Virus record (IMG/VR): IMGVR_UViG_3300031716_000028
Location: 1-37,994 of that record
DNA length: 37,994 nt
Strand: one strand, 5' to 3'
From: a virus
Lineage: Duplodnaviria; Caudoviricetes
Program-made: the position numbers and the translations under genes
Notes under the pieces: generated by a model
Databases searched by the model: none
What the model was told of the DNA's origin: nothing
Seen by the model: the letters and a program-made list of their open reading frames with translations, nothing else
Part shown: positions 1 to 37,994 of the stretch, piece by piece
How the letters are laid out: each line of letters opens with the position of its first letter
Position numbering within the stretch: position 1 is the first letter of the stretch

Positions 1-127
1 GCGTTTAATAATTTTCTGGCAGGCAAAGAGAATCAGCCGGTGCTGTTCTTTGACCTCGACAACTTCAAGAAAATCAACGACGAGTTAAGCCACGATGTAG
101 GCGATCAGGTTATCAATGCAGTCGGGA
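1..127. repeat. Terminal direct repeat (127 bp), identical to 37868-37994; circular-assembly overlap
   Basis: GCGTTTAATAATTTTCTGG...GCAGTCGGGA occurs at both ends. The length of 127 equals a common assembler k-mer, and the repeat lies inside a continuous ORF. Confidence 0.95.
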
Positions 128-771
128 ATCTGGCCAGGGAAGTATCCGACGAGCTGGGTATCCCGGTTTTCCACAAGGGCGGGGACGAATTTCTGGGCGG
201 CGGGGCCGACTCCGAAGCATTGACAAATTTAGGTAAAGCCGTACAAAAGCGGCTTTCTAATGCTAATATTGAGGTAGAGCTGCCGGATGGCAGCCTTAAA
301 ACCATAAAAGAGGTTCGCCTCTCGTTCGGGGTATCCAGTGGCAAAACAGTCAAAGACAGCGTCAACGCAGCAGAAGCCGCCCTCATCGCCGACAAGCAAC
401 GTCGTAAGGCTGCCGGGCTCAGAACCGACCGACCTGATGAGCTTCCTGGCGGCCAACCCGGGCGCGAAAATCCGCAAAATCGAGTTCCCCAAGCTACCAC
501 AGTAGACCGGGTTCCACGTGAAACCCGCGACCCGGAGCTGATCGAACAGGGCATTGCCGAGTCTGATGCCCAGCTCAAGGCCGAGGTCGACGCCCTGCTG
601 CTGGAAAATCCCGAGCTGAAAGTCGCCGGCGAGCCGGTTGCCGATGAGGCCGGCGAGGTCGTTTCCAGTACGGTCACCGCTCGCCAGCTGCTCGAGGAGG
701 CCGACGCCGAACTGGCTGCGGCCGCCGAGTTTACGGCGTGCGTCGCCGGCACCACGGAGGCCGCCGCGTGA
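1..771 (+). CDS. 3' part of a 645-aa internal virion (ejection) protein with a GGDEF diguanylate-cyclase domain; gene starts at 36701 and crosses the junction
   Basis: Frame is open from base 1 and in frame with the ORF from 36701. Motifs DLDNFKKINDELSHDVGDQVI, HKGGDEF (GGDEF at nt 178-192), SFGVS and AEAALIADK. C-terminus ARQLLEEADAELAAAAEFTACV resembles epsilon15/BPP-1-type internal proteins. Confidence 0.9.
   Translation, partial: AFNNFLAGKENQPVLFFDLDNFKKINDELSHDVGDQVINAVGNLAREVSDELGIPVFHKGGDEFLGGGADSEALTNLGKAVQKRLSNANIEVELPDGSLKTIKEVRLSFGVSSGKTVKDSVNAAEAALIADKQRRKAAGLRTDRPDELPGGQPGRENPQNRVPQATTVDRVPRETRDPELIEQGIAESDAQLKAEVDALLLENPELKVAGEPVADEAGEVVSSTVTARQLLEEADAELAAAAEFTACVAGTTEAAA
511..525. 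promoter_or_regulatory. parS-like site (GTTCCACGTGAAACC), copy 1, inside a coding sequence
   Basis: Matches the 14-bp core of the bacterial chromosomal parS consensus TGTTNCACGTGAAACA. Identical 15-mer at 19771. Confidence 0.7.
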
Positions 772-3227
772 GCAGTATCCGCACCTGCATCAAGCAGAAA
801 ATAAAGACTAAAAAAATCACCCGCGAGGCGGGCCAGGAAATGCTGCGCCGGCTGGATGACCGCAAGGCCCAGCTCAAGGCCGCCGGGTATTCCGACGCGA
901 TCGCCGACGCCGCGGCCGCCAAAGAGCTGACCGAGGCCCTGACCCAGAAAGCCGAGCGTTCCCAGCGCCTTGTACGCCTGCGCATCCTCGCCACCGATCG
1001 GGCGCTTGCCGATATGGCGAAATTCAAAAGCCTCGCCGAGGGTTTAGAGGCGAAGCTGGCGCCGACCGACGGCCTCGGGTTCAACGTGCAAAAGGTCGAT
1101 AACGTCGACGTGCGCGAGGAGGGCCTGCGCCGCCTGATTCATTCCGAGTTCGCCGAGGGCATCCATGCCTTGAAGCCCGAGCGGCTGGGCCTTAAGCAGC
1201 CGCGCGCCCTGATCGAGAACGTCGTCCGGGTCCTCAAGGGCGAGCAGGTCGATGACGCCTTGGCGAAGACCGTCGCCGAATCCTTCAGCCGGGCGGCAGA
1301 GTTCGCCCGCGTGCTGTTCAATCAGGCGGGCGGCGCCATCCCCAAGGCCGAACGCTGGGGCCTGCCGCAAACGCACGATATGCTGAAAATCAAGGCGGTA
1401 TCCAAGGAGGAATACGTCGGGTACATGATGAGCGACGGCGTCCTCGATCGCGCGGCGATGGTCGACGAGCTGGGCGCACCGATCAGCGACGCCGACCTGC
1501 TGGATGCCTTGGATAAAATGTATGACCGGGTTACGACCGACGGCCTCGTCGACCTGGTTCCCGGTCAATCCGGCAGCAAGGCGTTCGCCAATCGTTTCAC
1601 CGATCACCGGTTTCTGCACTTCAAGAGCGCAGAGTCTTGGCTGTCGTATCAAAAGCGGTTCGGCTCCGACGACATCTATGGCACGATGGTCAACCACCTG
1701 AACACCATGGCCAAGAATATCGCAGCGATGCAGATACTCGGGCCGAACCCCGACCGCATGGTGCGCTGGCTGTCCGATGTCGCGAGGGCAGACGCCGCCG
1801 CCAAAGGTCAGAAGGTCCCGACGGTGCGCCTGCACAAAATACAGAATATGTGGGACAACTATTCCGGCCGCCTGAACTCGCCCGTGTCAGACGGGCTTTC
1901 GGCGTTTATGACGGGCACGCGCGAGACCCTGACTGCCATACAGCTCGGCTCTGCCGTGGTTTCAGCAGTGCCGACCGACCCCTTTTTCCAAGCCATGACG
2001 CGCCGCATGAACGGGCTGCCCGTGGTTAGTATGCTCAAAGATTACGTGCGCCTGCTGGCCAACAGCGGCGACCAGCAGCTTGCCGTGCAGGTCCTCGGCA
2101 TCGCCGAGAACTGGACGACGCAGGGCCTCGGTGTGCAGCGCCTATATGGCGAACTGAACGGCCCGCGCATTACTCGACTGCTGGCTGACGGCACCATGAA
2201 AGCCTCGGGCCTGTCGCAGCTGACGCAGGCCGGCCGGCAGGCGTTCGGGATGAGCGTCGCCGGGACCATGGCGCGCAACTTCGGCAAAGAGTTCGGCGCG
2301 ATCGACCCGACGTTCCGGGCCTTTATGCAGCGGTATGGCCTCGATGCTACCGACTGGAACATCATTCGCCGCACCAAGGCGGCTGAGTTCGAGACTTCAA
2401 CCGGGCACAAAGTACAGTTTGCCGACCCGCGCCAGCTTGCGCGCGAGGGTCACCTGCGCCAAGCAATCAAGATTCAGGAAATGATTGCCGGCGAGGGCAG
2501 GCTGTCGACCCCGTCGGTCGGCCTCGAAACGCGCGGCTTGCTGAATCAAGGCACCCGCCCGGGCACGCTGTTTGGCGAGGCCATGCGATCGGTGGCGCTC
2601 TATAAATCGTTCCCGGTGGAAATCATCAACACGCACCTGATGCGCTACGCCTCGATGGATGGCTGGCAGCGCGGCCGGTATTTCTCGACGTTTTTCCTCG
2701 GCTCGACGATCATGGGCGCGCTCGCCTATCAGGCGAAGCAAATCCTGGCGGGCAAGGACCCGATCACCATGGACCCGACGACCAAGGAAGGGATGAAATT
2801 CTGGGCGGCTGGCGCGGCTCAAGGTGGCGGTCTCGGGATCTTCGGCGACTTCTTTTTTTCCGATGCCAACCGCTTCGGCAAGGGCCCGCTGTCGACCTTT
2901 CTCGGCCCGGTGTTCGGCGCCGCGGAGGATGCGGTCAAGTACTCAATGGGGAACATCCAGCAGTTCATCGGCGGCGATGACACGAAATTCCTGGCGGAAT
3001 CTGTTCAGCTGCTCGGACGGTATACGCCCGTGCTTTCGTCGTTGTTTTACACTAAACTCGCTTACCAGCGCTGGTTCATTGACCAGCTCTCACTGATGGC
3101 GGACCCTGATGCACATGAACGGTTCCGTCGGATGGAGCGGCAAGCCAGAAAAGATTATGGGCAGCGGTATTTCTGGCGACCTGGCAAAGCGACACCGGAG
3201 CGAGCGCCCGATTTTAACGAGGAGTGA
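768..3227 (+). CDS. Large internal virion/DNA ejection protein (819 aa)
   Basis: GTG start overlaps the upstream TGA, with GGAGG at 756-760. Last of four large helical proteins between nozzle and tail fibre. Motifs WGLPQTHD, RFLHFKSAESWLSYQKRFG and QGGGLGIFGDF recall epsilon15/BPP-1-like core proteins. Confidence 0.75.
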   Translation: MSSIRTCIKQKIKTKKITREAGQEMLRRLDDRKAQLKAAGYSDAIADAAAAKELTEALTQKAERSQRLVRLRILATDRALADMAKFKSLAEGLEAKLAPTDGLGFNVQKVDNVDVREEGLRRLIHSEFAEGIHALKPERLGLKQPRALIENVVRVLKGEQVDDALAKTVAESFSRAAEFARVLFNQAGGAIPKAERWGLPQTHDMLKIKAVSKEEYVGYMMSDGVLDRAAMVDELGAPISDADLLDALDKMYDRVTTDGLVDLVPGQSGSKAFANRFTDHRFLHFKSAESWLSYQKRFGSDDIYGTMVNHLNTMAKNIAAMQILGPNPDRMVRWLSDVARADAAAKGQKVPTVRLHKIQNMWDNYSGRLNSPVSDGLSAFMTGTRETLTAIQLGSAVVSAVPTDPFFQAMTRRMNGLPVVSMLKDYVRLLANSGDQQLAVQVLGIAENWTTQGLGVQRLYGELNGPRITRLLADGTMKASGLSQLTQAGRQAFGMSVAGTMARNFGKEFGAIDPTFRAFMQRYGLDATDWNIIRRTKAAEFETSTGHKVQFADPRQLAREGHLRQAIKIQEMIAGEGRLSTPSVGLETRGLLNQGTRPGTLFGEAMRSVALYKSFPVEIINTHLMRYASMDGWQRGRYFSTFFLGSTIMGALAYQAKQILAGKDPITMDPTTKEGMKFWAAGAAQGGGLGIFGDFFFSDANRFGKGPLSTFLGPVFGAAEDAVKYSMGNIQQFIGGDDTKFLAESVQLLGRYTPVLSSLFYTKLAYQRWFIDQLSLMADPDAHERFRRMERQARKDYGQRYFWRPGKATPERAPDFNEE

Positions 3228-3230
3228 GCA

Positions 3231-4238
3231 ATGCCTGAATTATCCGATGTCGAGCCCCGAATCCAGTACACCGCCAACGGCGGCGAAACCGAGTTCGATT
3301 TCCCCTTTCTCGTTTACAGCGATGCCGAGGGCAGCAGCAGTCACTTGATTGTGATTCGCGTGCGCGACGGCGAGCCCGAGACCCTGGCAACCCCTGCCGA
3401 CTACAGCGTAGCCGACCTTGACGAGGAGGACGGCGGCACCATCACGCTCGAGGAGGCGGCCGAAGCGGACGATATTTATATCCTGTACCGCGAGGTTCCG
3501 ATCGAAACCTTTTTCAGTTTCGCGACCGCCGGCGACTACTTCGCCGAGGACGTGAACAAGCAGAACAACCTGATTCTGCAAATCCTGCAGCAGCTCGCCC
3601 TGGCAATCTCGCGCTCGGCCACCCTGCCCCCTGAGTCAACGCTCGAATCGCTTGCGCTGCCTTCGCCCGAGGCCCTGAAATTACTGCGCTGGAACTCGGA
3701 CGCCAGCGCGCTCGAAAACACCCCGTCACCGGATGCCGGCGATTTTACCGACCAGCTGGCCAAGGTATCGGCCAATGACACCAACGCCCGGTATCTGGCG
3801 CAAAAGCTAGTTGCCGGTAACAATGTTACCCTGACCGAATTGAATGATGGCGCTGACGAGACCCTGCGCATCGCCTTCGCTTCCAATCCGTTACTTGCCG
3901 GCTATACGGAAACGGTTGATCTTCATGGCTCCGCCGCCGTCGGCGCAACCGAGACAATAGACGCCTCGACCGCCAACGTGCACAAAATTATTTTGGATGT
4001 GAACTGCACCCTGACTTTTTCGGGTGCGCCGACGGCTGGCGTTAGTGCCGCGTTTACGCTTTTCGTGACGCAGGACTCAAGCGGTGGCAATACGATCACT
4101 TGGCCCGCATCGGTAGCGTGGGAAGGCGGCGTCGAGCCTCCTCAGACTACGACCGCAAACAAAACAGATATTTACACGTTTTCAACGCTGAACGCCGGCA
4201 CAACCTGGTATGGCTTCAATGCGGGGCGGAATTTTTAA
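3231..4238 (+). CDS. Tail fibre protein with T7 gp17-like N-terminal anchor domain
   Basis: N-terminus YTANGGETEFDFPF...DYSV...GGTITL...YREVP...LILQILQQL is typical of podoviral fibre anchors. C-terminus is beta-rich (TQDSSGGNTITWPASVAW...DIYTF). Confidence 0.8.
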   Translation: MPELSDVEPRIQYTANGGETEFDFPFLVYSDAEGSSSHLIVIRVRDGEPETLATPADYSVADLDEEDGGTITLEEAAEADDIYILYREVPIETFFSFATAGDYFAEDVNKQNNLILQILQQLALAISRSATLPPESTLESLALPSPEALKLLRWNSDASALENTPSPDAGDFTDQLAKVSANDTNARYLAQKLVAGNNVTLTELNDGADETLRIAFASNPLLAGYTETVDLHGSAAVGATETIDASTANVHKIILDVNCTLTFSGAPTAGVSAAFTLFVTQDSSGGNTITWPASVAWEGGVEPPQTTTANKTDIYTFSTLNAGTTWYGFNAGRNF

Positions 4239-5038
4239 TGATTTCTAATCGTCTACTTCGGAGTACTCTGGCGGGCAGCATGATTTATTCCGGCGTTAGC
4301 TTGTCGGTAGCGGCTCAGGATTCCGGCCCCAACGGGATATATTTCAAATTTGACGGTACAAAAATGTACGTTATTGGGACGCTAAATGCCAAAGTATACC
4401 AGTACAGTTTGAGCACGCCATGGGATCTTTCTACCGCTACTTACGATGGTGTTTCTTTTTCCATTGCATCGCAAAGTGTCGGCGGTTTTGCTGTGCATTT
4501 CAAAAAAGATGACGGCACGAAAATGTATGCCTTGGCGACCACCGCCAATAGGGTATATCAATACAGTTTAAGCACGCCGTGGGACATTTCTACAGCCACC
4601 TATGCGACTAAGAGTTTTTCTTTCGCTGGGCAGGATGCGGCCAAAGGAATGTTCTTTAAGTCAGACGGCAGCAAAGTGTATATGGTCGGCGACTTTGCAG
4701 ACTCTGTTTGGCAATATTCTCTTTCGTCACCCTGGGATATTTCAACCGCATCATACGACACGGTAACGGTCTCTGTTGCTGGGCAAGATACCGCGCCCAC
4801 GGGCCTTTATATCAATGACGACGGCGACGAATTGTATATTACGGGCGATAGCAGCAATTCGGTGCACAAGTATACGCTACCGACGCCATGGGTTTTAACA
4901 GGCATGACACTTGACTCCTCTGCCTCTGTGGCTTCACAGGATACAGCGCCGAGCGATTTATTTTTCAAATACGACTTGTCTAAAATGTACCTTGTCGGCA
5001 GCCAGCAAGATCGCATATTCCAGTATGCACTGAACTGA
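4238..5038 (+). CDS. Beta-propeller repeat protein, putative receptor-binding/tail-associated protein (266 aa)
   Basis: ATG overlaps the fibre stop (TAATG). About five ~50-aa repeats of F-x-x-DG(T/S)KMY...YQYSLSTPWD(L/I)STA. Visibly lower GC than the flanks. Confidence 0.7.
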   Translation: MISNRLLRSTLAGSMIYSGVSLSVAAQDSGPNGIYFKFDGTKMYVIGTLNAKVYQYSLSTPWDLSTATYDGVSFSIASQSVGGFAVHFKKDDGTKMYALATTANRVYQYSLSTPWDISTATYATKSFSFAGQDAAKGMFFKSDGSKVYMVGDFADSVWQYSLSSPWDISTASYDTVTVSVAGQDTAPTGLYINDDGDELYITGDSSNSVHKYTLPTPWVLTGMTLDSSASVASQDTAPSDLFFKYDLSKMYLVGSQQDRIFQYALN

Positions 5039-5052
5039 CGCTCACAGAGGGA

Positions 5053-5691
5053 ATGATGCAAACCAAGTTCCTGCCATCCTACTGCTACTCCGGACAGTCT
5101 CGCCCGATCAAGGGCCTGACCATTCACTTCATCAGCGCGATCAACGTCGAGCCCTCGAACCCGTTCGATGTGCAGGTAATTTATAACATGCTGTGTGACC
5201 TGAATCGCCCGAAATCCGAGCGCGAGTTTTACCCGAACTGTGCCGGCATCCCGCGCATGTACGCGAGCTATAACGAGCTGATCGGCCGCAACCCTGGCGA
5301 GGACCTGCTGCTGGTCCCGTACGGCAAAAAGGTCTATCACGCCGGCGTGTCGCTGCATAAAGGGCAGGCCAACGTGAACAACTTCATGCCCGGCATTGCC
5401 TTGGTCGGCACCGCCGAGTCCGGGTTCACCGACTGGCAATATGAGCGCCTCGCCGAAATCGACGCCACCCTGCGCCCTGTTCACCGCTACGCCGAGGACG
5501 ATGTCGTCGGCCATGATACGATTCGCCACCTTGCAAAATTGGCGGGCATGAGAGACCCCGCCACTGGTACGGAGCCCGATGATAAGCGCGACCCGAGCGG
5601 ACAGGCCGACGGGAAGGGCACAAATTTCGATTGGCTTCGATATCGAAGGATGGTGGCGCATGCCCTTGGACAACTTGCAACCCCTGGTTAA
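5053..5691 (+). CDS. Endolysin, N-acetylmuramoyl-L-alanine amidase (Amidase_2 family)
   Basis: Motifs TIHF, ASYN, VYHAGVS, GIALVG, FTDWQY, VVGHD and KRDPSG match the AmpD/T7-lysozyme zinc amidase pattern. Confidence 0.85.
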   Translation: MMQTKFLPSYCYSGQSRPIKGLTIHFISAINVEPSNPFDVQVIYNMLCDLNRPKSEREFYPNCAGIPRMYASYNELIGRNPGEDLLLVPYGKKVYHAGVSLHKGQANVNNFMPGIALVGTAESGFTDWQYERLAEIDATLRPVHRYAEDDVVGHDTIRHLAKLAGMRDPATGTEPDDKRDPSGQADGKGTNFDWLRYRRMVAHALGQLATPG

Positions 5692-5920
5692 CCTGGCCGG
5701 CAATGAAAACATCGCGATCAGCGTCCTTGCCTCAATGCTCTATATCTGCATCGGTGCCATCGTCGGCCTCTGCGGGTTTATCGTCCTTATCATCCGGTGG
5801 TTCCTGGCTCGGGAAAAGGAGGCTTGGCAGTATGTGGGCAAACATGCGGAAGCTCTTAAGGCGACCGAAAAAAATATCGCCATCATCGCCGACCGCGCGG
5901 AACGCCAAGGTCGACGTTAA
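5660..5920 (+). CDS. Small membrane protein, holin/antiholin candidate (86 aa)
   Basis: Overlaps the endolysin 3' end. Long hydrophobic segment IAISVLASMLYICIGAIVGLCGFIVLII followed by a charged tail. Confidence 0.55.
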   Translation: MPLDNLQPLVNLAGNENIAISVLASMLYICIGAIVGLCGFIVLIIRWFLAREKEAWQYVGKHAEALKATEKNIAIIADRAERQGRR

Positions 5921-6006
5921 ATCGATCCGGGCCGCGGCGGACGATACCCTGCTCAGTTACACCGACACGGTATTGAGCTGCAGCGAGCGCCTGCGGAACT
6001 GCTGAT

Positions 6007-7425
6007 ATGGCCGATAAAATCGAGGGTTATCGAGTCGGGGATGTGTCTGACGACCTGCGCGCATGGACCGAGCGCGTTGCCGAAATCCTGAACACCCTCA
6101 TCACCACCGACGACATCGCCGACGATGCCGTAACCTACGCCAAAATCCAGAACGCCGCCGCCCTGTCAGTCCTCGGGCGCGCGGCGAACTCAATCGGGGA
6201 TCTGGCGGACATCGTCGCCGCCTCGAATGACCTGCTGCTGCGCCGTACCAGCGACACCATAAACTTCGGCGCCCTGACCATCGGGATGGTCGCGAATTCC
6301 CTGCTGACTTACGCCAAGCTGCAGGACGCGACCGGCGTGTCGGTTCTGGGCCGGTCGGCCAATTCGGCCGGGGTCCTGGCCGACATCACCGCCGGCGCAA
6401 ATGACCGCCTGCTTGCCCGCACCGCCGACGCCCTGGCCTTCGTTCAGCTTACCCTCGGGATGGTCCCCGACACCCTGCTGACCTTTGCGAAGCTGCAGGA
6501 TGCCGATGCCGTCTCTGTGCTCGGCAGGTCGGCTAACACGGCCGGCGTGCTCGATGAAATCGCCGCCAGTGCAAACGATCAAATATTACGGCGCACCGGT
6601 AACGCCCTGAATTTCGGCGGTATCACGATCGGCATGATTGCCGACGCCCTGATTACCTATGCCAAGCTGCAAGACGGTGGCGCCTGCTCGCTGCTCGGAA
6701 GGTCGACCAACTCGAGCGGCGTGCTCGCGGACATTTCGGCCACCACCAACGACCGCCTGCTCGCCAGGGTCAGCAATGCCCTGAGCTTTGTGCAGCTCAC
6801 CGCCGGCATGGTGCCCAATTCGCTGATAACCCTCGCCATGATGGCGGACCTTGCGCAATCGACCATCATTGGCCGCGCATCCGGTGCCGGCAATGGCGTG
6901 CCTACTGCGCTCACCGCCTCGCAGGTTCTAACCATTCTTGGATTTAATTTGCCGGTCGAGGTTGCTCCCGTTACGCTGTCAGGTACTTCGACCGACCTCG
7001 CCACCGGCATACCCTCCTGGGCAAGCCATATTTTTGTTAGCCTGAATGGTGCCAGCACAAACGGGACTTCCAACATGATTATTCAGGTTGGAACCGCTGG
7101 AGGATACGTAACGACCGGCTATGATGGCGGATGCTCTCGCGCGGTCGATGCCGGGGCGGTTTCCGCTACCGCAAATTCGAACGGCTTTCGAGTCACAGAC
7201 ACCAACACGGCCGCCTCTATAACAAAAGGAGTTTTGCATCTACGATTGCATGACCGTACGAATAATATATGGGTCGCGAGCGGCGTTTTCGGTAGAGAGG
7301 CCGCCAGCTATCAGGCGATGGGAAGCATCGCTCTGTCGGGCGCTTTGACTCAGGTGCGGTGGACTACGGCGGGTGGCACTGAATCAGCGGATGCAGGAAC
7401 CGGAGCTATTAAATATTTACAATAA
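6007..7425 (+). CDS. Second tail fibre-like protein with 58-aa tandem repeats
   Basis: Repeats TYAKLQD...SVLGR at 174-bp spacing. C-terminal beta domain GIPSWASHIFVSLNGASTNGTS resembles phage fibre tips. Confidence 0.75.
   Translation: MADKIEGYRVGDVSDDLRAWTERVAEILNTLITTDDIADDAVTYAKIQNAAALSVLGRAANSIGDLADIVAASNDLLLRRTSDTINFGALTIGMVANSLLTYAKLQDATGVSVLGRSANSAGVLADITAGANDRLLARTADALAFVQLTLGMVPDTLLTFAKLQDADAVSVLGRSANTAGVLDEIAASANDQILRRTGNALNFGGITIGMIADALITYAKLQDGGACSLLGRSTNSSGVLADISATTNDRLLARVSNALSFVQLTAGMVPNSLITLAMMADLAQSTIIGRASGAGNGVPTALTASQVLTILGFNLPVEVAPVTLSGTSTDLATGIPSWASHIFVSLNGASTNGTSNMIIQVGTAGGYVTTGYDGGCSRAVDAGAVSATANSNGFRVTDTNTAASITKGVLHLRLHDRTNNIWVASGVFGREAASYQAMGSIALSGALTQVRWTTAGGTESADAGTGAIKYLQ
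6133..6900 (+). repeat. Intragenic 174-bp (58-aa) tandem repeat, 4 copies plus a degenerate fifth
   Basis: Unit starts at 6133, 6307, 6481, 6655 and 6829. Confidence 0.9.
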
Positions 7426-7435
7426 CGGGTGAAGT

Positions 7436-7705
7436 ATGAGCGCACGGCCATTTAAAACAGTTCTGAATGATAAAGGCGAGCAGGTTCGTGTCGATCTGAC
7501 CGATGCCGAAATCGCCGATGCACAGCAGCGCACGGCAGCGGAAAATGCTGAACGCGCTGTCCGAGATTTAGCGATTGCCAGGGCAACAGCATTGCAGCAA
7601 TTCCTGATAAAGTTGGCAGCTCACCAAGCCGACGCGCCACAGATTTTGAAAGACTGGGCGGCAGAATTGGAACAACAAAAAGCAGCGGGAACGCTTCGCG
7701 CATAG
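7436..7705 (+). CDS. Small helical protein, possible tail fibre assembly chaperone
   Basis: Directly follows the fibre gene; RVDLTDAEIA motif followed by a helical segment. The function is inferred from position. Confidence 0.45.
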   Translation: MSARPFKTVLNDKGEQVRVDLTDAEIADAQQRTAAENAERAVRDLAIARATALQQFLIKLAAHQADAPQILKDWAAELEQQKAAGTLRA

Positions 7706-7713
7706 GGGGATTT

Positions 7714-8106
7714 ATGGGGATTTTTAAAATGCTTTTCGGCTCGCCCGAGGTTGCTGTCAAAACCGCCGGCACACTGGCGAAGGGCGTTGACTCGCTCATC
7801 TACACCGACGAAGAAAAGGCCGATGCGCGCGCCAAGGCCATGGACTGGCTCGGCAAATACATGGAAGCAACGCAGGGCCAGAACATAGCCCGCCGGCTGA
7901 TCGCCGTGCTGGTGGTCATTGAGTGGCTGCTGCTGATAAATCTCGGGGTGGCGCTTCGCCTTTTTAGCTGGCTGGACGAGAGCGAGTATGTGTTCAACGT
8001 GCTCGACAACCTGGTCAAGGAACCATTTATGCTCATCATCGGCTTCTACTTCCTGGCGCGCATCATCCCCGCCGCGTTCGGGAATAAGGAACCGCCCAAG
8101 AAATAA
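7714..8106 (+). CDS. Holin candidate (GTA/3TM-holin-like)
   Basis: VDSLIYTDEEK motif followed by RRLIA and two hydrophobic segments. Last gene of the late operon. Confidence 0.6.
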   Translation: MGIFKMLFGSPEVAVKTAGTLAKGVDSLIYTDEEKADARAKAMDWLGKYMEATQGQNIARRLIAVLVVIEWLLLINLGVALRLFSWLDESEYVFNVLDNLVKEPFMLIIGFYFLARIIPAAFGNKEPPKK

Positions 8107-8136
8107 AAAAGCCCGCCGGGACTGAAGCGGCGGGCT
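8105..8136 (-). terminator. Intrinsic terminator between convergent operons (U-tract on minus strand, possibly bidirectional)
   Basis: Stem AGCCCGCCG (8110-8118)/CGGCGGGCT (8128-8136) with an A6 tract at 8105-8110. Confidence 0.8.
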
Positions 8137-8145
8137 CTGACTATT

Positions 8146-8262
8146 CCCTCGATTTACTTCTACCTCGCCGGGTTTCCCCGGCGCTCGGGTCGTATTGATT
8201 TACCGCTAGGCCATCATGCTCCCGCGTCACACGGGCCGGCGAACCTAGCTCAACATCGAGGG
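8146..8262 (-). ncRNA. Candidate structured non-coding RNA (~120 nt, multi-stem)
   Basis: Closing stem CCCUCGAU/AUCGAGGG, inner stem GCUAGG/CCUAGC carrying a CCCGU/GCGGG hairpin, and hairpin CGCCGGG-GAAA-CCCGGCG. No ORF; lies just upstream of the terminator. Confidence 0.5.
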
Positions 8263-8268
8263 CGTTTC

Positions 8269-8448
8269 TTAGCCGTGGCTGCCATCCCTGTATTCACGCA
8301 CACGGGGCACGTCGGGGAAATGTATCAAAAACCCGACCGCGCCAGGTCCCGAGGCCGGCTCTGTATTCAATGCGCGATACGACGAAACCAGAAAAACTGT
8401 GAGCAGCAGCCAGACCAATACCTCAATCACTATAGCAGTCTTACGCAT
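8269..8448 (-). CDS. Small membrane protein (59 aa; not in ORF track)
   Basis: MRKTAIVIEVLVWLLLTVFLVSSYRAL...; GAGGAG ribosome-binding site at the end of recT. Confidence 0.6.
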   Translation of the reverse strand: MRKTAIVIEVLVWLLLTVFLVSSYRALNTEPASGPGAVGFLIHFPDVPRVREYRDGSHG

Positions 8449-8451
8449 ACA

Positions 8452-9441
8452 TCACTCCTCGATCGCATTGACGCGGTTCAGTAAGCTCTCGAGTTCGCTG
8501 TAGCCTTCCTCGATGACCAGCTTTTCGAGATATTCCTTGTTGTCTTTTTTGAACAGGCGCAGCTGCTCGATCGGGACCTTGTCGAGAATCTGCACGACCT
8601 GCGACTTGTAGGTCGTAATATCCTCGCGCACTGCCGGCGGCCTGCCGAGCGACGTGAAAAATATCTCGAACTTGTCGCGCTTGTAGGTTTTCGGCTGGAT
8701 CGGCTCGCCGGTGGCGCCGTCGACGATGACCCCCTTGTCGGGCGTAATCCATGCCGGTTTGTTCTGCTCCTCAACAGCCTGTTCCATCGCGCCCGCCATG
8801 ATAATCGGCTGAGTCCCGGCGTTCAGCGGCATATCCCGCCCGAGTCGGCGCTTGGGTGTTTTTATGCACATCGCAGGGAAGCCGACCAGCGGATCATTCC
8901 ACGGCGAATCAGCCTTTTTTGCACCCGGAGATTTCGCCTTGACCGCGAGTATCTCGTCGATGGACATCACCTGTATCAGCGGCGCGCGCCCCGGCGTTTC
9001 GGCCTTGGCGTAGGCGGCGAGTATCTTGCGGCTGCTCTCGTTGCCCAGCATGGGGCGATGATGGATAAACCCGCCCGTCCCTATCTGGTAATCAAATTCG
9101 TCGCCCTCGCGCACCACAGCGCCCCCCAGCGTATAACCGGAGCGGGCGAACATGGTGTTATAGCCCTTGTACCCGGTCATAAACTGCGCCTTGCCAGCGA
9201 ACGGAATCAGGAAGCCCTGGCCGGTTACCCCGTCGACCTCGAGCCCGAGGCAGGCGGCCGTCATGGCGCTGTTCAGGATCGACTGGCGGTTGCATTCCAG
9301 CAGCTTCGGCAGGCGGTCGATGGATACCATAACGGTACGCATCAGCCGCTCGACTGGCATTTTATAGGCCGCGAGGACCTGCTCGAAGCTGGGCGCCAGC
9401 TGCCCGAGCTGCTGCTCGATGACTTTCAGTTCGTTGCTCAT
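8452..9441 (-). CDS. recT: RecT-family single-strand annealing protein
   Basis: Motifs PKLLECNRQSILNSAMTAACLGLE, GFLIPF, QFMTGYKG, VVREGDEF and MCIKT; adjacent to a YqaJ exonuclease. Confidence 0.9.
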   Translation of the reverse strand: MSNELKVIEQQLGQLAPSFEQVLAAYKMPVERLMRTVMVSIDRLPKLLECNRQSILNSAMTAACLGLEVDGVTGQGFLIPFAGKAQFMTGYKGYNTMFARSGYTLGGAVVREGDEFDYQIGTGGFIHHRPMLGNESSRKILAAYAKAETPGRAPLIQVMSIDEILAVKAKSPGAKKADSPWNDPLVGFPAMCIKTPKRRLGRDMPLNAGTQPIIMAGAMEQAVEEQNKPAWITPDKGVIVDGATGEPIQPKTYKRDKFEIFFTSLGRPPAVREDITTYKSQVVQILDKVPIEQLRLFKKDNKEYLEKLVIEEGYSELESLLNRVNAIEE

Positions 9442-10328
9442 AAATCAATCTCGCGCAGCTTCAGCCGGGTCTGGGTATGAGCCTTGACCAGCTGGGTACG
9501 CTCGGCGATTTTGACCGTCGTCGCCCTGACCTCGTACCCCGGCACGTTCAGATACTCGGCGTCTTGCAGCATGGCGCGAATTTTGACCTTGCTGGCCTCC
9601 TCGAGCTTTTCATGCTCGAGCCGCTGCGCCTTGTGGAAGTCGTACGCCTGCACGATTTCATGCGCCTCGGGCGTCATGACCTCGATCACCTTGCCCGGCT
9701 TGCGTTCGGCATACAGCTGGGCGAGGCCGGGGATTTCGCGCGGGGAACCGAACGCATCCGGCTCGCGCCGCTCGTCGCAGCGTTTCCAGAAGTCCGCAAC
9801 CTCGGCGATGATAAGATTCTGCTGCTCGGGGTTCGGCTTGCGCCTGTGGATAACTAAATCGTTCCCGCCGATCAGCACCGGGATAATTCCCCACTGGCAA
9901 GAACCGTGCAGTGCGGCCAGGACCATAATCTGGACTTGGAGCTGCAGCTCGATATGAGGCGGGGCGGCGTCCTCGGTCCATTCGCTCCGGTAGACGAGTG
10001 CGTCGACGTTCTTGGCCTCGACCGCACCGATACCGAGTGCCGGGTCGAATACATCGGCGTCCGCCGTGTAGCCGATCCTGACGCCTTCCAAGCGACGATA
10101 CTCCTCGGCCGCATTCTCCCGTACCTCTAGCCGCATCTGTTCAGCAGCGGCCAGCAGGATCACGCTCTGGAGCTTTTTACCCCAAGTCATCCGCGTGCTC
10201 GCGGCGATGTCCAGCTCGAGATTGCTGACGGCCCAGTGGTACAGCATCCAGAGGGTCACATAGGGCGACTGGTTGAACAGGCCGGGGATCTGGGTCGCGG
10301 AAAGGGTTTTTTTCGTAATGTCAGGCAT
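9438..10328 (-). CDS. YqaJ-like viral recombinase exonuclease (lambda Exo family)
   Basis: Motifs SAT..GL..QSPY, MTWGKKLQ, TADAD, EAKN and PPHIELQLQVQ; translationally coupled to recT. Confidence 0.85.
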   Translation of the reverse strand: MPDITKKTLSATQIPGLFNQSPYVTLWMLYHWAVSNLELDIAASTRMTWGKKLQSVILLAAAEQMRLEVRENAAEEYRRLEGVRIGYTADADVFDPALGIGAVEAKNVDALVYRSEWTEDAAPPHIELQLQVQIMVLAALHGSCQWGIIPVLIGGNDLVIHRRKPNPEQQNLIIAEVADFWKRCDERREPDAFGSPREIPGLAQLYAERKPGKVIEVMTPEAHEIVQAYDFHKAQRLEHEKLEEASKVKIRAMLQDAEYLNVPGYEVRATTVKIAERTQLVKAHTQTRLKLREIDL

Positions 10329-10352
10329 GGTTATCTCCTCATGTTAAGAATT

Positions 10353-10379
10353 GCCCGCCGGTTTGAGGTCCCGGCGGGG
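10353..10379 (-). other. Intergenic GC-rich hairpin (weak terminator or processing/regulatory stem)
   Basis: CCCGCCGG-TTTGAGGTC-CCGGCGGG, with a poor U-tract. Confidence 0.5.
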
Positions 10380-10385
10380 TAAAGG

Positions 10386-11012
10386 TCAGGCGGTTGCAGC
10401 CCTGGCGGCGGCCTCGTCTTTCATCGCCCAATAAATCTCGATGCAGGCGCGCACGTCAGCCATGGCGTTATGCGCGTTTTCCATCGGCTTGCCGATAATG
10501 TGCTGATACGCCTCGATGAGCTTCGGCTTTTTGTACGTCTTGCCGAACCCGGCCGCCCGCATCCTGTCGGTCGCCGGCAGCTTACAAATCGGCTTCGACA
10601 TTTCGCAGGTACATTCCGACTTGCCGGCTTTGAACTCGTCCGCGGCCTCGTCGCCCCAGCCGTACCGCTTTAATGCGATGCGGATAATGCGGGCGTCGAA
10701 ATCCTCGTTATGGGCAATGCGGGAATCGCACCGCAGCCACATGCCCATAAACAGCGTTAAAGCCTGCTCCTCGTCGACACCGAGCGACTGCGCGGTTTCG
10801 GTCGTTATCCCGTGTATTTCCGCCACTTCTTTCGGGATTTCCCAGCCGTCCGGCTTGATTATCAGGTCGATCGAGGCAACGATTTTGCGGCTGCCAGGGT
10901 CGACCAGCGCGGCGGCGAGCTGGACCATATGCGGCTGATGAGGGGCTTCGGAGGGCTGCGAAAAGTCAGGCAGCCCGGTTGTCTCGGTATCGTAGAAGAA
11001 CAGCCCGGCCAT
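10386..11012 (-). CDS. DEDDh 3'-5' exonuclease (DnaQ/Pol III epsilon-like)
   Basis: ExoI YDTETTG, ExoII AHNEDFD, ExoIII AHNAMADV. Confidence 0.9.
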   Translation of the reverse strand: MAGLFFYDTETTGLPDFSQPSEAPHQPHMVQLAAALVDPGSRKIVASIDLIIKPDGWEIPKEVAEIHGITTETAQSLGVDEEQALTLFMGMWLRCDSRIAHNEDFDARIIRIALKRYGWGDEAADEFKAGKSECTCEMSKPICKLPATDRMRAAGFGKTYKKPKLIEAYQHIIGKPMENAHNAMADVRACIEIYWAMKDEAAARAATA

Positions 11013-11557
11013 TATTGCACCGAGTTCAGCGGGATTTCCGGCTGATCCTTATCGGGCTTGACCTTGTCGGTACCGCCGCGGAACTGGTCGGGCTTCGGCG
11101 GCAGCACGATCAACACGCTGGACATCCTGCGGTCGCAGAGTTCATGCAACATGGGCGAACTCGGCACCAGCAGCGACGCCTTGTTTTTATCCTTCAGCGT
11201 TACACCCTCGAGGGTGCATTCGATCGTCGGATAGTTCTGGCTGCCGAGGGTATGAATCGCCTGCTTTATGGCGTGCTCAATGCGCCGAGTCAGGCGATCG
11301 ATAACCTCGCCCTGCTTGCGTTCGCTGAGTTTCTGCCAGACCTCGGGCATGACTTTCAGCTCATCGATGCAGCCGCCCAGCAGATCCCCGAGCATGGTCT
11401 CCTCGGCGACCTCGAGCGGCAGCCGGGTATCCTCGGGCAGCGGCGAGTCGTCGAGCTGGTTCGCGGCCTCGCCCTGGCTGGCCTCGGCCGCCTGTTCGCC
11501 GACCTGCTCGGCCTGCTGCTGGACCTCGCCGGCGGCGGGCTGTTTCTCTTTCTTCAT
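11012..11557 (-). CDS. Hypothetical phage protein (181 aa)
   Basis: AGGAG ribosome-binding site; coupled to the downstream exonuclease gene; no motif recognised with confidence. Confidence 0.7.
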   Translation of the reverse strand: MKKEKQPAAGEVQQQAEQVGEQAAEASQGEAANQLDDSPLPEDTRLPLEVAEETMLGDLLGGCIDELKVMPEVWQKLSERKQGEVIDRLTRRIEHAIKQAIHTLGSQNYPTIECTLEGVTLKDKNKASLLVPSSPMLHELCDRRMSSVLIVLPPKPDQFRGGTDKVKPDKDQPEIPLNSVQ

Positions 11558-11579
11558 GGTTTTGCTCCTGTGGATGGTT

Positions 11580-11619
11580 AAAAAAACGGGGCGCCTTTGA
11601 GGGTACGCCGGCGCCCCGT
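11580..11619 (-). terminator. Intrinsic terminator within the leftward operon
   Basis: Stem ACGGGGCGCC (11586-11595)/GGCGCCCCGT (11610-11619) followed on the minus strand by a T7 tract. Confidence 0.7.
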
Positions 11620-11629
11620 ATCCCTCGGC

Positions 11630-12901
11630 CTACGCAGCAGGTGAGGACTGCGCAGGTTGCGGATTCTTGACTTGCCCGTCCTCGATGACGATGCCGACCT
11701 GGCCGGACTCGTCGACGCGCTCGATCCAGACCTGATAATCCGAGTCGAGGGCCATGGCTTCGAGGGCTTTCAGGCTGTCGCTGTCCAGCAGCGAGCCGTC
11801 GGTAACGCGCAAGACACGCAGCTTGGGGTTCATTGCCATCGCCATGGCGACCGATACCCGCAGCTGCTCGGCCGCGCTGGCCTGCTCGAGCGGGATGCCG
11901 TTGAACAGGACGATGCCCTCGCCGAACTGCAGGCCTTTCACCGGCATCGTTGCGCTGCTGATAAGGTCGGCTTTCTGGGCGTCGACCGTTTCGATTTCAG
12001 CGGCGCAGGCTTTGCCGAGGGCCTCGACCGCTGCGACCTCCTCGCCGAGTTTTACCCATTTCTGGTACTGCTCGGCGTTCTTATTGGCGGCCTCAATGCC
12101 GTTTATCCGGGCCTTGATTTCCGCCAAGTCGCGCGGCTGCTGGTTCGCGATCGCCTCGATGTTCGGGCGGCGGGTTTTGATCGCTGCGATTCTTTCGCGG
12201 TACTCGGCGATACGGTCCTCGAGTTCAGCAATCTCTGCCTCGGCTCGCCTGACATCGCGGTCGCCCTCGGCGAGTCGCTGCTTGGCATCTTCGATGCCGG
12301 CATTGACGGCCGTCGCCTGCTGGTACTCATCGAGCAGCTCATTGGCCGAGACCGTTGCCTTGGCGCCATCGGGGTCGAACCGTATCGCCTCTTTCTGGGC
12401 GAGCAGGCTGCGGTACTGGCGGCCGTGGTCGGTGCGCCGGTCATAGGCGGCCTGCCGTTTCAGGTCCAGCTGGGAAAAGTCGAGGCCCAGCATTTCGCGC
12501 AGGGTTTTGAACTGCTCGGCCGGGCTCTGGCGCATAAATTCCAGCGGGTCGAACGACAGGCGGCCGACCAGCTCGTCGAGCATTTTCTGCGGGCTGCCGA
12601 ACTTCGCGCCCTCTTTGTTCCGGATTTCCAGCGCGCTCTCGACCTTGCCGTCCTTGTCCTTGAATTTCCGCTCGACGATGATGTCGCCGAGGTCGAGCGT
12701 TACCTGCGCGCGGTCCTGGCCTTTCCTGATCGGCTTCGCCTGAATCACCGAAGCCCCGCCGAGCGCAGCCATGATGCCGTCCAATATCGACGTTTTGCCG
12801 GCGCCGTTCTTCCCCGTAATCTGGACAACATGACCGTCGGGGGTTATCTCGACGGCGACCAGCTTTTTAAAATTTTCCGCTTTAAAGTTGAGAATTTTCA
12901 T
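11630..12901 (-). CDS. SMC/RecN/SbcC-like ABC ATPase with central coiled coil
   Basis: ENFKK, Walker A GKNGAGKTS, coiled coil, signature-like QASAAEQ, Walker B-like LRVTDGSLLD. Confidence 0.85.
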   Translation of the reverse strand: MKILNFKAENFKKLVAVEITPDGHVVQITGKNGAGKTSILDGIMAALGGASVIQAKPIRKGQDRAQVTLDLGDIIVERKFKDKDGKVESALEIRNKEGAKFGSPQKMLDELVGRLSFDPLEFMRQSPAEQFKTLREMLGLDFSQLDLKRQAAYDRRTDHGRQYRSLLAQKEAIRFDPDGAKATVSANELLDEYQQATAVNAGIEDAKQRLAEGDRDVRRAEAEIAELEDRIAEYRERIAAIKTRRPNIEAIANQQPRDLAEIKARINGIEAANKNAEQYQKWVKLGEEVAAVEALGKACAAEIETVDAQKADLISSATMPVKGLQFGEGIVLFNGIPLEQASAAEQLRVSVAMAMAMNPKLRVLRVTDGSLLDSDSLKALEAMALDSDYQVWIERVDESGQVGIVIEDGQVKNPQPAQSSPAA

Positions 12902-13115
12902 CGGTTAAAACCTCTTTTAGCTCCAAGTGTGTGACGTTCTTTAAGGCCATGACCCCGACCTCGAGGGTTTTGGTGAAGAACTCGAACTGCTTTTCGGACA
13001 TTGAAAGGTCGCCAGCATAGAGCAGCGCGTCGGGATGGTCCCCCGTTGAAAAAACCATCGAGACCGTGCCGTTTCTATGCCGGCGGTAACTGATTTTTAC
13101 GGCGAGGCTAGCCAC
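12882..13115 (-). CDS. Hypothetical protein (77 aa, GTG start)
   Basis: Fills the gap between neighbours with short overlaps; the start is uncertain. Confidence 0.55.
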   Translation of the reverse strand: MASLAVKISYRRHRNGTVSMVFSTGDHPDALLYAGDLSMSEKQFEFFTKTLEVGVMALKNVTHLELKEVLTDENSQL

Positions 13116-13329
13116 CCGCCACCGCCGGGCGGGTCTTTGCCCGCTCGATCGCCTTGATTGCCTCGTCAAGGTTATCGTCGCCGATGACGACCTCGGCCTC
13201 GGTATTGTTGGGGCAGCGCGCAACGAGGGTTATTTTTACGCCGTATTCAGGCTTGAAAAGCAGCGCCACCTGATCCAGCAGCCGGGATAATTCGGCCTCG
13301 GCTATTTTTACAGCTATGGACTTTTGCAT
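13108..13329 (-). CDS. Hypothetical protein (73 aa)
   Basis: Tightly packed in the operon; GAGGGG upstream. Confidence 0.6.
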   Translation of the reverse strand: MQKSIAVKIAEAELSRLLDQVALLFKPEYGVKITLVARCPNNTEAEVVIGDDNLDEAIKAIERAKTRPAVAGG

Positions 13330-13332
13330 GCC

Positions 13333-13647
13333 TTAACCCCTCATCAGGTCAACGCCGAGCGCCGACTGCCGGCCGTTTTCGCCATACTCGGCGTCCTCGG
13401 TTTCCTGGTTCTGGATTTCCTCGAGCCATTCAGCAACGACACCGGAGTCGCGCAGGCAGAGCGCCAGCTCCTCGACGCCCTGAAAAACGCCGTTTATTTT
13501 GAATTGCACGCTGACGATGCGGTCGACCTTCGGCTTATAGCGGACGCACGTGTCGACCACGTAGCCGACTGAGACCTCGAGATTGAGGGAAACCGCAGCC
13601 GGGAATCGGACGCTGGCGGTTGTGTTGTAGTAGCGGATTGTACCCAT
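13333..13647 (-). CDS. Hypothetical protein, first gene of the leftward operon
   Basis: AGGTGA ribosome-binding site; directly downstream of the leftward promoter. Confidence 0.6.
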   Translation of the reverse strand: MGTIRYYNTTASVRFPAAVSLNLEVSVGYVVDTCVRYKPKVDRIVSVQFKINGVFQGVEELALCLRDSGVVAEWLEEIQNQETEDAEYGENGRQSALGVDLMRG

Positions 13648-13662
13648 GATTTCACCTATTTG

Positions 13663-13690
13663 TTGACGTACCCGGAACTGAGGTTATACT
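13663..13690 (+). promoter_or_regulatory. Rightward sigma70-type promoter
   Basis: TTGACG (13663-13668), 16 bp, TATACT (13685-13690). Confidence 0.7.
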
Positions 13691-13709
13691 ACTAACTACT
13701 AATTGTCAA
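13681..13709 (-). promoter_or_regulatory. Leftward sigma70-type promoter overlapping the rightward one
   Basis: Minus strand TTGACA (13709-13704), 17 bp, TAACCT (13686-13681). Confidence 0.7.
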
Positions 13710-13722
13710 CCAAGGAAAACCA

Positions 13723-13920
13723 ATGGCAAAGAAATCGGACACCAAACAAATCTGGGCGCGCTTCACGCCCGAGCAGCTCGAGATAATTGACGCCGCTGCC
13801 GCTGAAGAAAATCGGACCCGCGCGTCCTACATCGCGAACGCTGTAATGACCTACACAAACGACAAGTTCGAGGTCGACGGCGCCGTGACGGAAGCGATCG
13901 CGGCCGAGGAAGAAGAATGA
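13723..13920 (+). CDS. Ribbon-helix-helix (Arc/CopG-like) transcriptional regulator
   Basis: Beta strand KQIWARF, then helices TPEQLEIIDAAAAEE and NRTRASYIANAV. First gene after the divergent promoters. Confidence 0.75.
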   Translation: MAKKSDTKQIWARFTPEQLEIIDAAAAEENRTRASYIANAVMTYTNDKFEVDGAVTEAIAAEEEE

Positions 13921-14348
13921 ACGAGCCGACCCCGGCGCGGGATGACCTGCTCTGCAGTCTCGACCTGCCGTTCCCCCCGTCGGTTAATTCGTACTGGCGG
14001 AACGTCGTCATCAAGGGCCGGCCGCGCACTCTGATATCGGAGGCCGGCCGGCAATACAAAGCCACCATTTTCGGCGAGGTCGTCGAGCAGCGGGCATGCG
14101 CGGCTGTGGCGCCGGATGCCAGGATTGCCGTGTACGTCCTGTTTAAAATGCCCGACCGGCGCCGGCGGGATATCGACAATTACCTAAAATCGCTCCTCGA
14201 CGCCATCACAGAGGCGCGGGTCTGGCTGGATGATTCACAGATTGACCTGCTGACCATCGAGCGGGGCGAGGTCGAGGCGCCAGGGCGGGCGCTGGTCGAG
14301 GTCTACCTGCTGCCCGGCGTGCAAAAAGTGTTGACAATCGGAGGTTAG
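13917..14348 (+). CDS. rusA: RusA Holliday junction resolvase
   Basis: Motifs LPFPPSVNSYWR, PDRRRRDIDNYLKSLLDAI and DDSQID. Confidence 0.92.
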   Translation: MNEPTPARDDLLCSLDLPFPPSVNSYWRNVVIKGRPRTLISEAGRQYKATIFGEVVEQRACAAVAPDARIAVYVLFKMPDRRRRDIDNYLKSLLDAITEARVWLDDSQIDLLTIERGEVEAPGRALVEVYLLPGVQKVLTIGG

Positions 14349-14359
14349 CGGCCGATACT
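14331..14359 (+). promoter_or_regulatory. Sigma70-type promoter for the accessory gene cluster
   Basis: TTGACA (14331-14336), 17 bp, GATACT (14354-14359). Confidence 0.65.
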
Positions 14360-14405
14360 ATCAGTGAAGGGCGCCACTCGGCAGACCCAAAACCGGAGGA
14401 ATCCG

Positions 14406-15359
14406 ATGACACAGCAAGAAATCCAAGTCCCCGACTTCCGGGGCGATATCAACTCCCAGACCGCGCAAGACGCATTCAACGGAACCAGCTGGTCGCCCGA
14501 GCGGCGCGGCCAGCAAATCATCGAGGAATATCAGGGCATGCTGGCCGCCGATTACGTCCAGCTCAAAGCCATGTTTGAAAAAGCTGGCAAGCCTGAGCTG
14601 TTCGAGGAGGAGTTCGCGCGTTACCGGCTGGGATTCAAAAACAAGTTCAACAGCTGGCTCTATGCAAAAAGCCGGTGTATTTCCAGCATGATCGCCGGCC
14701 CCTCGAATTTCCCGACCCGGCGGGCAGAGAAAGCAAACCGGTCGGAAGATAACCGGTATGGCGAGCTGAAAGAATTCCAGCAGCGGGCAAAAAAGGCCAT
14801 GGAAAAGCTCGTATATCCATACGGCGACGGGTCGGTCATCCGGGCGAATGACCCGGAGGCGGTCGAAAAATTACAGCAAAAAGTCGACCAGCTGAAAGCC
14901 CTGCAGGAAACCATGAAAGCGGCCAACAAGGTTGTTAAAAACAAGAAACTGACCGACGAGGAGAAGATCGCCAAGCTGGGCGAAATGGGATACCCCGGCG
15001 CCGTCGCGCGGGAAATTCTGAAGCCCGACTTTTGCGGCCGGATCGGGTTCGCCGACTACCAGCTGTCGAACAACCTCGCCAACATCAAGCGGGTCGAGCA
15101 GCGTATCGCCGACCTGCAACGGGCGGAAACCGCGCCGCAGCTCGAGTTCAAGACCGAGAACGGCATCGAGATTTTCGAGGACGAGGGCCGGGTACAGATC
15201 AAGTTCCCCGGCAAACCGGACGAAAAGGTCCGGGCAATGCTGCGGGGCGCCGCGTTCAAGTGGTCGCCGAGTCGGATGACCTGGGTACGGCAGGCAACAG
15301 GAAACGCCCGGTACGCCGCCGAGCAGCTGGTCAAGCAGCTGGCAGGGGGTGCGCAATGA
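14406..15359 (+). CDS. DUF3560-like mobile-element protein (317 aa)
   Basis: GGAGGA ribosome-binding site before ATG 14406. Motifs SSMIAGPSNFP, AVEKLQQK...QETMKAAN, YQLSNNLANIKR and RVQIKFPGKP...FKWSP resemble proteins of plasmids and phages. Confidence 0.55.
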   Translation: MTQQEIQVPDFRGDINSQTAQDAFNGTSWSPERRGQQIIEEYQGMLAADYVQLKAMFEKAGKPELFEEEFARYRLGFKNKFNSWLYAKSRCISSMIAGPSNFPTRRAEKANRSEDNRYGELKEFQQRAKKAMEKLVYPYGDGSVIRANDPEAVEKLQQKVDQLKALQETMKAANKVVKNKKLTDEEKIAKLGEMGYPGAVAREILKPDFCGRIGFADYQLSNNLANIKRVEQRIADLQRAETAPQLEFKTENGIEIFEDEGRVQIKFPGKPDEKVRAMLRGAAFKWSPSRMTWVRQATGNARYAAEQLVKQLAGGAQ

Positions 15360-15625
15360 TCACCAGCTATAAAAACCCATGGTATGAGCCCGGCGGCAAG
15401 TACGGCCCGCCGGTGTATACCTGCGAAAAGCGGCCGATGATCACCTACCGGGGCGTTCAGATTTTCAAGGTCTGGGAACGCCGGTATGACGTGGTAATGA
15501 ATGGCGTGTGCATAACCCAGCGCGCCGGCGCCAGCAACCCGCGCCAGCTGATCGACAACATCCTCGACGGCAAGGACCCATTTTCAGAACGGGCGCTCGA
15601 GATAGCCCGAGGAGCGGCTCAATGA
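15356..15625 (+). CDS. Hypothetical protein (89 aa)
   Basis: ATGA overlap with the upstream gene; MITSYKNPWY... Confidence 0.7.
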   Translation: MITSYKNPWYEPGGKYGPPVYTCEKRPMITYRGVQIFKVWERRYDVVMNGVCITQRAGASNPRQLIDNILDGKDPFSERALEIARGAAQ

Positions 15626-15816
15626 ACACCCTGAATATCCCGCTGGCCAACAACACCGACGCCCAACTGCTCGAGGAAATCGAGAAGCTGCAACAAATCC
15701 AGAAAACGCACCGCTCGACCTCGCCGGCATGGATCACCGCCGGCTCGTTGCTTGAGCCTTTATTCGCTGAAATGGCGCGCCGCCAGAGGGGGAACGATGA
15801 AAACCGCACTTTATGA
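15622..15816 (+). CDS. Hypothetical protein (64 aa)
   Basis: GAGGAG ribosome-binding site, ATGA overlap; MNTLNIPLAN... Confidence 0.65.
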   Translation: MNTLNIPLANNTDAQLLEEIEKLQQIQKTHRSTSPAWITAGSLLEPLFAEMARRQRGNDENRTL

Positions 15817-15964
15817 GCTGCTGACCGAACTCGAGGAGTATTTCGACCAGCGGGCCGACATCGGCGACCAGACCGAGACCGAACACGCCCCGCCGAACGA
15901 CGCTCTTATTTTCCGCGATCGCATCCGCGAGCAACTGAAGCCGATCAACGACGAGGAGGAGTAA
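15797..15964 (+). CDS. Small acidic hypothetical protein (55 aa)
   Basis: GAGGGGG upstream; MKTALYELLTELEEYFD... Confidence 0.6.
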   Translation: MKTALYELLTELEEYFDQRADIGDQTETEHAPPNDALIFRDRIREQLKPINDEEE

Positions 15965-15968
15965 AGCC

Positions 15969-16202
15969 ATGTACACGCAACACCCCGACTTGAAAGACCT
16001 GCCCGACCCATATCTGCCGGCCCAAAAGGCGCTGATTACGCACGTCGATCGCCGGCTCGAGGCTAAGGCCCGCCGCCGCATCGCGCTCGAGAAGTTCGAG
16101 CGGGACCTCGCCGAACAGGACCGCAAGGACCGCCGCTTTTTCTGGGTCTGCATCATCATCCTGCTGTCGTCCCCGGCCGTCGTCTGGTGGCTGACCGCAT
16201 GA
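15969..16202 (+). CDS. Small protein with C-terminal transmembrane segment
   Basis: GAGGAG ribosome-binding site; ends FFWVCIIILLSSPAVVWWLTA. Confidence 0.6.
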   Translation: MYTQHPDLKDLPDPYLPAQKALITHVDRRLEAKARRRIALEKFERDLAEQDRKDRRFFWVCIIILLSSPAVVWWLTA

Positions 16203-16429
16203 TTACGATACCGACATCGGGAGAATTTCGCGCGTTCCTACGCAAGCACGGGCTGACCGGTTCAAAGGCCGCCCAGCTGGCCGGGCTCAAGAACTCGCGC
16301 GGCATCCGCCGCATGTGCGCCGACGAGGCCAGCAAATACCACCGCCCGGTACCGCCGGGCGTCTGGCAAACTCTGCAGGACAAGGTCAACAAGGGGGAGC
16401 ACCTTGAAAACAATAATAAGCCTGTGTGA
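16199..16429 (+). CDS. Small helix-turn-helix DNA-binding protein
   Basis: FRAFLRKHGLTGSKAAQLAGLKNSRGIRRM fits an XRE-like HTH pattern; ATGA overlap. Confidence 0.65.
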   Translation: MITIPTSGEFRAFLRKHGLTGSKAAQLAGLKNSRGIRRMCADEASKYHRPVPPGVWQTLQDKVNKGEHLENNNKPV

Positions 16430-16962
16430 TTTTTCGGGGGAATGGTCAAGGCCATACGCAGAGGCAGGTTATCGAGTCATACAGATAGACATCGCGCACC
16501 CCGCTGGAATGCGCCAGGTTCGAGCGAACGTCTGGACCCTGGGCTGCGATATTCGGTATATGGCCGACCTCGGGCGCCCTTGGGGGATCTTGGCGGCGCC
16601 GTCCTGTACTTGCTTTTGCCGCCCGGGCGCGCGATGGTGGCCGCGCATGGACGCCAGCGGGCAAACAGCCGCCGATATAGAGCTTTTCCGAGCCTGCCTG
16701 CGAATCTGTCAGACCGCCGAGGGATTTTCGGCGCTCGAGAATCCGCCAGGACGGCACCCGCGTTTAATGCCCGAGATACCGCCGCCCAGCTGGCAGTTCC
16801 AGCCATGGGAGTACGGCGACCCGTGGGTCAAACAGACCTACACGACGCACCCCGAACGGTCGCAGCCAGGGGCGCATCGCCTTTATGTCGAGCAGCTGGA
16901 AGCGCGAACGCGAAAAAACACCCGCGGGCTTTGCCCGCGCATTCTTTGAGGCAAACCCATGA
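16404..16962 (+). pseudogene. Phage-type DNA cytosine methyltransferase, frameshifted near 16840
   Basis: Frame 0 has ISLCDFSGEWSRPY, ILAAPSCTCF, ALENPPGR and FQPWEYGDPWVKQT. The family C-terminus KTPAGFARAFFEANP* is in the +1 frame and ends at 16962, overlapping the next ATG. Confidence 0.7.
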
Positions 16963-17261
16963 ACCCCTTATTTATCCCGTTAAAAGCAGAGCATTACGAC
17001 GATTTCGAGGCCGGCGCCAAGGACCGCGAGCTGCGCAAATATGGCGCGCGCTGGAATCAAAAAACATGCCCGGTCGGCCGCGAGGTCATCCTGTCGCGCG
17101 GTTACGGACGGCGGGAACGCATGCGCGGCATAATCTCGGGCTTTGAACAAGCCTGCGCGACGCTGTTGCCCGAGCCGCACCGCTCTAAATTCGCGTCCTG
17201 TTACCCGGATTATGAGGGCTGGGCCGCCGTGATATTTATCTCGGAACTGCGCCCAGTATGA
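16959..17261 (+). CDS. ASCH/PUA-like domain protein
   Basis: LFIPLKAEHYDDFEAGAKDRELR (G-x-K-x-x-E-x-R motif), then VILSRGYG. Confidence 0.7.
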   Translation: MNPLFIPLKAEHYDDFEAGAKDRELRKYGARWNQKTCPVGREVILSRGYGRRERMRGIISGFEQACATLLPEPHRSKFASCYPDYEGWAAVIFISELRPV

Positions 17262-17761
17262 GCGGTAGAATCGGCTCGCCCGACCGCATCGGCAAAAGTG
17301 TCGAGTGGTACACACCGCGGTGGATCTTCGACGCCCTGGCGCTCGAGTTCGACCTCGACCCGGCCAGCCCGCACGACTTCGACACGCAGGTCCCGGCCCG
17401 CGTGAAATATACCCGGTTCGACGACGGCCTGAAAAAACCATGGTTCGGCGCGGTCTGGCTGAATCCGCCGTACAACAAAGACACGCCGTTTTGGATGCGG
17501 CGCCTGATCGACCACGGCGACGGGCTCGCGCTGGTGTTCAGCCGGACGGACGCCCGATGGTTTCAGGAATGCCTGAACGCCTGCAGCGCGTGCTTGCTGT
17601 TTCAGGGGCGTATCGAGTTCATCCCGGGCCATGAGAACGCGCACAAGGCCGCGAAATCCGGGGCCGGCTCGGCACTATTCGCCTTTGGCGATCGCTGCAG
17701 GGCGGCCATTCTGAATCTGCGAGACAGGGGCTTTTTAATCGACAAGGCGGTCACCGGATGA
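17258..17761 (+). CDS. Phage DNA N6-adenine methyltransferase (Dam-like phage family)
   Basis: Motifs EWYTP, FDLDPAS, DGL...W.G.VWLNPPY, RTDARWF and GRIEF. Confidence 0.9.
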   Translation: MSGRIGSPDRIGKSVEWYTPRWIFDALALEFDLDPASPHDFDTQVPARVKYTRFDDGLKKPWFGAVWLNPPYNKDTPFWMRRLIDHGDGLALVFSRTDARWFQECLNACSACLLFQGRIEFIPGHENAHKAAKSGAGSALFAFGDRCRAAILNLRDRGFLIDKAVTG

Positions 17762-18102
17762 AGAAAGCCCGCGACCCGTGGTATCCGTTCGCGTACGAAG
17801 CCTATGACCGAGACACAAAGGACCTTTCCGACGCCGCGGACCTGCTGTATAGACGATTGTTGACAGTGCTGTGGACAAATGGCGGTTTTATCCCGGTTGA
17901 CTGGGAATGGATCGGCAACCGGGTACGCAAGCGGCCGAGCACCGTGCGGAAGATTTTCGAGGCCGAGCTGGCTCAATTTTTCACCGTTCAGGGCTCGGAA
18001 ATGTATCAAAAGCGGCTGCTCGAGGAGTACAACAAAGCCGCCGACATAACGCAGAAACGTATCAACGCAGCAAAAAAGCGGAACGAGCCCGCCTGTGGAT
18101 AA
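17758..18102 (+). CDS. DUF1376/YdaU-like replication initiator (short, 114 aa)
   Basis: PWYPF...YDRDTKDLS....LYRRLL...W...G.IP and YQKRLLEE; immediately followed by origin-like DNA. Confidence 0.7.
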   Translation: MKKARDPWYPFAYEAYDRDTKDLSDAADLLYRRLLTVLWTNGGFIPVDWEWIGNRVRKRPSTVRKIFEAELAQFFTVQGSEMYQKRLLEEYNKAADITQKRINAAKKRNEPACG

Positions 18103-18320
18103 TTCTGTGGATTCTGGGGATAAATCGGCCTTTGACTGTGGAAAACACTTGCGTTTTGTAAAGATTTCAAAAAGATTATTCAAAATCTTTTCAAAATCTC
18201 GGAATTAAGTAATTGAAAAACAAGGGAACGCGCGGAGCAAATGCACACACATATTACAAGTATTTATATATATATTATTAAATTATAAATACTCAGTTAG
18301 TTATTTATGTATTAACCGAA
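18094..18320. other. Putative replication origin: DnaA-box cluster, short repeats and AT-rich unwinding region
   Basis: TGTGGATAA (18094), TGTGGATTC (18106), TGGGGATAA (18115), TGTGGAAAA (18137). TTCAAAA at 18166, 18179 and 18190. Very AT-rich stretch ~18250-18315 in a GC-rich genome. Confidence 0.75.
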
Positions 18321-18342
18321 AAGAAAGAGCGGAGCCAAAACC

Positions 18343-18909
18343 ATGACCACACACAGCAACGAGCGAGTTCTGAGACTGCGAAAAGGCGAAGTGATTTACA
18401 TCGCGGCACCACCCTACAAGCCGATCCTGATTCGGATCGACCCGAAGGTCGACGACATTGTCATCGAGGAAATCGACCCGCAGGACGTGCCAGAGACCGG
18501 GGAGAACGCAAGCGTGACATTCCCGAACCGCAGCGAAACACCGGAGCCCGAGGTCCTGGTATCGTCCACCGTGCAAGATCCCCAGGACTTTGCGGTGGAC
18601 CCTATCGACTTGGCAATCGAGAACGGCACCATCCAGCCCGTATTCCCTGAGCGATTCAACAAAAACGAGCCGCTACCGATCGACACCGCTGCGCAGCACA
18701 AAGCCGCCGTCGCGAAAACCATCAGCGCAGAGACCGAACTGTACAAGCACGAAAAAGTCGTGCACGGAGCCATAGTGTTCGGATATACACGCGATCCCGT
18801 AAGCCCGTACGACCGCAAGCCCGAACCCGAGAACGTGCAGCCAGCACCAGCAGGCGAACCACAGCAGCCCGACCTGCTACAGTCAGACATCCCTTTTGAC
18901 CTGAGTTAA
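18343..18909 (+). CDS. Hypothetical acidic, Pro-rich protein (188 aa)
   Basis: GGAG ribosome-binding site; sits between the origin and terS. Confidence 0.65.
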   Translation: MTTHSNERVLRLRKGEVIYIAAPPYKPILIRIDPKVDDIVIEEIDPQDVPETGENASVTFPNRSETPEPEVLVSSTVQDPQDFAVDPIDLAIENGTIQPVFPERFNKNEPLPIDTAAQHKAAVAKTISAETELYKHEKVVHGAIVFGYTRDPVSPYDRKPEPENVQPAPAGEPQQPDLLQSDIPFDLS

Positions 18910-18912
18910 ATC

Positions 18913-19560
18913 ATGGCAAGCAAAGCGATACTGGAAACCGTCAACGACCAGCAGGAAATATTCTGCCAGGACTACGCAACCCGCCTGCATGCCGGTAAGG
19001 CAGCGGAAAACGCGGGATATGCACGCGAATACGGGTACCAGCTGCTTAAATTGCCTCACATCATCGAGCGAATCGCAGAAATACAGCGGAACGGCGGCAT
19101 CCGCATGATCGTGACCCAAGGCAAGGTAGTACGCGAGGCTGCCTATCTGGCGTACTCGGACATCACCGACGTTGTCGGGGTAAACACCGTCGAGGCCCTC
19201 AAGGCTTTACCCGAGAACGTGCGTAGGGCCATCCAGAGCATCAAAATGACCCGTACCCCTATACTGCGGGATGGGTCGGCCGATCGTCGCTCTCAGCGCA
19301 CTACAGAGCTCCTGGATGCCACTTCCGAAAGTGCCCAAACTTGTCACAAAGTGACAGACGGGGTTCTGTACGAGGAAACGATCGAGATCAAAATGCACCC
19401 GAAAATGGAAGCCATCAAGCTGCTCGCCCTGGTCACTCAGGCCGTCAAAGATCCCGAGGACCTGCGCAAGCAGGCGCCCGCATTTACCGGCATGGCGATC
19501 ACGGTCGCCCAGCCTAAAAAAGCACTTTCGAGCAAAAAACGGAGCGAAAACGATGAATAA
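18913..19560 (+). CDS. terS: Terminase small subunit
   Basis: QEIFCQDY...AGKAAENAGY...LLKLPHIIERI, LAYSDITDV and IKMHPKMEAIKLL. Confidence 0.85.
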   Translation: MASKAILETVNDQQEIFCQDYATRLHAGKAAENAGYAREYGYQLLKLPHIIERIAEIQRNGGIRMIVTQGKVVREAAYLAYSDITDVVGVNTVEALKALPENVRRAIQSIKMTRTPILRDGSADRRSQRTTELLDATSESAQTCHKVTDGVLYEETIEIKMHPKMEAIKLLALVTQAVKDPEDLRKQAPAFTGMAITVAQPKKALSSKKRSENDE

Positions 19561-19771
19561 AGAACTGTCCGAAATTGCGAAATACTTCGACTGGGCGGGC
19601 CTGATTATCGCCGCCCTGTTCTTCGCGCTGGGCTATGTGCACGGCGGATTCGATCAGCCGAAGCCCGAGCCCTGCCCGGTGTGCGATGCGCAGCCCTTTT
19701 GCCAGGTCATGGGCTCGCCCGTCGGCGGCCGCATGGCGCAGCTGCCCGAGGGCGTAGGCCCGCGCGATTAG
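19553..19771 (+). CDS. Small membrane protein with Cys-containing tail
   Basis: WAGLIIAALFFALGYV hydrophobic segment, then PCPVC; GGAG upstream. Confidence 0.55.
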   Translation: MNKELSEIAKYFDWAGLIIAALFFALGYVHGGFDQPKPEPCPVCDAQPFCQVMGSPVGGRMAQLPEGVGPRD

Positions 19772-19785
19772 TTCCACGTGAAACC
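19771..19785. promoter_or_regulatory. parS-like site (GTTCCACGTGAAACC), copy 2
   Basis: Same 15-mer as 511-525; at a gene boundary, about 1.7 kb from the origin. Confidence 0.7.
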
Positions 19786-19989
19786 GATGGACCTTAAGCT
19801 TTCCGCCGCGCTGTCGATCGCTGGCAAGCACCGCGAGCTGACGCCATCCAGCCAGAAAGCGAGCTGCCCGCCAGAGCAGCGAATTACGTGGCGCCGTGGT
19901 GGGAAAAGCGGTATAACGACGACTACGGCCAGTTCATCCGCGCGAACTGGTCGCACTTCAAGGCTTTAATCAAACCGGAGACCTGACCC

Positions 19990-20298
19990 ATGGCAATGTT
20001 CAAAAAAGTAATGCTCAAGACCGAAAGCGGCGATCCCGTCCGCCCGGAGGGCTTCACCATTCCCAGCTTCGACAATTTCGTCAACCGCCAGGGCGCGCGG
20101 GGATTTCCCGAGGTCCTGTTCTGGAATGAGCGGGTTTTCGTGTTCACGTCGTTCGACCGGCCGCTGACCGATGGCGCGCCGAACGTGGGCGTGTATACCG
20201 AAAGCTTCGCCGCGGCGATCGTGCCGATTCCCGAGATTGACGACAACGGGTTCAAGCTGACCGATTCCAGCGACGAGGCCAACCCGGCCGACGCGTAA
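19990..20298 (+). CDS. Hypothetical protein (102 aa)
   Basis: GGAG upstream; codon usage typical of the genome. Confidence 0.65.
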   Translation: MAMFKKVMLKTESGDPVRPEGFTIPSFDNFVNRQGARGFPEVLFWNERVFVFTSFDRPLTDGAPNVGVYTESFAAAIVPIPEIDDNGFKLTDSSDEANPADA

Positions 20299-20324
20299 CA
20301 CCGCAACAACACGGAGCCACCACC

Positions 20325-21002
20325 ATGAAACTCAGAGTTACGCGGGTTTTCCCCGCATTCCTGCGCGGGATACTCTCGCCCGCCGATATCGCGATTAAGC
20401 CCGGCCCGGCGGTTCAGGTATTGCCGACGCCCGAGCAGGGCGAGCTGCAGCGGTTGCGCCTGCGCGTGAATGAGCTGACGCGCGAGGTCGAAGAACTGCG
20501 GCGCGGCCAGCCCGACCCGGTCACCGCGGCCAAGCGTTTCGATATCGCGCTCATCAAGCAGGCCGATAAATCGCAGGCGCAGGGCATCAAGTTCCGCCGG
20601 CTGAAGGGCGAGGTTGTCCGCATGAAAACGCTGTACGGGCACATCGCGCCGTATCTGCGCAGCCTGCCGAAAGCCGGGTTTTCCCAGCTGCAAAAGGCGG
20701 CGATCGATGATATTGCGTATGCGGCCGAGCAAATCGGCGCGATCGACCCGGACCTGTTCGGGCTGTCGCGCGCCGAGGAGGTCCGCGTCATCGAGCAAAA
20801 GAACCTCGCGCGTGCCGTCCTGGCGGGCCTCGATGTTGTCAACCAGCTGTCGGCAGACCATAATCCCCAGACTTCAAACAACGGAGCACTGACCCATGAC
20901 GACAGCAACAGCAGGCAAGCCGAAAATCAAGCTCAAGGCCAGAACGCCAGCGCCAGCCCCTACAGCAGCCACCCCCAAGAAGACGACGGCGAAGCCGGCT
21001 AA
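20325..21002 (+). CDS. Hypothetical coiled-coil protein (225 aa)
   Basis: GGAG ribosome-binding site; LQRLRLRVNELTREVEELRR. The 3' end overlaps the next gene. Confidence 0.65.
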   Translation: MKLRVTRVFPAFLRGILSPADIAIKPGPAVQVLPTPEQGELQRLRLRVNELTREVEELRRGQPDPVTAAKRFDIALIKQADKSQAQGIKFRRLKGEVVRMKTLYGHIAPYLRSLPKAGFSQLQKAAIDDIAYAAEQIGAIDPDLFGLSRAEEVRVIEQKNLARAVLAGLDVVNQLSADHNPQTSNNGALTHDDSNSRQAENQAQGQNASASPYSSHPQEDDGEAG

Positions 21003-21297
21003 ACCCGCGAAAAAGGCGAAGAAAAAGAAAAAGCCCGTCAAGGTCACCCCGGCCCCGATGCAGCGCCGCGCGGCCAGCGACGACCAGACGTTCACGGTTA
21101 CGCTGCGCACCCGTCATGCCGAGTGGGTCAAGATGCGCGCTGCCCAGAGTCGCCGCACGGTCGAGCAGCAGCTCGAGAAAATCGTCCGCGAGAATTACGC
21201 GCTTGACCCGAACAACAAGACGGGCGGCACCACCACCGACGCGACGCAGGTCGGAGCCCTGGCCGAGAAGAAACAGCAAGCCGCGGCCGAGTCGTGA
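20896..21297 (+). CDS. Lys/Ala/Pro-rich protein with RHH-like C-terminal domain
   Basis: GGAG ribosome-binding site; TPKKTTAKPAKPAKKAKKKKK, then FTVTLRTRHAEWVKMRAAQSRRTVEQQLEKIVRE. Confidence 0.6.
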   Translation: MTTATAGKPKIKLKARTPAPAPTAATPKKTTAKPAKPAKKAKKKKKPVKVTPAPMQRRAASDDQTFTVTLRTRHAEWVKMRAAQSRRTVEQQLEKIVRENYALDPNNKTGGTTTDATQVGALAEKKQQAAAES

Positions 21298-21824
21298 CAG
21301 AAAAGCTTTCCCCCTGGTTCTGCATGCTGCACGGCGACGTTAAGCAGGACGTTGCCGCCAGCTGCGCGGACTACGACGGCAAGCCCGATGCCGTAATGAA
21401 GTCCTGCCTAACCTGCAACCGCCACCGGACCAGCGCCGCCCCGAAAAAGCAGGTACTCATCACGCCGAAACAGCGGCAGGCGTACATCATCAGCGCCCGC
21501 GAATGGTGGGACACGAAGGGCCGGCATATGGTCGCGCAGAAGGGCAACGAGGAGCGGGTCGGCGGCAAGTTCCGCGCCGGCACCGGCAACGCGCCCGGCA
21601 TCCGCACCACCGGCAGCAAGGAAAAGGTTCTGCCCTCGGGGATCTTGAACGGCAAAATGTTCGACAACCTGACACCGCGCGAGCGGTCGCAGGTGCTCAA
21701 GGCCTGGATGCACTACTACACCGAGTTCAAGTTCCCGGACCTCACCGAGAAAGACCTCGCCCGCGCCAAGCAAAAGCTGAAGATCAAGCCCGCCACCATC
21801 GCCGAAGCCGTTAAGCTGCACTGA
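21294..21824 (+). CDS. Hypothetical basic protein with N-terminal Cys/His cluster
   Basis: GTGA and TGATG overlaps with both neighbours; C..H...C...C..C pattern. Confidence 0.65.
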   Translation: MTEKLSPWFCMLHGDVKQDVAASCADYDGKPDAVMKSCLTCNRHRTSAAPKKQVLITPKQRQAYIISAREWWDTKGRHMVAQKGNEERVGGKFRAGTGNAPGIRTTGSKEKVLPSGILNGKMFDNLTPRERSQVLKAWMHYYTEFKFPDLTEKDLARAKQKLKIKPATIAEAVKLH

Positions 21825-23470
21825 TGCGCGCGGAGTTCCGCCCGGAAATCGATTTTTCCAGCTCGCCGACGCTGTCGGAATACGTCATGTATTGGCCGCA
21901 GGACCCGATCAGCCGCGCCGTGCTCGGCGTGTTCGGGCCGGTCGGCTCGGGCAAGTCAACGGCCTGCTGTGTGAAGCTGATGATGATCGGCTTTCTGCAG
22001 GACCCGGACCCGCGCGACAACATCCGAAAGGCCCGCCTCGGCGTCATCCGCAACACGACGCCCCAGCTGAAAAGCACCACGATCAAGACCTGGCTTGATA
22101 TCTTCCCGCAGGAACAATGCGGGCCTATCGTGTTCAGCTCGCCGATTATCCAGCGCATCCGGGTTCCGGTCGGCCCGAACGGCGAGCCCGGCCTCGACAT
22201 CGAAATCATGTTCCTGGCGCTCGACAACGAAAAGGACATCGGCAAACTGAAGTCGATGGACTGGACGGCGCTGTACATCAACGAGGCCGACCTCATCGCC
22301 CCGGCCGTGTTTCGGTATGCCCGCCGGCGCCTCGGCCGGTATCCGCGCAAGCATGGCGATTTTCAGGCCAAGTACCCCGTCATCATCATGGACTGCAACA
22401 GCGTCGACGAGGACCACCAGCTGGCCGAGTGGTACCAGAACCCGCCCGAGGACTGGAAATTCTGGAAGCAGCCGGCCGCGGTGCTCGAGGTCAAGCAGGT
22501 CGCCAAGGGCCTGTTCGAAGTCGTCGAGGACGATCCGCGGTACAAGGGCCAGCGCATCAAGGCCCGCCGCGCCTACGAGGCCGCGCACCGGCTTTGGTTG
22601 CTCAATCCCGAGGCCGAGAACCTGGCGCACTTGCAGGATGGCTATTACGAAACCCAGCTCGCCGGCAGCAAGCTCGCCGAAATTCAGCGCGACCTGCAGG
22701 TCAAATTCGTATTTAACACGTCGGGCAAGCCGGTTATTCCCGACTTCGCCGACGACGTCCACACCGCCGAGTTCCCGGTCCTCGAGGACGTACCGCTCGA
22801 GCTGTGTTCTGACTTGGGCGGCGGCACGCTGAACCCGGCGGCGCATGCGTTTCAGTGGCACCCGCGCGGGACCTTGCTCATCCACGACGAGCTGTATGGC
22901 TCCGTGGTTGGCGTCGATCGGTTCAGCAAGGAAATGTCGAGAATGTTGAAGCGGCCGCACTTCAAGAATGCGCCACTGCCGCCGGCCGGGAAGGGCCTGC
23001 GCCTGCACACCGACCCGGCTGGCGTGAAGCGCGACGAGGTTTTCGAGACCTCGGTCCATGACTACCTGATCGGGTACGGCTGGCAAGTGCTGCCTGCTGA
23101 CAGCAACGACCCGCTGTTGCGCATCGAGTCGATCACCAACTGCGCCACCCGCATCATTCACGGCAAGCCCGGCCTGCTGATACACAAGCGTTGCCGGATG
23201 ACGCGCAAGGCCCTCGCCGGTAAATGGCAGTATCGCCGGCTGAAAATCAGCGGCACCGAGGACCGCTATCACAACGAGCCCGACAAAACGCACCCGTGGA
23301 GCGACCTCGGCGACTCGCTGGGTTACGGCGCCATGTCGCGCGAGTCTCGCCGGTTCCGGCGCGCACTCGACAGCCCGCGCCAGCAGGCCGCGCGCGTGCA
23401 GTTTGACGTTTACGGCACGGCGCCCGGCACGGTTTCACAAGCAAAAACGGACTTTAACCCCCATGACTAA
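21824..23470 (+). CDS. terL: Terminase large subunit
   Basis: Walker A GPVGSGKS, IRNTTPQLKSTTIKTW, Walker B YINEAD, RRLGRYP and nuclease-domain acidic motifs (SDLG, TDPAG, WSDLGDSLGY). Confidence 0.92.
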   Translation: MRAEFRPEIDFSSSPTLSEYVMYWPQDPISRAVLGVFGPVGSGKSTACCVKLMMIGFLQDPDPRDNIRKARLGVIRNTTPQLKSTTIKTWLDIFPQEQCGPIVFSSPIIQRIRVPVGPNGEPGLDIEIMFLALDNEKDIGKLKSMDWTALYINEADLIAPAVFRYARRRLGRYPRKHGDFQAKYPVIIMDCNSVDEDHQLAEWYQNPPEDWKFWKQPAAVLEVKQVAKGLFEVVEDDPRYKGQRIKARRAYEAAHRLWLLNPEAENLAHLQDGYYETQLAGSKLAEIQRDLQVKFVFNTSGKPVIPDFADDVHTAEFPVLEDVPLELCSDLGGGTLNPAAHAFQWHPRGTLLIHDELYGSVVGVDRFSKEMSRMLKRPHFKNAPLPPAGKGLRLHTDPAGVKRDEVFETSVHDYLIGYGWQVLPADSNDPLLRIESITNCATRIIHGKPGLLIHKRCRMTRKALAGKWQYRRLKISGTEDRYHNEPDKTHPWSDLGDSLGYGAMSRESRRFRRALDSPRQQAARVQFDVYGTAPGTVSQAKTDFNPHD

Positions 23471-23975
23471 AGCCGTCGATTACGACCCTTCAAAGAACGC
23501 GGTCCTGTGGTACGTCGCCTTTTCGCCGCGGGCAACGCACCTTATGCCGTGGTGGGTGCGCCTGTTCACGCGCGATAATTTCCAGCACTGCTACGCTTTC
23601 CGCGACTACAACGGCATCACTCTGATCGTCAACCATATCGCGCAGGGTTTGCTGGTCGATGCGACCAACGTGAAGGCGGTCGACTGCGCTAAAGCGATCG
23701 CGCGCGACAAGGGCGAAACCATTGTCCTTTTTGCAAGCCGTTTAAAACCCCGCTACACTCCCCGAGGAGTGCAGTCCTGTGTATCGGTTGTCAAGGCGCT
23801 GATCGGCCTCGCCGCCTGGCGCGTCTGGACACCGCAAGGGCTGTACCAGTACCTCATCGATAACGGCGGAGTGGTCATATGGGCGGAAAAGGGCGTCAAA
23901 TCCAACCGAGCGAAACCGAGCGCCGCGCCATCAACCTGCGCGAGCAGAACGAACTCGCGACCCAAATCCAGCTGA
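23463..23975 (+). CDS. Putative permuted papain-like (YiiX/YebB-type NlpC/P60) protein
   Basis: His (FQHCYAF) precedes Cys (QSCVSVVK), followed by TPQGLYQYL. Confidence 0.5.
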   Translation: MTKAVDYDPSKNAVLWYVAFSPRATHLMPWWVRLFTRDNFQHCYAFRDYNGITLIVNHIAQGLLVDATNVKAVDCAKAIARDKGETIVLFASRLKPRYTPRGVQSCVSVVKALIGLAAWRVWTPQGLYQYLIDNGGVVIWAEKGVKSNRAKPSAAPSTCASRTNSRPKSS

Positions 23976-24106
23976 ATGCCGATCAAGAGCGGCGCATGCG
24001 CGCGATGCAGCGCGGCGGCCGCAAGCTGTTGCTGTTCAACAACGTGCTAGGCGTGAAGCCCCAGCAGCAACAGCAGCAGACCGCCACCATGGGCGTGCGC
24101 AGCTAA
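23879..24106 (+). CDS. Small virion protein preceding the portal (gp7.3-like position)
   Basis: MGGKG start, Gln/Arg-rich helix, TAATG coupling to the portal gene. Confidence 0.6.
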   Translation: MGGKGRQIQPSETERRAINLREQNELATQIQLNADQERRMRAMQRGGRKLLLFNNVLGVKPQQQQQQTATMGVRS

Positions 24107-25755
24107 TGCCCTTCAAGGTCCTCAACGCGCAGGCCGCACTCCTCGACATCGAGGACATCAAGAAACGATTTTCCAATTCCGAGCGGGTCAAACTGCTGTG
24201 GGAGCCCCTGCTGCGGGCCGTGTACGAGTTCTTTCTCCCGAACCGGAACCTGTACTACAGCACCGCCCAGACTCAGGGCCAGCTGAAAACCGACCGGGTA
24301 TTCGACTCGACGGCGCAGATATCGATGATGCGCAGCGCGAACCGCATCCAGTCGACCCTGATGCCGCCGTTCGCGAAGTGGGCCGGGTTGCAGGCCGGGC
24401 CGATGATTCCCGACAACAAGCGGGACGAAGTCAACAAGCAGCTCGAGTTCATTGAGCGCCAACTGTTCGCGGTCATTCACGCGAGCAATTTCGATACCGC
24501 GATCAACGAGACCCTGATCGAACTGCTGGTCGGCACCGCCGCGCTGCTCACCCTGCCGGGCGACTTCGATCACCCGGTTATGTACATCGCGGTACCGTTG
24601 CAGCAGGTCTACCTCGAAGAGGGTCCTTGGGGATCTGTCGGCGGCGTGTTCCGCAAGCATCGCGTCATGGTCCGCAACATCATGGGCCAGTGGACCGACA
24701 TCAAGAAACTGCCTGACGCGCTGGCCAAGCTGCAGCAGGAAAACCCCGAGGCCGAGGCCGAAATCCTCGAGTACACGTATCAGTCCCGCGCCAACGGCCG
24801 GAACGTCTGGGTCTATGACCTGATATGCCTCAGTGCCGGCGCCGTCGCGCAGAACATGCGCCTGCACAATCGCGTGTACAACCGGAACCCCTGGATTACG
24901 CCGCGCTGGCTGAAAATCGCCGGCGAGGTCTACGGCCGCGGGCCTGCCGTGTTCGCCCTGCCCGATGTCAAGACTCAGAACAAAATCATCGAGCTGGTCC
25001 TGCGGAATGCGGCGCTGGCCGTGTCGGGCGTCTGGACGTACGTCGATGACGGCATCCTGAACCCGAACACCATCGCCATTATTCCGGGCGCGACGATTCA
25101 GGTCGGCGCCAACGGTGGCGCGCGCGGGGCTTCCCTGCAGCCGCTCAATCGCCCCGGCGACCTTGGCCTTGCGATGGACCTGAACGAGTACTACACGATG
25201 CAGATTAAAAAACATCTGCTCGACGATTCCCTGCCGCCGGACGCGGGGCCTGTGCGCAGCGCCACCGAAATCGTCCAGCGCATTAAGGACCTGGCTCGCG
25301 ACATCGGCGGGCCTTTCGGTCGTCTGTACACCGAGCTGGTCGTCCCGGTCATCCAGAACACGCTCGACATCATGGAGGACGCCGGCTTGATTCCGCGCGT
25401 CTCGGTTAACGGGCTCGGCGTGCGCGTCGTCGTTACCTCGCCGCTCGCGGTCGAGCAAAACCTGAACGACGTGCAGAACGCCGTGAACTGGCTGTCGGCC
25501 CTGGCGCAGTTCGGGCCGGAAACAGTCAGCACCGCGGCGAAGCTCGAGGAAATCGGCGCATGGATGGGCGAAAAGCTCGGCGTTCCGGCCGACCTGATCC
25601 GGACCAAGGACGAGCGCGCGAACATGAAAAAGATGCTGCAGGCGGCCGCCGCCAAGCAGCTCGGCATCGAACAAGGCGACTCGCGCAACCTCGTTCCCAT
25701 GCCGACCCTGCCGGCCGGTGCTGGCGCTGCGCCGCCGATGGCACAAGCAGCCTGA
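24106..25755 (+). CDS. Portal (head-to-tail connector) protein
   Basis: 549 aa; FDSTA, SNFD...L.GTA, PRWLKIAGEVYGRGPA and RSATEIVQR are T7/BPP-1-type connector motifs. Confidence 0.92.
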   Translation: MPFKVLNAQAALLDIEDIKKRFSNSERVKLLWEPLLRAVYEFFLPNRNLYYSTAQTQGQLKTDRVFDSTAQISMMRSANRIQSTLMPPFAKWAGLQAGPMIPDNKRDEVNKQLEFIERQLFAVIHASNFDTAINETLIELLVGTAALLTLPGDFDHPVMYIAVPLQQVYLEEGPWGSVGGVFRKHRVMVRNIMGQWTDIKKLPDALAKLQQENPEAEAEILEYTYQSRANGRNVWVYDLICLSAGAVAQNMRLHNRVYNRNPWITPRWLKIAGEVYGRGPAVFALPDVKTQNKIIELVLRNAALAVSGVWTYVDDGILNPNTIAIIPGATIQVGANGGARGASLQPLNRPGDLGLAMDLNEYYTMQIKKHLLDDSLPPDAGPVRSATEIVQRIKDLARDIGGPFGRLYTELVVPVIQNTLDIMEDAGLIPRVSVNGLGVRVVVTSPLAVEQNLNDVQNAVNWLSALAQFGPETVSTAAKLEEIGAWMGEKLGVPADLIRTKDERANMKKMLQAAAAKQLGIEQGDSRNLVPMPTLPAGAGAAPPMAQAA

Positions 25756-25778
25756 TTTTTTAACGTACGGAGCCAACA

Positions 25779-26132
25779 ATGACGCAAAACCTCAACGAGG
25801 CGAACAAGCTGATCGCGGGCGAACGCGGCGAGGGCTGGGGCGGCCTCGACGGAACCGACAAAGACAAGCAGCAGGCCGAGCAGGCGCAGCTACAATTCCA
25901 GTTCGCGCTACGGGTCGCCAGGGTGTTTATGACGCCCGAGGGCGCCGACGCCCTTGAAGCCTTGCGCGAGCAGCACCTCTACCCGCCGACCTGGCCGCCG
26001 TCGGTCACTCATCAGCAGGATCAACTGGCGTTCGGCTACATCCGCGAGGGGCAGAAGTCCGTCGTCACGATGATCGAGAACTGCATCAAAATCGCCAAGA
26101 ACCCCCCGCAACAGCCCAAAAAGGAGGCTTAA
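25779..26132 (+). CDS. Bbp19-like protein
   Basis: Follows the portal; VFMTPEGADALEAL...REGQKSVV..I pattern. Confidence 0.7.
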   Translation: MTQNLNEANKLIAGERGEGWGGLDGTDKDKQQAEQAQLQFQFALRVARVFMTPEGADALEALREQHLYPPTWPPSVTHQQDQLAFGYIREGQKSVVTMIENCIKIAKNPPQQPKKEA

Positions 26133-26135
26133 AAC

Positions 26136-26393
26136 GTGAGCACTGAAAACACCGGTGGCAAGTCCACCAAGCCCAGGAAGACCAGCGCCAAGGCAGTCGC
26201 CGCAGCAACAACGGCGCCGGCACCGGCGCAAAAACCGCGCACCCTGCGCGAGTCCGCGAATCAGTTTTTGGCCGATATCGGTCACATCCTGTACACGCGC
26301 AACAAAAAGCTCGGCGACCTGATGGCGATCGAAAAGGAGGTCGCGAACCTCCTGAACATCGGCCATCCGATCCTCGACGAGCCGGTGGAGTAG
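26136..26393 (+). CDS. Hypothetical protein (85 aa)
   Basis: AGGAGG ribosome-binding site, GTG start. Confidence 0.6.
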   Translation: MSTENTGGKSTKPRKTSAKAVAAATTAPAPAQKPRTLRESANQFLADIGHILYTRNKKLGDLMAIEKEVANLLNIGHPILDEPVE

Positions 26394-26396
26394 GCC

Positions 26397-26522
26397 ATGG
26401 AGCTGCTCGCCCTGCTCGTCAAAGCTATTCAGGTCGGCATTATCGTCCTGCCTGTCCTGGCCGTTTTAGCGGTCTGGGCTGTGGTCTGGCTGGTCAAGCG
26501 CCGCCGCCGAAAATCTCGTTAA
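26397..26522 (+). CDS. Small single-pass membrane protein (41 aa; not in ORF track)
   Basis: MELLALLVKAIQVGIIVLPVLAVLAVWAVVWLVKRRRRKSR*; GGAG upstream. Confidence 0.6.
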   Translation: MELLALLVKAIQVGIIVLPVLAVLAVWAVVWLVKRRRRKSR

Positions 26523-26547
26523 TTTAACCAGAAAATAGGAGCCATTT

Positions 26548-26817
26548 ATGGAGTTTGAACAAATCCTCCCGCATATCAAGGCGGGGCAAAGAGCCTGCCG
26601 CGCTGGCTGGAACGGCAAAGGCATGTTTGTTTTTTTAGTGCAAGGTAGCCGGTTCAAAGTGAACAGGCCGCCGCTGCTCGGGATTTATCCCGAGGGTACG
26701 GAAATCAGCTATCGCGCGCACATCGACATGAAAACAGCTGACGGTCAAATCGTTCCTTGGGTTGCATCGCAGTCCGACCTGCTGGCTGATGACTGGCAAC
26801 TGACGAACGACAGCTAA
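26548..26817 (+). CDS. DUF2829 / Tad2-family immune-signal sponge protein
   Basis: M.FE..L..IK.G....RAGWNGKGMFVFL...IDMKTADG..VPWVASQSDLLADDW is the DUF2829 signature; AGGAG ribosome-binding site. Confidence 0.85.
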   Translation: MEFEQILPHIKAGQRACRAGWNGKGMFVFLVQGSRFKVNRPPLLGIYPEGTEISYRAHIDMKTADGQIVPWVASQSDLLADDWQLTNDS

Positions 26818-26830
26818 AAACGGAGCCGCT

Positions 26831-27844
26831 ATGTTTATTCGACTTTTCTCCCTGATGAACACCGCAGCAGCGCCGGCCGCACCTGGCGGCCCTGCTGCCC
26901 CTGCAGCGCCAGCGGCACCGGCCGCCCCGGCTGCGCCCGCCGCACCGAGCGCGACCGGGCTGATGGCCGAGGCACTGAAACCGCCGGCGCCTGAACCCGT
27001 CAAGCCCGAGGACGCGCGGACGTTCCTGGTCGACTACGGCCACGGCGCCGACGCGCTGAAAGGCATGGACGACAAGGCGGTCGTCGACCTGCACGGCAAA
27101 GTGTCGGCCGCGCTCGATAAGGTTCGCAACGCCGGCAAGCTGGACAAAAAACCCGACTGGCTGCCCGAGCAGTTTTGGGATGCGGACAAAAAGGAAATCA
27201 AGGGCGAGTCGATGGCGAAGTCGTGGACCGACTTCCGGCAGAAAATCAGCGGCGGCTCGAATGCTGCGCCGAAAACCCCGGCCGAGTATCAGCTGAACCT
27301 GCCCGAGGGCGTGAAGATTGCCGACGATGACAAGCTGGTCGGCGAGTTCCGCAAGGCCGCCCATGAGGTCGGGATGTCAAACGAGAATTTCAACAAGGTC
27401 GTCGCGGCCGTGGTGAAGTCTGGCGTGTTGGATATTCAGCCGGTCGACACCGCTGCAGAGCTGGCGAAGCTCGGTCCGCAGGGTCAGGCCATCGTCAACA
27501 TCAACACGGCATGGGGCAAACAGCTGGTCGAGTCCGGCGTCTGGGATCAGAACGATTTCAACGAGCTGGTCGTCCTTGGGTCCACCGCCGAGGGCATGCG
27601 CGCGCTGAACAAGCTGCGCGAGTATTACGGCGGCGAGAAGATCCCCATGGGCGACGGCACCGGCAGCAATCTCCCGTCGATCGAGGCGTGGTATGCCAAG
27701 CACGGCGAAATCGACAAGTCGAGCGGCAAGCTGCGCATGGAGGTCGACCCGGTATTCCGTAAGGCGGTCGAGGACGAGGGCAAACTGCTGTTCGGGAACG
27801 ACCCGGCGCGCAGTTCAATCCCTGGCGTCGGCGTGCCGAGATAG
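26831..27844 (+). CDS. Capsid scaffolding protein
   Basis: Lies between portal and capsid; Ala/Pro repeat N-terminus, KPDWLPEQFWD and PKTPAEY motifs. Confidence 0.75.
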   Translation: MFIRLFSLMNTAAAPAAPGGPAAPAAPAAPAAPAAPAAPSATGLMAEALKPPAPEPVKPEDARTFLVDYGHGADALKGMDDKAVVDLHGKVSAALDKVRNAGKLDKKPDWLPEQFWDADKKEIKGESMAKSWTDFRQKISGGSNAAPKTPAEYQLNLPEGVKIADDDKLVGEFRKAAHEVGMSNENFNKVVAAVVKSGVLDIQPVDTAAELAKLGPQGQAIVNINTAWGKQLVESGVWDQNDFNELVVLGSTAEGMRALNKLREYYGGEKIPMGDGTGSNLPSIEAWYAKHGEIDKSSGKLRMEVDPVFRKAVEDEGKLLFGNDPARSSIPGVGVPR

Positions 27845-27895
27845 GTATACTGCCCGCTCGTCATCGCTTACAACTACTACAACAGTCGCAGCTTC

Positions 27896-27923
27896 AAGCC
27901 CCGCCCGCACGCGGGGCTTTTTT
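27896..27923 (+). terminator. Intrinsic terminator after the scaffold gene
   Basis: AAGCCCCGC-ccgcac-GCGGGGCTT followed by TTTT. Confidence 0.85.
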
Positions 27924-27931
27924 ATGCTCGT

Positions 27932-27960
27932 TTGCTTTTTTGAGCATCTTCACCTATCCT
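27932..27960 (+). promoter_or_regulatory. Putative promoter for the capsid operon
   Basis: TTGCTT (27932-27937), 17 bp, TATCCT (27955-27960), directly after the terminator. Confidence 0.5.
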
Positions 27961-28089
27961 TTGCCGAAATAGCACCACAGAGACCCGCCACAGTAGGCTT
28001 ACCGGTCTCCCGGCCCCGCTCCCTGACGGCCTATCTCTGAACGCTAAAACAAGCTCATTTTTTGTTTTAACCGTTTGGAGATTAAAGCC

Positions 28090-28935
28090 ATGTCCAACAG
28101 CTTAACCGCTGCCGCCATTGCCAGTTTCGACGCACAGGTCAAACACGCCTATCAGGGCGCGAGCATGCTGCGCGGCACCGTTCGACTCAAAACCGGCGTA
28201 GTGGGCTCGACTCACCGCTTCCCGAAGATGGGTAAAGGCACCGCTACCCAGCGCGTACCGCAGACCGATGTGACCCCGATGAACATCGTCCACAGCAATC
28301 GCACCGCGACGCTGTCGGACTGGAATGCTCCGGAGTACACCGACATCTTCAATCAGGCCGAGGTCAACTACAGCGAGCGCGGCGAACTGGCCGAAGTCAT
28401 CGCCAGCGCCATCGGCCGCCGCGAGGACCAGATCATACTCGACGCGCTGGATGCCGCGAGCACGACCCTGACCGTCGATCAGGATGTCGGCGGCACCGAC
28501 ACCGGCATGAACACCGCCAAAATCCGGCGTTCGAAAAAGCTGCTGATGCAGCGCGGCGTGAAGTTCTCGCGCGGCAATCAGACCCTCGTCATTGCGGCGC
28601 AGGGTCTCGAGGACCTGCTCGGCGACGACGACGCCAACACGTTCGATAAGAACGCGGTTAAGGCCCTGGTCGATGGTGAAATCACGTTCTGGCTGGGCTT
28701 TGAAATCAAAGTCATGGAAGACCGCGACGAGGGCGGCCTGCCGACGGCGACCGGCCTGCGGACCAGCTACGCCTATGACAAGGCGTCGACCGGCCTCGCG
28801 ATCGGTCTCGACTTCCGTACCGAGGTCAACTACATCCCGCAGAAAACGAGCTGGCTGGCAAACGGCCTGTTCAAGGCGGGCGCGGTCGACATCGACAGCA
28901 ACGGTATCGTCGAAATTACTTCGGTCGAGGTCTAA
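28090..28935 (+). CDS. Major capsid protein (281 aa, HTVC010P/BPP-1-like)
   Basis: GGAG ribosome-binding site; FDAQVKHAYQ, LRGTVR, APEYTDIF, AIGRREDQIILDAL, KALVDGEITFWLGF and TEVNYIPQKTSWL. Confidence 0.9.
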   Translation: MSNSLTAAAIASFDAQVKHAYQGASMLRGTVRLKTGVVGSTHRFPKMGKGTATQRVPQTDVTPMNIVHSNRTATLSDWNAPEYTDIFNQAEVNYSERGELAEVIASAIGRREDQIILDALDAASTTLTVDQDVGGTDTGMNTAKIRRSKKLLMQRGVKFSRGNQTLVIAAQGLEDLLGDDDANTFDKNAVKALVDGEITFWLGFEIKVMEDRDEGGLPTATGLRTSYAYDKASTGLAIGLDFRTEVNYIPQKTSWLANGLFKAGAVDIDSNGIVEITSVEV

Positions 28936-28939
28936 GGCC

Positions 28940-29197
28940 ATGGCGCTCGACAAAACGAAATTCGACCCGACCGGCAGCGGCTCGAAAGGTGGCGCCCCGA
29001 AAATCGCCACCTATCAGAGCAGCTCCGACAATATCGCCACCATCGAGGGCGCGGGTTACTTCAACGGCATTGGGAACACCGGCCTTAAAACCGGCGACCT
29101 CCTGTTTTATTCCGGCACCAACGGCGCGAAACTTGCGCAGGTTGCCGTGTCGGCCGCCGGGGTTGTGACTCTGCCGCTCAAAGTCGCGTTAGCGTAA
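28940..29197 (+). CDS. Putative capsid decoration/cement protein 1 (85 aa)
   Basis: Directly after the capsid gene; Y.SSD..ATIEG.GYFN...GDL motif shared with the next gene. Confidence 0.6.
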   Translation: MALDKTKFDPTGSGSKGGAPKIATYQSSSDNIATIEGAGYFNGIGNTGLKTGDLLFYSGTNGAKLAQVAVSAAGVVTLPLKVALA

Positions 29198-29206
29198 GGA
29201 GGCAGC

Positions 29207-29815
29207 ATGTCGTTTAACAAATCAAACTACGATCCGGGCGCGAGCAGCAAAGGCAGCGTCCCGAAAATCCACCGGTACAGCTCGAGCGATACCTTGGCGA
29301 CCATCGAGGGCTCCGGGTATTTCAACAGCGTCGAGGACCTCATCAACAGCGGGGACCTGATTGTGGTGTACTCGAGCGCGGTATCCGGCGGCGGCGTGAA
29401 GGTCTACCAGCTGACCAACACCGACGGCGTGATTACCAGCAGCGGGACCTCGGTCGGTGGAAACGGCGCGGTGTATCTGCCGTTCTTCATCAACCAGACC
29501 GACCTGCTGGCACCGACCTCGGCGGAACTGATTTCCCCGATCGCGGGCCGCATTACGCTGTTGCGGACCACGGTGCAGGCGGCAGTCACCACTGGCGGAA
29601 CAATCACGGTCAAGGTCAATACGACCGCCGTAGATGGCCTTTCGATCGCTATCGCGAACGGTGCGACCAAGGGCACCCGCCAGTCAGACGCCCCGACCGC
29701 AGCGCACGCCTCGGCGGTAGTTGCGGCAGGCGACCGTATCGAGATTGTGCCGGAAGCGGCTATCGATACCGCCGGCGCGATCAACGGTATCCTCGTAATC
29801 GAACCGACGACTTAA
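29207..29815 (+). CDS. Putative capsid decoration protein 2 (paralog of previous gene plus C-terminal beta domain)
   Basis: AGGAGG ribosome-binding site; N-terminal ~80 aa align with 28940-29197. Confidence 0.6.
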   Translation: MSFNKSNYDPGASSKGSVPKIHRYSSSDTLATIEGSGYFNSVEDLINSGDLIVVYSSAVSGGGVKVYQLTNTDGVITSSGTSVGGNGAVYLPFFINQTDLLAPTSAELISPIAGRITLLRTTVQAAVTTGGTITVKVNTTAVDGLSIAIANGATKGTRQSDAPTAAHASAVVAAGDRIEIVPEAAIDTAGAINGILVIEPTT

Positions 29816-29830
29816 CAGGCGGGCACGGGT

Positions 29831-30415
29831 ATGGAGCGATCCGTGCCGCCTTTTCCGTTCGATTTTTCTACCGAACCCGTAACCCTTTTGGTCGTCGGAT
29901 CGGCTCCGTGTCTGATGGCTGACTTAGATGTCGCAAAAGGGTTGCGGCCCTCTCATCTCATCATGGCGATTAACTACACGGCCTGCTGGATACCAGCCGA
30001 CTTTGTCTTTTCAATCCATACTGAAAATATGCCGATATTCGCCGACGGCCAGGCGAAATTTAACAGCGAATTCACGACGCACGCCGACATCCGGCGCCGC
30101 TACCGCGGCACCGCGGATTATTTATGGCGTGATACTTGTTATGGCGCGACCAGCAGCATCGCGGGCGCGTCAGTTGGGCCAAAGATGGGATTTCAAGAGG
30201 TTATTTTATGCGGCGCGCCGATGGATTCGGTCGGTTACTACAAACCGAATACCGGAACCCGTAAGCCTGACGGTTCCAAAAGCAAGATAGTCCGCAGTCA
30301 TATTGACAGCATGACGCGGTTCGCCTCGAAGACTAAAGGTCTGGTATTCTCAATGTCCGGTTTGACGCGTAAAAATTTTGGCTATCCCCCGGAGGTACCG
30401 ATTTATGGCAACTGA
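29831..30415 (+). CDS. Rossmann-like protein resembling the sialyltransferase/MAF (DUF115)-type transferase fold
   Basis: LLVVGSAPC, IMAINY, ATSSIAGA and MGFQEVILCGAPM pattern; lower GC than the flanks. Confidence 0.5.
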   Translation: MERSVPPFPFDFSTEPVTLLVVGSAPCLMADLDVAKGLRPSHLIMAINYTACWIPADFVFSIHTENMPIFADGQAKFNSEFTTHADIRRRYRGTADYLWRDTCYGATSSIAGASVGPKMGFQEVILCGAPMDSVGYYKPNTGTRKPDGSKSKIVRSHIDSMTRFASKTKGLVFSMSGLTRKNFGYPPEVPIYGN

Positions 30416-31019
30416 TGTCGACTTTTGCAACCGTGCGCTGAACCTCATAGGGTCCGACGCGATTTCAGGTTTTCAGCAGGTGAGCGACAAGGCCGCGACC
30501 TGTGCGCGGCAGTACTCGGGCACGCTGTCCATGCTGCTGTCGATGGCGCACTGGCGCTTTGCGACGAGAAAGCGTTCCCTCTCGCCCCTGCTCACTTCGC
30601 CGGTCAACGTCTGGCAATACGCCTACCAGCTGCCGAGTGACCTGGTCGCAGGTCCGGACGCGGTCTATAACAGCACCGCCGTATCGGCCCCGCCGATGTC
30701 GTCCGGCTACGAGATTTTCGAGCGCAACATCCTGACCAACGAATCGCGCATCATCATCGACTACCGGTTCAAGCCATCCGAGAATAATTTCCCCGACTGG
30801 TTCGCCCAGCTGCTTGTTCTCGCGCTGGCGGGCGCTTTCGCGATGGGCGTCACCGATCAGGAAGACCTCGCCGCGGAATGGAACGCCCGGGCGTTCGGCA
30901 CCCCCGAGCACAACATGCGCGGCGGCTTTTTTGCCGTGTGCGCGCAGATCAATCGCCAGGGCGGCGGGGCCAAGATTCTGCCGACCGATGCCCTGCTCGC
31001 GGAGCGTAACTCACTGTGA
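30405..31019 (+). CDS. Tail adaptor / tail tubular protein A (T7 gp11-like)
   Basis: GGAGG ribosome-binding site; VDFCNRALNLIG, HWRFA, YAYQLPSD and FPDWFAQLL..ALA. Confidence 0.85.
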   Translation: MATDVDFCNRALNLIGSDAISGFQQVSDKAATCARQYSGTLSMLLSMAHWRFATRKRSLSPLLTSPVNVWQYAYQLPSDLVAGPDAVYNSTAVSAPPMSSGYEIFERNILTNESRIIIDYRFKPSENNFPDWFAQLLVLALAGAFAMGVTDQEDLAAEWNARAFGTPEHNMRGGFFAVCAQINRQGGGAKILPTDALLAERNSL

Positions 31020-33946
31020 AACAGCACCCGATTCAGACCAATTTCACATCGGGGGAACTCGACCCCCGCATGGCCTCGCGAATTGACGTTCAGCAGTACT
31101 ACAACGGCGCCGAGCGCCTGCGCAACGTCATCGTTAACCACTTGGGCGGTGCGGTACGCTGCCCGGGCATGCAGCACATCGACGTGCTCGACCCGCTGGT
31201 CCTCGCACTCGAGAACTCAGTCACCGCCACCGCCCCGAACGGCGGCACCGCTGCGAACGGTCTCGACGACGATTTCAATACCAAAGTAACCACTACCGGC
31301 AATATCGGGACTACAAACCCCTACGTGGTGCTGCATTACGACCTCGGGGCCGACGTAGATATCCGGTCTGCTGAAATCATCGGGGCCTCGACCGACGTGT
31401 CGACAGCCGACTCTGACGATACCGGCCTGCGCAAGGTGAACAAAAGCAGCAACGACGCGAGCGTCGGAGATAAGCCGTGGGATGCACCGAACGGCAGCAA
31501 CCTCGGCGCGGTGCAGCTGGGCTTTGATGCCAGCAATAACCAAAGCTACTATCTGCGGTGCATGAACCCGAACGTCTCCCGGCTGATCCCGGCGGACGCG
31601 ACCATCGTCGGCGTACAGGCGCAAATCACGAAAAAAAAGGGCTCGACCAGCTTCGACCAGAACATCGAGGACGCGCAGGTGCGGCTCGTCGTCAAGGGCG
31701 TCATCGTCGGCAACAACAAGGCCGCCGCCGGCGACTGGCTTGGCAGTTTCTTTACAACGACCTACGGCGGCGCCGCCGACCTGTGGGGCTATTCCCTGAC
31801 GCGCGAGCTGGTCGTCCGGTCTGACTTCGGCATTGCCATATCGGCCAGGACCAACGAAGTTATCGGCTCGGCCTATGCCGTGGTCCAGTCGGTGAAGATC
31901 AAAATTTACTATTCCACGGCGGTCACCGCCTCGCCCTCGGAGTTCCGCATCCAGTACTCGACCGACGACGCAGCTTGGAATAACTACGGCGATGCCTTCC
32001 AGGTGCGCGACAATGACGAGGTTTCGTTCCGCCACACCGAGGTCGTTACCGCCCGGTATTGGCGGTATGCCCGCATCGGCGCCACCAACCTCGGCACGGC
32101 TAAGGCCATCGTCCGGAACTTCAACGTGTTCGCCGACACGACCAGCTTCGCCTCGACCGGCGGCCTGTCCGACTGCGCGTTTGTCGACTTCGATTTTTCG
32201 CTGGACCAGCGGTATATGATCGTTTTCACTGATCGAAACGCAGCGGTGTACGAGAACGGCATCCTGCAGACCAACCTGCCGACGCCCTACACGTCGGATA
32301 TGTTGGGCCTGCTGCGCTGGGATCAGCGCCTCGACACGGTCGCCCTGTTCCATCCGGACGTCCCGCCGCAAATCATGCAGCGCCAGGGCCGGGCCGATCG
32401 GTGGGTTTTGAAGGCGATGGTTTTCGACTATATCCCCAAGTACGCCTTCAACCTGGTCGTCACCAACCCGAACCAGACGTTGACCCCCTCGGCCGTTACC
32501 GGCTCGATTCTGCTGACGGCGGGCGGCTCGACGTTTGTGGCGGGCGATGTTGGTCAATACGTGCGCGGCAACGGCGGGGTCGCGCGGATTTATGAGTACA
32601 CGTCGGGGACCGTGGTCAAGGCTCGCGTCGAGATTCCGTTCCGCGACAGCAGCGCCATCCCGGCCGGGAGCTGGAAGCTCGAGCGCGGCTATGAGGCGGC
32701 ATGGTCGACGACCCGCGGCTGGCCGAACTGCGGCCTTTTCTATCAGGGCCGCCTGTGGATCGGTGGCGCGCGGAGCCTGCCGGATACTATTTGGGGCTCG
32801 CGACTGTCTTTGTTTTTCGACTTCGACCCTGGCCGCGCGGACGCTGACGACGCGATCGAGGCGACCCTCGAAAACCGCGACGTGTCCGGTATCCTGAACA
32901 TCGCTGCCGCTAATCACCTGCTCTTTTTCACGAAGACGGCCGAGTTCTATATCCCGCAGGCGCCGAACGAGCCGCTCACCCCGTCGAACTTCCTGCCGCG
33001 CAAAGCCGATAACAAGGGCAGTCGCACGGGCACCAATGTCGTGAACGCCGACGGCGTCACTATTTTTGTGCAGACCGAGGGCGCGAGCATTCAAAAGCTC
33101 AAGCTCGCAGATGGCACGACGCAGACGGATGAAAACAGCATCTATGCGGCCGAGGATATTTCCGGCCTGTCGGCGCACTTGATTGTTACACCGGTACAGA
33201 TTGCCTTCCGCAAGGCAACCGGCCCGGATGACCCGAACCTGCTGCTGGTCGTCAACAGCGATGGCACGCTGGCCATTTGCACGCTCGAGCAAAAGCAGGG
33301 CATTCAGGCATGGACGCTGCGCAGCACGAACGGCCTAGTTAAGCGGGTCGGCGTCATCGGTAACGAGATTTATCTGATGGTCGAGCGCACCATCGACGGC
33401 GTCGCCAAGCGTTTCATCGAGCGATTCAATAATAATTGCACGCTGGACGGCGCGGTATTTGTGGAGGTCGACGAGCCTGTGACCTTAGTCACCGACCTTG
33501 AGGATATTTTCGGCAGCGAGGAAGTGCAGATTATCCTCGACGACGCCTACCAAAACCCGCAATCGGTCGAGGGCGGCGAGTTGACATTCGACAGGGAAGC
33601 GGCGGTTAATTATCAAATCGGCTTTGGCTTTGATCCTCTGATCAGGCCGATGCCGGTGGCACGCAACCCCGACGGCGGCGCTGTCTTACGTGGCAAAAAG
33701 CGGGTTTCCGAAGTGCTGCTATTCTTGTACAAAACCCGGTGGGCTGAAATTAACGGCCAGCCCGTCGGCCTGCAGCAGTACGGCGCCGCGCCCTCGCCGC
33801 TCGATAACACCCTGCAACCGTTCACCGGTCACAAGACGGTCGACGGCCTGCTGGGATGGAGCGAGGAGGGCCAGTTTGATATAACGCAGGGCGGCATCCC
33901 GGTTTCCATGACCATCACCGGCATCGAGATGAAAGTCAGGCTATGA
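31016..33946 (+). CDS. Tail nozzle / tail tubular protein B (T7 gp12-like) with large inserted domains
   Basis: QTNFTSGELDP, GGAVRCPG, GWP....FYQGRLW.GG, IWGSR...FFDF and QAWT motifs; 976 aa. Confidence 0.88.
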   Translation: MKQHPIQTNFTSGELDPRMASRIDVQQYYNGAERLRNVIVNHLGGAVRCPGMQHIDVLDPLVLALENSVTATAPNGGTAANGLDDDFNTKVTTTGNIGTTNPYVVLHYDLGADVDIRSAEIIGASTDVSTADSDDTGLRKVNKSSNDASVGDKPWDAPNGSNLGAVQLGFDASNNQSYYLRCMNPNVSRLIPADATIVGVQAQITKKKGSTSFDQNIEDAQVRLVVKGVIVGNNKAAAGDWLGSFFTTTYGGAADLWGYSLTRELVVRSDFGIAISARTNEVIGSAYAVVQSVKIKIYYSTAVTASPSEFRIQYSTDDAAWNNYGDAFQVRDNDEVSFRHTEVVTARYWRYARIGATNLGTAKAIVRNFNVFADTTSFASTGGLSDCAFVDFDFSLDQRYMIVFTDRNAAVYENGILQTNLPTPYTSDMLGLLRWDQRLDTVALFHPDVPPQIMQRQGRADRWVLKAMVFDYIPKYAFNLVVTNPNQTLTPSAVTGSILLTAGGSTFVAGDVGQYVRGNGGVARIYEYTSGTVVKARVEIPFRDSSAIPAGSWKLERGYEAAWSTTRGWPNCGLFYQGRLWIGGARSLPDTIWGSRLSLFFDFDPGRADADDAIEATLENRDVSGILNIAAANHLLFFTKTAEFYIPQAPNEPLTPSNFLPRKADNKGSRTGTNVVNADGVTIFVQTEGASIQKLKLADGTTQTDENSIYAAEDISGLSAHLIVTPVQIAFRKATGPDDPNLLLVVNSDGTLAICTLEQKQGIQAWTLRSTNGLVKRVGVIGNEIYLMVERTIDGVAKRFIERFNNNCTLDGAVFVEVDEPVTLVTDLEDIFGSEEVQIILDDAYQNPQSVEGGELTFDREAAVNYQIGFGFDPLIRPMPVARNPDGGAVLRGKKRVSEVLLFLYKTRWAEINGQPVGLQQYGAAPSPLDNTLQPFTGHKTVDGLLGWSEEGQFDITQGGIPVSMTITGIEMKVRL

Positions 33947-34446
33947 GCACCAGCAGCGGCACCACCGTACAGAGCAACAGCGGCAAACAGGACATTTCGT
34001 CCTCGCAGCTGATTTCAGGCGGCGCGTCCTTTTTCACCATGTTCAGCGATCGCCAGCAGTCCATCGAGACCGCGCGGGGGCTGAACGCCAGCGCCCAGGA
34101 CCTCGAGCAGAATGCGCGAGTCGAGAAGGTAAACGCCGACGCTGCGAAAAACGAGCTGCAGCGCCGGCTGAATACGACGCTGGCCAACAACGCCGCCGCC
34201 CTGTCGATCGCCAATGTTGACCCGACTTCGGGATCTGCGCGGCTGATTCAAGAGCAGTCCGAGGGCGAGTTCAATACCGCCTTTTTTAACACAGACCTCA
34301 ATTCCCGCATCCGTGTCGCACAGCTGAAGCGTCAAGCGGCGCAGGCCAGGACCGACGCCTCGGCCGTCAACCGTGCCGGTAAAACCAAGCTGCTGATCGA
34401 CTTCGGTACCTCTATCGCGAAATTCGCCGCCGGCGGTGCTTTTTAA
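33943..34446 (+). CDS. Small internal virion protein (gp14-like position)
   Basis: Ala/Gln-rich helical protein with NVDPTSGSA motif, directly after the nozzle. Confidence 0.7.
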   Translation: MSTSSGTTVQSNSGKQDISSSQLISGGASFFTMFSDRQQSIETARGLNASAQDLEQNARVEKVNADAAKNELQRRLNTTLANNAAALSIANVDPTSGSARLIQEQSEGEFNTAFFNTDLNSRIRVAQLKRQAAQARTDASAVNRAGKTKLLIDFGTSIAKFAAGGAF

Positions 34447-36701
34447 TGGGCCTCGAAAAGTTCAAGACCGAAACCCAAGGGCTGCAGAGCGTCGAGGTCA
34501 GCGACGGCGGCGCCCGTAGCCGGGTTGCCAGGTTGCAGGAAATCGGCAATTCCGTACGCGAACTGTCGGCCGCAGTGGCTCCCATGGCGCAGCGCGCGAC
34601 CGTGAACCAAGCCCAGCAGCGCGGACAGGCCGACGCCTTAAGCGGTAACTTTCAGCCCCAGCGCAATGCCACCCTCGCCGCGCAGGAATACAACCGCGCC
34701 GGCTTCGACACCGCGCTGTCCGAGCTGGAAATCACGATGCGCAACCGCATCGATACGATTTACAACGAGGCTAAGCACAGCCCCGCCGAGCTGAAAACCC
34801 GCTTTGATACCTACCGCCAGGAAATCGAGGGCCAGCTGGGCGGCAGCGACAAGGCCGATATCCTGCCGCAGTTCCGCGCCATGTATGACCGCGCGACGCT
34901 GCCGCACCTGCAAGCCTCAGTCCGCGCCGATCAGGAAACCACTGCCGCGACGAATGCCGCGCAGGCGATGAACGTGCTCGAGACCCGTACCAACAACGCC
35001 GAGCGGTTCGCGCGGACGCAGGAAATCGACCAGCAGGCCGGCGTCGCGCTGTTACAGGAAGCCCAAGAATTCGAGCAGCTGCTCGTCAAGCACGGACCCA
35101 AGGAAGCCTTCGCCTTTAACGGCGTGCAGTACGAAGCCGACCCGGCCCGGTCGGGCGTGTTTTCGCCGGTGGAAATGGAGAAACACTCCCAAGAATGGGA
35201 CGAGCGTATGGCGCAGGCGGCGGTCCTCGGCGGGTTCGATCGCGCCGGCGGCCTCGCTGAAAAGGAGGCATATGTCAACGCATTCGAGAAGCGGGAAAAG
35301 GGCCGCCAGGGCAGCCCGTTTAATCTCGATCAGGTCGACCAGCTGGCCAACCGCATGCGCATTGACATCAACCGCGACCGGGCGCAATCCGATCACTTCA
35401 AGGCCGAGCTGCAGAAACAGATCAACGAAGCCGAGAAGGTTTACAACGAAGGGCATATCCCGGCCGGTATTACGGCGCTGACCCGGTCGGCGGCTGCGTA
35501 TCCGGACCTGACCGCGCAGCTCGAGATTCTGAAAACCAACTCGGGCGCCGCGTCGAATTTCAGCAAGATGCGGCCCGACCAGCAGGCGCAGGTCCTCGGG
35601 AAATTCGAGAACATCGAGGTTATGACGCCGGCTGATATTAAGCTGAAAAAGCAAATGGAACAGATCCATACTGAGACGGCGAACCTGCTCAAAACTGATC
35701 CGGTTTCTTTATTGCCGCGTCTGCGGCAGGAAGTCCCGGCGGTTGACCTGTCCAATCCTGCGACCTTTGCCAACCGCGCCGGCACGTCGGGGATGATTAA
35801 ATCGTATTATGGCAAGGACCATCACGGCCTCTATAAGTCCGAGGTCGAGGGCCTTTCCACCATCCTGCACAACAACACGGCGGACGTTAACGCCGGCTAC
35901 CTGATGAACATGCGCGCCGGCATGGACGACATCAGGCTGCGGTCGCTGGCGCAGGACCTCGCCCCGAAAAACCCGGAGTTTGCCGCGTTCATGGGTATCG
36001 CTGCCGAGCGGTCCGATATCGTCGCCGACGGCCTGCAGGGGATGGACGTGCTAAAACTGGACAGCGGCATGCTGCCCGATGGCGCTACCTTGAAGTCGAT
36101 CACCGATGACTATTTCGGTGATGACGTCGACGGCATCGGCATCCACGGCACCAACCGCGTCATGATCGAGCAGGCGGCGCTCGCGGTCGATGCCGGCCGC
36201 CGCGACAAGCTCGGCCAGAAGGGCAAGGAAAACTTCGACGAGACCAAGTTCAAACAGGCGCTCGAAGACATTACCGGCGGCACGTTCCGTTACAAGGGCA
36301 AAAAGATCATCACGCCCGAGCGCGGCATGGACGTAGACACGTTCAAAAACATCGTCGACACCCTGACGCAGGACGATATCAAGGGCATGAGCGTCGGGAT
36401 GGCGGGTGCCACTGATGCGGGCAGCCCTGCCATCCGAATCTTTGCGCCCGGCACGCAGCCCGCCAGCCAGGTCAAAATCGACGACTTCAAAAAACAGGCC
36501 AAGCTCCAGAGCATTGGCGAGGGCCGTTATCTCGTCATGCTGCCGGGCGGCTTTGTCCGTTCCAGCGATCCGGCGCACGCCGATCAGTTCGGGAATTATG
36601 TGCTGGATATGAAAGCCATGCTGCCCGACCTGAAAACCCGTAATAAGCGGGTCACCATCATGGGCATCAATCTCGCGCCCGACCTGTCACAGGCTCGCTG
36701 A
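34446..36701 (+). CDS. Internal virion/ejection protein (751 aa)
   Basis: Large helical Ala/Gln-rich protein in the ejection-protein block, translationally coupled at both ends. Confidence 0.7.
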   Translation: MGLEKFKTETQGLQSVEVSDGGARSRVARLQEIGNSVRELSAAVAPMAQRATVNQAQQRGQADALSGNFQPQRNATLAAQEYNRAGFDTALSELEITMRNRIDTIYNEAKHSPAELKTRFDTYRQEIEGQLGGSDKADILPQFRAMYDRATLPHLQASVRADQETTAATNAAQAMNVLETRTNNAERFARTQEIDQQAGVALLQEAQEFEQLLVKHGPKEAFAFNGVQYEADPARSGVFSPVEMEKHSQEWDERMAQAAVLGGFDRAGGLAEKEAYVNAFEKREKGRQGSPFNLDQVDQLANRMRIDINRDRAQSDHFKAELQKQINEAEKVYNEGHIPAGITALTRSAAAYPDLTAQLEILKTNSGAASNFSKMRPDQQAQVLGKFENIEVMTPADIKLKKQMEQIHTETANLLKTDPVSLLPRLRQEVPAVDLSNPATFANRAGTSGMIKSYYGKDHHGLYKSEVEGLSTILHNNTADVNAGYLMNMRAGMDDIRLRSLAQDLAPKNPEFAAFMGIAAERSDIVADGLQGMDVLKLDSGMLPDGATLKSITDDYFGDDVDGIGIHGTNRVMIEQAALAVDAGRRDKLGQKGKENFDETKFKQALEDITGGTFRYKGKKIITPERGMDVDTFKNIVDTLTQDDIKGMSVGMAGATDAGSPAIRIFAPGTQPASQVKIDDFKKQAKLQSIGEGRYLVMLPGGFVRSSDPAHADQFGNYVLDMKAMLPDLKTRNKRVTIMGINLAPDLSQAR

Positions 36702-37994
36702 TGGGTATCCCGCTCGACTCTCGGCAGATTCAGCAGCAGGCCGCGATGACGCCCGCCCTCGGTGCGCCGACGGGCCTGCTCGAAAATACGTTCGCCGCCC
36801 TCGACCAGTTCCGCCGCGAGAACATCATCACGTCCGAGGTCAATAATTGGGGCGAGGAATGGCAGGCGCAGCACGACCTCGCGCTTAAGCATGGCGTCGA
36901 CCTGTTGGCAAACTGGAACCAGCCGCCCGATCAGGCGGCTTTACAGTGGATGGCCGAGACCGGCCGCAGCGCGCCCGAGTATTGGCACCAAAAGCGCGAC
37001 CAGCAGGTTGCCGCGTTAAAGCAGCAGTTTCCCGATGCCGGGTTCAAGACCAACGAGGAAATGTTCGTCGGCATGACCGAGCGACTCGCCCAGCAACGGG
37101 CAGGCGCGGAAAGTGTCCGGGCCAGGGCGACCGGCCCCGGCCAGTTCGGCGCATTCCTCGGCGACACCGCCGGCGCAGTTTCCGACCCCCTTGTTGCCCT
37201 CACTCTGCCCTTCGGTGCGAGCGCAGGCGCTTCGATCCTGCGGGCCTCACTGACAGAGGCGGTACTCGCGAGCGCGACGGAGGCGGCCATACAGCCCCAG
37301 GTGGCGCAGTTCCGCGCAGCGATCGGCAACCCACAAGCCGAGGGCGAGGCCATGCGGAATATCCTGCTGGCGGGCGCCGGCGCGGGTACTCTCGCCGCTG
37401 GCCTGCGCGCCATCCCGGTCGGCTACAGGGCATTGGCCCAGCAGTTCCGCAAGGAAGTCGACGCGGGACGTATAAAGCCCAATGTACAGCAGCAGGCCGC
37501 GCTAGATTTATTGGAGCGCCAAGCAGCCGAGGAAGACAGCAACCCTTTCAATCGTTCGCTGGAGGGCGCTACAGAGGCTCATGCGGCCAATCTGAAAGCG
37601 GCAGATACCGCCGCCCGCGAGGGGACGACCGTCAAAGCGGCCGACTTGCAGGCCCCGGAGCGGCCGGCAGACGCAGGCGAGCTGATCGAACGCCGGTCAA
37701 ATACCGCCAAGCGGCAGGAAGTCGAGAACCTGCAGGCCCGTGTATCGGACCTCAAGGGCAAGCTCGCGCGCGGCGAGGCGACGCAGGACGAGGTTCTAAA
37801 AGCCCTCGATGACCTCGACAATGCTCTCCATACGTCAACCAAAGCGCCCGCCCTCAAGAACGAGCGGGCGTTTAATAATTTTCTGGCAGGCAAAGAGAAT
37901 CAGCCGGTGCTGTTCTTTGACCTCGACAACTTCAAGAAAATCAACGACGAGTTAAGCCACGATGTAGGCGATCAGGTTATCAATGCAGTCGGGA
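36701..37994 (+). CDS. 5' part of the 645-aa internal virion protein with GGDEF domain (continues at the start of the window; missing from ORF track)
   Basis: ATG at 36701 (TGATG overlap). Open frame MGIPLDSRQIQQQ...GQFGAFLGDTAGAVSDPLVALTLPFGA...LKALDDLDNALHTSTKAPALKNERAFNNF runs in frame into the terminal repeat. Confidence 0.9.
   Translation, partial: MGIPLDSRQIQQQAAMTPALGAPTGLLENTFAALDQFRRENIITSEVNNWGEEWQAQHDLALKHGVDLLANWNQPPDQAALQWMAETGRSAPEYWHQKRDQQVAALKQQFPDAGFKTNEEMFVGMTERLAQQRAGAESVRARATGPGQFGAFLGDTAGAVSDPLVALTLPFGASAGASILRASLTEAVLASATEAAIQPQVAQFRAAIGNPQAEGEAMRNILLAGAGAGTLAAGLRAIPVGYRALAQQFRKEVDAGRIKPNVQQQAALDLLERQAAEEDSNPFNRSLEGATEAHAANLKAADTAAREGTTVKAADLQAPERPADAGELIERRSNTAKRQEVENLQARVSDLKGKLARGEATQDEVLKALDDLDNALHTSTKAPALKNERAFNNFLAGKENQPVLFFDLDNFKKINDELSHDVGDQVINAVG
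37868..37994. repeat. Terminal direct repeat, copy 2 (identical to 1-127)
   Basis: Exact match to the window start. Confidence 0.95.

Follow-up and report, generated by a model that had tools for sequence, protein, structure and literature searches.

The window analysed here, a 37,994-nt stretch of DNA from an uncultured soil phage, begins and ends inside one gene of a block of predicted internal virion proteins. A 127-bp exact overlap, the sole one between 10 and 2000 bp, joins both window ends and closes a circle of 37,867 bp; the record itself is classed as having direct terminal repeats and as 100% complete. Across the junction runs an open reading frame of 1938 nt, encoding 645 aa with zero internal stops, whose product is identical to database protein P0001 and carries a GGDEF domain. 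The frame is coupled to both neighbours, as originally predicted, through TGATG at 36699–36703 and GTGA at 768–771. No integrase was found among the 41 + 30 ORFs scanned, a promoter scan returned fewer sites than in shuffled sequences, and no RNA holder of the sequence was listed. The features of the block are as follows.

33943..34446, + strand: small internal virion protein, 167 aa, which opens the block (phrog_418, E 3e-4; phiV10 p17, E 2e-4, 9 sequences)
34446..36701, + strand: gp15-slot protein, 751 aa, coupled to the GGDEF gene (weak phmmer matches)
36701..37660, + strand: N-terminal scaffold, aa 1–320, all-helical (1604 relatives at E<=1e-3; model pLDDT 87)
37688..37714, + strand: ERRxxxxxR motif, aa 330–338, start of the cassette (motif counts)
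37703..37828, + strand: two helices before the GGDEF domain, aa 335–376, candidate dimerisation element (AlphaFold)
37835..37994, + strand: first part of the GGDEF domain, aa 379–431 (PF00990; WspR alignment)
37868..37994, no strand: terminal repeat (assembly overlap), identical to window 1–127
1..432, + strand: GGDEF domain, aa 390–533, with D407, K412, N415, D424 and K521 and the GGDEF loop at 178–192
433..531, + strand: variable low-confidence linker, aa 534–566 (pLDDT <50; lowest between-clade identity)
532..771, + strand: acidic C-terminal scaffold tail, aa 567–645, with the sole cysteine, Cys636, at 739–741 (profile matches phiV10 p19)
768..3227, + strand: epsilon15 gp17-like internal virion protein, 819 aa (phrog_684, E 2e-156)

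The contig break interrupts the GGDEF domain, to which short fragments of numerous host cyclase genes also align, and this domain has a lower GC content (0.53, and 0.61 at third positions, versus 0.66–0.69 and 0.78–0.81 in the scaffold parts). Both features would fit a chimera in which assembly had joined a phage gene to a cyclase gene of the host, an explanation to which we now give virtually no credence because the junction check refutes it. Assembly of run X1, which is possibly the source sample of the window, yields a single 37,897-nt contig that holds window positions 34000–37994 at its positions 16488–20482, and hence has a different cut point and spans the break. In run X2, from a different study, a contig runs from 36378 to 37993 and continues into window position 128 onward; the same contig also includes window positions 1–278. 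Moreover, phage scaffold flanks the GGDEF domain on both sides, and the fusion recurs in seven other proteins that share the scaffold, six of which are 45–91% identical to P0001 across aa 190–320 (P0011, 34%). P0156 and P0158, members of the phiV10 p19/epsilon15 gp16 family phrog_1145, also carry a GGDEF fusion with a related domain (47% identity), and in one record a frameshift separates scaffold from GGDEF (P0006 and P0010). The joined 645-aa frame of the original prediction is thus borne out, and the GGDEF fusion within a phage scaffold gene is confirmed.

The order of the genes is that of phiV10: adaptor, nozzle, small proteins, gp15, gp16 and gp17. The GGDEF gene follows the nozzle and gp15-slot genes and immediately precedes the gp17 homologue, which is the position of epsilon15 gp16. 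The gp15-slot protein weakly matches the same-slot proteins of SI2, ZCVPP1 and phiV10 (phmmer E 4e-11, 6e-7 and 4e-3; 9 sequences). The gp17-like protein gave no matches in a single-sequence scan; its relatives emerged with an alignment as query, and it matches 119 phage records, phiV10 among them. The gp17-like gene has a scaffold homologue upstream in 69/80 and 68/77 loci (together 137/157). In PMC4819975, epsilon15 gp15 and gp16 are treated as IVP-C-like and gp17 as IVP-D. P0001 has no direct match to phrog_1145, the family of epsilon15 gp16 and phiV10 p19, with which it shares its position, a similar length and a terminal cysteine. Family profiles match phiV10 p19 weakly in both end parts (N part, E 7e-5; C part, E 1e-6; 349 sequences); no enzyme cargo is recognised in phiV10 p19, in contrast to P0001. 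Searches of solved structures gave no match by sequence for the scaffold or the gp17-like protein and none by fold for the scaffold (best Z 6.7), and the scaffold's fold matches in the viral library are unnamed, DdrB-like or polyvalent-associated proteins.

The N-terminal half had been described as Gly/Ala-rich and hydrophobic. The Gly/Ala richness (39%) is confined to the helices of aa 141–245, and 19-residue hydropathy peaks at 1.4, giving no clear transmembrane helix. Pattern scans with this half found no relatives in viral_contigs or genome_contigs and only its own contig in the metagenome. The acidic C-terminal segment is present as claimed, and proves to be the conserved end of the scaffold that bears the sole cysteine. 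A cysteine within the last 15 aa occurs in 119/121 long relatives, versus ~2% expected, and is the sole one in 118. Among slot proteins a terminal cysteine is found in 69/69 and 68/68, and the following protein has an N-terminal cysteine in 68 and 64 of these cases; in the 819-aa gp17-like protein, Cys7 is the sole cysteine and is invariant in 4/4. By analogy, the Cys636 tail is likely a tether bonded to Cys7 of the next protein. PMC12002296 reports a gp27–gp26 disulfide, observed by cryo-EM in the cyanophage A4 pre-ejectosome, in which a C-terminal helix and cysteine likewise face the N-terminal cysteine of the next protein; the likeness is limited to this cysteine pattern, and searches by sequence and by fold matched no solved ejection protein. 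The terminal-cysteine pattern indirectly supports the view that the GGDEF protein resides in virions and is ejected; the capsid core is its likely location.

Comparison with relatives supports the suggestion that GGDEF is a swappable cargo: judged from these alignments, the protein is a pair of conserved scaffold ends around an exchangeable insert. The same slot holds zeta-like kinase, ParB-like, ART, RNase or RelA cargos, or none. Pfam matches in 145 relatives at E<=1e-3, a few of them below the curated cut-off, comprise zeta-like (14), PBECR3 (3), ART-PolyVal (3), other ART (1), RelA/SpoT (2), GNAT (1) and GGDEF (1), and a local profile finds ParB-like cargo in 33 relatives. Longer relatives combine cargos (for example, ParB-like with zeta-like or RelA); in P0001, Pfam finds GGDEF alone. 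GGDEF is a rare choice, present in 5/150 top relatives and in 0/137 slot proteins of the other fetched loci. Because none of those 137 proteins has GGDEF, and a 390-aa relative (L070) has no cargo at all, the cargo is evidently dispensable for the slot. A ‘QFKxGGDEFGV’ string in 21/69 slot proteins was rejected as a sign of a cyclase, there being zero GGDEF profile matches; its location seems to be the ParB-like cargo. The tree of the scaffold and that of the GGDEF domain disagree (AU p 9e-5 and 2e-5, 8 rows). Against a single origin of GGDEF on the scaffold tree, a zeta carrier, P0005, nests within the GGDEF group with support of 99, but a constraint that keeps the seven GGDEF rows in one group survives the AU test (p 0.065; 49 rows). 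GGDEF matches in the phage collection come from 25 records and are weak (24–46% identity), and the annotated ones resemble host genes.

The profile check suggested for the domain itself gives 46.3 bits to PF00990, against a cut-off of 23.8, and the best Foldseek matches are all cyclases, with DgcZ and PleD at the top. D407, D409, K412, N415, D416, H420, D424, G450–F453 and K521 are kept in 8/8 GGDEF proteins. These include metal-binding D407 and D451, general-base E452 and, mapped through WspR and DosC, guanine-binding N415 and D424 and transition-state K412, the last three of which we take to correspond to PleD N335, D344 and K332; the first Gly of the loop is Ser in 3/8. The proteins fall into two subtypes with a mutual identity of just 30–35%. 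Among the 40 variants listed (of 81), 24 are synonymous, versus 23% expected, and none falls at the 15 catalytic positions.

The original comparison with canonical enzymes such as PleD stands for the metal- and guanine-binding residues and the loop, and otherwise overstates the likeness, the absence of the cross-dimer Arg and the DxLT turn having gone unremarked. The cross-dimer Arg, present in 94% of predicted cyclases (PMC6456294), is found in 0/8, its place being taken by E388 in P0001 and by E, Q, W or K across the set. The DxLT wide turn is replaced in P0001 and four others, and kept as DxL[TS] in P0003, P0004 and P0011; the Arg ahead of xGGDEF is His in 5/8; and a Tyr proposed to make a dimer contact in DgcR (Y286) is lost. 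The RxxD feedback site occurs in 0/8, P0001 having ELGI at aa 440–443. The phage domain shares with PleD, WspR and DgcR its fold, core residues, loop and preceding helix, and differs from them in lacking a sensor, RxxD and, in the P0001 subtype, DxLT, in its replaced cross-dimer Arg, and in having Lys where Tyr or Leu precedes the loop. Despite intact core residues, then, the domain departs from the canonical type. Ahead of it, the ERRxxxxxR motif marks 9/11 phage GGDEF proteins versus 1/120 non-GGDEF relatives and 0/69 IMG/VR slot proteins. The coiled coil proposed for this region is modelled by AlphaFold as two helices (335–356 and 362–376) with a turn between them, and ~25 aa of it are absent in P0003 and P0004.

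With roughly even confidence, we propose that this protein, a GGDEF cassette in an epsilon15 gp16-like podophage scaffold, is an injected and unregulated c-di-GMP synthase. Made from the late structural operon, it would be held in the core through its C-terminal helix and a bond from Cys636 to Cys7 in the gp17-like protein, in the way that cyanophage A4 gp27 is bound to gp26. At ejection the cargo would enter the cytoplasm, as the ART, RNase, ParB-like and RelA cargos of the slot must do. Several co-arriving copies, with the ERR motif and both helices assisting, could then pair their GGDEF domains face to face and use host GTP without feedback control. Because Asp424 occupies the base-binding site, the most likely product would be c-di-GMP. 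Taking the upper kcat from DgcR and assuming the remaining values (2–6 dimers, kcat 0.03–0.33/s), we estimate 0.06–2 uM c-di-GMP in 10 min in a 1-fL cell, the low end of which would be lost to host phosphodiesterases. In the last and weakest step, the host might be pushed at once into a high-c-di-GMP state, with motility off and the surface changed. This is the state that PB1-like phages reach in lytic infection with YIP peptides (PMC8085984), which, in contrast, are made after entry and target the host cyclase YfiN. T4 Alt is likewise a head-injected enzyme, but an ADP-ribosyltransferase (PMC5512222).

Other readings accept the fusion and dispute what it does. An injected anti-defence enzyme, whose cyclic dinucleotide, perhaps other than plain c-di-GMP, would occupy immune receptors or keep them repressed, or which would drain GTP, seems to us unlikely, although by no means far-fetched. 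Loss of the cross-dimer Arg is common to the cGAMP-making Hypr GGDEF enzymes such as GacA (PMC6456294), which also have an Asp-type GGDEF loop. These enzymes have Ser or Thr at the base-binding position, however, whereas the phage proteins have Asp in 8/8, so cGAMP is not predicted. The other cargos of the slot are conflict enzymes, interference with nucleotide signalling was proposed by Iyer et al. 2017, and the phage also encodes a Tad2-like sponge; some sponges trigger Panoptes, which cyclic dinucleotides keep silent (PMC12657218). By contrast, the STING-type CBASS of Bacteroidota is turned on, not off, by c-di-GMP, and among the papers listed by the literature search, no report was found of c-di-GMP blocking a defence system. 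The Tad2 is of the short type rather than the c-di-GMP-binding long-insert type, and we rejected it as a c-di-GMP-soaking partner. The phage domains are set apart by the ERR motif and by a basic residue ahead of the loop, features that, with the missing cross-dimer Arg and feedback site, could mark a distinct clade of enzymes. We think it improbable that such a clade is injected in order to produce a cyclic dinucleotide, decoy or non-standard, that silences nucleotide-based immunity at time zero, ahead of all phage gene expression.

Doubtful as well is a cyclase that is active but relevant late, with abundant operon-made copies raising c-di-GMP in the assembly phase and little contributed by the few that are injected. 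Coupling ties the gene into the late operon, far more protein would presumably be made late than injected, and injected copies give 0.06 uM at the low end of the estimate; yet a late function would make insertion in a core protein unnecessary, and the slot is repeatedly used for enzymes that make sense at entry. We consider it quite unlikely that the domain serves to bind GTP or c-di-GMP, for instance as a sensor or sponge, and has hardly any activity as a cyclase, or none. The altered dimer-contact residues (R to E388, DxLT and Tyr) would suit such a role, and the Arg-rich ERR motif could bind nucleotide, but binding-only domains usually lose the metal-binding, guanine-binding and general-base residues, all of which are kept here across two divergent subtypes.

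More broadly, the injected c-di-GMP synthase that we favour has a precedent in prediction. In Iyer et al. 2017 (PMC5512222), GGDEF figures among the domains of polyvalent proteins of phages, for which injection is predicted and interference with host nucleotide signalling is proposed; literature searches found no experimental test of that prediction, in agreement with the earlier statement that no characterised example is known, although the idea itself was already published. P0001 resembles these proteins (for example, Acetonema longum WP_004096050.1) in being a late-gene GGDEF protein predicted to be packaged and injected with the same proposed role, and the ART, PBECR, ParB-like, RelA/SpoT and zeta-like kinase cargos of its slot are those on the paper's list. 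P0001 lies among virion genes with a cargo from this repertoire; it has one enzyme domain in 645 aa, whereas the published example is a giant with nine or more domains and polyvalent proteins are defined by several unrelated activities per chain. The main text of PMC5512222 names no epsilon15 gp16 carrier, and its supplements may list such cases. What is new here is a compact, single-cargo form of the predicted injected GGDEF protein that is easy to test.

In the literature consulted, phages handle nucleotide signals with sponges, phosphodiesterases or peptides that, once the phage has entered, activate a cyclase of the host. A capsid-delivered synthase of a second messenger, predicted in 2017, would here consist of one 210-aa cassette carried by a small core protein, and natural variants with other cargos or none make the activity, product and purpose of phage GGDEF domains directly testable. 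The slot itself resembles a natural carrier for moving enzymes into bacterial cells. If the decoy-dinucleotide reading were true, it would amount to counter-defence in which a signal is made, and not destroyed or soaked up. If the protein is injected as we propose, a cyclase from an uncultured soil phage would reset host signalling from the start of infection.

The two ends of the window share an exact 127-bp overlap; removing it yields a circle of 37,867 bp, and the record is listed as a complete genome bearing direct terminal repeats. On this circle, positions 36701-37867 (389 codons) join positions 1-771 in a single 645-aa ORF, as the original prediction proposed, with no internal stop and with a product identical to database protein P0001. 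The junction is spanned by a 37,897-nt contig from run X1, possibly the source sample, which is cut at a different point and carries window positions 34000-37994 in mid-contig, and by a contig from a separate study (run X2) that covers the N-terminal half across the break. The break in the P0001 gene is not a phage/host-cyclase chimera, and the fusion of a phage scaffold (the conserved protein ends) to a GGDEF domain is virtually certain to be real. Nineteen of the 20 runs listed as containing the sequence are labeled soil metagenome, and six of the runs were aligned with the window.

The genome encodes a podovirus gene set comprising a T7-type portal and scaffold, adaptor, nozzle, four translationally coupled genes and a tail fibre. 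The GGDEF gene is indeed third among the coupled genes, whose products have 167, 751, 645 and 819 residues. The 819-residue protein falls in phrog_684 (E 2e-156); the 119 phage records that it matches include phiV10, which shares this gene order. In epsilon15, gp17 has been assigned as IVP-D and gp15/gp16 as IVP-C-like proteins (Hardies et al., PMC4819975), and a review describes the internal proteins as ejected into the host (PMC8954989). P0001 occupies the gp16 slot. Judging by record titles, most prophages with a related module are from Alphaproteobacteria. Scanning 41 + 30 ORFs of the phage revealed no integrase. Other recognizable genes in the window are:

8452-12901, minus strand: RecT, RecE-like, exonuclease and SMC-like ATPase genes
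13917-18102, plus strand: RusA, primase-like and Dam methylase genes
26548-26817, plus strand: Tad2-like anti-Thoeris sponge gene (PF11195, E 3.5e-25)

In Vibrio phage ZCVPP1 (locus L001, 9279-12081), eight small annotated genes separate the gp16-slot gene from the gp17-like gene, and two more small genes lie between the gp15 and gp16 slots. The capsid protein closest to that of this phage (57.5%) is from the record ‘Dunaliella viridis virus SI2’, which therefore appears to represent a bacterial podophage; its gp16 slot (locus L003, 8966-11344) holds a cargo of ParB-like appearance (phrog_10691).

At E<=1e-3, a profile of P0001 residues 1-320 matches 1604 of 1.84 billion representative proteins. 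Scaffold homologues are encoded upstream of gp17-like genes in 69 of 80 IMG/VR loci, the remainder being mostly cut contigs, and in 68 of 77 genome loci. In a set of 349 sequences, family profiles for the two ends also give weak matches to phiV10 p19 (E 7e-5 for the N-terminal and 1e-6 for the C-terminal part). The family is nearly free of cysteine except near the C-terminus, where 119 of 121 relatives of at least 500 residues have a cysteine within the last 15 positions (the sole cysteine in 118). All 137 slot proteins in the fetched loci have this terminal cysteine, and the next protein has an N-terminal cysteine in 68/69 and 64/68 loci, giving both cysteines in 132/137; in this phage they are Cys636 of P0001 and Cys7 of the gp17-like protein. 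A similar arrangement is reported for the cyanophage A4 pre-ejectosome, in which gp27 reaches into gp26 with its C-terminal helix and a Cys1715–Cys5 disulfide forms (PMC12002296). By analogy, the terminal-cysteine pattern provides the best, albeit indirect, support for P0001 as a core component, and we consider its presence in the virion very probable.

Different enzymes sit between scaffold and tail across the family, bearing out the suggestion that GGDEF is a swappable cargo. Among 145 newly listed relatives, most of which lack a Pfam match, Pfam identifies zeta-like kinases (14), PBECR3 (3), ART-PolyVal (3), another ART (1), RelA/SpoT (2), GNAT (1), an N-terminal SLT (1) and GGDEF (1); 33 contain a ParB-like region according to a local profile labeled from a phrog_1033 match. 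In the slot itself, too, the recognized cargos are most often ParB-like or zeta-like (45/69 and 23/69 in IMG/VR loci; 19/68 and 5/68 in genome loci), and one 390-aa slot protein (L070, 5829-7001) joins tail directly to scaffold without cargo. Five of the top 150 relatives carry GGDEF, compared with none of the 137 slot proteins in the fetched set of loci. Eight proteins (P0001-4, P0007-9 and P0011) combine scaffold and GGDEF, and their GGDEF domains form two subtypes that are 30-35% identical. Scaffold and GGDEF trees conflict (AU p 9e-5 and 2e-5), from which we infer that the cassette has moved between lineages. In the scaffold tree, the GGDEF carriers surround P0005, which carries a zeta cargo, though a single GGDEF clade is not rejected (p 0.065). 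Outside the family, the closest GGDEF domains (47% identity) belong to P0156 and P0158 (691 and 682 aa), whose scaffolds are of the phiV10 p19 family (phrog_1145; E 1e-51 and 9e-35) and retain the terminal cysteine. The GGDEF domain has a GC3 of 0.61, below the 0.78-0.85 of other genes and of the scaffold parts, which would fit an acquired insert. Separately, the 1040-aa protein P0157 carries a related phage-type cassette with the ERR motif and an RTGDEF loop. In P0006 and P0010, encoded on a single 3708-nt contig and a close variant of P0009, a frameshift that may be real or an assembly error divides scaffold from GGDEF.

The proposed match to canonical cyclases such as PleD holds for the catalytic residues, but the domain differs from PleD and WspR in other respects. 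All eight proteins keep D407, D409, K412, N415, D416, H420, D424, G450-F453 and K521. None has RxxD, five have replaced the DxLT turn, and all lack the cross-dimer Arg, a residue that 94% of predicted cyclases possess and that Hypr enzymes, which make cGAMP, have also replaced (PMC6456294). The residue before the loop is Lys448 in P0001 but Tyr in WspR and DosC. P0001 belongs to PF00990, yet is neither a canonical class I cyclase nor a Hypr enzyme. Asp424 argues for guanine specificity, making c-di-GMP the most likely predicted product. Nine of 11 phage GGDEF proteins have an ERRxxxxxR motif ahead of the cassette, versus 1 of 120 other relatives, and AlphaFold places two helices, a candidate dimerization element, before the domain. 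Among 40 single-base differences in other runs (40 of 81 rows), 24 are synonymous (23% expected) and none touches 15 catalytic positions.

Most likely, P0001 would be packaged into the core, attached to the gp17-like protein, and then ejected, with its cargo acting in the cytoplasm as other cargos of the slot do. At assumed copy numbers and rates, the estimated output of a few dimers over ten minutes is 0.06-2 uM c-di-GMP, a range in which the effect could be either genuine or negligible. That P0001 is active, acts at entry and produces c-di-GMP we predict at roughly even chances. We rank first a shift of the host to a high-c-di-GMP state, by analogy to YIP peptides, which are reported to raise c-di-GMP and cut motility (PMC8085984); the phage N4 receptor is described as being under c-di-GMP control (PMC8669472). 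An anti-defence role ranks second. Panoptes is reportedly held off by cyclic dinucleotides and set off by some sponges (PMC12657218), and this phage carries the Tad2-like gene, located between the portal block and the T7-type scaffold gene. However, STING-type CBASS is described as activated by c-di-GMP (PMC10680739), and this Tad2 is of the short type, its closest solved forms being short-insert Tad2 (8v3e and 9eib).

More broadly, GGDEF domains in phage polyvalent proteins have been predicted to be injected, with interference in host signaling proposed (Iyer et al. 2017, PMC5512222). P0001 is not polyvalent in the strict sense of that work, although it would function like the predicted polyvalent effectors. 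The literature searched, in which subscription journals are thinly covered, contained no experiments on a GGDEF protein of the virion, in keeping with the initial view that no example had been characterized; PMC7824862 and PMC13725321 likewise offer nothing on the subject. Beyond the earlier prediction, the locus supplies a compact carrier with a single cargo, gives direct evidence that cassettes are exchanged and reveals several substitutions in the GGDEF domain that are phage-specific.
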